DNA of 64,000 nucleotides from an uncultured Clostridia bacterium (GTDB lineage: Bacteria > Bacillota > Limnochordia > Darwinibacteriales > DTU012), in assembly GCA_900019385.1 (NCBI GenBank), contig FIZJ01000003.1:42744-106743 (forward strand), in the 5' to 3' direction. Shown here piece by piece: positions 1 through 64,000 of the stretch; the stretch's first letter is position 1; every line of letters starts with the position of its first letter. Both the position numbers and the translations under genes were made by a program. The notes beneath the pieces were generated by a model. It had not been told where the DNA came from, made no database searches, and was given only the letters and a program-made list of their open reading frames with translations.

Positions 1-953
1 TGCTACCCAAAGGTTGAGCCCATTCTCCAGGGAAGTGTCTTCTCTGATTCTACCAACCCAGACTAAATCCTGGCCCGATGTGTCAAGCGGCATTGGATAG
101 ATTTGGGCATCCAAGTCGTCGACCAGTTTAATGCCTGGAGCTGCTGCAAACAGGCGCCGGCACTCCTCGGCGGTCAGCTTACGATTTGTTTCCACATTGA
201 TGGACTCGCAGTGGGAGCGCATCACAGGTACCCTTACAGTCGTGGCTGTAATCCTCATGGAAGAATCGGCGAAAATTTTCTGTGTTTCATGGATCGTTTT
301 CCATTCTTCTTTAGTATAGCCCTGCTGCACGGGGACATCCACCTGCGGGATTACATTGAACAAGATCGGATAGTGCTTCGGCAGCCCTTTGACTGGAAGC
401 ACCTGGGCCTCGATGGCTTCACCCCTGACATAGGCTTCGGCTTGGGCCTGCAGTTCTTCCATGGCCGCGTTCCCGGCGCCGGAAACAGCCTGATAGGTAC
501 TGACCACGACTCGGCGGATGCCTGCGTTGTCATAGATGGGTTTCAAAGCCACGCACATAATGATTGTCGAGCAGTTGGGATTGGCGATGATTCCCTCGTG
601 ACCTTTGACCGCTTCCATGTTCACTTCCGGCACTATCAGCGGAACCTTGGGGTCCATGCGAAACGCGCTGGAGTTGTCGATCACTGTGCATCCGGCAGCG
701 ACCGCCACCGGCACCCACTCCTTGCTTGCCTCGCCTCCGGCAGTGAAGAACGCTAAGTCGACACCTTTGAAATGAGCGGCCGACACAGCCTCGACAGTGA
801 CCTCCACACCGTTAAACAAAATTTTCGTTCCCGCTGACCGGGGCGACGCCAACAGCTTCAGCGACTTGACGGGAAACGACCGTTCCTCAAGAATTCCGAG
901 CAGTTCCCGGCCGACAGCCCCAGTGGCCCCCACAACCGCAACGTTTACTGCTC
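1..953 (-). CDS. asd: aspartate-semialdehyde dehydrogenase (truncated at the window edge; N-terminal part present)
   Basis: Minus-strand translation reads VGAVNVAVVGATGAVGRELLGILEERSFP...NPNCSTI...; GTG start with an AGGAGGG RBS 8 nt upstream. The +strand ORF 103..756 is its shadow. Confidence 0.85.
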
Positions 954-970
954 CCACTGTTCATTCCCTC

Positions 971-1573
971 CTACTTGGCATGCCTCACTGTTCTTTCAAT
1001 GAGAATCGGCTGCAGTTGCCGGTAAGAAACCGCAGCCGCGATTGCCGGTATGAGCAGATTCATGTCTGCCACAAGCGAATTAGGTTTTTCTTCCGGATTA
1101 TCCTGGCCAAAAGGCACAAAAAAGATATTGCGTGTGTTCAAAAGCACTCCAATGTTCTTGGCGTTCATTCCCAGGCCGTCGTTGGTCGATATGGCCAAAA
1201 CCAAAGGCCTGCCGTTGCGCAAAACAGCTTTGGCGGCCATGGTAACCGCTGTGTCGGTAATGGCGTTCGCCAGCTTGGCTGCGGTATTGCCGCTGCACGG
1301 GGCAATCACCATCAAATCCAGCAGTTTTCGCGGGCCAATCGGTTCTGCGTCCACAAGATCTATTATAGCAGTTTTACCGGTCAACTGCTCAAATTTCTTG
1401 ATCATCTCTTCGCCCCGGCCGAAGCGTGTGTCAGTGAATGCAGCGGCCTTGGAAGCGATCGGATAGATATCGGCACCAAGCGAGGCCAGCCTCTCAATCT
1501 GGGGCCACACTTCCTGGTAAGTGCAGTGGCTGCCGGTTATGGCAAAGCCAATCCTAAGGCCTTCAAGTTCCAT
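971..1573 (-). CDS. dpaB: dipicolinate synthase subunit B (flavoprotein)
   Basis: MELEGLRIGFAITGSHCT... motif; GGGAGG RBS; overlaps the dpaA stop by 11 nt as in spoVFA/B. Confidence 0.85.
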   Translation of the reverse strand: MELEGLRIGFAITGSHCTYQEVWPQIERLASLGADIYPIASKAAAFTDTRFGRGEEMIKKFEQLTGKTAIIDLVDAEPIGPRKLLDLMVIAPCSGNTAAKLANAITDTAVTMAAKAVLRNGRPLVLAISTNDGLGMNAKNIGVLLNTRNIFFVPFGQDNPEEKPNSLVADMNLLIPAIAAAVSYRQLQPILIERTVRHAK

Positions 1574-2465
1574 GCTCTCCGCCTCCCATAAGTTCTTGCA
1601 GCAGTGGAGGAATGCATTCGGAGAGGATCTTCCCGGCTGTAACCGGCGCAACTTTACCAGGGAGCGACAGGGCTAGGATCGCTTTGATACCGAGTCTTTC
1701 GGCGGCAGTGAAATCCACTCCGCCTGGAGCTGCCGCCAAATCAATGATCACGGTGGAAGGCTTGAGGCACCTGAGGTAGCTCTCAGTAAGCACCAAGGCC
1801 GGCACCGTGTTGTAGACGAGATCGAAGTCCACAGCCGAATCCAACTGCGAGAACAACACCGGGGCCATCCCCATCTCAATCGCCCTGGCCAAACGGGCTT
1901 TGTTTCGGTCGACAACTGTGACATTGGCTCCCAATGCCGCAAGTTTCCCGGCCAGAGTCTGGCCGCAGCGTCCAAAACCCACCACCAGGCAGCGGGAGCC
2001 GTGGATGGTAATCGGCAGTTCTTCCATCCCCAGCTGGATGGCACCTTCGGCTGTGGAAATGGAATTCAATATGGCTATTTCATCGATATCAGCAGTCTCT
2101 ATCAACCGCAAGCCGCACTGCTCGGCCAACCTGGCGATTACCGGTTTGGCAACACCTATCAAAACTGCCGTTCCTGGAGCAAGAGCCGGCAAGACGGCCG
2201 TAAGATCAATCGGCTCCAGATTATCCAAGCGGGTGAAAATCCTGCCCTCAAGATCGGTGTTGGCTATAGGGGCAATCAGTACCTTGATCCCATCCACTGC
2301 CGCGAAGGGATCGGAAAAATGCCGGGCAGCCCTCAGATACGGCTCGGGAGGGTAACCAACAAGCCTCAGATCCACTTTCAGTTCCAAAAGCGTCTTGGCC
2401 AGTTCCAGTTCACGCCGATCGCCGCCCAGCATTGCCGCGGGCAGCCCGCTCAGCTTGCTGTCCAT
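1563..2465 (-). CDS. dpaA: dipicolinate synthase subunit A
   Basis: Rossmann GxGxxG (VVGFGRCG); DpaA-like length and position upstream of dpaB-asd; strong RBS GGGGAGGAGG. Confidence 0.85.
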   Translation of the reverse strand: MDSKLSGLPAAMLGGDRRELELAKTLLELKVDLRLVGYPPEPYLRAARHFSDPFAAVDGIKVLIAPIANTDLEGRIFTRLDNLEPIDLTAVLPALAPGTAVLIGVAKPVIARLAEQCGLRLIETADIDEIAILNSISTAEGAIQLGMEELPITIHGSRCLVVGFGRCGQTLAGKLAALGANVTVVDRNKARLARAIEMGMAPVLFSQLDSAVDFDLVYNTVPALVLTESYLRCLKPSTVIIDLAAAPGGVDFTAAERLGIKAILALSLPGKVAPVTAGKILSECIPPLLQELMGGGEHGT

Positions 2466-2498
2466 ATAAACAACCTCCTCCCCAATGCACTCATGGTT

Positions 2499-2527
2499 TA
2501 GTATATGAGCCGGGTAGGAGGTCTGTG
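2499..2527 (-). promoter_or_regulatory. candidate sigma-K type promoter for dpaA-dpaB-asd (-10 CATATACTA, -35 AC 17 nt upstream)
   Basis: Minus-strand sequence cACagacctcctacccggctCATATACTA matches the CATAnnnTA -10 consensus, about 35 nt upstream of the dpaA ATG. Confidence 0.35.
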
Positions 2528-2541
2528 AACCAGGCGCGGGC

Positions 2542-3321
2542 TTACCACAGGAGCTGTTCTAGTCCGTAAATCACACCAGTGAGTGTGTCGATCTTGCGGA
2601 TCGCCAGAATCACACCGGGCATGAAGCTCTCGCGGTGAGTGGAATCATGCTTGATGGTCAACAGCTGCCCTGGAGAACTGAAAATGACCTCTTGATGGGC
2701 AACATAACCCGGCAGGCGCAGACTGTGAATGTGAACGCCGCCGCTTTTGGCGCCCCTGGCCCCGGCCAGGATTTCGCCATGTTCTGGGGCGTCCGGCTGG
2801 ATCCCGTTGAATACCTGGTTGATCATTTCCGCAGTCTTGATGGCCGTACCACTCGGCGCATCCTTTTTCTGCCGATGGTGATATTCAATTATTTCCACAT
2901 TGGCAAAATACTTGGCCGCCTCCTGGGCAAACCGCATCATCAGAAGAGCGCCAATGGCAAAATTGGGAGCAATCAGCACCGCCCAGTCATCCCTGTTGAC
3001 AATGGCCTTAAGTGCGTCAACCTGCTCGGCGGTGATTCCTGTCGTCCCAACAACCATGCGCACTCCCTTGTCCATGCAGAGTCTTATGTTGTCCATCACC
3101 GCGCTTGGAACAGTAAAGTCAACCACAACATCGGGGTTGGCGGCGTTGACGGCCTCTTCCAGCTCGGAATAGAAGTCGAGCCCTTCATAGGAATTGCGGG
3201 ACATCGTACTTATTGCCGGATCAACACCGGCCACCACCTGCATGTCCGGTTCTCGGCTGACTGCCTTAATCACTTCGCTTCCCATTTTGCCCAATGCTCC
3301 GTTTACTATCACCCGCTTCAT
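2542..3321 (-). CDS. dapB: 4-hydroxy-tetrahydrodipicolinate reductase
   Basis: MKRVIVNGALGKMGSEV...; E(I/Y)HHxxKxDAPSGTA motif. Confidence 0.9.
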   Translation of the reverse strand: MKRVIVNGALGKMGSEVIKAVSREPDMQVVAGVDPAISTMSRNSYEGLDFYSELEEAVNAANPDVVVDFTVPSAVMDNIRLCMDKGVRMVVGTTGITAEQVDALKAIVNRDDWAVLIAPNFAIGALLMMRFAQEAAKYFANVEIIEYHHRQKKDAPSGTAIKTAEMINQVFNGIQPDAPEHGEILAGARGAKSGGVHIHSLRLPGYVAHQEVIFSSPGQLLTIKHDSTHRESFMPGVILAIRKIDTLTGVIYGLEQLLW

Positions 3322-3387
3322 TTCCTGCCTCCACCTCGTCGGAAATGATCAATTTTTCTGGATCGGCTTCTGAAAATCCTGCAGACA

Positions 3388-3421
3388 AGAAAAAGAGACT
3401 GGCTTCACAGTCTCTTTTTCT
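3388..3421 (-). terminator. bidirectional rho-independent terminator (AGAGACTG/CAGTCTCT stem flanked by A- and T-runs)
   Basis: aaaaAGAGACTGgcttcaCAGTCTCTttttc, immediately after the stop of the 3427..3936 gene. Confidence 0.7.
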
Positions 3422-3426
3422 ATGCT

Positions 3427-3936
3427 TCAGTTGTTCTCGCCGCCGTGGGTTTCCACGTCTTGCGCTCCGTTGCGGCGCAGGATCTCACTGGCTTCGTTGA
3501 CTTTCTCGTCACTGGTCTCAATCACGGCGAGAATCCCGCCTGCCTTCAACTTGTTCTCATATTCCCGGCCCCTATCCTCAGGGATGCCCAAGTCAATCAG
3601 CCCACCGGCGACTCCACCGGTCACAGCTCCTGAAAGGGCTCCTGCCAAAGGGCCGGCGGCGACGATTGGGCCGATGCCCGGTATTGCCAAAGCTCCGACG
3701 CCAGCCAGGATCCCGGCCAAGCCGCCCAGCGCACCACCCCACGCTGTGCCGTCAGCAATATTCTCATTGGTGCCGAAATCTCCCCCGACTTCCATGTCAC
3801 CCTTCTTGGTCTTGGTCTTGCCCTGATCCTTGGCGATGATGGAGATTTCGTTCTCCGTAAACCCTTTGTCCCGAAGTGCCTTCACTGCCTTTTCGGCGGC
3901 TTCGGTTTGATTGAATACCCCTATTACTGTGGACAA
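3427..3936 (-). CDS. YflT/general-stress-protein-17M-like glycine-zipper protein
   Basis: N-terminal domain similar to the YflT family, Gly-rich GGALGGLAGILAGVGALA segment; TTG start with GGGGGA RBS (alternative ATG at 3996). Confidence 0.55.
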   Translation of the reverse strand: MSTVIGVFNQTEAAEKAVKALRDKGFTENEISIIAKDQGKTKTKKGDMEVGGDFGTNENIADGTAWGGALGGLAGILAGVGALAIPGIGPIVAAGPLAGALSGAVTGGVAGGLIDLGIPEDRGREYENKLKAGGILAVIETSDEKVNEASEILRRNGAQDVETHGGENN

Positions 3937-3997
3937 CTGACAAATCCCCCTTTCCTGAAATGGGTACACCGTTATTCTACCCAAGGGAAAGGGCAAA

Positions 3998-4267
3998 TTA
4001 TTCTAAATCCAGCCTGCGGACGATATCCTCATAATCCTGTGCCTTGGCCAAATCGACAATGATCAGGTCCCGGCCGATCTTCTTGATACCCTGCCAGGGA
4101 ATGACGATTATTCTCTTGTGAAACCAGCTTCTGCCGTAGGGAATGATGATCGAATCCACCATTCCAGATTCGGTGTTGATAATCAAGTCAGTATCATTGA
4201 CAACACCCAAGCGAATGCCCTCTTCAAAACAGACGATCTCCTTGCCGGCCAAGTCAGAATACCGCAC
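3998..4267 (-). CDS. ymxH: YlmC/YmxH-family sporulation protein (PRC-barrel)
   Basis: ...SDLAGKEIVCFEEGIRLGVVNDTDLIINTESG... is typical of YlmC/YmxH; start codon uncertain (GTG at 4267 or TTG at 4282). Confidence 0.7.
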   Translation of the reverse strand: MRYSDLAGKEIVCFEEGIRLGVVNDTDLIINTESGMVDSIIIPYGRSWFHKRIIVIPWQGIKKIGRDLIIVDLAKAQDYEDIVRRLDLE

Positions 4268-4444
4268 ACCAACCAGCTCCAAATCATCAAGACTCTGCGC
4301 ACTGCTATTCTATGCAGCCCATGCATTATGATGAACCATCCAGCAATCGCCTTGACACCCATGTTTTGCTCTTTGTGCTGTGGCTGCTGCCTGTGCTACT
4401 ATACTGATAGCTGTTATTATCAACATCCAGAGAGGAGGGCGCCT

Positions 4445-5506
4445 GTGAATCAGAATATTTTGATCCCCGTACTCACACTGCTGTTTTACCTGACTTCCGT
4501 CCTCGGGGGCGGCCAAGCCCCTCTGGATCCGAGCCTTGCGCCGCAAACGCCGTCAAGGCTGCACGACAAATCAGTGTTGGGCTATTATGTCATGGATTCT
4601 GCTTCATACAACAGTTTGATTCAAAACAGCAATCATCTCACGGGAGTTGCTCCATGGAGCTGGGGCTTGGATAGCTACGGGAACCTTAACGCTGATTTTG
4701 ACCCGGAGATGCTGGGACAAGTGCTGAAATTCGCCGGCACTCGCAAGATTGAGACTTATGCCTTGATCCACAACATGTTCAACGGCCGCTTTGACCAAAG
4801 AGTCGTCAAAGCGCTGCTGGACAGCGAGATCGCCCGGGCCAGAGCCATAAGCCAAATCCGATCGGCAGCGGCCGAGTGGGGGCTGACCGGTATAAATCTG
4901 GATCTGGAAAGTGTTCCCCCGTCACACCGGCAGGCTCTCACCGATTTTGTCGCCGAACTCAGCAGCGCGCTGAGGGAGGATGGTGTCAAAGTCACCATGG
5001 CTGTTCCCGCCAAGACCGCGGATAATCCACAGCACGGCCATTCCGGCGCCTATGATTACCAAGGACTGGGCAAGCATGTCGATCAATTAGTGATCATGGC
5101 CTACGACCAGCACTACCGCACCGGCCCCGCCGGCCCGGTCGCCGCGGCCGACTGGGTGGAAGCGGTGGTAAAGTACGCTGTCAGCCAGGTTCCAGCCGGC
5201 AAAATAGTGCTGGGCATACCCAACTACGGCTACGACTGGCCGCAAGCCGGGACCGCAAATGCCCTGACCTATGAGCAAACCATGCAGCTGGCAGCCCGGG
5301 AAGGGGCAAGCCTCAAATGGCACAACCAGTACAAAGTCCCCTATTTCACCTACGGCAGCGGCCGTCAGGTATGGTTTGAAAACCGCTACAGCATCAAATA
5401 CAAGCTGGAACTGGTAAAACAGTACAACCTGAACGGCATTGCCCTTTGGCGCCTTGGGCAAGAAGACCCGGGCATTTGGAATGTGATAAACAATACCTTT
5501 TCTTGA
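4445..5506 (+). CDS. secreted glycoside hydrolase family 18 (YaaH/YdhD catalytic-domain-like, no LysM)
   Basis: GH18 motif GINLDLE; signal peptide VNQNILIPVLTLLFYLTSVLGGGQA; GTG start with AGGAGGG RBS; an upstream in-frame extension overlaps ymxH and is rejected. Confidence 0.8.
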   Translation: MNQNILIPVLTLLFYLTSVLGGGQAPLDPSLAPQTPSRLHDKSVLGYYVMDSASYNSLIQNSNHLTGVAPWSWGLDSYGNLNADFDPEMLGQVLKFAGTRKIETYALIHNMFNGRFDQRVVKALLDSEIARARAISQIRSAAAEWGLTGINLDLESVPPSHRQALTDFVAELSSALREDGVKVTMAVPAKTADNPQHGHSGAYDYQGLGKHVDQLVIMAYDQHYRTGPAGPVAAADWVEAVVKYAVSQVPAGKIVLGIPNYGYDWPQAGTANALTYEQTMQLAAREGASLKWHNQYKVPYFTYGSGRQVWFENRYSIKYKLELVKQYNLNGIALWRLGQEDPGIWNVINNTFS

Positions 5507-5515
5507 GGCGCAAAC

Positions 5516-5548
5516 AAAAGGAGTCCCTTTGATGGGGCTCCTTTTCAT
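5516..5548. terminator. bidirectional terminator between convergent GH18 and deacetylase genes
   Basis: AAAGGAGTCCCtttgatGGGGCTCCTTTT. Confidence 0.7.
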
Positions 5549-6537
5549 TGGTTGAGTATCTGGGAGACCGGCACAATACTGTAACCTCTTTTCTGGAGCT
5601 GTTCGATGATCAGAGGTAAAGCCTGCAGTGTGGGCTCGGTGGGATGCATCAGCACCAAAGCACCGTTTTGGATGCGGGTTACTACGCGATCGATAATGAC
5701 AGTAGGAGCGGGGCGCTGCCAATCCACGGTATCGATGGTCCATAGAATGGTCTTATAGCCCAGTTCCGCCGCGACCGCCACCGTCTGCTTGTTGAAATCC
5801 CCTGCGGGAGGGGCGAACAGCATTGGTTTCTGCCCAGTGATATCCATGATTTTGTCTTCTCCTGTCAAAATCAAGTCCTGTATCTGCTCCCGGGTCATTT
5901 CGCTGGGCAGGGCATGCCAGCCACCGTGGTTGCCGATCTCATGCCCATCCATGGCAATCGCCGCCGCCAAATCTGGGTATTTTTCCGCCCAAGTTCCCGT
6001 CAAGAACCAGGTTGTAACCACGTTATACCGCCTAAATACTTCCAGCATCTCCGGAATCACTTCATTCCCCCAATCGACGTTGATCATCAGGCTGACAAGG
6101 GGCTGGTCCGCCGGGCCGCGGTAATAAGGTGTGAAATTGGCCTGGGTTATTGACGGCAGCACCGGGACAGCCACCAAATCCAGCAGCGCATCGGCCGAAG
6201 CTTTCATGACCAAGTCGATGGTGGCGTTGATGTCGATCACCTGCCCTACTTGTTCCGGGCTGATCAGCCCGTTCTGCCAATCATAGCTGGCGTTTCTAGC
6301 TTCGACAGTGGCGGCGGCGCTCAGTTTTAGGATGGTGTCATACAGCTCGCTGCGAAGCATGCCGCCCACATCATGCCCGGCCAGCTTCACTCCAGGCTTG
6401 ACACCGTAGACCCGGCGGATGATCATATTGGACACAGCCATGCCCAAGAGCAAGAACAGGATCGCCGCCAAGGCAATGCCCACAAGCCTTAGCTTTCTTC
6501 TGGTCACAACCAGAGAGAACCAAAATCCCTGCGCCAC
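5545..6537 (-). CDS. membrane-anchored polysaccharide deacetylase (NodB domain; PdaB/PdaA-like)
   Basis: NodB motifs TFDDG-like (VDWGNE), HGxxH (IGNHGGWH); N-terminal TM segment. Confidence 0.75.
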   Translation of the reverse strand: MAQGFWFSLVVTRRKLRLVGIALAAILFLLLGMAVSNMIIRRVYGVKPGVKLAGHDVGGMLRSELYDTILKLSAAATVEARNASYDWQNGLISPEQVGQVIDINATIDLVMKASADALLDLVAVPVLPSITQANFTPYYRGPADQPLVSLMINVDWGNEVIPEMLEVFRRYNVVTTWFLTGTWAEKYPDLAAAIAMDGHEIGNHGGWHALPSEMTREQIQDLILTGEDKIMDITGQKPMLFAPPAGDFNKQTVAVAAELGYKTILWTIDTVDWQRPAPTVIIDRVVTRIQNGALVLMHPTEPTLQALPLIIEQLQKRGYSIVPVSQILNQ

Positions 6538-6540
6538 AGC

Positions 6541-7320
6541 CTACTCTCCTTTCCGCAAGTGTTGAATCCCATTACTGTCGATATAATAATTCTCCCGGTA
6601 GATCAGCTCACTTACTGGGACAATCTCATATCCCTGGGCTATCAATTCCGGAAGGATGCGCCGTAAAGCCCGGGGCGTTTCCTTGGCAGCGTTGTGGAAC
6701 AGAACTATGGCGCCTGGCTGTGCCTGGCTGATCACCCTCTGGTAGATCTGGTCGGCGGTAGTATTTTTCCAATCGAGGGAATCGATGGACCATTGGATGG
6801 TGTAGTACCCCAGCGAATCCGCCGCTTTGATCACTGTGTTGTTGTACTCGCCGAAAGGCGGCCTGAACAAGAATGGATCTTGTCCAGTCAGCTCTCTAAT
6901 CATGGCATGATTCCGCTCCAACTCGTTGACGACTGCATCAAACGCAAGGCTGTTCATATGCGGATGAGAGTAACTGTGGTTGCCGATTTCATGGCCTTCT
7001 TCCGCTATGCGGATCACGTAATGAGGATACTTGTCGACCCAATAGCCCGCCAAGAAAAAGGTAGTTTTGACCTCGTGCTCTCTAAGAATGGCGAGAATCT
7101 CTTCTGTCAAATCCGTCCCCCAGGTGGCGTCGAAGGATACAGCAATCTTTTTGGCAGGGGTATCAACTGCGTAAATAGGTACCAACCGGTTGGATACTGC
7201 ATTGAATACCTGGATGATCATGGGTTGGATCCCTTCATGATAGACGCTGAAAGTCAAAAGCAGAAACACAGCCAAAAGCAGTACATGGGTGAAGTTGAGC
7301 TTGAGGACATAGACGCGCAT
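6541..7320 (-). CDS. polysaccharide deacetylase (delta-lactam-biosynthetic de-N-acetylase PdaA-like)
   Basis: NodB motifs (SFDATWG, EIGNHSYSHP); start MRVYVL with GGGGAGGAG RBS. Confidence 0.75.
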   Translation of the reverse strand: MRVYVLKLNFTHVLLLAVFLLLTFSVYHEGIQPMIIQVFNAVSNRLVPIYAVDTPAKKIAVSFDATWGTDLTEEILAILREHEVKTTFFLAGYWVDKYPHYVIRIAEEGHEIGNHSYSHPHMNSLAFDAVVNELERNHAMIRELTGQDPFLFRPPFGEYNNTVIKAADSLGYYTIQWSIDSLDWKNTTADQIYQRVISQAQPGAIVLFHNAAKETPRALRRILPELIAQGYEIVPVSELIYRENYYIDSNGIQHLRKGE

Positions 7321-7377
7321 CTTTGATCTCCTCCCCATGTATTCATATTCAAAAACGAAGAGGTAAATAACACGTAT

Positions 7378-9465
7378 TTACCTCTTGCAAGCACTGCTTT
7401 GATACCAAGCTTTCAGTCCGTGTTCAATTTCCTCCAGGCTTTCCAGGCGGGCCGGGCACGTCGGCAGCGACTGCAGAAAGTGCTTGCCATACCCCCGGTC
7501 CATCACCCTTCGATCGCAGATCAGGATCAACCCTCGGTCCGCTTGGGTGCGGATCAGGCGCCCGCAGCCCTGCCTAAATTTTAAAACTGCCTGAGGCAGG
7601 AAATAGTGCATGAACGGATTGATTCCATTAGCCTGCAGGTGCTCGCTGCGGGCGGCCACAATCGGCTCCGTTGGCACCCTGAAGGGGAGCTTCGTGATGA
7701 TCACTGCGGACAAGGCTTCCCCCGGCACATCCACTCCTTCCCAGAAACTGTCAGTGCCCAGAAGCACAGCACCCTCCTTTTCCCGGAAAAGATCGAGCAT
7801 TTCCGTGCGGGGCATCTCCCCCTGCATCAGAATCAGGAATCGCTGATCCAAACCACGCTTTTTCATCTGCTCCAAAGTCTTCTGGAGCATGGCGTATGAT
7901 GTAAACAAGACAAATGCCCGCCCACAGGTTATCTTAAGGATCGATTCCAGATGCTCCACCAATACAGGCACAAATTCCGCCTGATCCGGCAGGGGCATAT
8001 CTTTCGCCACTGCCAGGTACACTTGGTTTGCGTAATCGAAAGGGGATGCGTACACCGCGCTTTGAATATCCCACCGCTCTACTCGGTCGATACCAATGCC
8101 GCTGCGGAAATAGGCAAAATCACCTCCGACCGAAAGAGTGGCGCTGGTAAAGATCGCCGATTTCACCTGCAGCAATAGATGCTCTTTAAGCTGCTCACCC
8201 ACAAGAATCGGCGCCGCCTGCAGCAGGCAGCCCTGCTGCCTGGGCTGTCTTTTGACCCAGTAGACATAACTGCGGTCGCCGGCGTTCATGATAAACTCAA
8301 GATCAGCAATCACAGCTTCCACCCGCCTAAGGTGCGGCGCCAGCGTCTCTTGCTGCTCCGAATCAAGGAGAGCAGACAAGGCGCTCAGCTGACCCTTTAG
8401 CATAACCAAAGCTGTATGGAATCGATCATAACTTTCAAGAACCGGCAGCGTTTCCACTCCACCGTAAGGGATTGGAGCCGCTTCCTGCTCTGTTGAAGCC
8501 GAAAAGCACTCTGTTTCCATCACCTGGAAAAATCTAGCGGCGGCCTCATCGACAATCCTCAGCTGCGGCAAAAGCTGCCAGTCCAGGAGAGCAGCCCGTG
8601 CATCGTTCTCCGCATGCATAGGTTCAAGATTGATTTTCGCCCTGAGGCTTGCCAGAATCCCCCGGTTTTTCCCGTGGGAGCGGTACAAGAACCCGAGCAG
8701 CCTCCTGATCCTAAGCATGGAAAGCTGAACACTGAAATACTCGGTGGCGACATCTTCGATATGATGGGCTTCATCAACCACCACATGACTGTACAGGGGA
8801 AGCACAACCTGTTCCTGCCAGCCTACAACCTGGCGGATGGAAATATCCGCCAGCAGCAGGTGATGGTTGGCGATCACAATATCCGCAGTTTCAGCCAGGC
8901 GCTTGTTGATGAACACTGGGCATTGGTTGAAAAAACTGCATTTGCCCCTGCCGCACAAATCTGGCTCGGCTTGTACCTGTTCCTTGAGATCCGCCGGCAG
9001 CGCGTCAAATGATTTGGCAATCAGAGGCAGCGCCTCTTGAATGAGACACTGCTCCAGTTCGCGCAAGTCCCCGGCCGTGTCGCTATCAGGTTCCACCTGC
9101 TCTAAAAGCTCATTAAGCCGCAGCCAGCAGGGATAGTTGTTCCAGCCTTTGACCACCACGGCCTTGAATCTGCAGCCCAGTTTTTTCAGGATGGGGATGT
9201 CCTTCTCCAGCAGCTGTTCCTGCAGGTTGATTGTGTTGGTTGAAACTACAATCTTTTCCCCTGTGGCTCTGGCATAGCATACAGCCGGATACAGATACGC
9301 AAGGGACTTGCCGGTTCCAGTACCGGCTTCGATCAGGCCGATGTGCCCGTGGGTCAAGACTTGATAGACCAAGTCCGCCATCCGCCGCTGCTGTTCACGG
9401 TATTCATAGCCCTCCAATTGTGCCAAGGGGCCGCTGGGCAGAAAAAAAGCGCCGTCGTACTCCAC
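7378..9465 (-). CDS. dinG: DinG/Rad3-family ATP-dependent DNA helicase (YpvA-like) with 4-Cys FeS motif
   Basis: GTGKSLAYL Walker A, DEAHH box, Cys cluster C..C..C..C; GTG start with GGAGGTGA RBS. Confidence 0.85.
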   Translation of the reverse strand: MEYDGAFFLPSGPLAQLEGYEYREQQRRMADLVYQVLTHGHIGLIEAGTGTGKSLAYLYPAVCYARATGEKIVVSTNTINLQEQLLEKDIPILKKLGCRFKAVVVKGWNNYPCWLRLNELLEQVEPDSDTAGDLRELEQCLIQEALPLIAKSFDALPADLKEQVQAEPDLCGRGKCSFFNQCPVFINKRLAETADIVIANHHLLLADISIRQVVGWQEQVVLPLYSHVVVDEAHHIEDVATEYFSVQLSMLRIRRLLGFLYRSHGKNRGILASLRAKINLEPMHAENDARAALLDWQLLPQLRIVDEAAARFFQVMETECFSASTEQEAAPIPYGGVETLPVLESYDRFHTALVMLKGQLSALSALLDSEQQETLAPHLRRVEAVIADLEFIMNAGDRSYVYWVKRQPRQQGCLLQAAPILVGEQLKEHLLLQVKSAIFTSATLSVGGDFAYFRSGIGIDRVERWDIQSAVYASPFDYANQVYLAVAKDMPLPDQAEFVPVLVEHLESILKITCGRAFVLFTSYAMLQKTLEQMKKRGLDQRFLILMQGEMPRTEMLDLFREKEGAVLLGTDSFWEGVDVPGEALSAVIITKLPFRVPTEPIVAARSEHLQANGINPFMHYFLPQAVLKFRQGCGRLIRTQADRGLILICDRRVMDRGYGKHFLQSLPTCPARLESLEEIEHGLKAWYQSSACKR

Positions 9466-9530
9466 CCTACTCACCTCCAGCAACAGGAGTGAGTAAATAA
9501 TTCTCCGCGGCGGTGAAGATACCTGCAATT

Positions 9531-10352
9531 TCAGCGCTGCACCAGGTCAGAGCGGCCCAGAGCGTCGAGGAACCTCAAGATTGGTGTCTGTTCAATAACC
9601 ACTGTCAAAGAGCCTTTCTCGGCATAGAGGTGAACGCAGGCCAAAAAAGCGAGAACAGCAAGTTTGGCCGAGCCTGGCGCTCCCATCACCCCAAGGCCCA
9701 AAAGGGCTCCCAGCACATTCGCGCCTACGTCCCCCATCATCGCCTCTCCCCGCAGGTCCCATGGCAAATAAGCCAGTACACTGGCAATGGCGACAAGCAT
9801 CACTTGGGAATAAGGGCCGGCAGTGGCAAACGGCAGCGCCGCCAGCAGAAAGAATTTGCCAGACCTGCCCGGTCGCACATCCAGCAGATTGGCAAGGTTG
9901 GCCCCCAAAGCCATATTGAGCGCATTGAGCAAAATGTCCGCAAGGCCTTTGGAACTGGGAGTCGCCGCCAAAACAGCGACAACCATGCCAAAGGCCGCTT
10001 TTAGGGCCCCGGTGGTGAGATAACCGTGCCGCAGCGTGCGAAAATGGCCTAAAAACCCTTTGGCCTCGCGGCTGCCGAGGGTGTCGTCGATCAAGCCGAG
10101 AAATGCGAATCCCAATACCGTTATAATGGCTGTCGATCCCTCGAGCCTTGGGATGTGTCCAAACAGCAGCATGGCGGTGACAGCAGGAATCACCGTCAAA
10201 CTAAAAACCAGCCCCAATCCCACAGGAATATCCCGGTTCTGGTAATTGAGCGCAGTCTGCCTCGGCCTGATCATTCTGATCAACACCGGCACCAAGCATA
10301 CTGTGGCTGCATAAACTACGGCGAAATAAAGGATGGCCCAAAACACGTTCAA
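9531..10352 (-). CDS. glycosyltransferase family 4 polyprenyl-phosphate sugar-1-phosphate transferase (MraY/WecA-like)
   Basis: Multi-TM protein with GLIDD motif; TTG start overlaps the upstream stop (TTGA) with GGAGG RBS. Confidence 0.7.
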   Translation of the reverse strand: MNVFWAILYFAVVYAATVCLVPVLIRMIRPRQTALNYQNRDIPVGLGLVFSLTVIPAVTAMLLFGHIPRLEGSTAIITVLGFAFLGLIDDTLGSREAKGFLGHFRTLRHGYLTTGALKAAFGMVVAVLAATPSSKGLADILLNALNMALGANLANLLDVRPGRSGKFFLLAALPFATAGPYSQVMLVAIASVLAYLPWDLRGEAMMGDVGANVLGALLGLGVMGAPGSAKLAVLAFLACVHLYAEKGSLTVVIEQTPILRFLDALGRSDLVQR

Positions 10353-11029
10353 GGATGCCTCCAAGCATGGTAAAGAACTTTTATTACCTGCCACAACTGC
10401 CTGCCTCTATGGCAAAATCCGGCCAGGCTTCGGTTTGTCGCCCGGTGTGTCAGGGGCAGTTCGATCTCCACCACCCGGTAACCGCGGCGCAGAGCATTGA
10501 TCGTCAGTGCCGCCTCAACTCCAAAGCCGGAAGCAAAACCACCGCAGTCTGCCAGCACCTTGTGACGGACCGCCCGCTGCCCCGACAATGGGCTGCGGAA
10601 TTCCCTTCCTGTAAGTCGTTTGATACCCCATCCAGCGACCGCCTTGGCTGTTCCGAAACCCATCTTGCCTCCCGAATCGGTTTGCTCATCACCGAAGGCG
10701 GCGATGCTCATATCTGCCTTATCCTCCAGCAGCGGCTTAAGCAGTGCCCCGGCATAGAAGGCGCTGGAACGCAGATCCGCGTCGAGCAAGAGGTAAATAT
10801 CGGCAGGAAAGGTACGCCAACCGGCATTCAGGGCCTCACCTTTGCCCTGGTTACGGGGCAGATCAATCACGTCCACAGGATAGCGGCGGGCGATCTGAGT
10901 GGTGGCGTCGGTGGATCCGTCGTTGATCACCACAATTTGACCTACCGAGTCAATCCTGGCCACAGCTTCGATTGTCTCGCCGATCCGATCAGCTTCGTTG
11001 TAGGCGGGAATCAACGCTGTCACCTTCAT
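10349..11029 (-). CDS. glycosyltransferase family 2 (polyprenyl-phosphate sugar synthase-like, soluble)
   Basis: ALIPAYNEA...INDGSTD...DADL GT-A motifs; start MKVTAL 5 nt after the upstream stop. Confidence 0.8.
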   Translation of the reverse strand: MKVTALIPAYNEADRIGETIEAVARIDSVGQIVVINDGSTDATTQIARRYPVDVIDLPRNQGKGEALNAGWRTFPADIYLLLDADLRSSAFYAGALLKPLLEDKADMSIAAFGDEQTDSGGKMGFGTAKAVAGWGIKRLTGREFRSPLSGQRAVRHKVLADCGGFASGFGVEAALTINALRRGYRVVEIELPLTHRATNRSLAGFCHRGRQLWQVIKVLYHAWRHP

Positions 11030-11033
11030 GCTG

Positions 11034-11747
11034 TCACTCCGCATCCAGCGCCGGTAGGAGAGCAGTGGCGCTGCCGCGGCCGTAGACCCCGGTTGCGCCG
11101 GCACTAAGCCCCCAGACCATGGCAAGTTCTCCAAGATAAGTGTCACCGATATTGATTACCAGTGCGTCCTGCCCATAATCAGCCAGGTTTGTCCCGGAAG
11201 TGAAAGGCTGCAGAATGCATACCTGCCACTTGAGGGTTTTCATGTAGTCGAGCACCTGTTTAGCCTCGCCTTGAAACTCTTGGTCAACCCAGGCCACAGC
11301 AATCGGGTTTTCCAGGTTCAGTGCCGCAAGCTCGGCAGCAAAAGTCTCCACGTCATCAGCTTCGCTCGGCCACCGGTAAGCGGCGTGAATCTTGGCTCCG
11401 GCATCGTTTAGGACAGTGGCCAGGCGCTTTGCCGATGTGCTGTCTGTGTTGGTGAACAGGACAATTTGGCGATCTGAGAGCATTCCGGCGATCAACGCGC
11501 CGCGAATTAGTGCCCAACCCTCGTTGAGCAGTGCTTCCTTCAACTCCGCTTGTCTAAGATCCGCCTGCAGTTCTTTGGTCTTGTTCTGCAGTTGGGCAAA
11601 CTTGCTCTCCAGCTCGTTGATAATACTGTTCTGCTCCTTGACGAGCAAGTCGTCCTGGAAGATGATGCTGCCTACCAGGATTCCCAGAAACAGGCTGAAG
11701 AAAACCGCCACCAAAGTGGCCACATGATACCGAAAGCCGATGTGCAC
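11034..11747 (-). CDS. SteB/MctB-like ('copper transporter' family) membrane protein with N-terminal TM and coiled coil
   Basis: TM helix plus coiled-coil (ELESKFAQLQNKTKELQADLRQAELKEALLNE); located directly downstream of the steA-like gene with a 3-nt gap. Confidence 0.5.
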   Translation of the reverse strand: MHIGFRYHVATLVAVFFSLFLGILVGSIIFQDDLLVKEQNSIINELESKFAQLQNKTKELQADLRQAELKEALLNEGWALIRGALIAGMLSDRQIVLFTNTDSTSAKRLATVLNDAGAKIHAAYRWPSEADDVETFAAELAALNLENPIAVAWVDQEFQGEAKQVLDYMKTLKWQVCILQPFTSGTNLADYGQDALVINIGDTYLGELAMVWGLSAGATGVYGRGSATALLPALDAE

Positions 11748-11750
11748 TGG

Positions 11751-12872
11751 TCACAACCCTCCTAAGAACAGCCTCAGCTCCAGCCAGAAAAGCCTGAAGA
11801 GATCCCGCCAAGATGTCGCCAGCGCCAACAGCAGAATCACTGGGATCAATGCGGCAATCAAGAGCGGAACATGGAGCAGTCCTGATCTTCCGGTGTACAG
11901 CCTGCTGACCCCCTTGGCATCCACCAGAATCGACCCTACTTTCATCCTGGTCAAAAACGTCGAAGCCATACCCTGCCTGCCTTTTTCCAAAAAGTCAATC
12001 AGGTTTGAATGCAGCCCTACCGCCACAATCAGCTGCGCTCCCGACTCATAGGCCAAAAGCAGCGCGATGTCTTCGCTGGTCCCTGGAGCGGGAAACACTT
12101 TGTAGTCGACATCCAGCTCACTCAGCCTCCGCGCGCCCGGGCTTCTCCCATCCTGATAGGCGTGGACCAGGATTTCCGCACCGCAGCGAAGGGCTTCCTC
12201 TGTGACACTGTCCATATCGCCGATGATCAGGTCCGGTTTCAACCCGAACTCCAGCAGTGCGTCCGCACCACCGTCGACACCGATCAACACCGGCTTCATG
12301 TCTTCGATATAGGCGGCGATTGCTTCCAGATCCGCCCGATAACTGGCGCCCCGCACCACGATCACCACATGCTTGTCGAGAAGTTTGGTCCGGATCTTGG
12401 GAATAATCATCCTGTCCAGGATCAGATCCTTTTCCTTCTGCACATGAGCAATGGTATTGTCCACGAACTTGGAAACTTCCAAGTCCAGATTCTTACGGGC
12501 CTGTTCCATCATCTGCTCGATCAATTCAGGTGTGAGCATGCGCCCACGGGCCACAAGCTCCCCGCCGCGGTAAATTTTGTCACCGCTGATTCGGAGGTAG
12601 TCCCCGTTCTGGACTAGTTCGAACACTCTTTCTCCCAGACAGTCGATGATGGAAACACCGCACTCCGACAGAAGCTGAGGGCCCAGGTTTGGATAACGCC
12701 CTGTGATGGAGTCGGCGGCGTTGAGGACCACACGGACGCCGCAGTCAACGAGCTGCTGAGCTCCCAAGGCATCAAGATCAGCATGATCAATGATGGGGAT
12801 CTCTCTTGGTTGGAGGCACTTGACCAATTCTTTGGTTTTTCGGCCCAGTCGTGCTCTGCCGCTGTGATCCAT
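11751..12872 (-). CDS. SteA-like protein with thiamin-pyrophosphokinase-like domain and C-terminal TM
   Basis: TPK-catalytic-like motifs GVDGGADAL / IIGDMDSV; C-terminal hydrophobic helix; start uncertain (ATG 12872 or GTG 12881). Confidence 0.65.
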   Translation of the reverse strand: MDHSGRARLGRKTKELVKCLQPREIPIIDHADLDALGAQQLVDCGVRVVLNAADSITGRYPNLGPQLLSECGVSIIDCLGERVFELVQNGDYLRISGDKIYRGGELVARGRMLTPELIEQMMEQARKNLDLEVSKFVDNTIAHVQKEKDLILDRMIIPKIRTKLLDKHVVIVVRGASYRADLEAIAAYIEDMKPVLIGVDGGADALLEFGLKPDLIIGDMDSVTEEALRCGAEILVHAYQDGRSPGARRLSELDVDYKVFPAPGTSEDIALLLAYESGAQLIVAVGLHSNLIDFLEKGRQGMASTFLTRMKVGSILVDAKGVSRLYTGRSGLLHVPLLIAALIPVILLLALATSWRDLFRLFWLELRLFLGGL

Positions 12873-12889
12873 CGCCCGCACCCCAATAA

Positions 12890-12932
12890 AAAGCGTAAGG
12901 ACGAAGAAAATGCTCTCCGTCCTTCCTAATAT
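12890..12932 (-). terminator. rho-independent terminator after spo0A
   Basis: AAGGACGgagagcattttctTCGTCCTTacgCTTTTTATT on the minus strand. Confidence 0.6.
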
Positions 12933-12954
12933 TGACCATTGCCTGCAGGTTTAG

Positions 12955-13707
12955 TCATGGGAGGGAAAACCTCATCTTGATAATGTCTGCCATTTTGGCG
13001 ATAAAAGCAGAATTGGTAGGCTTGCCTTTAGCCGGGTCTATCGCATAGGGAAAAAGTGTGTGCAGTTGGTCGAGATCCCCCTTGGTCCATGCCGCGTCGA
13101 TGGCATAGCGGATCGCCCGCTCCACCTGGCCCGCCGTGGCCCCATGCTGCCTGGCCACAGCTGGGTATAGGTGTTTGGTGATTCCGTTCAACCATGATTG
13201 ATCCTGACTGGCGAGGAGAACTGCGTCAAGCAGATAATGGTAGCCCTGATAATGCGGCGGTATTCCGAGCCGGCTCAGGCAATCCGCCGCGAACTGCTGG
13301 ATGTGGGCACGAGCCCGGCCGTAACGGGAGTTTAACTCAGCGCTGTGGTAGTAATGGACGAGCTTGATTCTCTCAACCAAGGTCTCTGGCTGGAATGGCT
13401 TGATCAGATAATAGGCCGCTCCCACTTCGCGCAGCTTGTGCACAAACCGGTCATCCTCGATTCTCGACATCACCAGGACTTGAGCCTCAGGCTGCCGCTC
13501 AATGAGTGCCTGAATCAGGCCGATGCCCCGCTCAACGGGATGCATGCAGTCCATAACCACAACATGCGGCTGAATGCCCGCTGCCAGATCCAACAAGTCC
13601 TGGTCACCTTCAGCTGCGAACACCTTGATGTCATCGCCGCGCTGGAGTTTTTCCCGGAGCATGCGGCAGAATTCCTGATCGTCATCGCGAAGCACAACCT
13701 TGATCAA
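12955..13707 (-). CDS. spo0A: stage 0 sporulation master regulator Spo0A
   Basis: REC domain (DDDQEF, VVVMDCMHP, LIKPF) plus Spo0A-specific C-terminal ...VERAIRYAIDAAWTKGDLDQLHTLFPY...KPTNSAFIAKMAD; TTG start with GGGAGGTG RBS. Confidence 0.92.
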   Translation of the reverse strand: MIKVVLRDDDQEFCRMLREKLQRGDDIKVFAAEGDQDLLDLAAGIQPHVVVMDCMHPVERGIGLIQALIERQPEAQVLVMSRIEDDRFVHKLREVGAAYYLIKPFQPETLVERIKLVHYYHSAELNSRYGRARAHIQQFAADCLSRLGIPPHYQGYHYLLDAVLLASQDQSWLNGITKHLYPAVARQHGATAGQVERAIRYAIDAAWTKGDLDQLHTLFPYAIDPAKGKPTNSAFIAKMADIIKMRFSLP

Positions 13708-13776
13708 CTGCAGGCACCTCCCATCCTCGGCACTCTGAAAATTCGCTAAACGGTGCCTGATTCCTGCCGCCCTCCA

Positions 13777-15063
13777 CTAACTGGCCTTTGCCAGGCTTTC
13801 GCTAATTCCTGATTCGTATACCATCCATTCTATGAATCCTCCATAGCCCATCCGCGGATCATTGACAAAGACATGGGTAATGGCGCCGATCAGTTTCCCG
13901 TTCTGCACAATCGGGCTGCCGCTCATGCCTTGAATGATGCCTCCTGTTGTGCCGAGGAGGACAGGATCCGTCACCCTCAGGATCATCCCTTTGTCATCAG
14001 GCTGGGATTGGCGGTAAACCTTGGTGATTTCCACATCGAACTCCTGAATCCGGTCCCCGTCGATAACCGTGTAGATTTTGGCAGGGCCTGGCTTGACCTC
14101 ATGGTTGAAGGCGATGGGAATCGGCGCGGTGAAATAAGGGTTGTCCAGTTTGGCCGAAAGATGCCCGAAAATGCCGAACTTGGAGTTCTTGTCGATTGAG
14201 CCGATGACAGCGTCATCCACAAAAACACCCAGCTTTTCCCCGGGCATGCCCCGCATTCCCTGCCTGATACTCTCGATGCTGGCACTTACAATACTGCCGT
14301 CGGTAATCTCCACACTGCGGCCAAGGCTGTCGGTGATCGTATGGCCCAAAGCACCGTATCTTCCTGAATCATGATCGAAGAAGGTCAGTGTCCCCACACC
14401 GCTGGCGGGGTCCTCCAAGAACACTCCCATCAGGTAAACCTGGCGCTGTCCGCCCTTGAAATCTTCCTGCAGCGACAATACTGGTCTGATCACGGTTGTC
14501 ATCGGCTCTCCATACCGCTGGTATTCAACGGTGAGAGTCTGGAATTTTGGCGCAAGCTCATTGATGATCTGCCCCACTTGCTCCGGGCGGGTGACTTTTC
14601 TGCCATTGATAGCTGTAATCAAATCCCCCGGCTGCAGCCCTGCCTCCACCGCGGGGTAATACTCTCCACCGTCAATACCCTTCACGGGTACTATGCGGCT
14701 GATCACCAATCCGACTGGGTTGACCATTACCCCGATGGAATGGCCCCCGGGAAAAAGCAGCACTTCCGGGACCACATCCACCACCAGTTCCCTCACAGGG
14801 ATAAAGCCGAACAGATACAGCTGAAAATGCTGTTTGCCAACTTGATCCGCCCGTAAAAAAAACTTCCCCTCCGGTGTGGGGACATGCAAGCCATCGCCGT
14901 CCACCAACCGGAATGGAAGTTGAACTGACAATGAAAGTTCGGTCCCAGGAAACAGCCTGATTTCGCCGGGAATCCCTGACATACTCGCCAAAGCCAATGT
15001 GGAAAGCAATCCAAACCCGATTAGTGCAGGTATGAGTAGCAGCCAATAGTACCGTTTGTTCAC
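13777..15063 (-). CDS. spoIVB: SpoIVB peptidase (S55, PDZ + Ser protease)
   Basis: PDZ segment (...GDLITAINGRKV...) and S55 catalytic region (TLTFFDHDSGRYGALGH, VNDPRMGYGGFI); N-terminal TM; GTG start after AGGGGAG. Confidence 0.9.
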   Translation of the reverse strand: MNKRYYWLLLIPALIGFGLLSTLALASMSGIPGEIRLFPGTELSLSVQLPFRLVDGDGLHVPTPEGKFFLRADQVGKQHFQLYLFGFIPVRELVVDVVPEVLLFPGGHSIGVMVNPVGLVISRIVPVKGIDGGEYYPAVEAGLQPGDLITAINGRKVTRPEQVGQIINELAPKFQTLTVEYQRYGEPMTTVIRPVLSLQEDFKGGQRQVYLMGVFLEDPASGVGTLTFFDHDSGRYGALGHTITDSLGRSVEITDGSIVSASIESIRQGMRGMPGEKLGVFVDDAVIGSIDKNSKFGIFGHLSAKLDNPYFTAPIPIAFNHEVKPGPAKIYTVIDGDRIQEFDVEITKVYRQSQPDDKGMILRVTDPVLLGTTGGIIQGMSGSPIVQNGKLIGAITHVFVNDPRMGYGGFIEWMVYESGISESLAKAS

Positions 15064-15134
15064 ACCCGGATACTCCCCTCGCAAAAATCATCTGCTTGTA
15101 TCGTACCCGGGTTGGTTTGGTTATATTTCAGGAA

Positions 15135-16805
15135 CTAGCTGGTATTCGCCTGTTTCAACAGCTCTTTGGCGTGGGCGGCGGTGGCTTCTTGGCCCGATTG
15201 CCCCCCCAGCATCCGCACCAACTCATCAATTCTTTCCTGCTCATCCAAGAGAGTTACAGAGACACTGGTCCTACCGTCCTTCTCGTGCTTTTCCACATAG
15301 TAATGATGCTCGGCAAAACTGGCGACCACAGGCAGGTGTGTCACGACAAACACCTGGAACTGCCTGCTTAAGTGCCGCAGCTTCTGAGCCACACTGCGGG
15401 CGGTCCGGCCGCCGATCCCGCTGTCCACTTCATCAAAAACTAGAGCCGGAATCCGATCGATCTCCACCAGGCAGTTCTTCAGCGCCAGCATGACGCGGGA
15501 CATTTCACCACCTGACGCGATTTTTGCCAGCGGTTTCAGCTCTTCGCCCACATTTGGCGCAATCATGAACTCCACCGCATCGATGCCTGTCTCGTTCAGA
15601 GGCTGATCTGTAATCCGCACCTCGAACCTGGTGCCTTCCATGTTCAGGTCCGCCAAATGCTTCTCTATCTGCTGCTGCAGAATCTTGGCATAGTGCCGCC
15701 GCTTTTGCCTCAGCTCACCGGCAAGCCCGGCCAGTTCCCGGTTGATGGCTTCTTCTTCCGTTTTCAGTTTCTCAATCGTGATTTCACTCTCGAGAAGCAC
15801 CTCTAGCTCCTGCCTGATTTGGTCGGCATAAGCCAGTATTGCCGCTTCACTTTCGCCGTACTTGCGCTTCAGTGTCCTTAGAAGAGCCAGCCTGTTCTCA
15901 ATCTGCTCCAGCGCCTCAGGATCCCGATCGAACTCTTCGAGGTATTGGCGCAGATCCCGGGATCCTTCCTCAAGCTGGATCAGGGCTTGGTTGAACAGCT
16001 CAAGAACAGGCGCGATCTTAGAATCATAGCGGGTCAGGGAACTGAGTTCGGTGACAGCCTGAGCCAGCTGATCGTACAACGGCGGCTGATCTGTGTGTTC
16101 CTGCAGCCTGGCATAAACACTTTCAGCTGTGGTGGTGATCCGCTCGATGTTGGCCAGGCGCTGCTGCTGCTGCACCAGTTCCGCTTCCTCCCCGACTCTC
16201 AACTTGGCCTGATCAATTTCATTGATCTGAAACTGCAGCAGATCAATGCGGACCAACCGCTCCCGTTCCTGATTCTGGAGGCGCTCCCTTTCTCTCTTGA
16301 TTTCAATGTATTTCTGATGCCTGTCCGCCACCAACCGGCGCAGGTCTTGCAGTTCGGCCCCGCCAAAGGCATCGAGCATGTCCAGATGACGCGAGACATC
16401 AAGCAGGCTTTGATGATCGTGCTGGCCAAGGATGTCCACTAAAGCTCTTCCAAGCTGTGAAAGCTGGTTGACCGTCACCAGGCTGCCGTTCAGCCAGCAG
16501 CGGTTCCGCCCACTGCGGTGAATTTCGCGGGTGATGATCAGTTCCGAATCGATACCGATCCCCCACTCGGCAAGCAGGGGACAAACTGGCTGCGGTATGC
16601 TGAAAACACCCTCAACCACCGCCCGTTCACAGCCGGTGCGGATCATCTCCAACGAAGCCCGGGCCCCCAACAGCAAACTCAAAGCATCGATGATGATGGA
16701 TTTCCCGGCCCCGGTTTCGCCGGTGAGCACGCTGAAACCTTCGTAAAACGACAAATGAACTTGTTCAATGAGGGCAAAATCCCGAATCTGCAGTTCTTTC
16801 AGCAT
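15135..16805 (-). CDS. recN: DNA repair protein RecN
   Basis: LTGETGAGKS Walker A, long coiled coil, C-terminal ...LVFDEVDSGIGG... Confidence 0.92.
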   Translation of the reverse strand: MLKELQIRDFALIEQVHLSFYEGFSVLTGETGAGKSIIIDALSLLLGARASLEMIRTGCERAVVEGVFSIPQPVCPLLAEWGIGIDSELIITREIHRSGRNRCWLNGSLVTVNQLSQLGRALVDILGQHDHQSLLDVSRHLDMLDAFGGAELQDLRRLVADRHQKYIEIKRERERLQNQERERLVRIDLLQFQINEIDQAKLRVGEEAELVQQQQRLANIERITTTAESVYARLQEHTDQPPLYDQLAQAVTELSSLTRYDSKIAPVLELFNQALIQLEEGSRDLRQYLEEFDRDPEALEQIENRLALLRTLKRKYGESEAAILAYADQIRQELEVLLESEITIEKLKTEEEAINRELAGLAGELRQKRRHYAKILQQQIEKHLADLNMEGTRFEVRITDQPLNETGIDAVEFMIAPNVGEELKPLAKIASGGEMSRVMLALKNCLVEIDRIPALVFDEVDSGIGGRTARSVAQKLRHLSRQFQVFVVTHLPVVASFAEHHYYVEKHEKDGRTSVSVTLLDEQERIDELVRMLGGQSGQEATAAHAKELLKQANTS

Positions 16806-16816
16806 CCTTCGTCACC

Positions 16817-17302
16817 TCAGTGGCCGTAAAGCAGGTCTTCCAGTCTGCGGTACAGTTCTCCAGCGACGCCCTTGGGCCTTTTCAGGCTCTGCTCGGCTTC
16901 GCTGCGCACCACCAAAAATATCACATCGTCGCCGGCCAAAGATGCAATCACACCTTCCCACTGCAGCTCGTCCAAAACAGCCGCCACTGCGTTCGCGCCC
17001 CCGGGATATGTCTTGATGATCAGCAGATTGCCGCTGAAATCAATTCCCCGAACGTAGTCCTCAAAGACCCGCCGGGCGCGCCGGTTTAGATCGCCTTTGC
17101 CAGCACCCTGCGGCAGGGCGTACTTGTAGCCGCCTTTCCCATCGGGGACCTTGGCCAGCCGCAGTTCTTTAATATCCCTGGACACAGTGGCCTGAGTCAC
17201 CCTGAACCCAGCTTGATGCAGATATCCCATCAGTTCTTCCTGGGTTTCAACGGCCCGGTCTTTGATCAGTTGTAAAAGATACTGTTGACGCCTGCTTTTC
17301 AC
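16817..17302 (-). CDS. argR: arginine repressor
   Basis: Winged-helix N-terminus (RQQYLLQLI...TQATVSRDIKEL) and ArgR C-terminal DD/GD motifs. Confidence 0.9.
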   Translation of the reverse strand: MKSRRQQYLLQLIKDRAVETQEELMGYLHQAGFRVTQATVSRDIKELRLAKVPDGKGGYKYALPQGAGKGDLNRRARRVFEDYVRGIDFSGNLLIIKTYPGGANAVAAVLDELQWEGVIASLAGDDVIFLVVRSEAEQSLKRPKGVAGELYRRLEDLLYGH

Positions 17303-18186
17303 TGGTCGTAATCCTTTCTGCTCATGATTGTTTTTAACCGGCTATTGAGAATCGTGAAAAAATTCCGCTCCTGCAGCTTGACAAATCTGGCCTTGACGTC
17401 AGCCTTGGTTACTTCCACTTGATCACCGCTCTGAAGAGGAAACCCCGCCTGCCCGTCGATGGTCAGCATGATATCTTTATGGCTCGCTTCCACAATGACC
17501 TTGACCACAGCATCGTGATGGACAATCACGGAGCGGGCCGCCAGAGTGTGCGGACAAATCGGCGTGATAATCAGGCAATCCAACTGCGGTTCGACAATCG
17601 GACCCCCGGCCGAGAGTGAATAAGCCGTAGAACCGGTCGGAGTCGCCACGATGATTCCATCGGCTTGATAGTCCACAACCGGCTGATTGTCCACAAGCGT
17701 TCTCACCTGGATGATCCTGGCAAAAGTGCCGCGGGCGATCACCGCGTCATTCAAAGCCCTGTAGCTTGCCACCGTTTGGCCGCCGCGGATGATCCTACAT
17801 GTGATAAACATTCGTTCTTCTATTTTGTATTCCTTGTTAATCAGGGCTGCCAAAGCAAACTCCAGCTTATCGGTTTCCAACTCTGTCAGGAAACCAAGAT
17901 GGCCCACATTTACGCCTAGAATCGGCAGCTCATACTCGGCAGCATCCCTTGCTGCCCTGAGCAGCGTTCCGTCCCCTCCCAACACCAATAGGACATCCAG
18001 CTCCGCAAGCTGCCCCGGCTTCCAGGGAAGATCCGCCCGGTGAATCAGCTGCGCCGCCTTCGGATCCACCCAAGGTGTGATTCCCCGTGCCTCCAAGTAT
18101 TCAACGGCCTGTTTTGTCAGCGCCAGTGCCTGCTTCTTCCCTATATGCGGCATGATGCCAAGCCTGATCAGAATCTCCACCCCCAT
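17299..18186 (-). CDS. nadK: NAD kinase
   Basis: GGDGTLLRAARD, ...DGIIVATPTGSTAYSLSAGGPIV... Confidence 0.92.
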   Translation of the reverse strand: MGVEILIRLGIMPHIGKKQALALTKQAVEYLEARGITPWVDPKAAQLIHRADLPWKPGQLAELDVLLVLGGDGTLLRAARDAAEYELPILGVNVGHLGFLTELETDKLEFALAALINKEYKIEERMFITCRIIRGGQTVASYRALNDAVIARGTFARIIQVRTLVDNQPVVDYQADGIIVATPTGSTAYSLSAGGPIVEPQLDCLIITPICPHTLAARSVIVHHDAVVKVIVEASHKDIMLTIDGQAGFPLQSGDQVEVTKADVKARFVKLQERNFFTILNSRLKTIMSRKDYDQ

Positions 18187-18998
18187 TTGTTAAGCTCCTG
18201 ATCAGCGGCCACAGCCTTTAGTGTCTCCTCCACAAGCTGGGTATGATCAATGATCGGAGCCAGTTTGCCAAAATACGACAAGTATTCGATATTCCCCTCT
18301 GGGCCGAGGATCGGCGAATAGTCAAGGTTGATAAGGCCTGCGCCGCATTCCTGCAGCTCTTTCACAAGCTCGAGCAGCAGCCGCTGGTGGACGCCGGGAT
18401 CCCGTACGACCCCCTTTTTTCCCACCAACTCTCTGCCGACTTCAAATTGGGGCTTAATCAAGGCGACGACTCGGCCTTGGTCTGTTAGCAGCCGCAGCAA
18501 GCTGCCGAAAAATTTGGTCAGGGAGATAAAGGAAACATCAACCACTGCTAAATCCGCCAGTTCATCCAGGGCATCTTTTGCCAGGTAGCGGATGTTGGTC
18601 CGCTCCATCACCACGACACGGGGATCGTTCCTCAACTTCCAGTCCAACTGCCCATACCCCACATCCACCGCGTACACCTTGGCAGCGCCGTTTTGAAGCA
18701 GGCAGTCGGTGAATCCTCCAGTGGATGCTCCCACGTCGATAGCGGTCAGGCCCCGGACATCAATTTGGAAGACGTCCAGCGCTTTGGCCAGTTTTAACCC
18801 GCCGCGGCTGACGTAGGGATGGAGACTGCCCCGAACCTCGATCAAGGCTTCGAGATCCACTGAAGTGCCTGGCTTTTCGGTCTTTTTGCCATCAACATAG
18901 ACTAACCCAGCCATGATTGACCGCCGAGCTTGTTCCCGCGAAGAGAACAAACCTTTGTCCACCAAAAGCTGGTCGATACGCTTCTTTGCCTTGGCCAT
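18168..18998 (-). CDS. tlyA: TlyA-family rRNA 2'-O-methyltransferase (hemolysin A)
   Basis: S4 domain (RIDQLLVDKGLFSSREQARRSIMAGLVYV) plus FtsJ-like MTase (DVGASTGGFTD). Confidence 0.9.
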   Translation of the reverse strand: MAKAKKRIDQLLVDKGLFSSREQARRSIMAGLVYVDGKKTEKPGTSVDLEALIEVRGSLHPYVSRGGLKLAKALDVFQIDVRGLTAIDVGASTGGFTDCLLQNGAAKVYAVDVGYGQLDWKLRNDPRVVVMERTNIRYLAKDALDELADLAVVDVSFISLTKFFGSLLRLLTDQGRVVALIKPQFEVGRELVGKKGVVRDPGVHQRLLLELVKELQECGAGLINLDYSPILGPEGNIEYLSYFGKLAPIIDHTQLVEETLKAVAADQELNKWGWRF

Positions 18999-19010
18999 GG
19001 TCCTCGTCCT

Positions 19011-20879
19011 TCAGCTCCTGCCGTACTCCAGATGAGCATTGAGGTGCTGCCGCACCGCCAGAGCGATCTTCTCCGGCGTCAGCCCGTACAGGTCATGCAG
19101 TTCGGCAATTCTCCCCTGGGGTATGAACTGATCCGGGTAACCAATCACGACTACCCGCTTGCTTCCTGCCGCTGCATAGAATTTCGCTACTGAACTGCCA
19201 AAACCTCCCGCAGCCACATTGTCCTCCAATGTGAAGACCAAGTCTGTTCCGTCGGTCAATTCATCTAAAACAGCGCCGTGAAGCGGTTTCAACTGACGCA
19301 TGTTCACCACTCTGCACGAGATTTCCGGCCTTAACAGCTCCGCAGCTTCAGCAGCCGCATATGTCAGAGGGCCTACAGCCAAAATCGTGCAGTCGCCGCC
19401 CTCAACCAGGATCTCGCCGGCAAGGGCCTGGGCCGGATCAAAATCAAGGTCTGAGCCAACGCAAGTTTCGCTGCGCGGATAGCGGATTGCCACCGGGTGG
19501 TTCTGGGCCAGGGCCCACCTGAGCATGGCTTGGAGTTCGGAACCACTGCGCGGCGCTAAAATGATCAGGTTGGGGATATGGCTTAGGTAACTTAAATCAA
19601 ACACACCGTGGTGGGTAGGGCCATCTTCGCCTACCACACCGGCGCGGTCCACTGCGAGCACCACAGGCAGATCCTGCAGACAGATGTCATGCAGAATCTG
19701 GTCATAGCCTCGCTGCAGGAATGTGGAATAGATGGCAGCCACAGGGCGCATGCCGCTGACAGCCATTCCGGCGGCGAAAGTCAAGGCATGCTGCTCGGCA
19801 ATCCCTACATCGAAGAAGCGTTCAGGAAACGCCTTGGCAAATTCCGTCAAACCCGTTCCATCGGGCATGGCGGCTGTAATGGCCACAATGCGCGGGTCTG
19901 CTTTGGCAAGTTCCACCAACGTTTTGCCAAAGACAGCGCTGAAACTGAGGGGCTGTCTTGTTTGATCCGGACCTGAACCGGCAAAGTTCGGCCCCAATCC
20001 GTGGTATTGGACAGGGTCCTGCTCCGCTGGAGTGAAGCCCTTGCCTTTTTGCGTCACAGCATGGATTAACACCGGCCCGCCTCTCTTGATGCCGTCCCTC
20101 AGCGCCCGCTGAAGCAGCCTGATGTTGTGCCCGTCAAAGGGGCCGAAATAGGCAAACCCGAGCTCCTCGAAGAGCTGGCCGGGGAGCAGGCTCTTCACCG
20201 CATCCTTCAGCGACGAACCTAACCGGCTCACGGACCCACCGATGGCCGGTATCTTCTTAATAAGGCTTTCCAGTTCTGCTCTGGCTTTGTATAAGGTTGG
20301 ATCCAGGCGGATCTTGTTCAAGTAGTTGCTCAATGCCCCCACATTCTTGGAAATGGACATGGCGTTGTCGTTCAAAATAACGACCAGATCCACCCCCAGC
20401 TGGCCGGCGTGATTGAGTGCTTCGAAGGCCATACCTCCGGTCAGGGCTCCGTCGCCGATCACCGCCGCCACCCTGAAGTCTTCCTGGTTCAAATCCCTGG
20501 CTATGGCAATTCCCAAAGCGGCGGAGATGGAGGTGGAACTGTGGCCGGCGCGGAAAACATCATGAGAGCTTTCTTCGGGCACAGGAAATCCAGAAATCCC
20601 GCCGAACTGCCGCAGTGTCTCGAAGTTGTGGTACCGGTTGGTTAGAAGTTTGTGAGGGTAACACTGATGCCCCACGTCCCAGATGATTTTATCCCTTGGG
20701 CTGTCCAGCACCGAATGGAGAGCAATAGTCAATTCCACCACACCCAGGTTTGCCCCCAGATGGCCTCCGGTTTTTGTCACCGTGGCGATGATCTTGTCGC
20801 GGATTTCCTGGGCCAGGGCTGTCAGCTGATTATAATCTAACTTATGCAAATCTTGTGGAGATTGAATTGACTCCAGCAA
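19011..20879 (-). CDS. dxs: 1-deoxy-D-xylulose-5-phosphate synthase
   Basis: ...GHLGANLGVVELTIALH..., GDGALTGGMAFEALN TPP motif; 622 aa. Confidence 0.93.
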   Translation of the reverse strand: MLESIQSPQDLHKLDYNQLTALAQEIRDKIIATVTKTGGHLGANLGVVELTIALHSVLDSPRDKIIWDVGHQCYPHKLLTNRYHNFETLRQFGGISGFPVPEESSHDVFRAGHSSTSISAALGIAIARDLNQEDFRVAAVIGDGALTGGMAFEALNHAGQLGVDLVVILNDNAMSISKNVGALSNYLNKIRLDPTLYKARAELESLIKKIPAIGGSVSRLGSSLKDAVKSLLPGQLFEELGFAYFGPFDGHNIRLLQRALRDGIKRGGPVLIHAVTQKGKGFTPAEQDPVQYHGLGPNFAGSGPDQTRQPLSFSAVFGKTLVELAKADPRIVAITAAMPDGTGLTEFAKAFPERFFDVGIAEQHALTFAAGMAVSGMRPVAAIYSTFLQRGYDQILHDICLQDLPVVLAVDRAGVVGEDGPTHHGVFDLSYLSHIPNLIILAPRSGSELQAMLRWALAQNHPVAIRYPRSETCVGSDLDFDPAQALAGEILVEGGDCTILAVGPLTYAAAEAAELLRPEISCRVVNMRQLKPLHGAVLDELTDGTDLVFTLEDNVAAGGFGSSVAKFYAAAGSKRVVVIGYPDQFIPQGRIAELHDLYGLTPEKIALAVRQHLNAHLEYGRS

Positions 20880-20902
20880 GCACTATACGCCCCTTTCCAG
20901 TC

Positions 20903-21469
20903 TTACTTGCGGTTTTTAGCTTTGTCTGTTTTCACTATTCTTAGTCCTGCTTTTTCCAACGCATACAATACCCGCCCCACCACGTAGAGGATCTCGGTGG
21001 AGCGCTTGATGGCAAAGCTTTTTGCATAGGCTTTTCCACCGACAGTAATAGCGGCGACAAGCCCGATCAGCAGCGTGTTGGCGATGCTTTCGCGTATCTG
21101 GGGGTTGCTGAGGGCAAGTCGGAACACAATGGCGGCGGCAATGGCTCCACTGATCGTGCCAGCGATGTCGCCAACCACATCGTTGGAAAAAGATGCCACC
21201 CGGTCCGCGTGACGCACCAGCCAGATGCTGTGTTTGGCCCCCACAATCTTGTCAGAGGCCATGGCATGGAAAGGATCCTCTTCCCCCGATGCTGCGGCAG
21301 TGCCCACGATATCGAAGGCAATCCCCAGCAGCACAATAAAAAAAAGCAGTATGAAGCTGACGGCAAGAGGTGAAAACTCGAGTACAGCATTACTGCTGAA
21401 ATTGATCAACACAGAGATGACGAACGTGGTCACACCGGTTATCAGACTATGTTTGAGGTGTTTTTTCAT
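20903..21469 (-). CDS. oapA: OLE-associated membrane protein A-like small polytopic membrane protein
   Basis: 188 aa with ~4 TM helices, immediately downstream of the ORF-free structured region and upstream of dxs, the canonical OLE/oapA position; RBS GGGAAAGG. Confidence 0.55.
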   Translation of the reverse strand: MKKHLKHSLITGVTTFVISVLINFSSNAVLEFSPLAVSFILLFFIVLLGIAFDIVGTAAASGEEDPFHAMASDKIVGAKHSIWLVRHADRVASFSNDVVGDIAGTISGAIAAAIVFRLALSNPQIRESIANTLLIGLVAAITVGGKAYAKSFAIKRSTEILYVVGRVLYALEKAGLRIVKTDKAKNRK

Positions 21470-21494
21470 CTAAAACCTTTCCCATGATATGTAA

Positions 21495-22105
21495 TAATAA
21501 AAAGTGAATGACAGTGAATTGAGTAAAGATTGTGGCTTAGGTCCAGCAGGTTTTCCCAAAGATCCTCCGGCCCGTCGCCGCAGCCGGCGGTTTCCCCTTT
21601 CCGATCTTTTTGCCATGTCGCCATTGGCAAGGCTGGATTACCACTTAGTCCACACCGTAATCCTCAATCCACCTTCGTGAATACGAAACAGTCTAGGAGT
21701 TTTCCTCGACACCAATCGGCCATCTCTAGCCTCTTTTGCAGTACGGGTTTCAAGCCATGGACGCCTTGGCCTTTGGCATCCATATAGAAAGCCGCTATCC
21801 CCCCAATACCGCTCAAGGCAGGCTACTCTATACCCAGCACAAGGTTCGTATAGAGCTATGTTCGCGTACCGAGTATAGGTTCACTCCTAAGCCATAGCAG
21901 TACAGTCTCCCGTACCACCACACACTTAGGTCTCCGTGATAAAAGGGTCAATACCTACATGCCGTTGTAGATTGCCCTCTTATCTTAACCCCCAGCAGCA
22001 ACCCCCGACTGGGCGTCAAAGGCCACCACCAGAGACTTCATCGATGTGCCCTCAACGGATTTTTAGGCCCGTCTTCGAGATGAGATTGGTGACTAGAATA
22101 CTGCG
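21495..22105 (-). ncRNA. candidate OLE (ornate, large, extremophilic) RNA, ~610 nt
   Basis: 690-bp gap with no credible ORF in any frame between ispA and oapA/dxs; dedicated sigma-A promoter upstream; ~25-nt imperfect inverted repeat pairs the 5' end (GUAAAUGAAUAAAAGUGAAUGAC) with the 3' end (GUCAUUCACUUUUUAUUAUUACAU); many internal helices; ispA-[RNA]-oapA-dxs-tlyA-nadK-argR-recN synteny matches published OLE loci. Confidence 0.6.
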
Positions 22106-22150
22106 TCATTCACTTTTATTCATTTACATTATACCAGAACTTCGCCGGTT
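22106..22150 (-). promoter_or_regulatory. sigma-A promoter with extended -10 (TTGATG-17-TGgTATAAT) driving the OLE-like RNA
   Basis: Minus strand: TTGATGaaccggcgaagttcTGgTATAATgtaaatG. Confidence 0.55.
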
Positions 22151-22159
22151 CATCAATTG

Positions 22160-23035
22160 CTACGATTCCCGGTTCTGAACGTACTCAGCCAGTTCAGCCA
22201 GATAATTCTGGCTTGGGAGCCGCCTTGCGTAACGTATGCACTGTTCGACACATTTAACCGCTTTTTTCTGCGCATCCTCCAAACCGAGCAGGGTAACATA
22301 CGTGGTTTTGCCCTGTCGGGCATCAGCGCCTGTAACCTTGCCCAATTTGGCCATATCACCGGCAACATCCAGGATATCATCTGTGATTTGAAATGCCAAG
22401 CCGAGGTTTTCTCCATACAAGGTGATTGCTGACAGTTCTTCGTCATTGGCTCCACCGATCAGGGCGCCACCCCGCAGTGCCGCCAGAAACAGCTTGCCTG
22501 TCTTGTGCCGGTGGATGTATTCCAGAGTCAGTTCATCCACCTCATGCCCTTCGGACTGCAGATCCACGGCTTGTCCGCCCACCAACCCCTGGGAACCACA
22601 GGCTGCCGCCACTTCCTGGATCAAGCGCACAACCAGGCCGCTGTCAAGCGCCATTCGGCTTAAAGTCTCGAAAGCATAAGTCAGCAGGGCATCACCGGCC
22701 AAAATGGCAATCCCTTCTCCAAAAACTTTGTGGTTGGCGAGTTTGCCGCGGCGGTAATCGTCATTGTCCATCGCCGGCAAATCATCATGAACCAACGAAT
22801 AGGCATGAATCATCTCAACGGCACAGGCAAAATCCAAAGCCTGGCTCCCGTCGCCGCCTACAGCCCGGCATGCTTCCACAGCCAGGATCGCCCGCAGCCG
22901 CTTGCCTCCTCCCAGGCATGAATAGCGCATCGCCCGGTGGATCACATCCGGCATGACGGCGGCGTCGGGCAGCAGCTGATTAAGCCTCTCCTCCACCTGT
23001 TTGGCTTGCTCTTTGATATACGCACCGAGATCCAT
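22160..23035 (-). CDS. ispA: farnesyl/geranyl diphosphate synthase (polyprenyl synthetase)
   Basis: First and second aspartate-rich motifs (LVHDDLPAMDNDDYRRG; ITDDILD). Confidence 0.9.
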   Translation of the reverse strand: MDLGAYIKEQAKQVEERLNQLLPDAAVMPDVIHRAMRYSCLGGGKRLRAILAVEACRAVGGDGSQALDFACAVEMIHAYSLVHDDLPAMDNDDYRRGKLANHKVFGEGIAILAGDALLTYAFETLSRMALDSGLVVRLIQEVAAACGSQGLVGGQAVDLQSEGHEVDELTLEYIHRHKTGKLFLAALRGGALIGGANDEELSAITLYGENLGLAFQITDDILDVAGDMAKLGKVTGADARQGKTTYVTLLGLEDAQKKAVKCVEQCIRYARRLPSQNYLAELAEYVQNRES

Positions 23036-23038
23036 GGC

Positions 23039-23275
23039 CTACTCCGTCTCCTTCTGCACAAATGGTTCAGTTACAGCTTCCCCATTCCGCTCCAGAAGTA
23101 TCTCAATCTTCGCCTCGTATTGATCCAGCTTGGCACGGCAGATACGGGCCAGTTCCACACCTTTTTCAAACAGCTTGAGCGATTCATCCAATGTGACTGT
23201 TCCATCTTCCAACTGCCTAACCACATCTTCCAATGCTTTAATGGCTTCCTCAAAAGTCATATCCGGCTCATGCAC
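23039..23275 (-). CDS. xseB: exodeoxyribonuclease VII small subunit
   Basis: 78 aa, MTFEEAIKALEDVVRQLEDG...SLKLFEKGVEL. Confidence 0.9.
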   Translation of the reverse strand: MHEPDMTFEEAIKALEDVVRQLEDGTVTLDESLKLFEKGVELARICRAKLDQYEAKIEILLERNGEAVTEPFVQKETE

Positions 23276-24482
23276 GGCCTTCGGATCCTCCTTCCTCTAC
23301 CTGGCATATAAGCCGCCCGGCTTTCAGCCGCACCAATACCCGCTCTCCACAGCTCACCTGGGCGGCGTCGGTGATCACACTGTCATCCATTTTCTGGCAT
23401 ACTGCGTATCCCCTGGACAATACCGCCAGGGGGCTGAGGCTGTCCAACTTTCCGGTGAGATTCTCGAAGACTTGTTTGGTGATGCTTATCCGGTGGGTTA
23501 TCGCTTTGACCATCGTTGACACCAACTCGTCGACACGCTGCTGTTCCCGGTGGATTCTTTCTTCAGGCCGCAAAAAAACCCGCCGTTCGGTCAGATAAGC
23601 GACGGCCTGCCTTTTGTCCTGCAGCAGTTTTCCCACAGACATGATCAGCCGTTTGGAATTCTGATTAAGCGTCTGGGTTAGGTCAAAATAATCCGGGACG
23701 GCCATCTCGGCCGCGGCCGAAGGTGTCGGGGCCCTCAGATCCGCCACGAAATCGGCGATCGTAAAATCGGTTTCATGCCCGACACCGCTGATCACCGGTA
23801 TGGGGCAGGCAGCGATGGCCCGAGCCACATCCTCATCATTGAAGCACCACAGTTCCTCAATCGACCCGCCGCCGCGGGCCAGGATGATCACATCAAGATC
23901 GCCGCGTTTTCCTGCTTGTTCCAGCGCAGCAACAATGCTGGCCGGCCCTGCTTCTCCCTGGACAACGGCGGGAATCACCAAAACATCCATTTTTGGATAA
24001 CGGCGGCGGATAACACTGATGCAATCTCGTACCGCGGCACCGGTGGGCGAGGTGATAATTCCGATTTTCCTGGGCAGAAACGGCACCTTTTTCTTGCGTT
24101 CCAGGGCGAACAGCCCTTCATCCGCCAGTTTTTGCTTAAGCGCCTCGAATTTAAGATGCAGCGCCCCCACGCCCATAGGGAGGATCTGATCGACATATAT
24201 CTGGTACTCGCCATTTGGTTCGTAGACGCCAAGAGACCCTACGACAATCACCGTGTCCCCATCCTGGGGCGCGAATGTCAGCCTGGCGTTGCGGCTCCGG
24301 AACATAACGGCCTTGATTTTGCTTCCTTCGTCTTTCAGCGAAAAGTACATGTGCCCCGATGTGTGGTGCTTGAAATTGGATATTTCGCCCTGGACAGCGA
24401 TAGAACTGAACTGGGGCTGCTCCAGCTGTGCCTTAATCATTTTCGTCAATTCACTTACGGTGATTACTTGCGGCTGGCTCAT
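23268..24482 (-). CDS. xseA: exodeoxyribonuclease VII large subunit
   Basis: OB-fold N-terminus (...VQGEISNFKHHTSGHMYFSLKDE...); start MSQPQV with AAAGGAGGG RBS (the upstream in-frame extension lacks an RBS). Confidence 0.9.
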   Translation of the reverse strand: MSQPQVITVSELTKMIKAQLEQPQFSSIAVQGEISNFKHHTSGHMYFSLKDEGSKIKAVMFRSRNARLTFAPQDGDTVIVVGSLGVYEPNGEYQIYVDQILPMGVGALHLKFEALKQKLADEGLFALERKKKVPFLPRKIGIITSPTGAAVRDCISVIRRRYPKMDVLVIPAVVQGEAGPASIVAALEQAGKRGDLDVIILARGGGSIEELWCFNDEDVARAIAACPIPVISGVGHETDFTIADFVADLRAPTPSAAAEMAVPDYFDLTQTLNQNSKRLIMSVGKLLQDKRQAVAYLTERRVFLRPEERIHREQQRVDELVSTMVKAITHRISITKQVFENLTGKLDSLSPLAVLSRGYAVCQKMDDSVITDAAQVSCGERVLVRLKAGRLICQVEEGGSEGRA

Positions 24483-24548
24483 GCGATCCCTCCTTTGAAT
24501 TAAGTTCTCTTTGAATGAGGGAATACCTTCTCGCGCCGACATATGAAA

Positions 24549-24570
24549 CAAGCCGGGGTTCCCGGCTTGT
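24549..24570 (-). terminator. intrinsic-terminator-like hairpin directly after the micro-ORF stop
   Basis: AAGCCGGGaacCCCGGCTTguuucau on the minus strand. Confidence 0.45.
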
Positions 24571-24729
24571 TCACGGCATCTGACACTTCTTTCGCCGCAT
24601 TCTGTTGATCACAATATCGGTCAAAGCGCCCAAGGCCATTCCCAGGAGAACCCAGGCAGCATAGCCAGGAGCCACCCAATGCCCCACAATCAGGCCTAGT
24701 GCAGCGCCAATTACGAGCTTGACCCACAT
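24571..24729 (-). CDS. 52-aa hydrophobic micro-protein (two predicted TM helices), not in the provided ORF track (below its length cutoff)
   Basis: ATG with excellent SD (AAAGGAGGGGGcgcagATG); MWVKLVIGAALGLIVGHWVAPGYAAWVLLGMALGALTDIVINRMRRKKCQMP; stop followed by the hairpin. Confidence 0.45.
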   Translation of the reverse strand: MWVKLVIGAALGLIVGHWVAPGYAAWVLLGMALGALTDIVINRMRRKKCQMP

Positions 24730-24760
24730 CTGCGCCCCCTCCTTTGGTACACACTATTCT

Positions 24761-25750
24761 TCATGTGGAAAAAACATGACGCAGATACACTGGGCCGGAA
24801 ACGGACACACCGGCAAACACGGCGGCCCCAACCGCATTGTCCACACTGAGTTCCGGAGCGGCAAAGTGCAGATTAAGCTCGGGCAGGCCATCAACAAGTT
24901 CCGCCCGAATCAGGGAATTGGCACAGACTCCTCCCACCAACAGCACCTGGTTTACCGCGGTCTGCTTCACAGCCCACGCAAGCAGTTTGGCCACCGCTCG
25001 GGCCACATTGAGCAGCACAGCCCTGGCCACATCAGCTTTGGCAGCCTCACCTTGGGCTTTCAAGAGCCGCATCGCTGCCGCCTCCGCTCCAGAAAAACTG
25101 ATCTTGCCCTCTTGGTGGTAGGAGGGAATAGTCACAGGCCTGTTGCTGGCCAAAGCCAGCCGCTCAAGGCTTGGGCCTGCTGGAAAGGGCAGGCCCATGG
25201 CCACACCGATCCGGTCGATCAGCTGCCCGGCGTGGAGATCGGCGCTTCCCCCCAGGCAGTTGATTCGCAAGCGGTAGTCGCCTGTCACGGCCACTTCCAG
25301 CACTTCTGAGGTGCCTCCGGATAAATGCAGCGCCAAAAAACGCTCCGTTTTGGGCCCGCCGGCGCTGAGCAGCCCAGCCCAAAGATGATTCTCCTGGTGC
25401 GTTAGCTCATAGCACGGTACAGCAAACGCGCTGCTCAGACATTTGGCAGCGCTGACCCCGGCAAGAAAGACAGGCATGTAGGATCCCTCGGCCGGACGAG
25501 GTGCCGTGGTAACTGCGCATGCCTTGAGACACTGCCTTAAGCTCGGTACCGCGGCGGCTGCCCTGCTCATAATCGACGGCAGATTCTTGATATGCCAAAA
25601 AAGGGCCTCCGATTGGCGAAGGCCCCTTTGCCCGGTTTGGACCGGCAGCAGCTGCCTGATATTGGCAACCACCTGTGCTCTTCCATCCACCACTGCGGCG
25701 GATGTTGTATAGTTGCTGGTGTCTATTCCCAGAAAATATGCTTCACTCAT
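24761..25750 (-). CDS. divergent TsaD/Kae1/YgjD-family (ASKHA) protein, a paralog-like copy outside a tsaEBD context
   Basis: LGIDTSNYTTSAAV N-terminus, HxxxH metal motif (THQENH), LHLSGGTSE, VGGVCAN, and C-terminal SVDNAVGAAV (cf. TsaD CTDNAAMIA). Confidence 0.65.
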   Translation of the reverse strand: MSEAYFLGIDTSNYTTSAAVVDGRAQVVANIRQLLPVQTGQRGLRQSEALFWHIKNLPSIMSRAAAAVPSLRQCLKACAVTTAPRPAEGSYMPVFLAGVSAAKCLSSAFAVPCYELTHQENHLWAGLLSAGGPKTERFLALHLSGGTSEVLEVAVTGDYRLRINCLGGSADLHAGQLIDRIGVAMGLPFPAGPSLERLALASNRPVTIPSYHQEGKISFSGAEAAAMRLLKAQGEAAKADVARAVLLNVARAVAKLLAWAVKQTAVNQVLLVGGVCANSLIRAELVDGLPELNLHFAAPELSVDNAVGAAVFAGVSVSGPVYLRHVFST

Positions 25751-26165
25751 GTGGATTCCTGCCTAAATGATCTACTACTGTGCCCAACACACCGTTGATG
25801 AACTTGGATGCCTGAACGTCGCTGAAATCCTTGGCCAGCTCCACTGCTTCGTTTACCGCTACCTTGGTGGGTGTGTCCGGCATATACTTCAGTTCATAGA
25901 CAGCCAACCTCAAAATATTGCGGTCAATATAAGACATCCGTTCGATGGTCCAGTCCTTGGCGAATCCCGCTATCAAACCGTCGATTTCCTCGACATGCCG
26001 CCGCACACCCGCAACCAGACTGTAGGCGAACTCTTGAGCTGAAGCCGACAGGCCTTCTTTTAGATTCGACTGGTTCCATGCTTCATCCGGCGATGACTGC
26101 GTCAAATCGATCTGATACAACAGCTGCAGCGCTTTCCTGCGCGCAAGGCGCCTGCTCAAGCCCAT
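25743..26165 (-). CDS. nusB: transcription antitermination factor NusB
   Basis: ARRKALQLLYQID...; 140 aa. Confidence 0.9.
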   Translation of the reverse strand: MGLSRRLARRKALQLLYQIDLTQSSPDEAWNQSNLKEGLSASAQEFAYSLVAGVRRHVEEIDGLIAGFAKDWTIERMSYIDRNILRLAVYELKYMPDTPTKVAVNEAVELAKDFSDVQASKFINGVLGTVVDHLGRNPHE

Positions 26166-26186
26166 GCACCTCCATACCGGCTGCGG

Positions 26187-26714
26187 CTAACTTGTCTTGG
26201 GCTCCTGTGAGGACAGGACCCCAAACACTGTCACGTTCACTTGTGCAACCTCGATGCCGACTATCTGCTGCAGATAATCGCGGATGCTCGCCTGAACAGT
26301 TTCCGCCAGCTGCGGGATTTGATAATCCGGCAGCAGCTGCAGCTTTAGATTGAGCTGTAAGGGCTGGACATCACCGATACTGACTTTGGCGTCCTTGACC
26401 CCTTCTATGGCCCGCACAGCCTGATAGACCAACCCGGAGATAGTCTGAATGTTGATCCGCACATCACCGAGAGGTGTTTGGCTGACGATGGCCCGTTTGT
26501 CGGTTTTCAGTTCATTGACCAGCATCAGCACAAGATAAAGGGCCAGCAACAACATGATCAGCACCAGCAGGAACCCGTCCAGCTTCACTGTCTGGATCCT
26601 GATCAACCAATCAAGCAGCATATTGTTTCCAAAGGTGGTCGCGGCAGCCAAGACACCCATGACGAGCAAAACTACAATGACAACAGATAGAATGATTCGA
26701 TCAAGCACAGCCAT
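26187..26714 (-). CDS. AmaP-like Asp23-anchoring membrane protein
   Basis: Two N-terminal TM helices plus an Asp23-like C-terminal region; immediately downstream of asp23. Confidence 0.5.
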   Translation of the reverse strand: MAVLDRIILSVVIVVLLVMGVLAAATTFGNNMLLDWLIRIQTVKLDGFLLVLIMLLLALYLVLMLVNELKTDKRAIVSQTPLGDVRINIQTISGLVYQAVRAIEGVKDAKVSIGDVQPLQLNLKLQLLPDYQIPQLAETVQASIRDYLQQIVGIEVAQVNVTVFGVLSSQEPKTS

Positions 26715-27125
26715 CTACTTCACCCGGGCGGGCGGCGCATCCCCAGGCTGCTCTTCTTGAACAGGCTGCGGAAAGTGTACGCCCAACACATGAATGTTCA
26801 CTTCCACAACATCAAGCCCTGTCATGCCCTCAATCGCCTGCTTGACATTGTTTTGGATGTTCCTGGCCACCTCGGGAATTGATATCCCGTAATTGACAAT
26901 TATAAACAGGTCCACTGCCGCTTCATGCTCGCCTACTTCAACCTTGACTCCCTTGGAAAGGTTCTTTCTACCAAGCATTTCCGCTATGCCGCCGGCTATG
27001 CCGCCGCTCATCCCGGCTACTCCCTCTACTTCAGTGGCGGCCAGGCCGGCGATGATGCCCACTACTTCATTGGCGATTTTGAGTTCTCCTAGACTGGCCC
27101 GTTCCTCTTCTGCCATGATCGGCAC
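26715..27125 (-). CDS. Asp23/Gls24-family alkaline shock protein
   Basis: ...IANEVVGIIAGLAATEVEGV...VNIHVLGV typical of Asp23 (DUF322). Confidence 0.85.
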   Translation of the reverse strand: MPIMAEEERASLGELKIANEVVGIIAGLAATEVEGVAGMSGGIAGGIAEMLGRKNLSKGVKVEVGEHEAAVDLFIIVNYGISIPEVARNIQNNVKQAIEGMTGLDVVEVNIHVLGVHFPQPVQEEQPGDAPPARVK

Positions 27126-27150
27126 CTCCTCACAGTGATATTATAACAAA

Positions 27151-28527
27151 TCACCTAATATTTGACAATTTCCCCAGCGGTTCCGGCTTCCGTGCCAACT
27201 GCTCCAGAAAATGGGTGCTGTAGTCCCCGGCTCGGAACCGCAGGTCGTTTAAGACCCGTTTGTGGAAGCCGACGTTGTGCTTGATCCCCTCAATCTCAAT
27301 CTCCGCCAGCGCCCCCAGCATCCGATCGACAGCCTCGTCCCGGTCGCCTCCCCATGCGATTAGTTTGCCAAACATGGAATCATAATATGGCGATATTTCA
27401 TACCCCTGATAAACATGGCTGTCCCAGCGAATCCCGTGGCCGCCGGGGACATGAATTTTCGTAATGACCCCTGGAGACGGCATAAAGTCATTCTCGGGAT
27501 CTTCAGCATTCAACCGGCACTCAATGGCGTGCGCCGAGGGGACGATCCCCTTTTGATTATATTCCAACTCGGCGCCTGCGGCTATTTGAATCTGAGCTTT
27601 GACCAAATCAATGCCGTAAACCATCTCTGTAACAGGATGCTCCACCTGAATGCGGGTGTTCATCTCCAAGAAATAGAAGTTTCGGTTCTCATCAAGCAAA
27701 AACTCAATCGTACCGGCATTGATGTACTTCACCGCCTTGGCACCCTTCACGGCAGCCCTGCCCATCTCCTTCCTGAGGGCGGGTGTGACTGCCGGCGACG
27801 GACACTCCTCGATGATCTTCTGGTGGCGCCGCTGCAGCGAGCACTCCCGTTCGCCGAAATGCACCACATTTCCGTATTGATCTCCCAACAGCTGAATCTC
27901 AATATGCCGAGGGTTGGCGATGTATTTCTCCACATAGACCTGGTCACTGCCGAATGCTGCCCCAGCTTCCGCCCGGGCAAGGCGGTACCCTTTCAAGAGC
28001 TCGTCCTCGCTGTGGATGATGCGCATCCCTTTCCCGCCGCCGCCGGCGACAGCTTTGATCATCAGCGGGTAGCCGACTTGTTTCGCAAGGGCGGCCAGGT
28101 GATCCTCATTGGCCACAGGCCCGTCGCTGCCTGGAATCACTGGGACGCCGGCCGCTTTCATAATGGCCTTGGCCTGTGATTTGTCGCCCATCTTCTCAAT
28201 TTGGGCCGCAGTGGGCCCAATCCACACCAAGCCGTAATCTTCGCAGATCTCGGCAAAATCCGCCCGTTCAGCCAGATACCCGTACCCGGGATGAATGGCG
28301 TCGGCTCCGCTCAATACCGCTGCAGAAATGATGTTAGGGATATGCAGGTAGCTGGATTGGGATGCGGCCGGGCCGACGCAAACCGCCTCGTCGGCATATT
28401 TGACATGCAGCGAGCCGCGGTCTGCTTCCGAGTAGATCGCCACCGTCCGGATGCCCAGTTCACGGCAGGCACGGATCACCCTGAGGGCGATTTCACCGCG
28501 ATTGGCAATCAAAACTTTCTTAAACAT
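27151..28527 (-). CDS. accC: acetyl-CoA carboxylase biotin carboxylase subunit
   Basis: MFKKVLIANRGEIALRVIRAC..., ATP-grasp, 458 aa. Confidence 0.95.
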   Translation of the reverse strand: MFKKVLIANRGEIALRVIRACRELGIRTVAIYSEADRGSLHVKYADEAVCVGPAASQSSYLHIPNIISAAVLSGADAIHPGYGYLAERADFAEICEDYGLVWIGPTAAQIEKMGDKSQAKAIMKAAGVPVIPGSDGPVANEDHLAALAKQVGYPLMIKAVAGGGGKGMRIIHSEDELLKGYRLARAEAGAAFGSDQVYVEKYIANPRHIEIQLLGDQYGNVVHFGERECSLQRRHQKIIEECPSPAVTPALRKEMGRAAVKGAKAVKYINAGTIEFLLDENRNFYFLEMNTRIQVEHPVTEMVYGIDLVKAQIQIAAGAELEYNQKGIVPSAHAIECRLNAEDPENDFMPSPGVITKIHVPGGHGIRWDSHVYQGYEISPYYDSMFGKLIAWGGDRDEAVDRMLGALAEIEIEGIKHNVGFHKRVLNDLRFRAGDYSTHFLEQLARKPEPLGKLSNIR

Positions 28528-28538
28528 GCAGTCACCCT

Positions 28539-28994
28539 CTATTCCGCCGGCTCAATCAGGAACAAGGGCTGGCCGTACTCCACCGGCTGCCCGTTTTCCA
28601 CCAGAATCTCCACAACTTGGCCGCGGTATTCTGACTCGATCTCGTTCATCAGCTTCATTGCTTCGATGATGCAGAGAGTCTGGCCCTTTTCCACAAATGA
28701 GCCCACTTCCACATACGGGTCGGCCCCCGGCGAAGGAGCACGGTAAAAGACGCCAACCATGGGCGCCAGTACTTCACGAAGCTTTGCCGGCTGTTCCTGG
28801 CTGGGCTGTTGGGGTTCCGCCTCTTTTGTCCCGGCGGTGGCTGAGGGTTGGGGAACATGCTGCGCCGCTTGTTGAGGCGCTGATACCTTAAGCTTGCTCA
28901 AGTGCAGCTTGAGATTGTCCAGCTCCAGCACTAACTCGGTGATGTCGCTTTCGTTGAATATGGCGATTAACTCCTTGATCTCTGCGGTTTTCAT
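28539..28994 (-). CDS. accB: acetyl-CoA carboxylase biotin carboxyl carrier protein
   Basis: [10 protein letters not shown] biotinyl-Lys motif; start MKTAEIK with GCAGGAGG RBS. Confidence 0.9.
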
Positions 28995-29021
28995 CGCTAA
29001 CCTCCTGCACCATACGGGAAA

Positions 29022-29028
29022 TATAGTT
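29022..29028 (-). promoter_or_regulatory. perfect Spo0A-box heptamer (TGTCGAA on the minus strand) about 40 nt upstream of accB
   Basis: Exact 7-mer match; its function is inferred, not demonstrated. Confidence 0.25.
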
Positions 29029-29094
29029 ATTTTCGACATAAGGCGGTAATGTCCTGTTGCCTTGGTATACTTTTCCACAGGAAGGAGGTTTCAT

Positions 29095-29127
29095 ACGAAG
29101 AAAAAAACCAAGGCAGAACACCTTGGT
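29095..29127 (-). terminator. rho-independent terminator of the spoIIIA operon (the stem includes the spoIIIAH stop codon)
   Basis: uaaACCAAGGuguucugCCUUGGUUUUUUUCUUC. Confidence 0.8.
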
Positions 29128-29718
29128 TTAGGTTTGCGCCAGTTCATCGATGATCGTGATCCGATCAAACCGGATGTTGGTGAGCCGGTGCACCAGCTCC
29201 CCGATCATTTCGGCCTCCATTCCAGATAGAGTCACTGGGACCACCACCGTCGCTGTATCGTTTTCTATCAGGACCACGGCGTCGAGGAAGCCGTTGACTC
29301 TGAGTAAGTTTTCCAGCTCTGTTTCTTTTGCAATAATGTCGACAGCTTTGATCAATTCTCCCTGCAGTTCCATGCGCCGGTCGGCATCTAGTTCGCCGTC
29401 CTCCAGCATGGACTGGAGCAGATCAAGTTTCTGGCTGCGGATCCGTTCCCGCTCGATTCGGTACTCCACAAACTTGGTCGGTACCGATGTGACGGTAACC
29501 ACAACCCCTTCCTCGAGCTCACTTATGGTACGAGGTGCTTGAGCCAACACATCAAGCACATCTGCGCCGTCCATTTCCGTTTCACCGTCAAGGCTCAACC
29601 CTGCACCGACATCCACCGCCTCGTCTGTTCCATAAAACCCTGCCCAGAATGTGATCCCGATCAGGGCCAGGACAATCATCAACAGGACAACCTTGCGCGC
29701 ATGAATCACACAGTACAT
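29128..29718 (-). CDS. spoIIIAH: stage III sporulation protein AH
   Basis: Position and length; N-terminal TM; YscJ/FliF-like C-terminal region; part of the colinear 8-gene spoIIIA operon. Confidence 0.8.
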   Translation of the reverse strand: MYCVIHARKVVLLMIVLALIGITFWAGFYGTDEAVDVGAGLSLDGETEMDGADVLDVLAQAPRTISELEEGVVVTVTSVPTKFVEYRIERERIRSQKLDLLQSMLEDGELDADRRMELQGELIKAVDIIAKETELENLLRVNGFLDAVVLIENDTATVVVPVTLSGMEAEMIGELVHRLTNIRFDRITIIDELAQT

Positions 29719-29728
29719 TTTCTCCCAC

Positions 29729-30265
29729 CTACCTCTTTCCCTTGGATTTTGCCAAGACCTCAATCTTGTGCGCCGGGAGCTGAAGCACGGTCTGGGCAGC
29801 CTTTAAGATTTTGTAACGGGTATGAGGGTTTTCCGCGCCTTCCGCAACGATCAGCACCCCTAAGATTTTCGGCGCATACTGTTCAAGGATCAGCGGTGTT
29901 TCGCCCGCACTGGAGCCCGCCCGCAGAATAACGGGATTCCGTGTTTGGCGTGTTTCCCCGCCTCGGTCCTCCAGTGTCACCGATTCGGCGATCACCAATC
30001 GGCTGCTCCCCTCCAATGTCACAAACACATCGACACCGCCAACTCCCACAGCTTCAGCCAGTACTTTCGCCAAGCTCGCTTCCAGCTGAGCTGCATAGCT
30101 AATCTCGTAATCAGGAGGCGCCGGTGCCGGCTGTGATGGAGAGGTCCCCATATCCGGACGGTTGAGCTGTGGTGCTTGGATAAGCATCAACCCAATCCCG
30201 ACGGCAGCCAGCAATCCAATCCAACTCAGCAGTTTCCGCTGTGATGCCGACAACCGCTCCCACAT
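29729..30265 (-). CDS. spoIIIAG: stage III sporulation protein AG
   Basis: N-terminal TM, position in the spoIIIA operon. Confidence 0.8.
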   Translation of the reverse strand: MWERLSASQRKLLSWIGLLAAVGIGLMLIQAPQLNRPDMGTSPSQPAPAPPDYEISYAAQLEASLAKVLAEAVGVGGVDVFVTLEGSSRLVIAESVTLEDRGGETRQTRNPVILRAGSSAGETPLILEQYAPKILGVLIVAEGAENPHTRYKILKAAQTVLQLPAHKIEVLAKSKGKR

Positions 30266-30271
30266 ATTCCG

Positions 30272-30814
30272 TCACCCCCTGCTCTCACCGAATTCGACGG
30301 TTACACTGGATGGATCGATCTGCAGATATCGGGCTGCGACCGATACCGCCCAATCTTTCAGGCTCTCTTGCTCGGTGGGTGAAAGCTGTCCTGAAACCGG
30401 CCACACGATCACCCTTACCTGCCCAACGGAGCCGTCATCGGCCGTAGTGACTTCCACCTTTGCGTTTTGGATTGATCCGCTGGTGATTAACAGCGCCTCA
30501 AGCTGGGCGGCTGCGGCTGTGCCGATGAGAGTCCGCACCGGTTCCATACCGGCCAGCCCAACCTTTTGGCCTGTACCCAGCCAATCATAATCGGGAATGC
30601 TGGCGGCTGGTTCCATACCGGTGAAAAGAACAGCACCGTCCCACCCGGCACTGATGATCCCTACGATCGGCTGCAGCAGCGCTGCTGTAATGACCAACCC
30701 TATGATCGTCTTCGCCAGTTTCTTACTCTCGTTTTCCGGCAGCAGCAGATCAAAGAAGGCAATCACCAGGACCAGCCCTGCCAATGCCTTGAGCCAATGC
30801 TGCCATACTCCCAT
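30272..30814 (-). CDS. spoIIIAF: stage III sporulation protein AF
   Basis: Two N-terminal TMs; start MGVWQHW with GAGGTGA RBS overlapping the spoIIIAE stop region. Confidence 0.8.
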   Translation of the reverse strand: MGVWQHWLKALAGLVLVIAFFDLLLPENESKKLAKTIIGLVITAALLQPIVGIISAGWDGAVLFTGMEPAASIPDYDWLGTGQKVGLAGMEPVRTLIGTAAAAQLEALLITSGSIQNAKVEVTTADDGSVGQVRVIVWPVSGQLSPTEQESLKDWAVSVAARYLQIDPSSVTVEFGESRG

Positions 30815-30819
30815 CCGCA

Positions 30820-32025
30820 TCACCTCATTACGGCTGCCAAGTTGCCGATGCCGACCAGGATTGTGACGGTCAAAAAAAACATCAAAGCTGCTGTAGCCAG
30901 CGACACCATGACCAGAGTCAGCGAGCCGGCCATACTTGACACTGCGGCACACACTCTTTGGTCGCCGATCGGCTCAATCAATGCCGCAGCCAACTTGTAG
31001 ATCAAGACAATCGCCCAGATTTTCACGATCGGCAGTGCCACCAGGAAAAAAATCATCACCATTCCGAAAGCACCGATTGTGTTTTTAATCAACAGCGACC
31101 CGCCGACCACCACCTCCACAGCGTTGGCAAACATGGATCCAATCACAGGAACAACATTGCTGGTGATGAACTTGGCAGTCCGCAGCGCGACCCCGTCGGC
31201 GACAGGGGCAACAGCTCCCCGGACAGCCAGCACCCCCAGGAATACGGTGAACGCCAGTGAAAGCAGCATCGTGGCCAAATGCCTCAGCAAACCGCTCAAG
31301 CGGGTCAGGGGATAGTCTGGGGCGATCTGGGCCACAACACCGATGACGGCGCTGACATTGATCAGGGGAAACAAGATTGTCCGGATGAGGACGGCAATCC
31401 CGCTCACAACCGTGATCAACACCGGATGGAATATGGCTGCCGACGTAATCCCCCCCACACTCGCCACCATGGTGGACAACAGAGGCAGCAGCGCGTACAT
31501 GAACGACACCATGTCGTCGACAGTCTGGTAGGCCAACTCCAAAGCAGCGCGGAAACTCTGCAGCCCTATATAGATCGCAACCAAGAAACAGGCCAGAAAA
31601 GCAGCGTTCGCCAATTCCTTGTTCTCCACCGACAGCTGAAGCTGGCGAATCAGCGCTGTCAGCAAACCGATCAACAGCAGCTGCCGCATAAGGCGCGAGC
31701 TGATGATCACTTCCTTGAAAGCTGTCTGCAGCATGGCGGCCAAGACCTCAATCAGGTTGAAGCTGTTTGAGCTTTGGCTGAAGACAGCCCGCCAATCCAG
31801 ATTGGGAATATACTGCTGGTAATCTGGTTCGATCTTGCTCGCAAAGGCCGACAGCTGATCCAGTTCAAGCGCGCGCAGCTGTTCTTGCACTGACTGTGCC
31901 AATATTTCGTCATAGTCTGGACCTGAGGCGGCGAGACTTTCTCCCACCCAGGCTGTAATCAGGCAGGCAGTCAGTATAATGAAAACCATGCGGGATTTTG
32001 GAGGCATTTGTACCCCACCTGTCAA
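30820..32025 (-). CDS. spoIIIAE: stage III sporulation protein AE (polytopic membrane)
   Basis: 401 aa, signal peptide plus ~7 TMs, position. Confidence 0.85.
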   Translation of the reverse strand: MTGGVQMPPKSRMVFIILTACLITAWVGESLAASGPDYDEILAQSVQEQLRALELDQLSAFASKIEPDYQQYIPNLDWRAVFSQSSNSFNLIEVLAAMLQTAFKEVIISSRLMRQLLLIGLLTALIRQLQLSVENKELANAAFLACFLVAIYIGLQSFRAALELAYQTVDDMVSFMYALLPLLSTMVASVGGITSAAIFHPVLITVVSGIAVLIRTILFPLINVSAVIGVVAQIAPDYPLTRLSGLLRHLATMLLSLAFTVFLGVLAVRGAVAPVADGVALRTAKFITSNVVPVIGSMFANAVEVVVGGSLLIKNTIGAFGMVMIFFLVALPIVKIWAIVLIYKLAAALIEPIGDQRVCAAVSSMAGSLTLVMVSLATAALMFFLTVTILVGIGNLAAVMR

Positions 32026-32411
32026 CCTATAATCGCCAAGACTGCTGCGAGGATTGCTTCCAACACAGGCAGCGCAATCACCAGAATCACAATCTTGCCG
32101 GCAAGCTCCACTGCCACCGCCATGGCGTTCTCATCGGCGTCGCGGCAGATCTCTGCGCCAAATGAGGTGACATAGGCGATGGCGATGGCTTTCAACACCG
32201 GCCCCATATAGAAAGAATCCACTCCCGCCCTGGAATACAGACTGTTCAGCACCGATGTGACCTGCGCCAGCTGAGGTAGAACAGTCAGGACGATCACGAT
32301 AACGAAGGCGGTTGATGCAAGGACTGCCCAAGGCTTGTTGATCTCCCTAAGCTGCGCCTGGACCACAACCATGACAATGGCCAGGCCGGTCACCAAAGGA
32401 ACCCAAAGCAT
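32022..32411 (-). CDS. spoIIIAD: stage III sporulation protein AD
   Basis: 129 aa, 4 TM, position. Confidence 0.8.
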   Translation of the reverse strand: MLWVPLVTGLAIVMVVVQAQLREINKPWAVLASTAFVIVIVLTVLPQLAQVTSVLNSLYSRAGVDSFYMGPVLKAIAIAYVTSFGAEICRDADENAMAVAVELAGKIVILVIALPVLEAILAAVLAIIG

Positions 32412-32427
32412 CCATCACCCCTCCCGG

Positions 32428-32625
32428 TCACCAGCGGAAGACCGCCTCCACGTTGTCAAACAGGCGCGACACCATCTGCACCAGCCACAACAGCACAATG
32501 ATCACTCCTGCAAGGCTAAGCATCTGAGCCTGTTCCTGCCTGCCTGCCTGCTGCAAAAAGATGTTCAGCACTGCCACCAGAATCCCCAGCCCGGCAATGC
32601 GGTAAATCGGTGTCAGATCGGTCAT
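32428..32625 (-). CDS. spoIIIAC: stage III sporulation protein AC
   Basis: 65 aa, 2 TM, position. Confidence 0.8.
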   Translation of the reverse strand: MTDLTPIYRIAGLGILVAVLNIFLQQAGRQEQAQMLSLAGVIIVLLWLVQMVSRLFDNVEAVFRW

Positions 32626-32639
32626 GCCCCGTTACCCCC

Positions 32640-33158
32640 TTAAATCAACATCAAGACTACCAGCGCACCCACACAAAAACCCAAATAGTTCCAGAGCCTT
32701 GCCATTTTGTCCCGTTCCTGTTCCGCCTTGATCCTGCTGTGCTCCAGCCTTTCATAGAGGATCGCCAAGTGTTTGAGCTGGTCTTCCGCGTCACTGCGGC
32801 CCAACACTGCCCCGAGCTGACTGATCAACTCAATGTCCTGATTTGCGAAACCAGCGTCAGCCAAAACCGCAAGCGACTGGTCGAGAGCTTCGGCGGCGGT
32901 CAAACCTCTGCCGCCGGCGAGCACTTCGGCGAACCGGGCGAAGAACGCCGCTGCCGGGTTGTCGATTTGGCCGGCGATGCGGCGGCAGGCCTCCGGCAGC
33001 GATGATCGGGCGTAGTGGATTTCTGTGGCCAGCATCTGAACAGCAGCAGCGAGGCTTTGCAAGTTCTGCGGTCGCACGCTGTACGACCTGGCCATAATCA
33101 ACCCTCCTGCCCCGCAGGCGGCAACCACCAGCCCTGCGCCAAGAATCCGCAGCATCAC
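32640..33158 (-). CDS. spoIIIAB: stage III sporulation protein AB
   Basis: 172 aa GspF-like, position. Confidence 0.8.
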   Translation of the reverse strand: MMLRILGAGLVVAACGAGGLIMARSYSVRPQNLQSLAAAVQMLATEIHYARSSLPEACRRIAGQIDNPAAAFFARFAEVLAGGRGLTAAEALDQSLAVLADAGFANQDIELISQLGAVLGRSDAEDQLKHLAILYERLEHSRIKAEQERDKMARLWNYLGFCVGALVVLMLI

Positions 33159-33192
33159 ATCACTCCTATCATGCTACCTATTTCTATGCAGG

Positions 33193-34083
33193 CTAATCCA
33201 ATTTCAGAACCTGTTCGATGGTTCCCGGGCCACTGCGCCGCGACAGCAGGATCACCTGCTGAAAGGCGGCTCCTCCATGCCGCATCCAGGCCCTTTCTCT
33301 AACGCTGTCCCAGGCCGAGCCGTGACATGTAGCAATCACCTGGACGCCTGCCCTGGCGGCGTCTGCCAGAGCAAGCCCGTCGTTAGGATGGCCGATTTCG
33401 TCGGTGATGATCACCTGCGGCGCCATGCCTCGTAAAACCATGGCAATCCCCTGCGCTTTCGGGCATCCGTCCAGGACATAAGCGGACCAACCTACATCCA
33501 ACTGGGGAACTCCGTGGTGACACGCGGCGATCTCCGAACGCTCGTCTATCACTACTACATTGAACCCGCGGTTGGAAAGCTGACGGCTGATATCCCTCAA
33601 AAGTGTGGTTTTTCCGCACCCAGGCGGTGAGACGATCAGTGTGGAGATGATTCGTCCTGAGCGGACGATCTGCGGCATCACCTGATCCGCGGCTCCGGGC
33701 ACTTCCCGTGCCAACCGGATGTGCAGTCCGTTGATGTACTTAATTGTCTTGATCAAACCGTTTTCAAGGACAACCCGACCGCAGATGCCCACCCGGTGCC
33801 CGCCTGCCAGGGTGAGATATCCTGCCCGGATTTCATCCTCCAGCGCATACCATGAGTTTTCCGCCATTATCTCCACGGTGCGGGCGATGTCATCCGCGTT
33901 CACTCGAAAACCTTCGCTGGGGCGGCATCTGCCGGCAGCGTTCAGCCCGTACTCTATTTGCTGTTCCTTGATGACCAAAGGCTGGTTCACCCGCAGCCGG
34001 ATTTCTTCAACCTTGTCCCAATCCAGCACTGAGTGGAACAGGTTTCGGAGGTTAGGCGCCATACACTTCAGCAGCCGATCCAT
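33193..34083 (-). CDS. spoIIIAA: stage III sporulation protein AA (secretion-type ATPase)
   Basis: Walker A GCGKTTLLRD; start MDRLLK with GAGGGGAG RBS. Confidence 0.88.
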   Translation of the reverse strand: MDRLLKCMAPNLRNLFHSVLDWDKVEEIRLRVNQPLVIKEQQIEYGLNAAGRCRPSEGFRVNADDIARTVEIMAENSWYALEDEIRAGYLTLAGGHRVGICGRVVLENGLIKTIKYINGLHIRLAREVPGAADQVMPQIVRSGRIISTLIVSPPGCGKTTLLRDISRQLSNRGFNVVVIDERSEIAACHHGVPQLDVGWSAYVLDGCPKAQGIAMVLRGMAPQVIITDEIGHPNDGLALADAARAGVQVIATCHGSAWDSVRERAWMRHGGAAFQQVILLSRRSGPGTIEQVLKLD

Positions 34084-34110
34084 TGATGTGCTCCCCTCGG
34101 CAAGTTCTAG

Positions 34111-34143
34111 TCCAATATATGCCTGATGCGGACAAGTTATGAC
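34111..34143 (-). promoter_or_regulatory. possible sigma-E-type promoter for spoIIIA (GTCATAAC ... CATATATT)
   Basis: Weak resemblance to the kmATATT-N14-CATACAnT consensus about 35 nt upstream of the spoIIIAA start; speculative. Confidence 0.25.
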
Positions 34144-34192
34144 AAAAAAAGAGAGCTTCGCCATACCTTGACGGTATGCGCGCCGCTCTCTT
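34144..34192 (-). terminator. rho-independent terminator after the acidic zinc-ribbon gene
   Basis: GAGAGCggcgcgcauaccgucaagguauggcgaaGCUCUCUUUUUUU. Confidence 0.7.
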
Positions 34193-34228
34193 TCCCATCA
34201 GTCTATGTGGATGCCTTAGAGTCCAGCC

Positions 34229-34672
34229 CTAATCGTTGTCGTCCTCGTCCTCATCCTCGTCGTCGTAATCATCCTCATCGAAATCATCACTGGAGTATAC
34301 GACCTCTCCGCACTCGGGGCAGGTCACATCCACTCCGTCTTCATAGAGCAGATCCTCTTCAAAGGAAACCAGGCACTGGCAATTCGGGCATTCCATTTCC
34401 ACCATGTCGAACTCTTCGTCTCTATCGTCTTCATGGCACTCGCAGGCATACTCTTCCAAATCCGCAAGATCAGCGTCCATGGCCTCCAAGTAGTCCTCCA
34501 GCTCCTCTTGGCCGTAGTACAAGTCTTCCACATCATCGGCCAGGTCTTCCAAAACCTCCATCAGCCGGTACAGCACAGCCTTGAGTTTCTCTGGATTTGC
34601 CACATCTTCGGTACTGTCCAGCATTCCGCGCAAATATGCAATCTTTTCTTTAACGGTCGCCAACCTAAACAC
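34229..34672 (-). CDS. highly acidic zinc-ribbon protein (two CxxC pairs, poly-D/E tail)
   Basis: CPNCQ...CPECG; C-terminal DDFDEDDYDDEDEDEDDND; conserved position between efp and spoIIIAA. Confidence 0.6.
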   Translation of the reverse strand: MFRLATVKEKIAYLRGMLDSTEDVANPEKLKAVLYRLMEVLEDLADDVEDLYYGQEELEDYLEAMDADLADLEEYACECHEDDRDEEFDMVEMECPNCQCLVSFEEDLLYEDGVDVTCPECGEVVYSSDDFDEDDYDDEDEDEDDND

Positions 34673-34693
34673 CCCCTGAGTTTTAGTATTGCC

Positions 34694-35251
34694 TTAGGCT
34701 CTGGAGAGATATTCTCCAGTTCTAGTATCCACCTTGATAACATCGCCTTGTTCGACGAACAACGGTACCTGCACTGTGATCCCGGTTTCCAGCACTGCCG
34801 GCTTGGTCGCGCCGGTCGCCGTGTCGCCCTTGAATCCCGGCTCAGTGTGGACAACCCGCAAATTGACAGTGGTCGGCAAATCAACCCCAATGGGTGACCC
34901 TTCAAAGAACTGGATGCCGATCACCATGTTTTCCAGCAGGTAGTTTGGCGCATCGCCCAGATCCTCTTTCCTCAGGCTGATCTGGTTATAGTCCGCGGTA
35001 TCCATGAAGTAAAACTCATCGTCAGCCGAATAGAGGAACTGCATCTGCCTTGTCTCCACAATCGCCCGTTCCACCCGCTCGCCGGCTCTGAAGGTCATTT
35101 CCCGCACAGCCCCGGTCTTGACATTCTTGAGCTTGGTCCGGACAAACGCCGCACCTTTGCCGGGTTTGACGTGCAGGAATTCGACCACACTGTACACATC
35201 GCCGTCCACTTGGATTGTCAAGCCTGTCCGCAGATCATTTACCGAAATCAT
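34694..35251 (-). CDS. efp: elongation factor P
   Basis: MISVNDLRTGLTIQVDGDVYSVVEFLHVKPGKGAAFVRTKLKNVKTG. Confidence 0.95.
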   Translation of the reverse strand: MISVNDLRTGLTIQVDGDVYSVVEFLHVKPGKGAAFVRTKLKNVKTGAVREMTFRAGERVERAIVETRQMQFLYSADDEFYFMDTADYNQISLRKEDLGDAPNYLLENMVIGIQFFEGSPIGVDLPTTVNLRVVHTEPGFKGDTATGATKPAVLETGITVQVPLFVEQGDVIKVDTRTGEYLSRA

Positions 35252-35278
35252 GCATACCTTCCCTTCTGTTCAAACTGT

Positions 35279-36340
35279 TTACTCAATCACGATCAGCTCT
35301 TTGGTCATATTGGTAAGGATATCGCACCCTTCGTCGGTCACCACAACCAAGTCTTCGATCCTCACTCCTCCCCATCCGGGCAGGTAAATCCCGGGCTCCA
35401 CAGTGACCACCACGCCTGGAGCCAAAGGCTCTTCGTTGTATTGAGACAGCCTGGGTTCTTCGTGGATTTCCAACCCAACCCCATGGCCGAGGCTGTGGCC
35501 GAAATTGCGGTCATACCCAGCCTCCTTGATGATCTCCCTGGCGATGGTATCCACCTCTTTGCCGGTCAATCCCGGCCTGAGGGCTTCTAAGGCCGCCAAC
35601 TGCGCCTTAAGGACGGTGTTGTAGATCTCCAGCTGTTTGGCATCAGGCTTGCCCACAACCAGAGTACGGGTTAGATCAGAACAGTAACCTTGGTAGACAC
35701 AGCCCATGTCAATCACTATGAAATCCCCCACTTGAACTCTCCGTTCCCCAGGAATCGCATGGGGCAGCGCTCCTCTCGGGCCCGAGCCCACAATTGGGTC
35801 AAAAGCGGCGGCCTCGGCTCCCAGTTTGCGCATGGTGTACTCCAATTCCAAGGCCAGCTCAATCTCGGCGATTCCCGGTTTGATAGAGGGAATCAAGGCG
35901 TTCAGCGCCTGTACGGTTATTTGCGCAGCCGCTGCAATCTTTTCAATCTCATCCGCGGTTTTCACCTTCCGCAGTTCAGCGACCCAGTTTTTGGTGGGGA
36001 CAAATTCCACCCCCTCGAACTTCTCCTGCCACTTGGCCAGTTGGTCGACGGTGACGTATTCACTTTCAAAGGCAATTCTCCGCGCCTTATGTCTGCCGAT
36101 CAGTTCGGCCAGCGTATCCTCGGCAGTGGTCTTCTGCAGAATGATCTCCCAGTCGGGGCTTTGCTCTTCCGCCTGTTCCGCATAGCGGAAATCTACGACC
36201 AGGGTTTTGCTGTCATGGCCGATCCAGACAAGTCCCGCGCTTCCCGTAAACTTGGTCAAGTACCGGCGGTGAGTCCGATATGTGGATATAAAAGCATCAC
36301 AACTAATCTCCGCCAAGCGGCTGCGGATCTGCTCCAACAC
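35279..36340 (-). CDS. Xaa-Pro aminopeptidase (M24B)
   Basis: Creatinase N-domain plus M24 metal ligands ([13 protein letters not shown]). Confidence 0.9.
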
Positions 36341-36785
36341 AGTCTTGCTCCTCTCTGCACAGATAATCGATCAAGCCCTGCAGGGCCATCAAATAGCCAA
36401 AATCACCGAACCCACAGATCTGCCCTATACAGACTGGCGCGATCACCGAAGTGTGCCTGAAAGATTCCCGCTGGTAAATCTGGGATATATGCACCTCCAC
36501 AGTGGGGATCCCCAAAGCTTTGATGCAGTCGCGGATGGCATATGAATAATGAGTGTATGCGCCGGGATTGATGATTAAGCCGGCCGCTCCCCGATGCTGC
36601 TGCAGAAAGTCGATAATCTCGCCCTCGCCGTTCGCCTGGAAACAGGTAATTTGAAATCCCTGCCTACCGGCGGCGAGGGTGACCATCCTTTCAATCTCAC
36701 AAAGCTTGGTGTCACCGTACACCTCCGGCTCCCTGGCACCCAGCAAATTGAGGTTGGGGCCGTTGACAAGCAAAATCTCCATCAA
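36303..36785 (-). CDS. aroQ: type II 3-dehydroquinate dehydratase
   Basis: [21 protein letters not shown]...; 38-nt overlap with the downstream peptidase gene. Confidence 0.9.
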
Positions 36786-37312
36786 GCCTCACCTGCGTTC
36801 AAGAAACTCAAAACACTTTCCACAACTTGATCGATCGCCAAATCGGACGTGTCAATGGCATAATCGGCGATCTGCCGGTACAAGCACTCTCTTTTAGCCA
36901 AAAGCTCCAGGATGGCCCCCATGGGGTTTTCGGCTTTTATGAGCGGCCGCTTTTGGCTGCGCCCAACACGCTGGAGTATAACTTCTGGCCGAGCCTGAAG
37001 CCAGACAATCCTGCTGCCCATGCTGCGGCTTTGCTCCAGTAAGGTCCGTGCCGCCGGCTGAGTCACAATCCCGCCGCCAGTCGCAATCACTTGATTGGAA
37101 TCCTGCAGTACAGCTTCCAGCACTTCAAGTTCGATCCGGCGGAAGAATTCTTCGCCGTGACGGCGGAAAACGTGGGCAATACTACACTGAAGCTTGTCTT
37201 CAATGACTTGATCAGTATCCAGATAAGTCCAGCCAAGCCTTTGGGCACACAGACGGCCGACCGACGTCTTGCCGGCAGCCATGAAACCAATCAGAATCAA
37301 GTTCTGAACCAT
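36782..37312 (-). CDS. aroK: shikimate kinase
   Basis: [13 protein letters not shown]-loop; start MVQNLILIG with AAGAGG RBS. Confidence 0.85.
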
Positions 37313-37359
37313 GGGATTAGCCTCTTTAAGCACCTGCGATGTCAACAAAACTTCTTTCT

Positions 37360-38472
37360 CTATCTACTCTGGAAATTCCTGCTAACCCGTTGGGCTTTCG
37401 CTCCAATCATATTGTCTCTAACGGTGTGGTCCACACCTTTGGGAATGGTGAGCTTTAATGCTGCTGGATCTTTGCGGACAGAAACCCAGCCCAAGCCGTG
37501 GATGTACAGGTCTTGGTTTGGATTGAGAGTCACTTCTTCCTGAGTCAACTCCGGCAGTTGACAACCACCGCATTTCTGCGCCAGCCAGTTGGGGATCTTG
37601 TCGGCGTTCGCCCGCCGCCAAGACACCTCCGACGCGGTAAAGCCGATCAGCACCGTTTCTCGGCTGGATAAAGGCTGAACAGCAGCAAACCCAGGAACAA
37701 CCAAAGCACTGCGGCTGCTTATTGTGTGCACGCTCACATTGAGCCTCCGAGCGGGAATAAGCTTCACTGCGCAGTCCGGGCAGACTAGGTCCGTAAGCCG
37801 GCCTTTCGGCACTAACCCTGGTGAATCGGCAAGGACAATGCCGCAATCTAATTCCCACCGGGTCAATGCAACAGTTGTGCCGGGAAACATGGATGTGGTG
37901 GGTGAATGATTTTGAGCTCTCGCCTGTTTTTTCAGCATACTGGTGATCAAACTGGACTTGCCTGAGTTGGTGACACCAATCACCAACCAGTTCCGCCCGG
38001 ACGAACGATTCATAACTGCTAACAGCTCAGAAATCCCGTAACCGGTGGCGCAGCTTACAGGGACGATGTCAGGATCAAGCCCCAGAGCGTGGAGACGGCG
38101 CCTGGCCCACAATCCGGCTTCGCCGGCCGTGGTCCGGGGCGGCAGCAGATCCACCTTGTTAAGTACGGCGACAACCTGATGTTTGCGGACCAAACGGTGG
38201 ATGTTCCTGGGAACGCTGGCTTCAAAGTCCATCAAATCCAGAATCACAACGACACCTTGCGCCCAGCTCAATCCCTCGAGGATGATCTGCTCGGCGTCAA
38301 ATCCACCGGAGTATTCCTGGTCTTTGCCGTAATGCTTGATTCGGTAGCAGCGCTGGCAGATCAGATCCCCTTTCCTCGACTCAAGCGCCTGCCGGGGAAT
38401 GTAGCCCAACGCATTTGGGTCATGCGACTGCAAAAAGGCACCGCATCCTTGACATTGTATCGAAGCTTTCAT
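37360..38472 (-). CDS. yqeH: ribosome biogenesis GTPase YqeH (circularly permuted, N-terminal Zn finger)
   Basis: CQGCG...CQRCY, permuted G-motifs (NKVDLL...GVTNSGKSSL). Confidence 0.85.
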   Translation of the reverse strand: MKASIQCQGCGAFLQSHDPNALGYIPRQALESRKGDLICQRCYRIKHYGKDQEYSGGFDAEQIILEGLSWAQGVVVILDLMDFEASVPRNIHRLVRKHQVVAVLNKVDLLPPRTTAGEAGLWARRRLHALGLDPDIVPVSCATGYGISELLAVMNRSSGRNWLVIGVTNSGKSSLITSMLKKQARAQNHSPTTSMFPGTTVALTRWELDCGIVLADSPGLVPKGRLTDLVCPDCAVKLIPARRLNVSVHTISSRSALVVPGFAAVQPLSSRETVLIGFTASEVSWRRANADKIPNWLAQKCGGCQLPELTQEEVTLNPNQDLYIHGLGWVSVRKDPAALKLTIPKGVDHTVRDNMIGAKAQRVSRNFQSR

Positions 38473-39008
38473 CGTTCTCCTCCACTGCGCTGGTCAAGCA
38501 CTTCATCCGCCAGCCAACCCTTTTTCACAAATCTCCTCAGCATTCTCTGCTCCAATTTGCGCACCAGCCGGGTAGTGCTGAGCTCCTTTTTCCCCAGAGG
38601 TGTGATCAGGATGGTATAAATACCGAGCCGGTTGGCACCAAGGACATCTGTGAACAGCTGATCACCGATCATGGCCACCTGCGGCGCGTCTTTACTCAAA
38701 AGCCGCAGCGCCTGCAGAAACGGGCTTCGTTTCGGCTTGTAAGCACGGATTACCGCAGGTATGTCCATCAACTGCGCAAAGCGAAGCACCCGTTTAGGCC
38801 TGCCGTTGGACACCAGACAGATCTTGAAGCCTTCGGCCTTGGCCTGGGCTACCCAGGCCTTGAATTCCTGATCGAGCTCTTCACTGTCGTAGCGTACCAG
38901 TGTATTGTCGAGATCCAGCATCAATCCTGATATCCCTAGCTTGCGCAATTCCGCCAAATTGATGTCGGTCACACGATTACACACTTTGTTTGGCAGTAAC
39001 AGCTTCAT
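38469..39008 (-). CDS. yqeG: YqeG-family HAD phosphatase
   Basis: LDLDNTL HAD motif I; start MKLLLP with AAGGAG RBS. Confidence 0.8.
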   Translation of the reverse strand: MKLLLPNKVCNRVTDINLAELRKLGISGLMLDLDNTLVRYDSEELDQEFKAWVAQAKAEGFKICLVSNGRPKRVLRFAQLMDIPAVIRAYKPKRSPFLQALRLLSKDAPQVAMIGDQLFTDVLGANRLGIYTILITPLGKKELSTTRLVRKLEQRMLRRFVKKGWLADEVLDQRSGGER

Positions 39009-39085
39009 GACGACTCCTTGACTGCGTTTTTCCTTATTATACCACACATGGTGGCCATTACAAAAAGAAAAAGGGGCATCGCCCC

Positions 39086-39790
39086 TCACAACTGCACACC
39101 CATTTTTTCCTGAAGTTTCGAGAGCGCCCGTTTTTCAATCCGGGACACATATGAACGGGATATTCCCATCTTTTGGCTGATCTCCCGCTGTGTTTTCCGT
39201 TCTGACTGGCCTAAGCCGTAGCGGAGCATTAAAACCTGTTTCTCCCGTTTGCTTAAATATTTGAGCTGGTCCTGGAGTTCCGCTTGATCGGCCTGCAGTT
39301 CAACCTGGTCAAAAACGTAATCCGAATCGGTTCCGAAGATATCGATCAAGCTCAACTCGTTGCCCTCTCGATCGGAGCCGATGGGATCGTACAGCATCAC
39401 TTCCCGCTTCAACTTCTTGGTGGTCCTAAGATGCATCAGCACCTCATTCTCAATGCAGCGGGCAGCGTATGTCGCAAGCCTGGTCTGCTTATCCGCATCA
39501 TAGGTGTTGATGGCCTTGATCAGCCCGATGGTGCCGATGGATATCAGATCTTCCAGGTCTTCGCCTTTCTTGTCAAACTTCTTGACAATATGGGCGACCA
39601 ACCTGAGATTCCGCTCCACCAAGGCATTCCGTGCTTCGATGGAGCCGGCTTTCATTCTATTCAGCAATTCCTTTTCCTCTTCCGGAGTCAGAGGTTTCGG
39701 AAAGACATTGCTGTTGGTGATATAGGAAACGAGCAGGCCGATTCCTTCCGCTATCCACTTGACAGCGGCAAATACCAGCGCAGGAAGCAT
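39086..39790 (-). CDS. sigK: RNA polymerase sporulation sigma factor pro-sigma-K (intact, no skin-like interruption)
   Basis: Pro-sequence ...LVSYITNSNVFPKPLT; LRLVAHIVKKFDKKGEDLEDLISIGTIGLIKAI nearly identical to B. subtilis sigma-K region 2. Confidence 0.85.
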   Translation of the reverse strand: MLPALVFAAVKWIAEGIGLLVSYITNSNVFPKPLTPEEEKELLNRMKAGSIEARNALVERNLRLVAHIVKKFDKKGEDLEDLISIGTIGLIKAINTYDADKQTRLATYAARCIENEVLMHLRTTKKLKREVMLYDPIGSDREGNELSLIDIFGTDSDYVFDQVELQADQAELQDQLKYLSKREKQVLMLRYGLGQSERKTQREISQKMGISRSYVSRIEKRALSKLQEKMGVQL

Positions 39791-39882
39791 TTTCTCACCC
39801 CCCCAAGGCCGGTGCCGGGTTGTAAAACCTCCACTTTACACCATATGACCTTGAGCAGGGTTTTGTGTCTGTCTACTGCAAT

Positions 39883-40101
39883 TTAGGACAGATTGCTCAA
39901 CTTTTCGTTGGTCTTCTTCTGGTAATGCACGGCGCCGATACTGTCGGCAAGCTCTTGAGCCTTCTGGTAGCAGAACCTCGCGGCCGCACCGTTCTCTTTG
40001 GCTATAAAATAATCACCCAGCTTCATAAAAACACGGATCTTTTTCTTTGGCATTTGAGGAACACGCCACAAAAAGCGTAAATACCACGGGCCACTACTAT
40101 C
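39883..40101 (-). CDS. hypothetical small protein (73 aa, TPR-like C-terminus)
   Basis: ORF with GGAGAGTGA RBS 8 nt before ATG; weak support. Confidence 0.3.
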   Translation of the reverse strand, partial: DSSGPWYLRFLWRVPQMPKKKIRVFMKLGDYFIAKENGAAARFCYQKAQELADSIGAVHYQKKTNEKLSNLS

Positions 40102-40107
40102 CATGCA

Positions 40108-40145
40108 GGCTATCACTCTCCATTTGTCTTCAGTGATTGATACAA
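40108..40145 (-). promoter_or_regulatory. sigma-A-like promoter (TTGAAC-17-TATATT) upstream of the small ORF/sigK
   Basis: Sequence match only. Confidence 0.3.
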
Positions 40146-40246
40146 TCCAATATAGCATAAAACAAACTTTTGTTCAAACACTAGAGAAAGCTGTTCACCT
40201 GCCGGCAAACAGCTTTTCACTCTAAATCGGGCAAACTGTAACGATT

Positions 40247-41113
40247 CTATTCGCCACCCATTCCAGATGTACCCATTGTCTCAACGATCTTACTCTGGTT
40301 GATCACGAAGACAATGACTGGGACTGCCATCATAATCAAGGCAATTGCCGCTGATACGCCTGCCCGGGCAATTCCTCCTGTCGCCACCTGGCTTAGTGCA
40401 TACGGCAGAGTCTTCAGTTCTTCGCGATAGATAAACAGCGCACCAGTTTCCCCCCACAGCCTCTGGAAAGCCAAAATGATCATTGTCAGCCATGCAGGCT
40501 TTACAATCGGCATTGCAATCTGGGCGTAAATCCTCAGTTCACTGGCGCCGTCGATTCGTGCCGCTTCCAAGAGGGAATCATGGATCATGGCGCCCATGAA
40601 GTTGCGCATCAGGTACAACCCCAGTGTCCACGACCAATTAGGTATGACAACCGCCCAGTAGGTGTTGATCAGATTCAACCGGGACATAAGCATGTAGGTG
40701 GGGATTGACGTAACTGTCGGTGTGAACATCAATGACAAGACGATGATCTGCTCAATGGCTTTCCTGCCTGGGAATACGTGTTTCGCCAGAGCGTAGGCAG
40801 CCAACGACCCTGTGACGACGTTCCCCGCCATACCGAAACCAACGATAAACAGCGAGTTGAACAAATATCTGGTGATGGGCACCCAGGATTTACCCATCAG
40901 CACCAGCAGGTCATTGAAATTGTCCAAGGTTGGGTTCCTGACAAAAAACTGCGGTGGAAACAGCCACAACTCATTGAGGGGCTTAAAAGCCTGGCTGACC
41001 GTATAGACCATGGGCAGAGCCATAAATGCCGCGCCTAATGATAGGAAGAAGAATATCACCAAGTCTCCGCCGGTTGAACGGGATAACCGTTTCTTTCTGA
41101 TCCTGATTGCCAC
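40247..41113 (-). CDS. carbohydrate ABC transporter permease (MalG-like)
   Basis: EAA motif EAARIDGASELRIYAQIAMP. Confidence 0.9.
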   Translation of the reverse strand: MAIRIRKKRLSRSTGGDLVIFFFLSLGAAFMALPMVYTVSQAFKPLNELWLFPPQFFVRNPTLDNFNDLLVLMGKSWVPITRYLFNSLFIVGFGMAGNVVTGSLAAYALAKHVFPGRKAIEQIIVLSLMFTPTVTSIPTYMLMSRLNLINTYWAVVIPNWSWTLGLYLMRNFMGAMIHDSLLEAARIDGASELRIYAQIAMPIVKPAWLTMIILAFQRLWGETGALFIYREELKTLPYALSQVATGGIARAGVSAAIALIMMAVPVIVFVINQSKIVETMGTSGMGGE

Positions 41114-41124
41114 TGTGATCCCTC

Positions 41125-42069
41125 CTAGTTACCGATCCTATGCAGCATTCGCTGCACCAATCTCTGACTGCCTACCATCACAAAGAACAACACAACTGAA
41201 ATGGCGGAGGCATATCCCATCTCGTAGCGTACAGTACCGTAGTCGTTCAAATGCTGCATGACCGTCCACGTGGCATAGTCCGTCGGATTGGGCCCCGTCA
41301 AGGCTTGTATGTTGCCGGCCGCATTAAATGAACCAGTAATGGCCATGATTGCACCGAACATCAAATACGGGCGCATCGCCGGCAGGGTCAGATACCACAG
41401 CTCCTGCCACCGGTTTTTGATCCCGTCGATGGCACCGGCTTCGTACAATGTAGAGCTGATTCCCTGCAAGCCCGCTATGAAGGCCAAGAATGATGTGCCA
41501 AGGCTCATCCACAGCGTTACGATAATGACGATGGTCATCATGTACTTTGGTTCGATCAGCCATCCGATTGGCTTGTCGACGATATTCAGGTTCAGCAGGT
41601 GGGCGTTGATGTATCCATAGGTGTCTTGACTGAAAATAAACTGCCAAATCGTATATGCGCTTCCGGAAATCGACGGGGCGTAAAAGAGCAAGGTGAGAAA
41701 GGCGCGCACTTTTGGCTGCAGTTCATTGATGAACCAGGCAAAGATAAAACACATCATGTAGCTGACAGGCCCTGTTATAGCCGCGAACAGCAGTGTGTTC
41801 TTCACAGCAATCAGGAAAACCTCGTCGGCCAGGAACAAACGGATATAGTTGGCCCAGCCAATCCATTTCGGAAACTCAAGCATGTTGAAGTAGGTGAAGC
41901 TCAGGACGATCGACAAAATCACCGGCACAACCGTAAAAACGGTGAACAAGAACAAAAACGGTCCGACAAATGCATATGAACGCCAGCTCTTTTTCATCCG
42001 AGCCCAGAGGCTTTCCCGATACTCAATCCCTGGACTGACCATTCGTCTACGAGAAACAACAGAACTCAC
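41125..42069 (-). CDS. carbohydrate ABC transporter permease (MalF-like)
   Basis: 6 TM, EAA-like loop; GTG start with GGAGGGG RBS. Confidence 0.9.
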   Translation of the reverse strand: MSSVVSRRRMVSPGIEYRESLWARMKKSWRSYAFVGPFLFLFTVFTVVPVILSIVLSFTYFNMLEFPKWIGWANYIRLFLADEVFLIAVKNTLLFAAITGPVSYMMCFIFAWFINELQPKVRAFLTLLFYAPSISGSAYTIWQFIFSQDTYGYINAHLLNLNIVDKPIGWLIEPKYMMTIVIIVTLWMSLGTSFLAFIAGLQGISSTLYEAGAIDGIKNRWQELWYLTLPAMRPYLMFGAIMAITGSFNAAGNIQALTGPNPTDYATWTVMQHLNDYGTVRYEMGYASAISVVLFFVMVGSQRLVQRMLHRIGN

Positions 42070-42100
42070 AAGAGCCCCTCCAATCCTGGAATAATTCTAC

Positions 42101-42138
42101 GGTAATTCCACCGCAGGTAACCCTGCGGTGGAATTACC
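42101..42138. repeat. perfect 17-bp inverted repeat (GGTAATTCCACCGCAGG taac CCTGCGGTGGAATTACC) between the solute-binding-protein and permease genes
   Basis: Read directly from the sequence; no U-run follows, so it is probably an intercistronic mRNA stabilizer/attenuator. Confidence 0.7.
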
Positions 42139-42152
42139 CATGCAGTGTCCTA

Positions 42153-45100
42153 TCACTGATCGACTTCCAATCTATACAAGTGTGTATAGTGACTCCAGTA
42201 CAGATCCTTCAACCCCTGATCGAGTTTGCTGTAATCTGTCTCCAGGTTAAACTCCTCACGCTTGCGGGCGATTTCTTCGTTAATCTTGCGGTTGTACTCC
42301 AATATCGATTCCCGCAGAGGTTCATTCCTGAAAACAATCGCCCGGAACAACCAATCGAATTGACGGTTGACATAGTACCCGCCCAGTACCGCCGGGACAC
42401 CTTCGACCCACGCCCACTGCTCCAGGAGCAGATCCCGGTCGTGTACATTCCAAGGCAGCTGTGTCAAGGCTTCGACATTGGCGGTGGCGTAGCGGGCTGC
42501 CGCCCCCATCAAGCTCTCCATTTCGCGCCCAAAGCGTGCCTGAGTCTCGGTTGAGGTCCACCACTTCAGGAACTCCCAAGCCCAATCCTTTTTCTTGGAT
42601 ATCTCGAGAATAACCGCTCCCGAAGTACCGGCAGGCACTGCCGTGGCACCGGGGGCCACCGCAGTACCGGCGACAGGCACAGTGCGGTTGATGGTGCCAT
42701 CTTCCATCACTGTCCCCGGCACCAGGGTCATGCCCCATTCACCCCTAAGCTCCGGCGCAAACACCGCCAAGGTGTTGTAAAGGCCGTAGTTGGCGATCAA
42801 CAAGGGCATTTCACCCATACGGAACCTGTTGGCCTCATTATACTCATACAGCAGGTTGTGCAGAGTATACAGCTGCGTCAACTCTCTGAATGTCTCCACT
42901 GCAACCTCGGCATCGAGGTTGGTCATGATCACGTCTTCCTTGAACAAGGGGACTCCCTTTTGATAGAGGAACATCTGGTAAGTGCCTATGTTGGCTCTCA
43001 GGCCGAATTCCATATTCTCTTTCTTCAATTCGGGAATGATGGCTACGACATCATCCCATGTCTGGGGCACCTCAAGGCCCAACTCAGCCAAAATGTCTTT
43101 CCGGTAGAACAGCATCGGGAAGCCCTGTGCTTCAGGCAGAGCGTAAACCGCGTCTCTGAACCGGAACGGTACAAATGCACTCTTCATAAACCGCTGTGCT
43201 ACTTCTTCAAAGTCCGGGAATTGAGACAAATCAGCGAAAGCGCCGCGGAACGCCAGGTCCATGTTGGATGCTCCCAGAGCCACATCGGGAGCAGTCCCCG
43301 CAATGATCGAAGGGATCAAAAGCGCATCCATGCTCTGGATCAATTCCAGGTCCACCGGAATGCCGGTCATTGGTGTGAAGCTGTCCTCGATCATTTGCTT
43401 GAGAGCCTGCGCCTGGTCGCGCCCAGCACCGATCCATACCCTCAAAACCTCGTCGGTGTCGGTGATCAATCCCCGATCACCTACACGGGTGTAATCATAG
43501 GTGAACGAAGCCAAGAAAGCTCTGATTTCATGCACCCAGGTCTGAAGCGCTGTCGGCTTCGGCCTCGGCAGTGCCTGCTCCGGTGATGCCACAATGATGT
43601 AGTCTATCTGAACCGGCTGTTCCATGGTCTGGTTAAGCCAAGTTCCCAAGGCGCCCACATTGTCGCGGTACTCGCCCAGCAAGCTTGGAATCGCATGAGG
43701 CCTGTCGGCCATGTCTTCCAACACTCTGGCGAATGTGGTGAGCGTGGCGACGTGCCCACCCCTCTGCCCTGTAAAGGACTCAAACTCCTCGGCGACACTC
43801 CGCAGTATTTCCGCCTGCTCCCTCAAGGCAGGAAGCAAGCCTGGGATTTTCACATCGAGCTGATAGCTCCGGAGTGGATCCGGCTGGCCGGAGGTGATCA
43901 TGATGATCCGGCGGTAGATCGTGTTCAAGTCATAGATCAGGTCTTCGATCTTGCGGATCAGCGGAGCCATATCGCCCAAGACAGCTTTGAGAGTGAGCTC
44001 ATGTTTGCCCGCCTCCAGGTAGACCAGGGCAGGCTTGCCCTCCTCGTCGACAGGATAGACCATGTTGTAGTGGTTGTCAAAAGTGAATCTCAGGGCCTGT
44101 GCTTCCCTGAACGGTGTTTTGCCGTCGATCAGCAGCTGGCGCGATGTGTAAATCCCGCGGCGCTGATCCTGCTTACCCTTGATGGCTATCTGGTACAGCC
44201 CGCTCTCTGGCACTTCGAACTCCCAGGAAGCCCAATCCCCTACAGTCTTCCACCCAGTGCCGCCAATACTGTTGAGGCGGATCTGAGCCGGATGGTATGG
44301 TTCAAGGGTGGGATCTCCCAGGTCGTGTACGGGCATGATGGTCGGGCTTGAACGATATGCCGCTGCTTCGCCCTGAATCTTTTCGAACACTCCCGACGCC
44401 TGCTTGTACCCGGCCTCCTCGTAGGCTGCTCTCACCTCGGCGTACAGCGGCGGCACCTCATACTGGAACAATCTCAGCGAATTGATGATCACAGCTTCGG
44501 AGACTGCCTCTAGTCTAATGGTATTAGTTCCTTCTTCGAAATAAAACAAAAACGGCAGAACCTCATAGCCCGAGGGATCGCTTAAAACCTCTGTGCGCCA
44601 ACGAGGTTTCTCCACCTGCCGGGGCCTGAGCTGATTCCCATATATGTCCACTTCGATCGGGCCTGCGTCGCCCCATGTCCGGTGGAGGATCAGGTATCCT
44701 GCTTCGGCGAAAGGCCTGGAGCCGTTTATTTCCAGAGCCCTTTGAATCGGTGCGCTGCGCCCGGTCACGGGGTAATAAGTAACTTCAATATTATAAAAAC
44801 CTGCTTGTTCAACCTCCACTTCCCATTCAACAAATCCCCGCTCGCCTGTCTGGACCGATATGCCGGGCATCCCTTCGTAATCATAGAGCAGTTTTATTTC
44901 AGCATCCAGATTGGAAAGAGACACTGCCGGGATCACAATTTCCCGTTCCGGCCTGACTATTGTCTCATACTTCGCCAGGTATTCGGGATAGGTGATGGCG
45001 CGTCGATAAACCGTGAGCTGTTCCACAGCTGAGCCGGTAATGCTGTTGCTGTCCGGTGTCTCCGGTTCTGCTGACGCCTCTGCTGCTGCCTGTGGAGCAT

Positions 45101-45209
45101 TGTCGGCCTGCGCCTCGACCAGCTGCGGCAGAGTCGTGGCCAACGCCAGGGCCAAGGCGAGAAGCAGAGTGGTAAGAATAGCAGCTTTTCTGTTTCCAAT
45201 TTCCCACAT
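42153..45209 (-). CDS. giant extracellular solute-binding protein (family 1 sugar-binding domain plus two N-terminal carbohydrate-binding-module-like repeats), SPase-I signal peptide
   Basis: C-terminal ~470 aa is a family-1 sugar solute-binding fold; two repeated ~170-aa β-sandwich-like domains (GFVEWEVEVEQAGFYNIEV... / GDWASWEFEVPESGLYQIAI...); signal ...LPQLVEAQA with no lipobox Cys. Confidence 0.8.
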   Translation of the reverse strand: MWEIGNRKAAILTTLLLALALALATTLPQLVEAQADNAPQAAAEASAEPETPDSNSITGSAVEQLTVYRRAITYPEYLAKYETIVRPEREIVIPAVSLSNLDAEIKLLYDYEGMPGISVQTGERGFVEWEVEVEQAGFYNIEVTYYPVTGRSAPIQRALEINGSRPFAEAGYLILHRTWGDAGPIEVDIYGNQLRPRQVEKPRWRTEVLSDPSGYEVLPFLFYFEEGTNTIRLEAVSEAVIINSLRLFQYEVPPLYAEVRAAYEEAGYKQASGVFEKIQGEAAAYRSSPTIMPVHDLGDPTLEPYHPAQIRLNSIGGTGWKTVGDWASWEFEVPESGLYQIAIKGKQDQRRGIYTSRQLLIDGKTPFREAQALRFTFDNHYNMVYPVDEEGKPALVYLEAGKHELTLKAVLGDMAPLIRKIEDLIYDLNTIYRRIIMITSGQPDPLRSYQLDVKIPGLLPALREQAEILRSVAEEFESFTGQRGGHVATLTTFARVLEDMADRPHAIPSLLGEYRDNVGALGTWLNQTMEQPVQIDYIIVASPEQALPRPKPTALQTWVHEIRAFLASFTYDYTRVGDRGLITDTDEVLRVWIGAGRDQAQALKQMIEDSFTPMTGIPVDLELIQSMDALLIPSIIAGTAPDVALGASNMDLAFRGAFADLSQFPDFEEVAQRFMKSAFVPFRFRDAVYALPEAQGFPMLFYRKDILAELGLEVPQTWDDVVAIIPELKKENMEFGLRANIGTYQMFLYQKGVPLFKEDVIMTNLDAEVAVETFRELTQLYTLHNLLYEYNEANRFRMGEMPLLIANYGLYNTLAVFAPELRGEWGMTLVPGTVMEDGTINRTVPVAGTAVAPGATAVPAGTSGAVILEISKKKDWAWEFLKWWTSTETQARFGREMESLMGAAARYATANVEALTQLPWNVHDRDLLLEQWAWVEGVPAVLGGYYVNRQFDWLFRAIVFRNEPLRESILEYNRKINEEIARKREEFNLETDYSKLDQGLKDLYWSHYTHLYRLEVDQ

Positions 45210-45440
45210 TTTCGAGATAGTCTCCTTTCTCATCTCTCATCCCAGAAAAACTTATTCAAGCCCGATAAACCCCAAGGATTGATTGAACGTGGATTATTGA
45301 ACCTCCTTTGCCCACGTTTCCGTACCATTATCACGATTAATATCCCTGCAATATATAATTAACCATTGATCCCGATTTCCCTTCCCGTAGACACAACTTT
45401 TTTACCGCATCAACAAGGCGCAATTAGACACAAGACAGCA

Positions 45441-45472
45441 AAAAACCAAGCTTACCGCAGTAAAGCCTGGTT
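45441..45472 (-). terminator. terminator after the patatin-like gene
   Basis: ACCAGGCUUuacugcgguAAGCUUGGUUUUUUG. Confidence 0.7.
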
Positions 45473-46297
45473 CTACTCGCTTACAATGCCCATCAGCATG
45501 CTCTTCAGCTCGTCGGCTGCTTCCCGGGCTGCCTGGTAGCCCAGATCAACATACTCGTCCACCGGACGGAAGTTGATCGGGCTCATCATCCCAAGCTTGG
45601 GCTGAACGGCCACATCCACTTGCTCGAGCTGCACCAGCTCATGCTGGCGCTGAAGAATATGGGCGGCATGGATCACCGAACGCACCACTGTCCGCGGCTT
45701 CCAAGCCGCAAGGTTTGCGTGAAGGTCTACACCGATCACATACTCTGCCCCCAGCGAACGGCAGACACCGGCCGGCAGGTTCTGCACCAGCCCACCGTCA
45801 ACCAAAAGCCGCCCTTGATACTCAACTGGATAATAGATCCCCGGAAGAGTGCAGCTTATCCGCACAGCATGAGCCACATCGCCTTCATTGAGCACAACCA
45901 GTTCACCGGTACGGAAATCACACGCGGTAGCGGCGAACGGTATCTTAAGCTCATCAAAACTCCGGCGCCCGATAAAGCGGCTGATCCAGTTTTCGATTCC
46001 TTCCGAGCTCAACAGCCCGCTCTTGAACGCGGCAGGCTTGGCGAGGAACAACCAGTCAGACTGCTTCGCCGCTTGGTGCATCTGATCGCTTGAGACACCG
46101 CAGGCCCACACCGCTCCTACCGCAGCGCCAGCCGAAGATCCCACCACCAGATGAATCGGCATCCCGATTTCCTCAATAAAGCGCAGGACGCCAATATGCG
46201 CCAGCCCATAGGCGCTGCCTCCGGCCAGCGCCAGGCCGATCCGCGGCTGGTGTTCCATTTGTTCTAGTTTCGCCATCAAAGATTCCAATTCCACCAT
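45473..46297 (-). CDS. patatin-like phospholipase
   Basis: GGSAYG oxyanion, GSSAG nucleophile, DGG catalytic Asp; start MVELES with AGGGAG RBS. Confidence 0.8.
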   Translation of the reverse strand: MVELESLMAKLEQMEHQPRIGLALAGGSAYGLAHIGVLRFIEEIGMPIHLVVGSSAGAAVGAVWACGVSSDQMHQAAKQSDWLFLAKPAAFKSGLLSSEGIENWISRFIGRRSFDELKIPFAATACDFRTGELVVLNEGDVAHAVRISCTLPGIYYPVEYQGRLLVDGGLVQNLPAGVCRSLGAEYVIGVDLHANLAAWKPRTVVRSVIHAAHILQRQHELVQLEQVDVAVQPKLGMMSPINFRPVDEYVDLGYQAAREAADELKSMLMGIVSE

Positions 46298-46344
46298 GCT
46301 CACTCCCTGACTCCCGTCCTTTAAGTATATCAAATCAGAAATTA

Positions 46345-46380
46345 TAGTACAATCAAATTGGCATATTGTGCTATAATAAA
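46345..46380 (+). promoter_or_regulatory. sigma-A promoter with extended -10 (TGcTATAAT) for the M42 peptidase trio
   Basis: tacaatcaaattggcatattgTGcTATAATaaac, about 50 nt upstream of the ATG. Confidence 0.4.
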
Positions 46381-46428
46381 CAAAGACTGATTTTGCCGCA
46401 GTTGAAGATGGCAAAGGAGTGAATCGCA

Positions 46429-47493
46429 ATGGATGTCAAAGAAATACTGGCCAACCTGTCGGAAGGCACCGGAGTTTCCGGCTACGAACACGGCATAGCA
46501 GATTATCTGGAGCAAAACTGCCCGTGGGCTGACGAGATCCGCCGGGACAAACTGGGCAATCTGATCATGGTGAAGCGGGCCAGGCCTGCCGCGGAGCAGC
46601 CCAGCAGGCCTAAGGTAATGCTGGCCGCCCATATGGACGAAATTGGGCTTATTGTCACCAAAATCGAAGATGAAGGTTTTCTGCGCTTCAGCGCTGTCGG
46701 CGGCATCGACCAGAGGGTGCTGCTGGCCCAGGAAGTCATAGTCCACGGCAAAGCTGAACTTCCAGGTGTGATCGGGGCCAAGCCGCCCCATGTACAGGCT
46801 CCTGCGGAACGAAACGAGGCTGTGCCCATGGAAGATCTGTACATTGACGTCGGATATGACTCCAAGGAACAGCTGGCTGATCTGGTCAACGTCGGGGACC
46901 TGGCGACGATCAACCGCAAAGTGGTGAGGCTGGCCGGATCGCTCATGGCCGGCAAAGCAATGGATGACCGCGCCGGCGTCGCGGTGATGCTGGAATGCCT
47001 CAAGGCACTGGCCAACATGAACCATATCGCCGATGTCTACGCTGTTGCCACCGTCCAGGAGGAAGTAGGCGTAAGGGGTGCCACCACCAGCACATTCGGC
47101 ATCGTTCCCGACATCGGCATCGCTCTCGATGTTGGCCACGGCGACATGCCCAGCGTACCGGAGCACCTGACGATCAGTCTGGGCAACGGGCCCGGAATCG
47201 CCCTTGGGCCGCATGTCCATCCCAACCTGCACAAGCGTTTGGTCCAGATCGCCAAAGATTGGAACATCAGCTACACTCTGGAACCGGCCACACGCCCCGG
47301 CGGGACTGACGCTTTCGCAATTCAGATCACTCAAGCGGGTATTCCTACTGCCTTGTTGTCCATACCTTTAAGATACATGCACACACCTGTTGAGACACTG
47401 AACTACGAAGATGTACGCAAAACTGCCCGTTTGCTGGCTCAATTCATTTCAGAACTCGATCAGGAATTCGTGGAGGGATTAAAGTGCTTTTAA
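46429..47493 (+). CDS. M42 family (TET/FrvX-like) aminopeptidase, paralog 1
   Basis: HMDEIG, DDRAG, QEEVG motifs. Confidence 0.9.
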   Translation: MDVKEILANLSEGTGVSGYEHGIADYLEQNCPWADEIRRDKLGNLIMVKRARPAAEQPSRPKVMLAAHMDEIGLIVTKIEDEGFLRFSAVGGIDQRVLLAQEVIVHGKAELPGVIGAKPPHVQAPAERNEAVPMEDLYIDVGYDSKEQLADLVNVGDLATINRKVVRLAGSLMAGKAMDDRAGVAVMLECLKALANMNHIADVYAVATVQEEVGVRGATTSTFGIVPDIGIALDVGHGDMPSVPEHLTISLGNGPGIALGPHVHPNLHKRLVQIAKDWNISYTLEPATRPGGTDAFAIQITQAGIPTALLSIPLRYMHTPVETLNYEDVRKTARLLAQFISELDQEFVEGLKCF

Positions 47494-48506
47494 AGCGACT
47501 GACTGAGGCCTGCGGCGGGCCGGGCCAGGAAGATGAGGTCCGGAATCTGATCCGGGGCGAAGTGAAAGATCTGGTTGATCAAGTCACCACCGATGCCTTG
47601 GGCAACCTAATCACCGTCAAGAACGGCACCAAGGCCGGCCCAAAGGTGATGATCGCCGCTCACATGGATGAAGTGGCCTTGATGATCATGAGTATTGAAA
47701 AGTCTGGCCTGCTCAAGTTCAATCCTATTGGAGGGATTGATCCCAGGGTACTGGTGGCCAAGACAGTAGTGGTCGGCAAAAACCGTGTCCCTGGTGTAAT
47801 CGGCTCCAAACCGATTCATCTGCAAAGGCCAGAAGAACGGAAGAAACCTCTCGCCATAGAAGAGCTGTATATCGATATCGGCGCTTCCAAAAAAGATGAA
47901 GCGGAACGGATGGTCAACATCGGTGATCTGGCCTATTTCACAACCGAGTTTGCCGCGATCGGCCCTGACAAGTTCAAAGGCAAAGCCTTGGATGACCGGG
48001 TGGGCTGCGCCATGCTGATCGACATACTCAAAGACACATATCAATTCCCGCTGTATGGAGCCTTTACAGTGCAGGAGGAAGTGGGCCTGCGCGGTGCCGG
48101 CACTGCCGCATACCAGGTCCAGCCTGATCTCGCCTTGGTGCTGGAAGGAACCACCGCATCAGATGTACCCGAAACTCCCAAACACCAGCATGCCACTAGT
48201 GTTGGCAAAGGCCCTTGCCTGACAGTCATGGACAGTTCCGTGATACCTGATCCCCGGTTGGTGGCAAAGCTGATGCAGCTGGCACAGCAGCACAACATCC
48301 CGGTTCAATACAGGCGCAGCACAAGCGGCGGCACCGATGCCGGCAAAATCCAGCAAAGCCGTGCCGGAGTGCCTGTCGCAGTCATCGCCCTGCCGTGCCG
48401 CTACATTCACTCGCCTGCGGCAATCGCCAGCCAAACCGACTATGATCATGCTGTTAAACTTGTGAAGGTGTTCCTGCGCAGTCTGGAAGAAGAAGGAGGA
48501 TTCTAA
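47484..48506 (+). CDS. M42 family aminopeptidase, paralog 2
   Basis: HMDEVA, DDRVG, QEEVG. Confidence 0.9.
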   Translation: MLLKRLTEACGGPGQEDEVRNLIRGEVKDLVDQVTTDALGNLITVKNGTKAGPKVMIAAHMDEVALMIMSIEKSGLLKFNPIGGIDPRVLVAKTVVVGKNRVPGVIGSKPIHLQRPEERKKPLAIEELYIDIGASKKDEAERMVNIGDLAYFTTEFAAIGPDKFKGKALDDRVGCAMLIDILKDTYQFPLYGAFTVQEEVGLRGAGTAAYQVQPDLALVLEGTTASDVPETPKHQHATSVGKGPCLTVMDSSVIPDPRLVAKLMQLAQQHNIPVQYRRSTSGGTDAGKIQQSRAGVPVAVIALPCRYIHSPAAIASQTDYDHAVKLVKVFLRSLEEEGGF

Positions 48507-48508
48507 CT

Positions 48509-49498
48509 ATGAAAAACCTGATTAAGGACCTCGTGGAAAGCTACGGCCCAACCGGTTTTGAGACTGAAGTAACCAACAAGATCCGCACATATATTGCTGA
48601 CAAAGTCGACGAATGTTATGTGGACGCCCTCGGCAATCTTATTGCCCGCAAAAAGGGCAGCGGCAAGAAAGTGATGTTTTCTGCCCATGCCGATGAAATC
48701 GGAGTCATTGTCACCTATATAGACGACGATGGATTCTTGCGGTTCAGCAATGTTGGCGGGCTGAACCTCCTCACTCTCCTCGGCGGCCGAGTCCGTTTCG
48801 CCAACGGTGTGATTGGTGTCATCGGCAAGGAAAAAGGCGAGCTGAAGGATCTCACCCTTGACAAGCTTTTTATCGACATCGGCGCCGCTACCAAAGACGA
48901 AGCCCAGAAAAAGGTCTCCATCGGTGATTTCGCAGTTTTCCACCGGGAATTCGCCGATTTGGGGCAGCGCCTGGTGGCCAAAAGCATGGATGACCGCATC
49001 GGCTGCGCAGTCTTGGTCGAGGCCATCCGCAGGCTGGATCATTCTGATCACGACCTCTACTTTGTTTTCAGCGCGCAGGAGGAGGTCGGGCTTCGGGGCG
49101 CCCGCACCGCGGCCTACAGCATCGACCCGGATCTGGGGATCGCAATCGATGTGACTAGGACTGGCGACACCCCGGAAGCTCCCCGCATGGATGTAAGCCT
49201 GGGCAAGGGTGCCGCCATCAAAGTGAAGGATTCCTCGGTGATCGCCCATCCCAAAGTGAAGAACCTCATGGTCCGGCTGGCCGAGGCCGATCAAATCAAG
49301 TACCAACTTGAGGTCTTGGAAGCTGGGGGAACCGACGCCGGCGCCATCCACCTCACAAAATCAGGTGTCCCGTCCGGCACCATCTCAATCCCCTGCCGCT
49401 ATGTGCACAGCCCGTCGGAAATGGTGGACCTGGACGATGTGGAAAACTGTGTGAAGTTGATTCTGGCCATCTGCCGCGATTCCCTCGATGAATTCTAG
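48509..49498 (+). CDS. M42 family aminopeptidase, paralog 3
   Basis: HADEIG, DDRIG, QEEVG. Confidence 0.9.
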   Translation: MKNLIKDLVESYGPTGFETEVTNKIRTYIADKVDECYVDALGNLIARKKGSGKKVMFSAHADEIGVIVTYIDDDGFLRFSNVGGLNLLTLLGGRVRFANGVIGVIGKEKGELKDLTLDKLFIDIGAATKDEAQKKVSIGDFAVFHREFADLGQRLVAKSMDDRIGCAVLVEAIRRLDHSDHDLYFVFSAQEEVGLRGARTAAYSIDPDLGIAIDVTRTGDTPEAPRMDVSLGKGAAIKVKDSSVIAHPKVKNLMVRLAEADQIKYQLEVLEAGGTDAGAIHLTKSGVPSGTISIPCRYVHSPSEMVDLDDVENCVKLILAICRDSLDEF

Positions 49499-49515
49499 TC
49501 CGCCAAGAAAAAAGA

Positions 49516-49548
49516 AACAGGGCTTGTTCAAAGCCCTGTTTTGCTTTT
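49516..49548. terminator. bidirectional terminator between the convergent M42 and decarboxylase operons
   Basis: AACAGGGCUUguucaAAGCCCUGUUUUGCUUUU. Confidence 0.8.
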
Positions 49549-49562
49549 ATGCGCTTGCAAGG

Positions 49563-50891
49563 CTATGCCTGTTTCCGGCTCAAAAAGAACTGGCGGGCAT
49601 ACTCGGGAAACAATATGTAACTTAAGACATCCTCATCGCTGGCAGCCAGTCCCTTGATCTCTTTCCTGGCCTCCTCCATTCCCGGTGCCAAGAGATCCGC
49701 CGGGCGGACTGTGATCGGCTTCTCGTCACCGATGATCATCTTCTGGACTTCCGGTTCGATGGGAACCGGCGGACGGCCGTACAGTCCTTTCACATAATCC
49801 TTTATCTCCTTGGTCTTGATCTTGTACCTTTCACCGGTAATCACGTTCAACACCGCCTGGGTGCCTATGATCTGGCTCATGGGCGTCACCAGAGGCGGAT
49901 AACCCAGTTCCTTGCGGACCCGGGGAACTTCCTCCAGAATCTCGTCGTATTTGTGGCTGAGCTTCTGCTGTTCCAGCTGGGCCCGGAGATTGGACAGCAT
50001 CCCTCCTGGGATCTGGCTGACCATCACTTCGGTGTTCACCGCTGCTTGCGGCTTCTTGTAATCGGCAAGGGCTTTCTTGATTTCCTGATTGATCCTGGCC
50101 AAAAGGCTCAAATCCAGGCCGGTGTCGTAATCTGTTTCCTGGAGCACCTTCACCATCGTCTCCGTTGGAGGTTGGGACGTTCCCAAAGCCAACGCGGATA
50201 TCGCTGTGTCCACCACAGCCACGCCGGCTTGAATCCCTTCCCAATAGGCCATGGACGCAAAACCACAGGTGTAATGGGAATGGAGCTGAATTGGCACATT
50301 GACGGCTTGTTTCAACTGCCTGACCAGTTCGCTGGCCCTGGCAGGCGTCAACAACCCAGCCATATCCTTGATGCAGATGGAATCGGCACCCATTTCCACC
50401 AGTTCTTTGGCAATCTTCACATAACCTGGAATGTCATGAGCAGGGCTGACAGTATAGACGACAGACGCCTGAGCGTGGGCACCTGTTTTTTTAACCGCCC
50501 GCAGGGCTCTTTCGATATTCCGGGTATCGTTCAGAGCGTCAAAGATCCGGATAATATCAATTCCGTTCTCCACCGCCTTGGCCACAAAAGTGTCCACCAC
50601 ATCATCCGGATACTGACGGTAGGCCACGAGATTTTGCCCTCTGAGCAGCATCTGCAGCTTTGTCCTGGGCATTCTTTTCCGCAGTGTCCTAAGTCTTTCC
50701 CACGGATCCTCGTTCAAATAGCGCAGGCAGGTGTCGAAGGTAGCCCCGCCCCACACTTCCACCGAATGATAACCCACCTCATCAATCATCTCGGCCACCG
50801 CGAGCATGTGCTCAATCTTCAACCGCGTGGCCAGAAGCGACTGATGGGCGTCGCGAAACAAGGTTTCTGTAATTCCGATTTTGCGCTGCAT
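49563..50891 (-). CDS. oxaloacetate decarboxylase alpha-type carboxyltransferase (5S/PycB-like TIM barrel, no biotin domain)
   Basis: ...FRDAHQSL..., HSHYTCG metal motif; 442 aa ending before any biotinyl domain. Confidence 0.85.
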   Translation of the reverse strand: MQRKIGITETLFRDAHQSLLATRLKIEHMLAVAEMIDEVGYHSVEVWGGATFDTCLRYLNEDPWERLRTLRKRMPRTKLQMLLRGQNLVAYRQYPDDVVDTFVAKAVENGIDIIRIFDALNDTRNIERALRAVKKTGAHAQASVVYTVSPAHDIPGYVKIAKELVEMGADSICIKDMAGLLTPARASELVRQLKQAVNVPIQLHSHYTCGFASMAYWEGIQAGVAVVDTAISALALGTSQPPTETMVKVLQETDYDTGLDLSLLARINQEIKKALADYKKPQAAVNTEVMVSQIPGGMLSNLRAQLEQQKLSHKYDEILEEVPRVRKELGYPPLVTPMSQIIGTQAVLNVITGERYKIKTKEIKDYVKGLYGRPPVPIEPEVQKMIIGDEKPITVRPADLLAPGMEEARKEIKGLAASDEDVLSYILFPEYARQFFLSRKQA

Positions 50892-50903
50892 TATCTCCCC
50901 CTC

Positions 50904-52022
50904 CTATCCAAGCACCGACAGCAGCACTCCCGCCGCGATTGCCGAGCCGATCACTCCCGCGACATTGGGCCCCATGGCGTGCATCAGCAGAAAATTGGTG
51001 CGGTCTTCTTCCTGCCCCACCAACTGTACCACCCGGGCGCTCATGGGGACTGCTGAAACACCGGCCGCTCCAATGAGAGGATTGATCTTGCCTTTGGATA
51101 TCACCGACAAAATCTTGCCAAACAGCACTCCCCCCGCAGTGGCCAACGCGAACGAAGCTGCTCCCAAAAGCAGAATAGAGATGGTCGACAAGCTGATGAA
51201 CGCAGCACCGTTGGCAGTGGCTCCCACTGTGAGCCCGACAAAAATGGTGACGATATTCATCAGTTCATTCTGGGCTGTATAAGACAGCCTCTGCGTCACG
51301 CCGCACTCCCTTAAGAGGTTTCCGAGCATCAATGTGCCGATCAAAGGCAGCGAATTCGGGACCAGCAAACCGGAAAAGAGTGTGACAATGATTGGAAACA
51401 GGATTTTTTCGACACGGCTGACTTTGCGCAGCTGTGTCATCTTAATCCTCTGCTCGGCCTTGGTTGTCAGAAGCTTCATAATCGGCGGCTGGATGATCGG
51501 CACCAGGGCCATGTACGAGTAGGCCGCTATCGCGATGGGCGCTAGAAGGTGCGGCGCCAGCATGGCCGTAAGAAAGATAGCCGTCGGGCCGTCAGCGCCG
51601 GCTATAATGGCGATTGCCGCTGCCTCCTGCATAGTGAAGCTCAAGCCGGGTAAGCTAACCGTGGATGCGATCATGAACGTGACAAAAATGCCCAACTGGG
51701 CGGCGGCACCCAAGAGCAGGCTCCGCGGATTGGCGAGCAGAGGCCCAAAATCGGTCATAGCGCCCACCCCCAAAAAAATCAAGGGTGGGTAGATCCCCAG
51801 TTCAATGCCTTTGTATAGAACGTGAAGCAGACCGCCGGGCTCCATGATGCCTGTCTTGGGGAAATTGGCCAGAAAAACACCAAAGGCGATCGGCACCAAG
51901 AGCAGCGGCTCGTATTTCTTGCGAATCCCCAAGTACATCAGGACAAGGGCAATGACCAGCATTACCGCTTCCTGCCAGGTGACCGCATATAGACCAGTGC
52001 TTTCCCACAAAGTTCCCAACAT
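50904..52022 (-). CDS. oadB: Na+-translocating decarboxylase beta subunit (OadB/GcdB/MmdB family)
   Basis: 372 aa, ~9 TM, conserved LLFLGxGA-like segments. Confidence 0.9.
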
Positions 52023-52037
52023 TCCAGATGTCCCTCT

Positions 52038-52367
52038 CTATTGGATAATAGCCAGTACATGTTCAGCTTCCACGGATACACCAGTCTGCACAATCTGAAC
52101 GACAGTGCCGGCAACCGGCGCCGTGATTTCATTCTCCAGCTTCAGTGCTTCCAAAGTGAGCAGCACATCCCCTGCCTGTACTTTGTCGCCGACCTTGGCC
52201 TTAACCGAAAGAATTGTCCCTGCCAGAGGCGCCTTCACCTCTGTGCCGCTCGGCTTCTGTTCCGAAGAAGAATGTGCCTGCGGTTTCGCTTGCTGTTCCG
52301 ACGGTGTTAAAAGCTCGACTTCCACTTCGTAGACTCTACCATCGATCTTGACACGGTATTTGGTCAT
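52038..52367 (-). CDS. biotin carboxyl carrier subunit (biotinyl domain) of the decarboxylase
   Basis: ...VLLTLEALKLENEITAP... (biotinyl-Lys context; E-A-L-K-L in place of A-M-K-M). Confidence 0.85.
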   Translation of the reverse strand: MTKYRVKIDGRVYEVEVELLTPSEQQAKPQAHSSSEQKPSGTEVKAPLAGTILSVKAKVGDKVQAGDVLLTLEALKLENEITAPVAGTVVQIVQTGVSVEAEHVLAIIQ

Positions 52368-52395
52368 ATCCTGCCCTCCATTTACTTAGCTCGAG

Positions 52396-52665
52396 TTACC
52401 CAACTCGTGTGATTCTCAGTTCTCCTTCCACACCCAATTCTTTCATCACTGCGGCAATAACCGCCAAATCCCGCGCTTGTCCGTCGAAACCACCGTCGAC
52501 AGCGGCTGGAGCAGTGCCGGGCTTTGCCTTGGGTTTTGCTGTGGAAGCTGTGAATACAGTGATCAGCTTACTGATTAACCAAACCAGGACAGCCAGGGCC
52601 ATCAGCGTCAAAAACACGACGATTGCCCCCAAGATGCTGATTTCTAGAGCACTGATGACGGCCAC
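52396..52665 (-). CDS. oadG: OadG-like gamma subunit (single TM)
   Basis: 89 aa, N-terminal TM, Pro/Ala-rich linker; typical position; start codon uncertain (GTG with adjacent SD). Confidence 0.55.
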   Translation of the reverse strand: MAVISALEISILGAIVVFLTLMALAVLVWLISKLITVFTASTAKPKAKPGTAPAAVDGGFDGQARDLAVIAAVMKELGVEGELRITRVG

Positions 52666-52694
52666 CTCCCGTTTATTGATTCATGAAAAAGCGG

Positions 52695-52719
52695 GGCTTA
52701 TTTCTTGCCGGAATAAGCC
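52695..52719 (-). promoter_or_regulatory. stem-loop overlapping the S-component stop codon, followed by CUUUUUC (possible attenuator between transporter and decarboxylase genes)
   Basis: GGCUUAUUccggcaagaAAUAAGCCccgCUUUUUC. Confidence 0.35.
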
Positions 52720-53216
52720 TCGCCATATTTGCGCAAAAGTTTCATCAGCCTGTCGCCAAAAGCAAAATACATGGCGGCATTGCCGACAGCATGTGTCAGA
52801 TCATGCGGCAGTCCTGCCAGATAGTAGGCAATAATCCTTCTGGTGAACAGCAGCCCGTTTAGAGAAACAATCATGCCGTACATTATTCCCAACAACCCGG
52901 CAGCCGCTGTGGACACAAGCAGGCTCCGCCTCCATTTGGTTTTGCCGTACAAGTAACTCGCCACTGCCACCGCCGTCCAGCTCAACATCTGAAAAATGGT
53001 CCAGATTCCATGGCCGAGCTGGAGATTGGAGATCCAGGTACTTATGACAGCAACCATGACTGCCGGGCGCAGTCCCATGGACATCGCTGTCACCATGATG
53101 ATCACAGTTGTCGGCTGCATCCCCGGTACTGGTTCCATGACGATCCTGCCGGCGATGCTGGCTGCCGCAAGCAGCGCAACCACCGCCTGTTCCCTAATGT
53201 GACGCCTTACTGCCAT
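52698..53216 (-). CDS. ECF-transporter S-component-like small membrane protein (~6 TM)
   Basis: Hydrophobicity pattern/size; start ATG overlaps the upstream stop (ATGGCAGTAA); family assignment tentative. Confidence 0.45.
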   Translation of the reverse strand: MAVRRHIREQAVVALLAAASIAGRIVMEPVPGMQPTTVIIMVTAMSMGLRPAVMVAVISTWISNLQLGHGIWTIFQMLSWTAVAVASYLYGKTKWRRSLLVSTAAAGLLGIMYGMIVSLNGLLFTRRIIAYYLAGLPHDLTHAVGNAAMYFAFGDRLMKLLRKYGEAYSGKK

Positions 53217-53626
53217 GGACGTAGATCCCAGTGATAGACATCCCCGTCTTTGATCTGGTACTGGGAAGCTCCAACCAAGGCCATCTCCCCGTTGATATCG
53301 TACATCCACGCCGTCTGGTCTGCGTTGGATGCCTGTCTACCCTGGATTGAGGTGATGAAGCCGCCCGTGTGCTCGATCATGAACTTGCGCTCCATCAGTT
53401 CCAGCAGCGTGTAATTCTTGTCTTTGGGTATCTTGAAATAATAAGTGATAGGATTCTGGCCGTTGTTTTCGCTCAAAATCACTTTGACATCGATTGTGTC
53501 ATTGTCGTCAGCCCAGCCAGGAATGCCTGCCGGTTCAGGCTGCGCCAGCCAATAGCCGGCGGCAGCGCCCAAGAAAGCAGCCACCACAACCAACGCCGCC
53601 ACAACTATATATGTCTGCTTCTTCAT
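53207..53626 (-). CDS. DUF4430-like (corrinoid-binding BtuH/transcobalamin-β-like) membrane-anchored protein
   Basis: N-terminal anchor; ...TAWMYDINGEMALVGASQYQIKDGDVYHWDL resembles the DUF4430 signature; tentative. Confidence 0.45.
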   Translation of the reverse strand: MKKQTYIVVAALVVVAAFLGAAAGYWLAQPEPAGIPGWADDNDTIDVKVILSENNGQNPITYYFKIPKDKNYTLLELMERKFMIEHTGGFITSIQGRQASNADQTAWMYDINGEMALVGASQYQIKDGDVYHWDLRPWQ

Positions 53627-53651
53627 CCTGACCCACTCCCAACCAGAATAC

Positions 53652-54422
53652 TTAGATGGTCATGGCGCCGAACCCGCCGTCAACCCTGACCAAAGCGCCA
53701 GTCACATAGCTGGACGCTTTCTCCGACGCCAGCCAGAGGCAGACACCCTGCAGCTCCTTTGGTTCGCCAAAGCGCTTCACCGGGGTATGGCGCATGATAT
53801 CCGCGACCCGCTGCTCGTCTAGAATCCTGCGGTTTTGCTCAGCTGGGAAGAAGCCAGGTATGATGGCATTCACCCGGATGTTGTAGGGTGCCAGTTCCCT
53901 GGCCAGGTACTGGGTAATACTGTTGATCCCCGCCTTTGATGCTGAATAGGTGAACACTCTCGACAGCGGCGGCCCCGATGACACTGACGAAATATTGATG
54001 ATGCTGCCGCCGGTGCCTTGTTTGATCATCTTCTTGGCGAAAATCTGGATTGTGAACACACAGCCTTTCAAGTTGACGGCCATGATATTGTCCCATTCTG
54101 ACGGCTGCAGCTCCAAGAATGGCGTGCTGGAATTCACCCCCGGCGCGTAGAGGAGGATATCAACGGAACCGGCCCACGCTTCGATTTCGTCAGCCGCTCT
54201 CTGCACTGATTCCAAGTCGGTCACATCGGCGACAAACGATTTGATCTCGCCGCCCAAAGCCCGCACTTGCTCCTCCACTTCCGGCGCATATTCCGGTTTC
54301 ATCACTACCGAAGCGATCTTTGCGCCGTGGAGTACAAAGCCTTCAATAATCGCCCGGGCAAGGGTGCTGTTGCCGCCCATGATTACCGCTGTTTTCCCTT
54401 CTAAGCTGAACAAATCTGACAT
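53652..54422 (-). CDS. short-chain dehydrogenase/reductase (SDR)
   Basis: ...GKTAVIMGGNSTLARAII..., YSASK catalytic tetrad; start MSDLFS with AAGGAG RBS. Confidence 0.85.
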   Translation of the reverse strand: MSDLFSLEGKTAVIMGGNSTLARAIIEGFVLHGAKIASVVMKPEYAPEVEEQVRALGGEIKSFVADVTDLESVQRAADEIEAWAGSVDILLYAPGVNSSTPFLELQPSEWDNIMAVNLKGCVFTIQIFAKKMIKQGTGGSIINISSVSSGPPLSRVFTYSASKAGINSITQYLARELAPYNIRVNAIIPGFFPAEQNRRILDEQRVADIMRHTPVKRFGEPKELQGVCLWLASEKASSYVTGALVRVDGGFGAMTI

Positions 54423-54471
54423 ACTATGGCTCCTTTCCAATAATAGATTTACATTTTTCGGCTGTGTTGGA

Positions 54472-55743
54472 TCAGCGCGTCAAATTGCCGTTAGCGTCAA
54501 ACTCCCAGTCATACGGAGCTGAGAGAATGTTCAGGTTCGGATTGCTTTCCACTTCTGGAATCATCGGCTCCGACACCTCGATCTCCGCCAGCTGCAGCGT
54601 GTTTTTGATCCTGACAAGGCGGACCTTGGTGAAATCGAGGATGTTGCAGGTTTTGATCGCTGCCTGAATAGCCTCCCGGTCATTCTCCAAAGTGGTGGGT
54701 ATCTTTGTCGGCGCTACCACTGTGGATGTGAGGCCGTTGGCATAGATTTTCTCGTAGTCGATTTTATCCACGCAGTACCTTGTGGTGAAGTCCGCGGTTC
54801 CGATGCCGTTGGCGTTGCCTTCAGTCTCGTCCGTCAAATCGAGGACCACGATCTTGGTCACATCTGGGCCTCCGTAAGCGTAAGGTGTGGGATAGCGCCC
54901 CACCACATTGGGATCAAACCCGTCTCCGCTGATGTTTTTGCCGATTTCATCGATCACCAGGACATCGATCTGGTCGAACCACAGTTTGGGCATATTGGCT
55001 TTGGCAATCTTGAGCAGTTCTTTCTCTTCGCCTTCGATCTCGCTGGCTGGAATCACCTTAAGCTTCATCACCTGATCAAAGGCATTCTCCACTGTGGCCA
55101 CACCGAACAGCACCGGCAGCTTGTCCATAATCACCTTGGCCATGGTTGGGACGAATTCGGCCATATGTTTAAACCCCAGTTGGTGGCAGGCTTCGGCGCC
55201 CTTTTGCTTGCCGAGGCCGATGGCCAGCATCTTCATCAGACCGCTTTCAATCGGGCCGCGGAACGCCGTATGGGGTTTGACCCGGTTGATGACAACGATA
55301 CCGTCAGCCTGGCATGCGAAACGATCCACGTATACAGGCAGCCCATTTTCGAGAGAAGCGATCTGATTGACCTCCATGGATGAACGGATCGGCGCCCCCA
55401 CCGAGTCTTCCGTAATCCCCAGATGCCGCAGCACTTCTTTTTGGCCTTCAGCCGAAGCACCGCCGTGGCTGCCCATGCTGGGGACGATGAACGGCTCGGC
55501 CTGCAGTGCCTTCAGCTCTTCCACCACTACCCTTACTATATCAGCGATCCGATTCACACCGCGGCTGCCTACCGCGACAGCTATCGTCATTCCCGGCTTG
55601 ATCATCGCTTGGATGTGTTCTTGACGCAGTTGAGCCCTTAGTTCGCCTTCCACGTCGGCCAGCCGGGGAGCGTCAAACTTCTGGCTTACTTTCACCATTC
55701 TTGGAATGGGTATGCCTTTCACTAGTTCCGACACTACTCCCAC
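54472..55743 (-). CDS. LarA-family (lactate racemase-like, DUF2088) α-hydroxyacid racemase/epimerase homolog
   Basis: 423 aa; overall similarity to the LarA/DUF2088 fold (N-terminal ...KVSQKFDAPR...VGSRG); GTG start with GGAAGGTGA RBS. Confidence 0.7.
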   Translation of the reverse strand: MGVVSELVKGIPIPRMVKVSQKFDAPRLADVEGELRAQLRQEHIQAMIKPGMTIAVAVGSRGVNRIADIVRVVVEELKALQAEPFIVPSMGSHGGASAEGQKEVLRHLGITEDSVGAPIRSSMEVNQIASLENGLPVYVDRFACQADGIVVINRVKPHTAFRGPIESGLMKMLAIGLGKQKGAEACHQLGFKHMAEFVPTMAKVIMDKLPVLFGVATVENAFDQVMKLKVIPASEIEGEEKELLKIAKANMPKLWFDQIDVLVIDEIGKNISGDGFDPNVVGRYPTPYAYGGPDVTKIVVLDLTDETEGNANGIGTADFTTRYCVDKIDYEKIYANGLTSTVVAPTKIPTTLENDREAIQAAIKTCNILDFTKVRLVRIKNTLQLAEIEVSEPMIPEVESNPNLNILSAPYDWEFDANGNLTR

Positions 55744-55777
55744 AGTATCACCTTCCTTGCTATATCGTCCTGTGTCT

Positions 55778-55806
55778 ATTATACACTTTATCGGGGCATA
55801 TTTACA
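55778..55806 (-). promoter_or_regulatory. sigma-A promoter (TGTAAA-17-TATAAT) for the LarA-like operon
   Basis: Perfect -10 hexamer, about 45 nt upstream of the start. Confidence 0.5.
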
Positions 55807-55864
55807 GTTCTAGGATAAAAATCAAAATCCTGCCGGAATCCTAAGCAACCAAGTTCTTTATGCT

Positions 55865-55893
55865 TGACAAGTGAAACCATCATTTGTATAATT
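55865..55893 (+). promoter_or_regulatory. perfect-consensus sigma-A promoter (TTGACA-17-TATAAT) for aroF
   Basis: Both hexamers and the spacer are exact consensus. Confidence 0.75.
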
Positions 55894-55920
55894 TTGCCTA
55901 AATACCAAGGGGGCAGTGCC

Positions 55921-56937
55921 ATGGTTATCGTGATGAAACAAAACACACCTGTTGACGAACTGGAGCAGCTCAAAGCCCGCTTAAGGCAGATGGGTTTCGA
56001 CATCCACTTGTCTCAGGGTGAGAACCACACTGTTATAGGCCTTATCGGCGATTCAACCAGGATCGATGAAAGCCAGCTTCAAGCCAATCCTTTCGTGGAC
56101 CGCATTCTCCGCGTCCAGCACCCATTCAAGCGGGCCAGCCGCATGTTTCATCCTGAGGACACTGTTATCGATCTTGACGGGCTAAAACTGGGTGGAGGCA
56201 ATACTTTGATCATCGCCGGGCCGTGTTCGGTTGAAAGCGAAGAGCAGCTGATGACCATCGCTCAGCAGGTTAAGGCTGCAGGCGCCCACCTGCTCCGGGG
56301 TGGTGCCTTTAAGCCAAGAACTTCCCCCTACAGTTTCCAAGGCCTAGGCCTGGAGGGCCTGGAACTCCTGCGCCGGGCGAAAGAACTCACGGGCATGCCG
56401 ATTGTCACCGAGTGCATTTCCGTGGACACAGTTGATCTTGTCGCCGAGTATGCCGACGTGGTTCAGATCGGCGCCCGCAACATGCAGAACTTCGCCTTGC
56501 TGAAAAAGGTGGGCCAGATCGATCGCGCGGTACTGCTCAAACGAGGGATGTCGGCCACTATCGAGGAATTCCTCATGGCGGCTGAATACATCCTGGCTGA
56601 AGGGAACGAGCGGGTCATTTTGTGCGAGCGAGGGATCCGCACCTACGAGACTTATACACGCAACACGTTGGATATCAGTGCCATTGTCGCCATCAAAGAA
56701 CTTTCCCACCTGCCTATCATTTGTGATCCCAGCCACGCGGCAGGAAAATGGGAAATGGTCACTCCCCTTGCCAAAGCGGCGATTGCCGCCGGCGCCGACG
56801 GTCTGATGGTCGAAGTCCACCATCGACCGGAAATCGCTCTGTCCGACGGCAGCCAATCACTCAAACCCGAGAGGTTCCACCGCTTGGTCGCGGCTGTCAA
56901 TCAGATCATCGGCCTTAACAAAAGCATGGTCCATTGA
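55921..56937 (+). CDS. aroF: type Iβ 3-deoxy-7-phosphoheptulonate (DAHP) synthase with N-terminal ferredoxin-like regulatory domain
   Basis: ...LIIAGPCSVES..., ...GARNMQNF..., ...CDPSHA... (Iβ family); AGGGGG RBS. Confidence 0.9.
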   Translation: MVIVMKQNTPVDELEQLKARLRQMGFDIHLSQGENHTVIGLIGDSTRIDESQLQANPFVDRILRVQHPFKRASRMFHPEDTVIDLDGLKLGGGNTLIIAGPCSVESEEQLMTIAQQVKAAGAHLLRGGAFKPRTSPYSFQGLGLEGLELLRRAKELTGMPIVTECISVDTVDLVAEYADVVQIGARNMQNFALLKKVGQIDRAVLLKRGMSATIEEFLMAAEYILAEGNERVILCERGIRTYETYTRNTLDISAIVAIKELSHLPIICDPSHAAGKWEMVTPLAKAAIAAGADGLMVEVHHRPEIALSDGSQSLKPERFHRLVAAVNQIIGLNKSMVH

Positions 56938-56942
56938 ACATG

Positions 56943-56978
56943 AAAAGTCCCTGAGCCGAGCTCAGGGACTTGTTTTAT
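56943..56978. terminator. bidirectional terminator (GTCCCTGAGC cga GCTCAGGGAC + UUGUUUUAU)
   Basis: Perfect 10-bp stem between convergent genes. Confidence 0.85.
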
Positions 56979-58135
56979 CGGTATGAGCCAAAGGAGTTGT
57001 TGCGGCTGCCGGGTGTCGGAAGCGGCAGATACCAAAGCTCCCAATTCCCGTCAGGCAGGCGGCCGTAGGCAACATCACGGGCGATAGGCACAGCAGGCAG
57101 AAAATCCACCATTTCTCCGCTTGGGTCAGATAGAATGATCGGCTCCCCGGCTGCATTGATGCTGAAATTGGTGTGCAGTTCGTCCAAGGTGGATGTGTCT
57201 TTGCCCGAAGCGAAGACAAGAAAGTAACCTTTGGCCTCGATCACTGTCCCTTGAGGGAACTGCCACTTCATAGGCTCTGATTCATTGTCGCTCAAATAAT
57301 ATCCTGACAGATCCACCAGGTGGGAATGGGGGTTGTAGATCTCAATCCAATCAGGGCTGTCGCCCTGCCGATCCCTAAGCACTCCCCCATTGGAAGACAT
57401 CACTTCGTTGATGTACACCAGCCGCTCCCGGACAGTGGGAAGGTTGTAAGGCTCCCTGATTGACACCCGGTCCCAATACGGCCTGACTCCGGCATAGTCA
57501 TCACGGTGCGGATCGGCGTACAGAGGGTTGTCCCTGATATCCACTTCTGCTTCGATCCTAAGCTGCGGAACATCCTGCAGCGCTCCCTGTTCCATCAGTT
57601 CTCCCAGCACTGTCAGATCCGTCACCCCGGTGTTTCGGATGTTCAACCGCCTCAGCTGTGTCAACCCCCGCAGTACGGTAATCTGATCCCCAACCGGCAC
57701 ATTGCGCATGATCAGTGTTTCCAGATTGACGAAATTGGCAAGCACTGAAATATCTGTCACCGGAGTCGAATGCAGATTTAGGTAACGCAGCCCTGTCAGA
57801 TTCCTAATCGGGTTCAAATCGGCCACCGCTGTTTCCCTTAAGTTCAGGCTCTGAAGCTTGGTCAAGCCCTCAAGCGGTGTCAAGTCCCTAACAGGATTGC
57901 CTCTTAAGTCAAGAGACTCTAGATTTGTCAGCTGCTCAAGGCCGGACAATGATGTAACGCCAAGATAGCTCAAATCCAAACTGGTAATCCTGGAAAGATC
58001 CTCGCCCGCCCGGATTCTGGCCAGTTCCAACTTTACCGCCATCTCCAGCACGGGATCGGCAAATGCCAGGCACACACCGCAAAAGCAAGCTGCGGCTAAC
58101 AACAAAGCAATGATCATGACTGCTGTTTTCTTCAC
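56975..58135 (-). CDS. secreted leucine-rich-repeat protein with C-terminal lamin-tail domain (LTD)
   Basis: Signal/lipobox-like N-terminus; ~7 LRRs (LxxLxxLxLxxNxIxDLxPL); C-terminal ...SPDWIEIYNP...GYYLSDN...GYFLVFASGK LTD signature. Confidence 0.75.
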   Translation of the reverse strand: MKKTAVMIIALLLAAACFCGVCLAFADPVLEMAVKLELARIRAGEDLSRITSLDLSYLGVTSLSGLEQLTNLESLDLRGNPVRDLTPLEGLTKLQSLNLRETAVADLNPIRNLTGLRYLNLHSTPVTDISVLANFVNLETLIMRNVPVGDQITVLRGLTQLRRLNIRNTGVTDLTVLGELMEQGALQDVPQLRIEAEVDIRDNPLYADPHRDDYAGVRPYWDRVSIREPYNLPTVRERLVYINEVMSSNGGVLRDRQGDSPDWIEIYNPHSHLVDLSGYYLSDNESEPMKWQFPQGTVIEAKGYFLVFASGKDTSTLDELHTNFSINAAGEPIILSDPSGEMVDFLPAVPIARDVAYGRLPDGNWELWYLPLPTPGSRNNSFGSYR

Positions 58136-58150
58136 AGTGACTCCTCCTCG

Positions 58151-58939
58151 TCAGACTCTATGCATTGGTGCTGATCCTAACTTATCCAAGCCAATCTTCC
58201 CGCCAGCAAGCGCACCAACAGGCATGCGCAGCAATCCAGCACAGCCTGCCGCCACGTCAGGCCTGCTTAAGGCTATGCTCTGCACGTACTTGCTGTTCGC
58301 CACCCATTTAAGCCCATGCTCCCTGACACATTGGCTGAGCCAGCGCGGTTGTTTACCGCTGCACTTGATCTCCAACAGCGCTCCCTTGCCGTAGTGGACT
58401 CTAAAAGACGGTGCTCTGGGGAACAGTTCGGCAGCTGCGGCGCTGCGGATCTCCCGGTCAATCGTAATCCGCAGATTGGCCGCATGGCTTGACCGCAGCC
58501 CTTCCCGCTCATACTCGATAATCACTTTCGGTTTGAGGGCAAGCAGGTGCAGCAGACGCTCAAACTCGATCAAAACCGGGCTGTCGTTGGCAGGGAAATG
58601 CCTGGTTTCCATAAACGTGCAGTACCAGTCATAGGAGATAAAGGCACTGTACTTTACCGACAAGTCGCCGGACTTAGTCTTAAGCTCCACCGAAAGGGGA
58701 TCGGCGGGAATCGGGCTGTACGACCGGATCCGCAGTTTGACGCGGTTGAGGAACCCGTCTCGGTTTTCATAGAAACTATGGTAATCGTCCGTGTCAAAGT
58801 ACAGGCTGCGGACAAAATAAGGCTGTTCTTTGGAGTAATAGTCCCGGTCGAGGCCGCTGGCCAGAATCTGGCTTCGCACTTGATACACCTGCGGTGTCTC
58901 CAGCCTGTATTTGTGTTCATACCTTTGCGTTATACGCAC
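58151..58939 (-). CDS. VTC-domain (CYTH-like triphosphate tunnel) protein
   Basis: ...EHKYRL...SLYFDT...RVKLRIRSY...LEIK pattern of the VTC domain. Confidence 0.75.
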   Translation of the reverse strand: MRITQRYEHKYRLETPQVYQVRSQILASGLDRDYYSKEQPYFVRSLYFDTDDYHSFYENRDGFLNRVKLRIRSYSPIPADPLSVELKTKSGDLSVKYSAFISYDWYCTFMETRHFPANDSPVLIEFERLLHLLALKPKVIIEYEREGLRSSHAANLRITIDREIRSAAAAELFPRAPSFRVHYGKGALLEIKCSGKQPRWLSQCVREHGLKWVANSKYVQSIALSRPDVAAGCAGLLRMPVGALAGGKIGLDKLGSAPMHRV

Positions 58940-58965
58940 GAACCCTCATCCTTTGGTATGTATTG

Positions 58966-59646
58966 CTAAAGCGGCAGTACCAGCTGAGGCGCCAGAATCG
59001 ACACGGAGGTCAACTGATCAAGCTCGCCGGCAGCGCTTGCCAGGCGGTCGATCACTTCCGGGCTGGCTTTGGCCAATTTCAACTCGATGATGCGTTCCCA
59101 CTCTTCTCCCTTCACTTCATGGGATCGCAGGTAGGCCTCGATTCCAAACCCAGCGATCAACTGATCCATTTCGGCAGCAGGATAAGGGCCGCTGCCTTTG
59201 ACAATCAGGACATATTCCGCCTTCTTGGGGATGCCGTAATTGGCCAGATGCATGATAACAAACATCACGGCGATCATCACACTGGCAATGATCACGATCC
59301 CAAGATTGTTGGTGCCTGCCCCCAGGCCTGCTGTAATCGACCAAAACAAAAACACCATGTCCCGGGAATCCTTGATGGGGGTGCGGAACCGAATGATGGA
59401 AAGGGACCCCACCAGCCCCAGCGACAGCACCAGATTGCCTTGAATGAAAAACATCACGCAGGCGACTACCGGCGCGATTGCCACCAAGGTGGAGACAAAA
59501 GCCGCTTCATAGCTCAGCCCGCGATGCGTGTACTTGTACACAAAAGCAATGCCCAAGCCAAGCATGATCGACAGCAGCACACCGATTACGAACCTGCTCA
59601 GCAGATCAGGCGAAACCGTGATCAGTTCCATAAATGCCTGCCACAT
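58966..59646 (-). CDS. DUF4956-like membrane protein
   Basis: 4-5 TM plus soluble C-terminal domain; canonical partner of VTC-domain genes. Confidence 0.65.
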   Translation of the reverse strand: MWQAFMELITVSPDLLSRFVIGVLLSIMLGLGIAFVYKYTHRGLSYEAAFVSTLVAIAPVVACVMFFIQGNLVLSLGLVGSLSIIRFRTPIKDSRDMVFLFWSITAGLGAGTNNLGIVIIASVMIAVMFVIMHLANYGIPKKAEYVLIVKGSGPYPAAEMDQLIAGFGIEAYLRSHEVKGEEWERIIELKLAKASPEVIDRLASAAGELDQLTSVSILAPQLVLPL

Positions 59647-59710
59647 TTAAATACCACCTCTTATGATTGTTCACTGGTATACTTCGTGTAAAGATGCAAA
59701 ATTCCTTGTC

Positions 59711-59742
59711 ATAAGAAAAGCCCTGCCTCGCGACAGGGCTTA
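59711..59742 (-). terminator. terminator after solute-binding-protein paralog 1
   Basis: AGCCCUGucgcgaggCAGGGCUUUUCUUAU. Confidence 0.6.
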
Positions 59743-59758
59743 TCTTCAACGCTCTTTT

Positions 59759-61069
59759 TTATTGGGCGAAAAGATCATCCAAGAATGCCTGCGCCTGCTG
59801 GGCAATCTCGTCGGTTGCCTGGGCGGCACCCTTTTCGTTGTTGATGATCTGGTTGACTGCTTCATCAGTGATATCCCACAATCCGGACCATTGGAAGATG
59901 TCTCCCTCGCCTCTCCAGTTCTCGGCGCAGGCGATGTAGACTTCCATATGCTCTCTGCTTCTCATGTAACTGTTGATATAGAAGTCGAGGTATGCATCGC
60001 CATCGCCCTCTCTGAACAGGAAATCGGCCAAAGCGATCAGCTTCTCAGGCTCGGCTGCGTTCACCGGCAGGAAGTTGGCTGCAAAGTCGAATGTGGGCTG
60101 CTGATTGGTTTCAACGTGCGGCCCCTTGGCCTGCGGCACATAGCCAACGTTCACACCAGCGTTGATCGCATGGCGCGCACCGGCCAAGTGAGTGTGCGGC
60201 ACGATGGCCACTTTGCCGGTCAAGAAATCGCCGTTGCCCATGATCTTCAGCTCATTGCGCCAGCGGTTGACCATGTTGAGAGCATAGACTGCGTTGGCGT
60301 CATTGAGTGTGTAGATCCACTTGCCTTCCTCATTCTGCTTGGCAAGTTCGGCCCCGTTGGACGGCAGGAAGCGGTAAACTGCCGCCGGGTTGGGCAAATC
60401 GCCGATGCCCCATTGATCGATTACACCGTCACCGTCAGTATCCTGGGTCAAAGCGATTCCATATTCCTCGAGAGCGTCGTAAGTCCAGCGCCCTTCTTGC
60501 CAAAGGACATACGGATCTTCCAGGCCTGCTGCTTCAATCAGGTCTTTGTTGTACATGGTGATCATCATGGAACCATTGAAGGTGTCATAAGTCACACCAA
60601 AACCGTACAGCTTGCCGCGGAATTGCAGCTTTTCAATGGAATAACGGTCGGCTGTCGGCAGAGACTCGAAGTACTCCGGCGGCAGAATGTCGCTGACGGG
60701 ATACAGCATACCCTGGGTCACCAGTGGGAAGTACCCGCCGCGGTGCTCGAAGCGGAGGATATCATATGTTGAGTCGCCCGCCAGAATCCTGGCGATCATA
60801 GCGTTGGCGCCGCCAGTGGCACCTACCTCGATTTTGCAGTTGAAGAGCGCCTCTGCTTCAGCGATTCTTTCTTCCAGCGGTTTGCCGCCGTTGTACACTA
60901 CCCAGTTGAGATCCCCAACGAGGATGTTGACGGTCTTGCCGCCGAAATCAACCTGATCCGGGCTGAGCACGCCTGGGCGGGGAGTGTACGCCAAACCGCT
61001 GCTGCCGAGAACAGCGAACAGGCTTGCTATCACCGAAAACAACACAATTGCCTTCAGTTTTCTGTTCAT
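59759..61069 (-). CDS. extracellular solute-binding protein family 1 (sugar-type), paralog 1, no lipobox
   Basis: Family-1 solute-binding fold; shared N-terminal YTPRPGVLSPDQVDFGGKTV motif; DTDGDGVIDQ Ca-like loop. Confidence 0.88.
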   Translation of the reverse strand: MNRKLKAIVLFSVIASLFAVLGSSGLAYTPRPGVLSPDQVDFGGKTVNILVGDLNWVVYNGGKPLEERIAEAEALFNCKIEVGATGGANAMIARILAGDSTYDILRFEHRGGYFPLVTQGMLYPVSDILPPEYFESLPTADRYSIEKLQFRGKLYGFGVTYDTFNGSMMITMYNKDLIEAAGLEDPYVLWQEGRWTYDALEEYGIALTQDTDGDGVIDQWGIGDLPNPAAVYRFLPSNGAELAKQNEEGKWIYTLNDANAVYALNMVNRWRNELKIMGNGDFLTGKVAIVPHTHLAGARHAINAGVNVGYVPQAKGPHVETNQQPTFDFAANFLPVNAAEPEKLIALADFLFREGDGDAYLDFYINSYMRSREHMEVYIACAENWRGEGDIFQWSGLWDITDEAVNQIINNEKGAAQATDEIAQQAQAFLDDLFAQ

Positions 61070-61232
61070 GTACTCTCCTCCTTGTTTTGTTTAACTACAA
61101 CAACGGAAAATGGTTGGCTGATCCACCTCCCCCTTTTGAGATTTATTAATAAACATAATTCTCTATTCTCACATGATACATATTATTTGCGGTTTTACGC
61201 ACATTTCCTTCTGGCGGCACACAATTAGCGCT

Positions 61233-62540
61233 TCACTGCTTGAACAAGTCGTCCAACAAGGCTTGAATCGCCGGCGCTATTTCATCCATCGCTTGAGCGG
61301 CACCTTTGGTTCCCTGAATCACCGAGTGAATCGCTGCCTGAGCTTGTGACCAGAACATATCCTGGAATGGGTCGCCTTCGCCCTGCCAGTTTTCAATACC
61401 CGCTTCATAGACACGGAAGTGCTTTTCATCCTTCATATAAGCGTTGATGTAATACTCCAGATAATCGTAACCGTCTTCTTCCCTGAACAGGAACTCGGTC
61501 AGAGCAATCAATCCTTCCGGATACGCGCTGTTCACAGGCAGCATGTTCATGGCGAAGTCAAAGACGGGATAACGGTATACTCCTGGAACCGAACTAGGAA
61601 TCGGCACCATGCCCCAGTTGATTGTATAGTTGCGGGCACCGGCCAAATGATTGTGGGTATTGAACAAAGCTGTGCCGCCGTTGAGACTGCCCCCTGCCAC
61701 CTTGAGGTCATAACGCCACTTGGCGATTATAGACAGGATCTCCAACGCTTCCGGCTGATCATAAGCAAAGACCCATTTTCCGTCACTGTCCGGTTTGGCC
61801 AGTTCGGCCCCGTTGGCGCCTGCGATCCGGAAAACGCGGTTGCTGTGGCTGATGCTTCCCTCTTCAATCCCGAACTGATCTGGCACCCCGTCCCCCGTAA
61901 GATCCCTGGTGGCCGCCATGGCCAGCTCGGTCATGGCATCAAGGCTCCATTCTCCGGCCAGGTACAGATCATATGGATCCGGCAGGCCTTCCCGCTCAAT
62001 GATGTCCCGATTATAGAAAGTGAACATCATGGTGGAGTTGAACAGTCCGTAGACAATGCCGAAGCCGTAAAACTTGTTCTGATACTGCAGCTTCTCGATG
62101 CAGAACCGATCAGCGTTGGGCAATGTTTCATAATACTCTGCCGGCAGGATGTCGCTGATCGGCAGCAGCATGTTCGCTGAAACCAATGAATAATAGCCAT
62201 AACGGTGCGGCATGCGGATGATATCCAGCGTCGAATCCCCCGCCAGAATTCTTGCGGTTATGGTATCAGCGACACCGGATGTGCCCAGGCTTTGCGTGGC
62301 AATTTTGACATTGAACAGTGCCTCTGCCTCAGCTATGCGGTCCTCGCTGGGAAACCCGCCGTTAGGCCCGGTATATCCCAAGTCGCCAACCAAAATCGTG
62401 ACTGTCTTGCCCCCAAAATCCACCTGTTCCGGGCTGAGCACCCCAGGGCGGGGAGTGTAATCCTGGGCAAGGGCGGTTTGAACGAACAACAAAGATACAG
62501 CCAACGTCAACAAAAACAAACGCTTTAGATTCACGGTCAA
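61233..62540 (-). CDS. extracellular solute-binding protein family 1, paralog 2
   Basis: ~50% identical to paralog 1; signal ...VQTALAQD. Confidence 0.88.
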   Translation of the reverse strand: MTVNLKRLFLLTLAVSLLFVQTALAQDYTPRPGVLSPEQVDFGGKTVTILVGDLGYTGPNGGFPSEDRIAEAEALFNVKIATQSLGTSGVADTITARILAGDSTLDIIRMPHRYGYYSLVSANMLLPISDILPAEYYETLPNADRFCIEKLQYQNKFYGFGIVYGLFNSTMMFTFYNRDIIEREGLPDPYDLYLAGEWSLDAMTELAMAATRDLTGDGVPDQFGIEEGSISHSNRVFRIAGANGAELAKPDSDGKWVFAYDQPEALEILSIIAKWRYDLKVAGGSLNGGTALFNTHNHLAGARNYTINWGMVPIPSSVPGVYRYPVFDFAMNMLPVNSAYPEGLIALTEFLFREEDGYDYLEYYINAYMKDEKHFRVYEAGIENWQGEGDPFQDMFWSQAQAAIHSVIQGTKGAAQAMDEIAPAIQALLDDLFKQ

Positions 62541-62562
62541 TCTCTCCCTGTGGATTTATACT

Positions 62563-62597
62563 GAGAAAGCCAGTCCTATTACAGAACTGGCTTTCTC
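62563..62597. repeat. perfect 12-bp inverted repeat hairpin (GAGAAAGCCAGT ... ACTGGCTTTCTC) between solute-binding paralogs 3 and 2
   Basis: Read from the sequence; weak U-tract, likely a partial terminator/processing element. Confidence 0.6.
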
Positions 62598-62616
62598 CAG
62601 AACCATAATCAGGCGC

Positions 62617-63891
62617 TTATTGCTTGAACAGGTCATCCAGCTGGGCCTGGATTACGGTGGCTATCTCATCCATGGCCGCAGCCGCGCCTTTCTGGCCGCT
62701 GATCACTTGGGACAGCGGTGAGCTGATGTTATCCCAAATCGCGGTGTACTGGAACGGGTCACCTTCGCCGCGCCAGTTCTCCACAGCCTCCATGTACATC
62801 CTGAAGTGCTGCTCGTCGTTCATGTAGTCATTGATAAACTGATCCAAGGTAGCCTCCCTGAGACCCGGACGATACAAGAAGTTGGCCAGGGCGATCAGCC
62901 CCTCTGGATCTTCCGCGTTGACAGGCAGTGTCATCATCCAGAAAGAGAATGTCGGATAGTAATGGCGATCAGCATGCGGGCCTCTGGGCATGGGCACCAG
63001 GCCGTAGTTGATCCCTGCGGCTTTGGCATGGCGGATGCCAGCCAGATGGGTGTGAACGATGAAGCCCACTTTGCCGGCGTTGAAGTCTCCCGAGCCCATT
63101 ATGCCTTTCTCTCTCCAGCGAATGACAGTGTTGATGGCTTCGATGGCCGCTTCAGTATTGTAGGTGAAGACCCATTTGCCGTCGATTTGGGCGGCTGTTT
63201 CCACACCGTTGGAGTGGGCGAAACGAATGACATCCTCCCATCTGGAGATGTCGGTCATGCCTCTTTGATCGATGATGCCGTCGCCGTCGGTGTCCTGCGA
63301 AATGACAGTCGCCAGTTCCTCAAGCATATCATAGGTCCACTCACCAGCCAGGTACAGCTCCCACGGATCGGGTAAGCCGTACTGCTCGAGCAGATCCCTG
63401 TTGTAGCCTGTAATCATCATCGAGTCGTTGAACACATCATCATGAATACCAATGCCATAACGATTGCCTTGATACTTCAGCTTCTCGATGGTATACCGAT
63501 CTACATTGGGCAGCCATTCAAAGAATTCATCAGGCAGGAGATCGTCGACCGGCAGGAGCATCCCTGCGGAAACCAAAGCGAAATACCCTTCGCGATGGGG
63601 GGTCCGGAGAATGTCATACTTGGAGTCCCCAGCCATGATCCTGGCCATGATCTGATCGGCGCTTTCCAACCGCAGTGTTTCCAGTTCGACGTTGAACAGT
63701 TGCTTGGCGAGTTCCACACGCTCGTCATCAGCAGGCAGCGCACCGCGGATGATTGTCACTGTTTTTCCGCCAAAATCGACTTCATCCGGTGACTTGACTC
63801 CTGGCGGCACCTCATAATCGTCAGCGTAGGCCGCCGCCGCCATGATCAACACCAAGGCCACCGCAACCAGCATCACTCTCAGCCTTTTCAT
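62617..63891 (-). CDS. extracellular solute-binding protein family 1, paralog 3
   Basis: Same family; AGAGGAGG RBS; signal ...AAAAYADD. Confidence 0.88.
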   Translation of the reverse strand: MKRLRVMLVAVALVLIMAAAAYADDYEVPPGVKSPDEVDFGGKTVTIIRGALPADDERVELAKQLFNVELETLRLESADQIMARIMAGDSKYDILRTPHREGYFALVSAGMLLPVDDLLPDEFFEWLPNVDRYTIEKLKYQGNRYGIGIHDDVFNDSMMITGYNRDLLEQYGLPDPWELYLAGEWTYDMLEELATVISQDTDGDGIIDQRGMTDISRWEDVIRFAHSNGVETAAQIDGKWVFTYNTEAAIEAINTVIRWREKGIMGSGDFNAGKVGFIVHTHLAGIRHAKAAGINYGLVPMPRGPHADRHYYPTFSFWMMTLPVNAEDPEGLIALANFLYRPGLREATLDQFINDYMNDEQHFRMYMEAVENWRGEGDPFQYTAIWDNISSPLSQVISGQKGAAAAMDEIATVIQAQLDDLFKQ

Positions 63892-64000
63892 GATATTCCT
63901 CCTCTGTTGTTTTTAAGTATGACACGATATGATTACTGCGGGTAACGGATTAGAGCCTCTACCTATCACCCCCTCCGATGACCGGCAAGCCGCTTCCTCA

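Follow-up and report, generated by a model that had tools for sequence, protein, structure and literature searches.

The gap between ispA and oapA within the window (the whole 64,000-nt stretch of DNA that was analysed) almost certainly holds a functional, full-length gene for OLE (ornate, large, extremophilic) RNA, a well-known large non-coding RNA of bacteria, followed by oapA, judging from the sequence of the locus and its relatives. A cmscan search placed the complete RF01071 (OLE) model, positions 1-616 of 616, on the minus strand with 495.5 bits (E 1.4e-143), far above the curated gathering threshold of 50 bits. The match is 634 nt in length and OLE was the sole Rfam family detected across the whole 64 kb. 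An OLE locus had been the central claim of the original prediction, and it is borne out by this full-length match to RF01071, the check proposed with it, together with covariation, OapA and gene order. Of the 153 base pairs in the Rfam model 147 are standard, leaving 6 that are non-standard. Highly conserved nucleotides make up about 25% of OLE positions. In an alignment with 74 relatives, 242 columns reach 90% conservation or more, and the window has the majority base at 232 of them; among the 10 exceptions several are double changes at paired positions (e.g. 20/615 and 250/296). The 691-nt intergenic sequence is the same in 6 independent assemblies. This OLE is an ordinary full-length member of its family, with the kind already known and the locus not new; about 2,800 representatives have been recorded (PMC11332333). 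Coordinates of the features are collected in Table 1.

Table 1. Features of the OLE locus in window coordinates, listed in the direction of transcription
Feature	Position	Strand	Evidence or remark
ispA (farnesyl diphosphate synthase), upstream neighbour	22160..23035	-	
ole sigma-A-type promoter, predicted start ~22121	22128..22156	-	motif, conserved position
OLE RNA gene, full length	21492..22125	-	RF01071, base pairs, covariation, fold z-score
P1 5' strand	22105..22124	-	inverted repeat, covariation, MFE fold
5' strands of P2 (positions 23-33) and P3/P3.1 (35-49)	22077..22103	-	covariation, MFE
P4 hairpin, A-rich loop CCUAAAAAU (22067-22059)	22054..22073	-	RF01071 alignment; loop invariant
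AUCGAUGAAG in J4a/5, k-turn 5' half	22036..22045	-	exact consensus match
P5/P5.1 (loop ACGCCCAGU, 22016-22008) and P6/P6.1 (loop CAACGGCAUG, 21967-21958)	21938..22035	-	covariation, helices 7-9
P7 (21930-21886) and P8 (21878-21828)	21828..21930	-	model alignment, covariation helices 10, 11
P9 arm, 91 nt, apical loop AAAGGCCAA (21774-21766)	21729..21819	-	model alignment, loop check
3' domain: P10 (21707-21697), P11 (21688-21674), P12-P15 multi-helix	21513..21707	-	covariation
P13, UUGCC-A-AUG[GCGA]CAU-GGCAA, GNRA loop and 1-nt bulge	21630-21610	-	predicted OapB site
P14.1, GCGA loop	21588-21567	-	3' domain
P1 3' strand, core 21512-21504 (OLE positions 614-622)	21493..21512	-	inverted repeat, covariation, MFE
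UACAUA hexamer, candidate MazF/EndoA cleavage or 3'-end processing site	21488..21493	-	motif and enrichment
oapA, 188 aa	20903..21469	-	homologues, motif, hydropathy, fold, synteny
dxs, downstream neighbour, 23 nt past oapA stop	19011..20879	-	

Fold, covariation and interaction motifs

Folding of the RNA gave an MFE of -250.7 kcal/mol, with shuffled sequences at -199.2 +/- 6.3 (z = -8.1), and the MFE fold independently finds P1, P2, P3, P4, P7, P8, P9, P10, P11 and the 3' domain, with helix names assigned by us from the text of PMC12265935. In a MAFFT alignment of 75 OLE loci, 87.6% of cells are paired compared with 38-46% when partners are slid, a comparison in which the unslid register is favoured because the pairing scheme derives from the window-fitted model. 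Compensatory (double) changes were found at 148 of 188 pairs, covering 24 helices in the 75 sequences, and none of 500 shuffles equalled any covariation measure. The covariation supports P1, P2 and P3/P3.1, all of which are absent from the Rfam structure annotation. The interior had been described as rich in helices, which it is, and those helices covary.

The inverted repeat proposed to join the two ends of the transcript is real and pairs both ends, yet it measures 20 nt at 85% complementarity rather than about 25 nt. On the 5' side its conserved core is 22113-22105 (OLE positions 13-21), from which an A/U-rich extension specific to the window runs to position 2. Pairing is 95-100% across the inner 7 pairs, where GC, AU, UA and CG replace one another, and the covariation that had been suggested as a check on the terminal helix is present in relatives at the inner 7-9 pairs. 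P2 and P3/P3.1 are long-range helices, the partners of their 5' strands lying at 21689-21696 and 21710-21726. Within helices 2-5 of the covariation analysis U29-A434 becomes C-G in 22 sequences, while P3.1 is 93.5% paired with double changes in 5 of its 6 pairs. P3 and P3.1 comprise 8 + 6 = 14 bp in the window versus 12 in a typical OLE.

The nucleotides involved in dimerisation were each located. The A-rich loop of P4 is a known dimerisation contact (PMC12265935, PMC12286853). The P5.1 and P6.1 loops, which act in the OLE dimer (PMC12265935), carry the complementary kissing-loop nucleotides GCC and GGC, both in invariant columns. The P9 loop, also with a role in dimerisation through its palindrome (PMC12286853), contains GGCC as a candidate symmetric kissing loop; a palindromic tetranucleotide occurs here in 67 of 75 relatives by MFE-based assignment (GGCC 60, UGCA 3, AGCU 2, GCGC 1). 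With CCUAAAAAU, GCCC with GGC, and GGCC all in the window, a dimer is predicted.

Sites for the partner proteins can be predicted in the same manner. OapC binds the OLE k-turn at a AUCGAUGAAG-type sequence (PMC9723947, PMC12286853), and the 3' partner of this element, GUUAAGA, is at 21990-21983 on the minus strand. By the criteria of PMC9723947 the C-G pair beside the bulge is kept and the adjacent C-helix pair is U-A, not the U-G wobble of H. halodurans. The k-turn nucleotides flanking P5 are the predicted OapC site. [quoted passage not shown] The 3' domain helices (17-24 in the covariation analysis) are 84-100% paired.

P7, P8 and a long P9 mark the "full-length" OLE type (PMC11332333), and all three are present (positions 196-240, 248-298 and 307-397, respectively). 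The apical loop of P8 is 25 nt, which is 23 nt above the model length, and 7 model positions are missing from P9; both regions differ in length across the OLE family. OLE variant 1 (TANB77) and variant 2 (RF39) have the conserved core in common with the window OLE, but in these variants P7, P8 and P9 are shortened or missing and the P13 OapB site is often absent (PMC11332333). Because P7, P8, P9 and the P13 site are all present, the window OLE is not a variant.

Promoter, OapA and genomic neighbourhood

The ole promoter consists of a -35 box TTGATG (22156-22151), a 17-nt spacer and an extended -10 TGgTATAAT (22136-22128), and the ispA stop codon is 4 nt ahead of the -35 box. It scores 10 of 12 matches plus the extended -10, although one site of this quality is no more than chance would give in the region (shuffles contained 2.0 sites). 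Among 74 related loci, 62 have a site scoring at least 10 just 5' of P1, versus 4 of 370 background windows. The near-consensus sigma-A promoter with extended -10 called on the minus strand has therefore held up, its position being conserved. The start that went with it, near 22103, has not: the -10 box predicts a start at ~22121 (OLE position ~5), about 18 nt away, and 22103 is disfavoured because the P1 5' strand would be lost. The promoter position is that of the proximal promoter of B. halodurans OLE, which is active in that species (PMC3413148).

Downstream, the oapA ATG is found 22 nt beyond the Rfam match on the same strand, preceded by the RBS-like GGGAAAGG at 21483-21476. Its product has 577 homologues, and the homologue genes directly follow OLE in 76 of 80 genomic loci. 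Four hydrophobic segments appear as hydropathy peaks (~8-30, 33-57, 98-120 and 125-147), and 8 K/R are among the last 25 residues, forming a basic tail. The DxxxD motif, one of the criteria for OapA (PMC11332333), is D97-VVG-D101, with both Asp invariant in 27 homologues. Pfam and NCBIfam models do not recognise the window OapA. AF2 predicts an all-helical structure (pLDDT 81.7), and the top four Foldseek PDB matches to this model are MtCorB 7m1t/7m1u (E 7.6e-3 to 5.5e-2, prob 1.00) with a modest TM(query) of 0.46-0.51, the next matches having E > 0.6. The best PDB match is thus the transmembrane-domain fold of the MpfA/CorB CNNM Mg2+ transporters (7M1T, 7M1U). PF01595 (CNNM) gave no match to the window OapA even at E 10, and OapA differs from MpfA/CorB in lacking CBS and CorC domains and in having a fourth TM helix and DxxxD (PMC11332333). 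As such, the likeness of OapA to CNNM is fold resemblance, not membership. The identification of the small four-TM protein as OapA is upheld by homologues, DxxxD, the four segments, the CorB-like fold and synteny. It resembles known OapA in its length of ~190 aa, four predicted TM helices, DxxxD, basic cytoplasmic tail and CNNM/CorB-like fold (PMC11332333), while being only 40-50% identical to Bacillaceae OapA.

The gene order is xseA, xseB, ispA, [OLE], oapA, dxs, tlyA, nadK, argR, recN, spoIVB, spo0A, which confirms the order first read from ispA through the gap and the four-TM gene to dxs, tlyA, nadK, argR and recN. Sporulation genes within the window include spo0A, spoIVB and the spoIIIA operon. 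The closest genomes are Bacillota MAGs, the nearest named relatives are Limnochordia MAGs, and the exact locus sequence recurs in many samples, anaerobic-digester metagenomes among them. The window host thereby matches the type expected for OLE, a Bacillota species that is typically anaerobic, extremophilic or spore-forming. Neither oapB, oapC nor mazF was found among the scanned ORFs of the window (all except 17 located at 1-5.5 kb and 49.5-64 kb), and four scanned small ORFs without family assignment had no L7Ae or KOW match.

The UACAUA hexamer after P1

Directly after P1, across the 3' end of the Rfam match, lies UACAUA. Two independent sets of OLE loci both show strong enrichment of the hexamer at this post-P1 site, and it is carried by only 15-43% of the loci sampled. 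Culturable hosts having UACAUA after P1 include Halobacillus, Salimicrobium and Rossellomorea. This mark at the OLE 3' boundary may be unreported so far. UACAUA is the strict six-base cleavage site of MazF/EndoA (bioRxiv 10.64898/2026.08.06.743204), an endoribonuclease conserved across Bacillota. As in U^ACAUA mRNA sites of MazF/EndoA (NdoA), the hexamer is exact, on the transcribed strand and in a stretch predicted to be mostly single-stranded in the primary transcript; unlike those sites, it is known at OLE loci from sequence alone. A tentative and rather doubtful reading is that MazF, or another UACAUA-recognising factor, cuts the ole-oapA co-transcript after P1. The 3' end of OLE would then fall after the U at 21493 and the stable RNA would be uncoupled from the oapA-dxs mRNA, and loci lacking the motif would more often use a terminator hairpin. 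Cleavage by MazF-type ribonucleases is expected to yield 5'-OH and 2',3'-cyclic phosphate ends.

Other roles for this boundary were considered and rejected. P1 with a following U-tract could act as a long-range intrinsic terminator, and the window does have UUUUU, but this is not a feature of the family: UUUU is found in only 13 of 75 relatives, and mean U content after P1 is 0.39, which is ordinary for AT-rich spacers. Pairing of UACAU with the 5' flank, in the manner of an rRNA-like processing stalk, holds in the window clade as AUGUAA-UUACAU, yet upstream ATGTA occurs in only 9 of 75 relatives and both motifs in 5 of 75. As an oapA promoter element UACAUA lacks, on inspection, the T that a -10 box has as its sixth base, and what follows CATA does not match the -10 patterns of sigma-K or sigma-E. 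From TATCAT, the best -10-like hexamer, the start would fall inside the RBS.

Alternatives, proposed working and place in the family

The gap might instead be only a long cis-acting 5' leader of oapA-dxs-tlyA, riboswitch- or attenuator-like, and not a stable trans-acting RNA. No intrinsic terminator was found in the window between ole and oapA, and little room is left on either side of oapA (22 nt ahead of its ATG, 23 nt between its end and dxs), so that OLE physically leads any read-through transcript. However, in B. halodurans the family is represented by one abundant RNA of ~600 nt that is very stable (PMC3413148), and 19 of 75 relatives have a terminator-like hairpin between OLE and oapA. 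The structure also exceeds those of known leaders by far in size and conservation, and P1 joins both ends as in a discrete RNA. We thus regard a mere leader as very improbable.

Even less credence is given to a decaying, non-functional remnant, to which the six non-standard pairs and the length differences in P8 and P9 could be ascribed: the match is full-length, departures from conserved columns are largely compensatory, the conserved promoter is intact, oapA is intact with its invariant residues, and the sequence is identical in six samples. The chance that small proteins, one or several, are encoded in the gap is equally slight. The gap had been called free of plausible ORFs, which is a matter of judgement, since mechanical ORFs of 48-85 aa exist on both strands, among them 21530-21787 (+, 85 aa) and 21936-22178 (+, 80 aa), and in one assembly a gene of 52 aa has been called that overlaps the beginning of oapA. 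Yet gene callers placed no gene in the gap in 5 of the 6 assemblies having the same sequence, substitutions in relatives track base pairs and not codons, and the variable regions contain insertions and deletions of many differing lengths.

With a functional OLE RNA as the preferred reading, the locus might work as follows. Sigma-A RNA polymerase would start at ~22121 from a promoter packed into the 34 nt after ispA, and the resulting ~620-nt RNA would fold into ~25 helices, in which P1 would close both RNA ends while P2 and P3/P3.1 would join the 5' domain (P4-P9) to the 3' domain (P10-P15). Some transcripts probably read through into oapA-dxs, there being no terminator ahead of oapA. The functional inferences are drawn by homology from H. 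halodurans and Clostridium OLE. By this analogy two OLE RNAs may dimerise via the P4 A-rich loops, the P5.1/P6.1 loops and the P9 GGCC loop, an OapA dimer would tether the complex to, or through, the membrane, and OapB and OapC would bind, respectively, P13 (at its GNRA loop and bulge) and the k-turn at the P5 base. The particle would presumably aid in coping with alcohol, cold, Mg2+ and carbon-source stress. Recent cryo-EM work reportedly suggests that OLE may span the membrane.

To our knowledge OLE is among the largest and best conserved of those bacterial RNAs to which no biochemical function has been assigned in any species. The window OLE is like the full-length OLE of H. halodurans and Clostridium acetobutylicum in length, in helices P1-P15 and in conserved nucleotides (PMC12265935, PMC3413148). 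Common to them as well are the dimerisation loops, the P13 loop and bulge, the k-turn nucleotides, the proximal sigma-A promoter, oapA as the next gene and the ispA/dxs/tlyA/nadK/argR/recN neighbourhood. Unlike those two, it comes from an uncultured anaerobic-digester Bacillota, its P1 is lengthened by A-U pairs to 20 bp, and it has the longer P8 loop and shorter P9 noted above.

One more ordinary OLE adds little in itself, but with it the recorded range of the family takes in an uncultured lineage that is common in anaerobic digesters and close to Limnochordia. The comparative by-products are covariation for P1, P2 and P3/P3.1, a proximal promoter that is positionally conserved across classes, and UACAUA at the boundary. 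If UACAUA is a real MazF site it would be a handle on OLE maturation and on a tie to stress signalling and, if true, the MazF reading would join two stress-response systems that are so far unconnected in the searchable literature.

A full-length OLE RNA between ispA and oapA

The 690-nt gap between ispA and a 188-aa ORF contains a match to the covariance model of the large non-coding RNA OLE (Rfam RF01071), as the original prediction had proposed, with a score of 495.5 bits (gathering threshold 50; E 1.4e-143) and coverage of model positions 1-616 of 616. OLE is the sole Rfam family detected across the 64-kb window. With the model structure transferred to the window, 147 of 153 pairs are standard, and the folding energy of the OLE strand is -250.7 kcal/mol compared with -199.2 +/- 6.3 for dinucleotide shuffles (z = -8.1). 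Six independent assemblies (ENA, JGI and NCBI), among them anaerobic-digester metagenomes and GCA_041936265.1, carry the same 691-nt intergenic sequence, which is therefore no assembly artefact. The earlier observation is confirmed and its interpretation supported; the locus represents the already known OLE family in its ordinary full-length form.

Features of the OLE locus and of other genes in the window
Feature	Position	Strand	Remark
ispA	22160-23035	(-)	one border of gap
Sigma-A promoter	22128-22156	(-)	TTGATG (22156-22151), 17 nt, TGgTATAAT (22136-22128)
RF01071 (OLE) match	21492..22125	(-)	inside gap
UACAUA	21493..21488	(-)	directly after P1
188-aa ORF (oapA)	20903-21469	(-)	other border of gap
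Small hydrophobic ORF	24500-24754	(-)	between xseA and TsaD-like gene
SBP_bac_1 protein gene	42153-45233	(-)	1026 aa
M42 glutamyl-aminopeptidase genes	46429-49498	(+)	three paralogues in tandem

Having P7, P8 and a P9 of 91 nt, the window OLE is of the full-length type, unlike OLE variants 1 and 2, which shorten or lack P7/P8/P9 (PMC11332333). The loops published as OLE dimer contacts (PMC12265935, PMC12286853) were found as CCUAAAAAU in P4, GCCC in P5.1, GGC in P6.1 and AAAGGCCAA in P9. By a simple MFE-based check of columns ~492-506 in an alignment of 75 OLE sequences, 67 of 75 relatives carry a palindromic tetranucleotide in the P9 apical loop (GGCC 60, UGCA 3, AGCU 2, GCGC 1), and this switching reproduces the published covariation of an intermolecular symmetric kissing loop. 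In three relatives (L079, L022 and L045) P9 is far shorter, at 57-63 nt, and contains no palindrome. P13, UUGCC-A-AUG[GCGA]CAU-GGCAA, contains the GNRA loop and one-base bulge that are OapB-binding determinants (PMC7936274), and P14.1 is likewise capped by GCGA. The published k-turn nucleotides (PMC9723947) were found as AUCGAUGAAG and GUUAAG.

OapA and the conserved structure of OLE

The 188-aa protein has 577 homologues and no Pfam or NCBIfam match, PF01595 failing to match even at E 10. It contains four hydrophobic segments, a DVVGD motif in which both aspartates are invariant in 27 homologues, and a basic tail with 8 K/R in the last 25 residues. With these features, which define OapA in the literature (PMC11332333, PMC12265935), and with OLE upstream of its homologues, the small 4-TM protein is OapA, as had been suggested. 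An alignment of the protein with 26 homologues was used for fetching 80 genomic loci, 76 of which have OLE directly upstream on the same strand (nhmmer, window OLE as query). Of the remaining four, three are truncated where their contig stops. The fourth, L010 (Firmicutes bacterium UBA5435), lacks OLE within 4 kb in both directions according to nhmmer and the Rfam model alike; its OapA homologue (match 4001-4549, 47% identity) may be a paralogue, or its ole gene may be unlinked. In an AlphaFold2 model of OapA (mean pLDDT 81.7) the only meaningful PDB matches are to the archaeal CNNM protein MtCorB (7m1t, 7m1u; E 8e-3 to 6e-2, TM ~0.5), also the reported top structural match for H. halodurans OapA. 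The oapA ATG lies 22 nt past the end of the Rfam match, with GGGAAAGG just before it.

Base pairs were counted on the 75-sequence alignment for the Rfam structure and for four further helices that are unpaired in Rfam. Paired cells amount to 87.6%, compared with 38-46% when partners are slid by 1-3 columns, although the alignment is MAFFT-based and deriving the structure from the model as fitted to the window gives the unslid register an advantage. Changes on both sides occur in 148 of 188 pairs, and none of 500 shuffles reached any pairing measure. The four additional helices, P1 (positions 13-21 with 614-622 along the window OLE), P2 (23-33 with 430-437), P3 (35-42 with 409-416) and P3.1 (44-49 with 400-405; 93.5% paired), are supported and were also recovered by an MFE fold without comparative input; their names are taken from the text of PMC12265935 and we infer the assignment. 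Covariation in the terminal helix, proposed earlier as a check, is evident in P1, whose seven inner pairs reach 95-100% pairing and include GC, AU, UA and CG exchanges, while U29-A434 of P2 becomes C-G in 22 sequences. The terminal inverted repeat, originally described as imperfect and ~25 nt long, is present and 85% complementary, but its length is 20 nt.

The window departs from its relatives at 10 of the 242 columns with at least 90% conservation, several of these departures being paired double changes (e.g. positions 20/615 and 250/296). At positions 153/173 (21973, 21953) G and C, found in at least 90% of relatives, are replaced in the window by A and U; this double change suggests an extra P6 internal-loop pair absent from the Rfam structure. 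Separately, L059 (a Symbiobacteriaceae MAG) is unique among the 75 in having a ~41-nt insertion directly after P5 (alignment columns 147-187), which holds a self-complementary stretch (CAGCCGACGGCUG, GAAACC...GGUUUC).

Promoter, genomic setting and alternative readings

The near-consensus promoter with an extended -10 box was found as originally described. A single site of such score is at chance level for the region; however, a site scoring at least 10 stands at the equivalent place in 62 of 74 related loci, compared with 4 of 370 background windows, its -10 end falling ~19-23 nt ahead of OLE position 20. The position of the extended -10 (TGnTATAAT) upstream of P1 is kept across Bacilli, Clostridia and the window's clade, and the -35 box is variable. 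This promoter is the counterpart of the proximal one shown to be active for OLE in B. halodurans, in which 5' ends lie close to the beginning of P1 (PMC3413148). Judged from the -10 box, transcription probably starts near 22121; the previously proposed start at 22103 would strip the 5' strand of P1.

The gap was first described as lacking any plausible ORF. Mechanical ORFs of up to 85 aa do occur in it, yet in five of six assemblies (region 20903-22160, L081-L086) no gene was called there. Readings of the gap as a pure cis-acting leader, a decayed relic or small protein genes are contradicted by the conserved structure, by the compensatory changes, and by the intact promoter and partner gene; taken jointly we regard them as very improbable. 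As an OLE RNA, the transcript would start at ~22121 and ole would be co-transcribed into oapA-dxs, P1 closing a discrete RNA of ~620 nt. By homology, OLE would dimerise, be tethered to the membrane by OapA and bind OapB and OapC, and may help the cell withstand alcohol, cold, Mg2+ and poor carbon sources (PMC3413148, PMC12265935).

The predicted flanking order dxs-tlyA-nadK-argR-recN / ispA is borne out by the window annotation, which reads spo0A, spoIVB, recN, argR, nadK, tlyA, dxs, oapA, OLE, ispA, xseB, xseA, a TsaD-like gene, nusB, two Asp23-family genes, accC, accB (these two assigned from translations alone) and the spoIIIA operon. The small hydrophobic ORF beyond xseA, of 84 aa (GTG) or 52 aa (ATG), has no family match and may be spurious. 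Elsewhere, the 1026-aa protein has a bacterial solute-binding domain in its C-terminal 400 aa and no Pfam match in its first ~600 aa, and its gene adjoins two ABC permease genes. An identical OapA sequence turns up in 509 indexed blocks of the public assembly collection, including anaerobic-digester metagenomes and GCA_041936265.1, and the host organism is widespread. The nearest species-level genomes are the Bacillota MAGs AS08sgBPME_46 (88% OapA identity) and AS21ysBPME_219 (85%); among named relatives, Limnochordia MAGs come closest, and we infer the placement of the host at class level.

A UACAUA motif at the 3' boundary

UACAU, the top 5-mer in an unbiased count, follows the 3' strand of P1 at a distance of 0-13 nt in 38 of the 75 loci, and the following base is A in 32 of the 38. 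In the 25-nt bin beyond P1 there are 40 copies (21 per kb, compared with ~0.5-1 per kb elsewhere), and within OLE the 5-mer is depleted about two-fold (15 observed, 32.6 expected). Of the 75 loci, 32 contain exact TACATA, versus 0.54% of background windows (binomial p ~3e-52), and its reverse complement shows no enrichment. In an independent set of 117 distinct metagenomic OLE 3' ends, 14 TACATA hits share one 10-nt bin at the expected distance (p ~6e-21); because either sample contains sequences related by phylogeny, these p-values overstate independence. The motif is real but lineage-restricted, at ~15-43% of loci depending on the sample. It occurs in L001 (491-496), L002 (3968-3973) and many of L003-L206, and is kept in L001, L002 and L203 although neighbouring bases differ.

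In 19 of 75 loci, terminator-like hairpins with U-tracts separate OLE from oapA, 15-90 nt past P1 (L016, L043, L006, L072, L048, L034 and L060 among them); none was found there in the window. They are commoner in loci without UACAU (14/37) than with it (5/38; Fisher p = 0.018), a pattern consistent with two alternative routes to an OLE 3' end. In B. subtilis, MazF (NdoA/EndoA) cleaves strictly at UACAUA, as U^ACAUA; this specificity is reportedly conserved in Bacillota, where 80% of species encode the enzyme (bioRxiv 10.64898/2026.08.06.743204). Within the searchable literature, no paper names OLE RNA together with MazF, EndoA or NdoA. Going by the motif, MazF or another hexamer-recognising factor might cut the ole-oapA co-transcript right after P1, a suggestion we consider rather unlikely. 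Of everything described here, only the UACAUA boundary motif may be new.

Follow-up and report, generated by a model that had tools for sequence, protein, structure and literature searches.

An eight-gene string in a Limnochordia genome as three probably independent modules rather than one energy-conserving pathway

In the window (the whole 64-kb stretch of DNA analysed here), a LarA homologue and an SDR oxidoreductase stand in one string with genes for putative corrinoid uptake and for a Na+-pumping decarboxylase. The locus raises the question whether these eight genes make up a single chemiosmotic route, of the type malate to oxaloacetate to pyruvate, as was proposed in the earlier note, or several functions that lie side by side. 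We consider it probable that the string, specific to one lineage, joins three modules, each known in its own right and functionally independent of the others, and is not one new energy-conserving pathway. The first would be a LarA group 22 enzyme with its partner SDR; the second, a corrinoid (vitamin B12) uptake unit made up of a DUF4430 protein and a CbrT-like S-component; and the third, with four subunits (carboxyltransferase, OadB, biotin carrier and OadG), a Na+-pumping oxaloacetate decarboxylase split in the manner of the Enterococcus faecalis enzyme. The cluster as a whole is ordinary, and modestly interesting leads are offered by group 22 and by the DUF4430–CbrT pair.

Organization of the gene cluster

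Eight co-directional genes with short gaps occupy positions 49563-55743 of the minus strand. The features are as follows:

55778-55783, minus strand: candidate -10 box TATAAT, read from the sequence
54472-55743, minus strand: LarA-superfamily group 22 protein, 423 aa (NCBIfam NF052515, Pfam Lar_N)
53652-54422, minus strand: SDR oxidoreductase, 256 aa from ATG (Pfam adh_short_C2)
53207-53626, minus strand: DUF4430 protein, membrane-anchored (Pfam DUF4430)
52698-53216, minus strand: ECF S-component, CbrT homologue, 172 aa (match to PDB 6FNP chain A)
52686-52719, minus strand: hairpin on the S-component stop codon plus T5, terminator-like, degenerate (folding energy, relatives)
52396-52665, minus strand: OadG-type gamma subunit, 89 aa (Pfam OAD_gamma)
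52038-52367, minus strand: free-standing biotin carrier, OadD-like, 109 aa (Pfam Biotin_lipoyl)
50904-52022, minus strand: OadB-type Na+-translocating carboxybiotin decarboxylase beta subunit, 372 aa (Pfam OAD_beta)
49563-50891, minus strand: 5S-type carboxyltransferase without biotin domain, OadA-CT/PycB-like, 442 aa (Pfam HMGL-like and PYC_OADA)
49514-49542, both strands: bidirectional intrinsic terminator, 11-12 bp stem, T-runs on both strands

Searches with each gene (Pfam, NCBIfam, PDB) bore out all eight gene-family assignments made earlier. The tight co-directional spacing also stands, but the gaps, given before as 3-31 nt, range from -10 to 49 nt, which is close to that estimate and not identical with it; from the LarA homologue to the carboxyltransferase they are 49, 25, -10, 32, 28, 15 and 12 nt. 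The SDR gene starts with ATG in public gene calls, and its alternative TTG at 54440 gives a first gap of 31 nt. The true start of the S-component gene is internal to a 203-aa ORF and overlaps the DUF4430 gene by 10 nt.

A single sigma-A promoter had been proposed upstream of the LarA homologue. Its -10 box (TATAAT, 55778-55783) is perfect, its -35 box (CTGTAA, 55802-55807, 18-nt spacer) is weak with 3/6 matches, and a consensus promoter scan, whose matches across the region were at chance level (5 found versus 5.1 expected), did not report it; it is thus a plausible candidate, from which the eight genes would probably be transcribed one way. The bidirectional terminator reported at the cluster end was confirmed as strong and as the top match of the terminator scan, being common to the eight genes and the convergent M42 peptidase genes. 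An Rfam search of 49400-56000 gave zero family matches, even at E<=1.

The LarA homologue and its partner dehydrogenase

The LarA homologue scored 580.8 bits with NCBIfam NF052515 ('NPN isomerase group 22', cut-off 400) and 32.6 bits with Pfam Lar_N, and the top 19 PDB matches found by Foldseek with its AF2 model were all LarA-family structures (E 3e-10 to 1.6e-7). Its residues R61, H93, H158, K171 and H187, which align with R75, H108, H174, K184 and H200 of LarA, are invariant among 18 homologues; judged from this alignment, the catalytic and cofactor-binding residues are intact, and the LarA identity is not refuted. The protein is predicted to be a nickel-pincer-cofactor-dependent 2-hydroxy-acid (hexonate-type) epimerase. 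Group 22 of the published LarA superfamily has no assigned function (Desguin et al., 2020, PMC7583248); its listed member Geobacillus M493_04995 is 68% identical to the protein studied here, and the LarA signature (R, H, H, K, H) and the adjoining SDR gene are common to both.

The SDR matched Pfam adh_short_C2 with 178 bits, whereas its best NCBIfam match, PRK08277 (SDR-type D-mannonate oxidoreductase), remained at 237 bits under a cut-off of 281. Its nearest solved structures are KduD and hexonate and gluconate 5-dehydrogenases, so that by sequence it resembles dehydrogenases of sugar acids and not of malate. Malate-racemase NCBIfam models, in turn, gave about 22 bits on the LarA homologue against cut-offs of 462-500. 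Both results argue against the malate route.

In 73/80 loci the SDR gene is the next one downstream of the LarA homologue. In Bacillaceae and Paenibacillaceae the same two genes, encoding proteins with identities of 65-69% (LarA homologue) and 59-68% (SDR) to those in the window, adjoin in about 70 of 76 loci, within operons of the order uxaC–larAH–SDR–larE–gluconokinase-like–larB–larC, often with gnd. These loci contain uxaC (30), LarE (64), an FGGY gluconokinase-like gene (61), LarB (58), LarC1 (45) and LarC2 (38), with gnd upstream in 42 and a divergent ROK regulator in 46. The same associations, and no decarboxylase COGs, are given for group 22 in the genomic-context Table S1 of Desguin et al. 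(2020, PMC7583248), and zero decarboxylase or CbrT genes were found within 10 kb around each of the 76 bacillus loci. Because the pair sits in uxaC/larE/gluconokinase-like/larB/larC operons, its context in bacilli points to hexuronate/hexonate metabolism. Most likely, the SDR would form a hexonate by reducing fructuronate or tagaturonate, keto-acids derived from hexuronates, and the nickel-pincer enzyme would then invert C2, turning, for example, D-mannonate (or D-mannonate 6-phosphate) into the corresponding gluconate; carbon from pectin or hexuronates would presumably enter 6-phosphogluconate metabolism in this way.

Such a scheme would resemble that of GntE, the D-gluconate/D-mannonate 2-epimerases of Thermotoga maritima and Corynebacterium glutamicum, in that an SDR and a nickel-pincer epimerase may likewise join a hexuronate isomerase route to gluconate or 6-phosphogluconate; a sugar kinase adjoins in both the bacillus (group 22) and the Thermotoga (GntE) contexts. 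GntE, however, belongs to LarA groups 19/20, and its signature E, V, A, H at LarA F175/F176/W358/T359 reads T, A, G, L in the homologue studied here. Without these residues, the substrate assignment of group 22 stays at the predicted hexonate type.

It is unlikely, though worth some weight, that the pair acts on another sugar or hydroxy acid, not derived from hexuronate, and, in this reading too, has no connection with the decarboxylase or the B12 importer. Group 22 is formally without an assigned function, and the position of LarA K298 is V here and T in the bacilli. Nevertheless, the identity to the bacillus pair is high, and the pocket at LarA positions 355-362 is the same in both (Y-A-N-G-L-T-S-T). 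In favour of another substrate, on the other hand, the pair here is detached from its bacillus partners, with the B12 importer next to it: uxaC, kinase, gnd and larBCE were found neither in the window nor in the flanks of relatives (for larB, larC and larE, in agreement with the earlier note, by tblastn of the 64-kb window with Bacillaceae LarB/LarC1/LarC2/LarE queries), therefore the hexuronate role in the Limnochordia lineage would follow from orthology alone. Against another substrate also speaks the pectin-degrading capacity of the lineage, which is reported to have pectinesterase and oligogalacturonide lyase genes (PMC12663870); in one relative, L087, a pectinesterase gene directly follows the cluster.

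The decarboxylase genes and gene order in relatives

Within the putative decarboxylase module, OadG scored 35.9 bits with Pfam OAD_gamma (gathering score 27), the biotin carrier 62.1 bits with Biotin_lipoyl, its best NCBIfam matches being OadA/PycB C-terminal biotin domains, and OadB 519.5 bits with OAD_beta and 509 bits with TIGR01109 (E=3.9e-119 to the Salmonella beta subunit, 6IVA/6IWW). The carboxyltransferase is of the oxaloacetate/pyruvate 5S type (738 bits with PRK09282; E 1e-154 to 6e-145 with PDB 5KS8, 2NX9 and 1RQB). The classical OadGAB of Klebsiella, Salmonella and Vibrio (6IVA/6IWW, 2NX9) has homologous beta, gamma and carboxyltransferase parts, but its alpha subunit is one polypeptide with its own biotin domain, whereas here it is split, as in the four-subunit enzyme of E. 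faecalis (OadA, OadB, OadD, OadH; PMC6193673, PMC3198936). With the latter the present system has in common that carboxyltransferase and biotin carrier are separate proteins, that OadB is the pump, and that a fourth, small subunit is present, which here is a recognisable OadG. Unlike in E. faecalis, the genes are contiguous (G-carrier-B-CT) and lie outside a citrate lyase cluster, and the biotinyl-lysine motif, read from the translation, is ALKL.

The hairpin noted earlier over the S-component stop codon is present at 52695-52719, with T5 at 52686-52690. In the window it is weak, with 8 bp and one mismatch, a folding energy of -10.9 kcal/mol and z near 0. At the homologous position, between the S-component gene and oadG, L087 carries a canonical terminator (12 bp and T6, z -3.46, top match of the scan), and strong hairpins occur in L005 (z -4.1) and L088 (z -4.67). 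The hairpin is a conserved terminator-like element setting the decarboxylase genes apart, degenerate in the window; it would divide the first two modules from the third and probably attenuate read-through into the decarboxylase genes. As the 32 nt after it leave no room for a promoter, these genes would be read through from upstream, and therefore physical co-transcription of all eight genes remains likely.

Highly improbable, in our estimation, is one catabolic operon in which the LarA homologue and the SDR make a 2-oxo or beta-keto acid from a hydroxy acid (e.g., D/L-malate) and the membrane enzyme decarboxylates this product with export of Na+. The tight packing with no promoter room before oadG agrees with it, as do the malate racemases among LarA homologues (PMC7583248), but the orthologous pairs reside in hexuronate/gluconate-type operons without decarboxylases. 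Gene order is kept in several relatives, all of them close and from anaerobic digesters (Limnochordia / 'Ca. Darwinibacteriales'), and in these the genes for DAHP synthase, VTC/DUF4956, an LRR protein, three M42 peptidases and patatin are likewise collinear; since unrelated flanking genes are equally syntenic, the conserved eight-gene order is not specific evidence of one pathway. Furthermore, the two halves are parted by the B12 importer and the terminator-like hairpin, and relatives split the modules by the terminator (L087), by a cobalamin riboswitch and a tRNA gene (L008) or by the absence of oadB (L088), the linkage being broken in the latter two. By the earlier note's own standard, the confinement of the combined modules to this one clade largely refutes the one-pathway idea. 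Just upstream of the cluster, proBA is co-directional in L006, L007 and L088, accompanied by dapF and an aminotransferase gene in L007.

The DUF4430–CbrT pair

The DUF4430 protein (64.4 bits with Pfam DUF4430) has an N-terminal hydrophobic anchor, read from the translation, and weakly matches 3U7Z and the C-terminus of transcobalamin-1; in transcobalamins the C-terminal domain is DUF4430 (PMC4350170). It is likely the extracytoplasmic corrinoid-binding partner of the S-component, and would serve as a membrane-anchored binding protein on the outside. The S-component scored 26.5 bits with Pfam ECF_trnsprt (gathering score 30.7) and had one match only among PDB sequences, chain A of 6FNP (ECF-CbrT, E=9.3e-21), by which it is a homologue of the vitamin B12 ECF component CbrT. 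Like other group-II S-components, it has its gene away from those of the ECF module, and would be energised by a module encoded elsewhere. It differs from its clear homologue in Lactobacillus delbrueckii (6FNP; PMC5997447) by its translational coupling to a membrane-anchored DUF4430 protein, its place inside a string of catabolic genes and the lack of a cobalamin riboswitch (Rfam, 49400-56000). In Halobacillus mangrovi, a stand-alone DUF4430 and S-component pair lies directly behind such a riboswitch (118 bits), and in L008 the slot between SDR and oadG holds another (82.7 bits) followed by Peripla_BP_2, FecCD and ABC ATPase genes, i.e., a BtuFCD-type, riboswitch-controlled, non-homologous replacement of the pair. 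The CbrT match and these riboswitches strengthen the corrinoid uptake proposed earlier.

In all relatives examined, oadG is directly preceded by genes for a B12 importer of either type, as would be expected if B12 uptake were tied functionally to the decarboxylase, e.g., in a B12-dependent succinate/propionate-type fermentation using the biotin machinery. We give this very little credence in view of the 5S type of the carboxyltransferase, the hairpin or tRNA gene between importer and oadG, and the absence of 12S and methylmalonyl-CoA genes from both the cluster and its flanks. Hardly credible at all is that the importer brings the LarA homologue a nickel-containing or niacin-derived cofactor or precursor, for, although it occupies, without a riboswitch, the position of the cofactor-supply genes larE, larB and larC after the SDR gene of bacilli, and larBCE are absent from the window, the S-component homology is specific to B12 CbrT, DUF4430 is a transcobalamin domain, and cobalamin riboswitches govern both the Halobacillus pair and the L008 importer. 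Against the preferred reading of three independent modules, the order LarAH–SDR–B12 uptake–OAD is kept although the S-components of relatives are only 43-62% identical, and also where a non-homologous importer replaces the B12 importer, which could hint at selection for the arrangement.

Layout and transcription signals of the cluster

The eight-gene arrangement described in the earlier note was reproduced with minor corrections, all eight genes lying on one strand and each of the eight family assignments being upheld by family scans. Where the identical locus has been annotated publicly, the short-chain dehydrogenase (SDR) gene starts at ATG 54422 and the S-component gene at 53216, the latter overlapping the DUF4430 gene by 10 nt; the intergenic gaps, in gene order, are 49, 25, -10, 32, 28, 15 and 12 nt.

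Features of the cluster and its borders (window coordinates)
46429-49498 (+): three tandem M42-family aminopeptidase paralogues, convergent with the cluster
49514-49542: strong bidirectional terminator at the cluster end
49563-55743 (-): cluster of eight genes, in order: LarA homologue (LarAH, LarA-superfamily protein, 423 aa), SDR, DUF4430 protein, S-component, OadG, biotin carrier, OadB, carboxyltransferase
52038-52367 (-): biotin carrier gene of the cluster
55778-55783: perfect TATAAT of the candidate promoter upstream of LarAH
55864-55892 (+): divergent perfect sigma-70 promoter, TTGACA-17-TATAAT, 12/12, pointing away from LarAH
55921-56937: divergent DAHP synthase gene

The bidirectional terminator postulated at the cluster end is indeed present, placed against the three convergent M42 peptidase genes. 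The sigma-A promoter proposed before LarAH is plausible: its -10 hexamer is perfect, but the -35 element is poor and was not reported by the consensus scan. Promoter-consensus scans gave counts at chance level, and by them internal promoters are neither backed nor ruled out. No riboswitch or other RNA was matched in the cluster in Rfam, either at gathering scores or at E ≤ 1. The divergent sigma-70 promoter is positioned to drive the DAHP synthase gene. The M42 paralogues, 37-42% identical among themselves (matched across the related locus L006), are kept in the relatives.

The DNA comes from an uncultured 'Limnochordia bacterium' of anaerobic digesters, and the identical LarAH protein was found on 346 contigs. 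A relative with 83% identity is 'Ca. Wallacebacter cryptica', which belongs to the order 'Ca. Darwinibacteriales' (PMC12663870). The description of this order mentions neither B12, nor decarboxylase, nor nickel (PMC12663870), and no published literature on Limnochordia and oxaloacetate decarboxylase was found.

The LarA homologue and its SDR partner

LarAH scored 580.8 bits (cut-off 400) against the NCBIfam model NF052515, 'nickel pincer cofactor-dependent isomerase, group 22', and 32.6 bits (threshold 23.3) against Pfam Lar_N. Since a sequence-profile search of the PDB was nearly blind with this protein (sole match 2YJG, E = 0.25), its fold had to be addressed by structure prediction and Foldseek. 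The AF2 model (pLDDT 75.5, pTM 0.74, C-terminal domain partly of low confidence) displayed the two-domain LarA fold, and all 19 of its PDB matches at E ≤ 1e-3 were LarA-family proteins (TM 0.41-0.50). The earlier note had called for a comparison with the functional residues of LarA, and both the catalytic and the cofactor-binding ones proved to be conserved. The catalytic histidines H93 and H158 (H108 and H174 in LarA) align with the GxH and PH motifs of the lactate racemase structure 2YJG and, together with R61, K171 and H187, are invariant in an 18-sequence alignment. The latter three correspond to the cofactor-binding R75, K184 and H200 of LarA, as mapped via the published group-22 signature of Geobacillus M493_04995, which has R, H, H, K and H at LarA positions R75, H108, H174, K184 and H200 (PMC7583248) and shares 68% identity with the window protein. 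The group-22 score, the conserved residues and the exclusively LarA-type structure matches of the model make LarAH a credible nickel-pincer enzyme.

Two specific functions considered for this protein were dropped. Malate-racemase models gave only about 22 bits. The D-gluconate 2-epimerase GntE is distinguished by E, V, A and H at LarA positions F175, F176, W358 and T359 (PMC11770544), whereas in the window protein these positions are occupied by T159, A160, G and L.

The group numbering is that of Desguin et al. (2020; PMC7583248), who listed the function of group 22 as unknown and reported SDR (45%), dihydroxy-acid/phosphogluconate dehydratase (30%), LarE (30%), TRAP transporter (30%), sugar kinases (25%) and glucuronate isomerase (20%) in its genomic context; a decarboxylase COG is not among the entries listed for it (PMC7583248). 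As the earlier note had observed for the window, larB, larC and larE were not found by tblastn in the 64 kb, nor were they found in the flanks of the relatives' loci; the same regions yielded zero tblastn matches for uxaC, gluconokinase-like, gnd, ROK and GFO genes.

The membership of the neighbouring protein, a classical SDR, in the SDR family is clear (adh_short_C2, 178 bits; Y-x-x-x-K motif present as YSASK). Its best specific model, PRK08277 (SDR-type D-mannonate oxidoreductase, UxuB/YjmF-like), gave 237 bits, under the cut-off of 281, and the nearest solved structures are KduD and the hexonate and gluconate 5-dehydrogenases.

Operons of group-22 LarA homologues in bacilli

The gene neighbourhood survey, queried with the eight window proteins on one-genome-per-species contigs, covered 80 loci with LarAH relatives. 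In about 70 of the 76 Bacillaceae/Paenibacillaceae loci an SDR gene (59-68% identity) directly follows the LarA homologue, and within 10 kb none of these 76 loci contains DUF4430, S-component or decarboxylase subunit genes; the combination of LarAH with a decarboxylase, which the earlier note had proposed to look for, was thus not found there. What surrounds the pair in these loci (L009-L084, about 8000-17500 in locus coordinates) is a conserved operon, uxaC–larAH–SDR–larE–FGGY–larB–larC1–larC2 with gnd upstream, so that in bacilli larB, larC and larE share the operon of LarAH.

Genes accompanying the LarA homologue in the bacillus loci (neighbours clustered and annotated; number of loci)
SDR: 73 (of all 80 loci surveyed)
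LarE: 64
FGGY kinase, closest to gluconokinase: 61
LarB: 58
Divergent ROK regulator: 46
LarC1 / LarC2: 45 / 38
6-phosphogluconate dehydrogenase, upstream: 42
Glucuronate isomerase: 30

Other common neighbours of the bacillus pairs are GFO/IDH/MocA oxidoreductases, xylose-isomerase-like barrels, and transporters of the MFS or TRAP type. The simplest reading of this operon, inferred from its gene content, is a route from glucuronate to ribulose-5-phosphate, in which glucuronate would be converted via fructuronate to D-mannonate, epimerised at C2 and passed through gluconate and 6-phosphogluconate to ribulose-5-phosphate. Alternatively, the kinase might act first, the epimerase then working on 6-phosphomannonate; a 6-phosphomannonate 2-epimerase activity was shown in Lactobacillus suebicus, its gene not being identified (PMC6978723). 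Whichever the order of the kinase and epimerase steps, the LarAH-SDR pair appears to belong to sugar-acid metabolism. The high consistency of the bacillus operon yields a testable functional prediction for a group that is officially uncharacterised: the group-22 enzyme would epimerise hexonates or 6-phosphohexonates at C2 and so join hexuronates to 6-phosphogluconate. This prediction might also cover the activity of L. suebicus (PMC6978723).

As a separate observation, in the related locus L087 a pectinesterase gene (11970-13850) lies immediately 3' of the carboxyltransferase gene, which fits a pectin/hexuronate lifestyle of the lineage.

The DUF4430 protein and the S-component

The S-component matched chain A of 6FNP (CbrT) over residues 6-155 (E = 9.3e-21, 77.7 bits), and no other S-component structure was matched in the PDB at E ≤ 10; 6FNP is the ECF-CbrT vitamin B12 transporter (PMC5997447). 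The DUF4430 protein carries an N-terminal membrane anchor and weakly matched 3U7Z and the C-terminal end of transcobalamin-1; in transcobalamins the C-terminal domain is DUF4430 (PMC4350170). The energising module of an ECF transporter (EcfA, EcfA', EcfT) is not encoded in the cluster. Group-II S-components normally pair with an ECF module encoded elsewhere.

The regulation of homologous genes bears on the substrate. In Halobacillus mangrovi (L085, 5211-6519) a stand-alone pair of DUF4430 and S-component genes, 32% and 40% identical to the window pair, directly follows a cobalamin riboswitch (118 bits). In the related MAG L008, a cobalamin riboswitch (2739-2931, 82.7 bits) with its own terminator lies between SDR and oadG, followed by an importer of Peripla_BP_2, FecCD and ABC-ATPase proteins; one B12 importer has here been exchanged on the spot for another that is not homologous to it, a BtuFCD-type importer standing exactly where the window has DUF4430 plus S-component. 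Unlike these, the window pair is not preceded by a cobalamin riboswitch at gathering score or E ≤ 1, and a third locus, L086, has none at gathering score. As the word-indexed search for S-component homologues returned 13 proteins only, the riboswitch association rests on two independent loci, L085 and L008. These two comparative observations, along with the CbrT match, support uptake of corrinoids by the pair, which the earlier note had called a putative corrinoid/ECF uptake pair. ECF transporters are normally described as lacking binding proteins, and the DUF4430 and CbrT-like pair is a possible exception: the DUF4430 protein may be an extracytoplasmic B12-binding accessory, and the pair suggests that some ECF transporters of B12 rely on an outside binding protein that is anchored in the membrane and resembles transcobalamin.

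The decarboxylase genes and the hairpin preceding them

All four decarboxylase components were strongly matched at the sequence level. OadB scored 519.5 bits against OAD_beta and matched the beta subunit of Salmonella OAD (6IVA) at E = 3.9e-119, while OadG gave 35.9 bits against OAD_gamma (gathering score 27). The carboxyltransferase, with HMGL-like and PYC_OADA domains, is of the 5S type and stops before any biotin domain; it matched 2NX9 at E = 1e-145 and PycB, Vibrio cholerae OadA and transcarboxylase 5S at E of about 1e-150, scoring 738 bits against PRK09282 (cut-off 402) and 699.5 bits, slightly under the cut-off of 718, against PRK12331. The biotin carrier is free-standing (Biotin_lipoyl, 62.1 bits) and resembles the biotin domains of OadA/PycB; its putative biotinyl-lysine lies in ALKL as compared with the canonical AMKM, and ALKL also occurs in L008 (7085-7462). 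A decarboxylase of four subunits whose biotin carrier is a protein of its own, as in the window, is already known in Enterococcus faecalis (PMC6193673, PMC3198936).

Elsewhere in the window, two adjacent ORFs of 458 and 179 aa (27151-29078, minus strand) may represent a second, separate biotin system; the former is a putative biotin carboxylase gene (accC), as suggested by its N-terminal sequence, the latter a guessed accB, and both adjoin putative sporulation and efp genes.

The hairpin noted earlier at the S-component stop codon is real and conserved in L087, L005 and L088. In the window it has 8 bp with a mismatch and its energy (-10.9 kcal/mol) is no different from that of shuffled sequences. 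At the matching position L087 has a canonical intrinsic terminator (12 bp, T6, -17.8 kcal/mol, z -3.46), which ranked first among the terminators scanned for and is placed 24 nt 5' of oadG; the boundary hairpins of L005 and L088 have z of -4.1 and -4.67, respectively. As the interval between hairpin and oadG is too short for a promoter, the decarboxylase genes depend on read-through. Most likely, the hairpin attenuates transcription between the LarAH–SDR–DUF4430–S-component genes and the decarboxylase genes, in line with the former remark on ratio tuning, and it marks the latter as an expression unit of their own.

Linkage of the three modules

The full eight-gene order was found only among the close relatives L005, L006, L007, L087 and L088 (LarAH identity 74-87%). 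In the same set the unrelated flanks are equally collinear, namely genes for DAHP synthase, VTC/DUF4956, an LRR protein, the three M42 peptidases and patatin; proB-proA lie co-directionally just 5' of LarAH in L006, L007 and L088, and in L007 proA is followed by dapF and an aminotransferase gene. Since the flanking genes are syntenic too, the conserved order reflects a general collinearity of the gene string rather than specific coupling. The modules, moreover, vary independently among the relatives. In L008 the ABC importer under riboswitch control, and also a tRNA gene (6506-6576), separate SDR from oadG, and L088 (8689-10707) keeps the OadG-like, carrier and carboxyltransferase genes, with oadB not in the locus, which suggests that the pump subunit was lost or relocated, or that the soluble parts were reused for another carboxyl transfer.

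The cluster is thus probably a juxtaposition, within one lineage, of three known modules: the LarAH-SDR pair, the importer pair and the decarboxylase. That the modules are functionally linked in this lineage is retained, because the genes could be co-transcribed and the order is kept despite the swap of importer type, as a very improbable alternative. Such a link, to which we give equally little credence, could consist in a sugar- or hydroxy-acid product being turned into a beta-keto acid for the biotin pump with Na+ export, or in the importer salvaging a metal cofactor for LarAH in a genome devoid of larBCE. The single new chemiosmotic hydroxy-acid pathway put forward in the earlier note was not upheld, given the lineage-confined order, the syntenic flanks and the independent variation of the modules. 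Ruling it out is the main value of the analysis; the group-22 prediction and the DUF4430 and CbrT-like pair are its two by-products.

Other features of the window

A full-length OLE (ornate large extremophilic) RNA was detected at 21492-22125 on the minus strand (495.5 bits, gathering score 50), flanked by ORFs of 188 aa (20903-21469) and 291 aa (22160-23035). Near it lies a 622-aa ORF (19011-20879), a putative dxs according to its N-terminal sequence.
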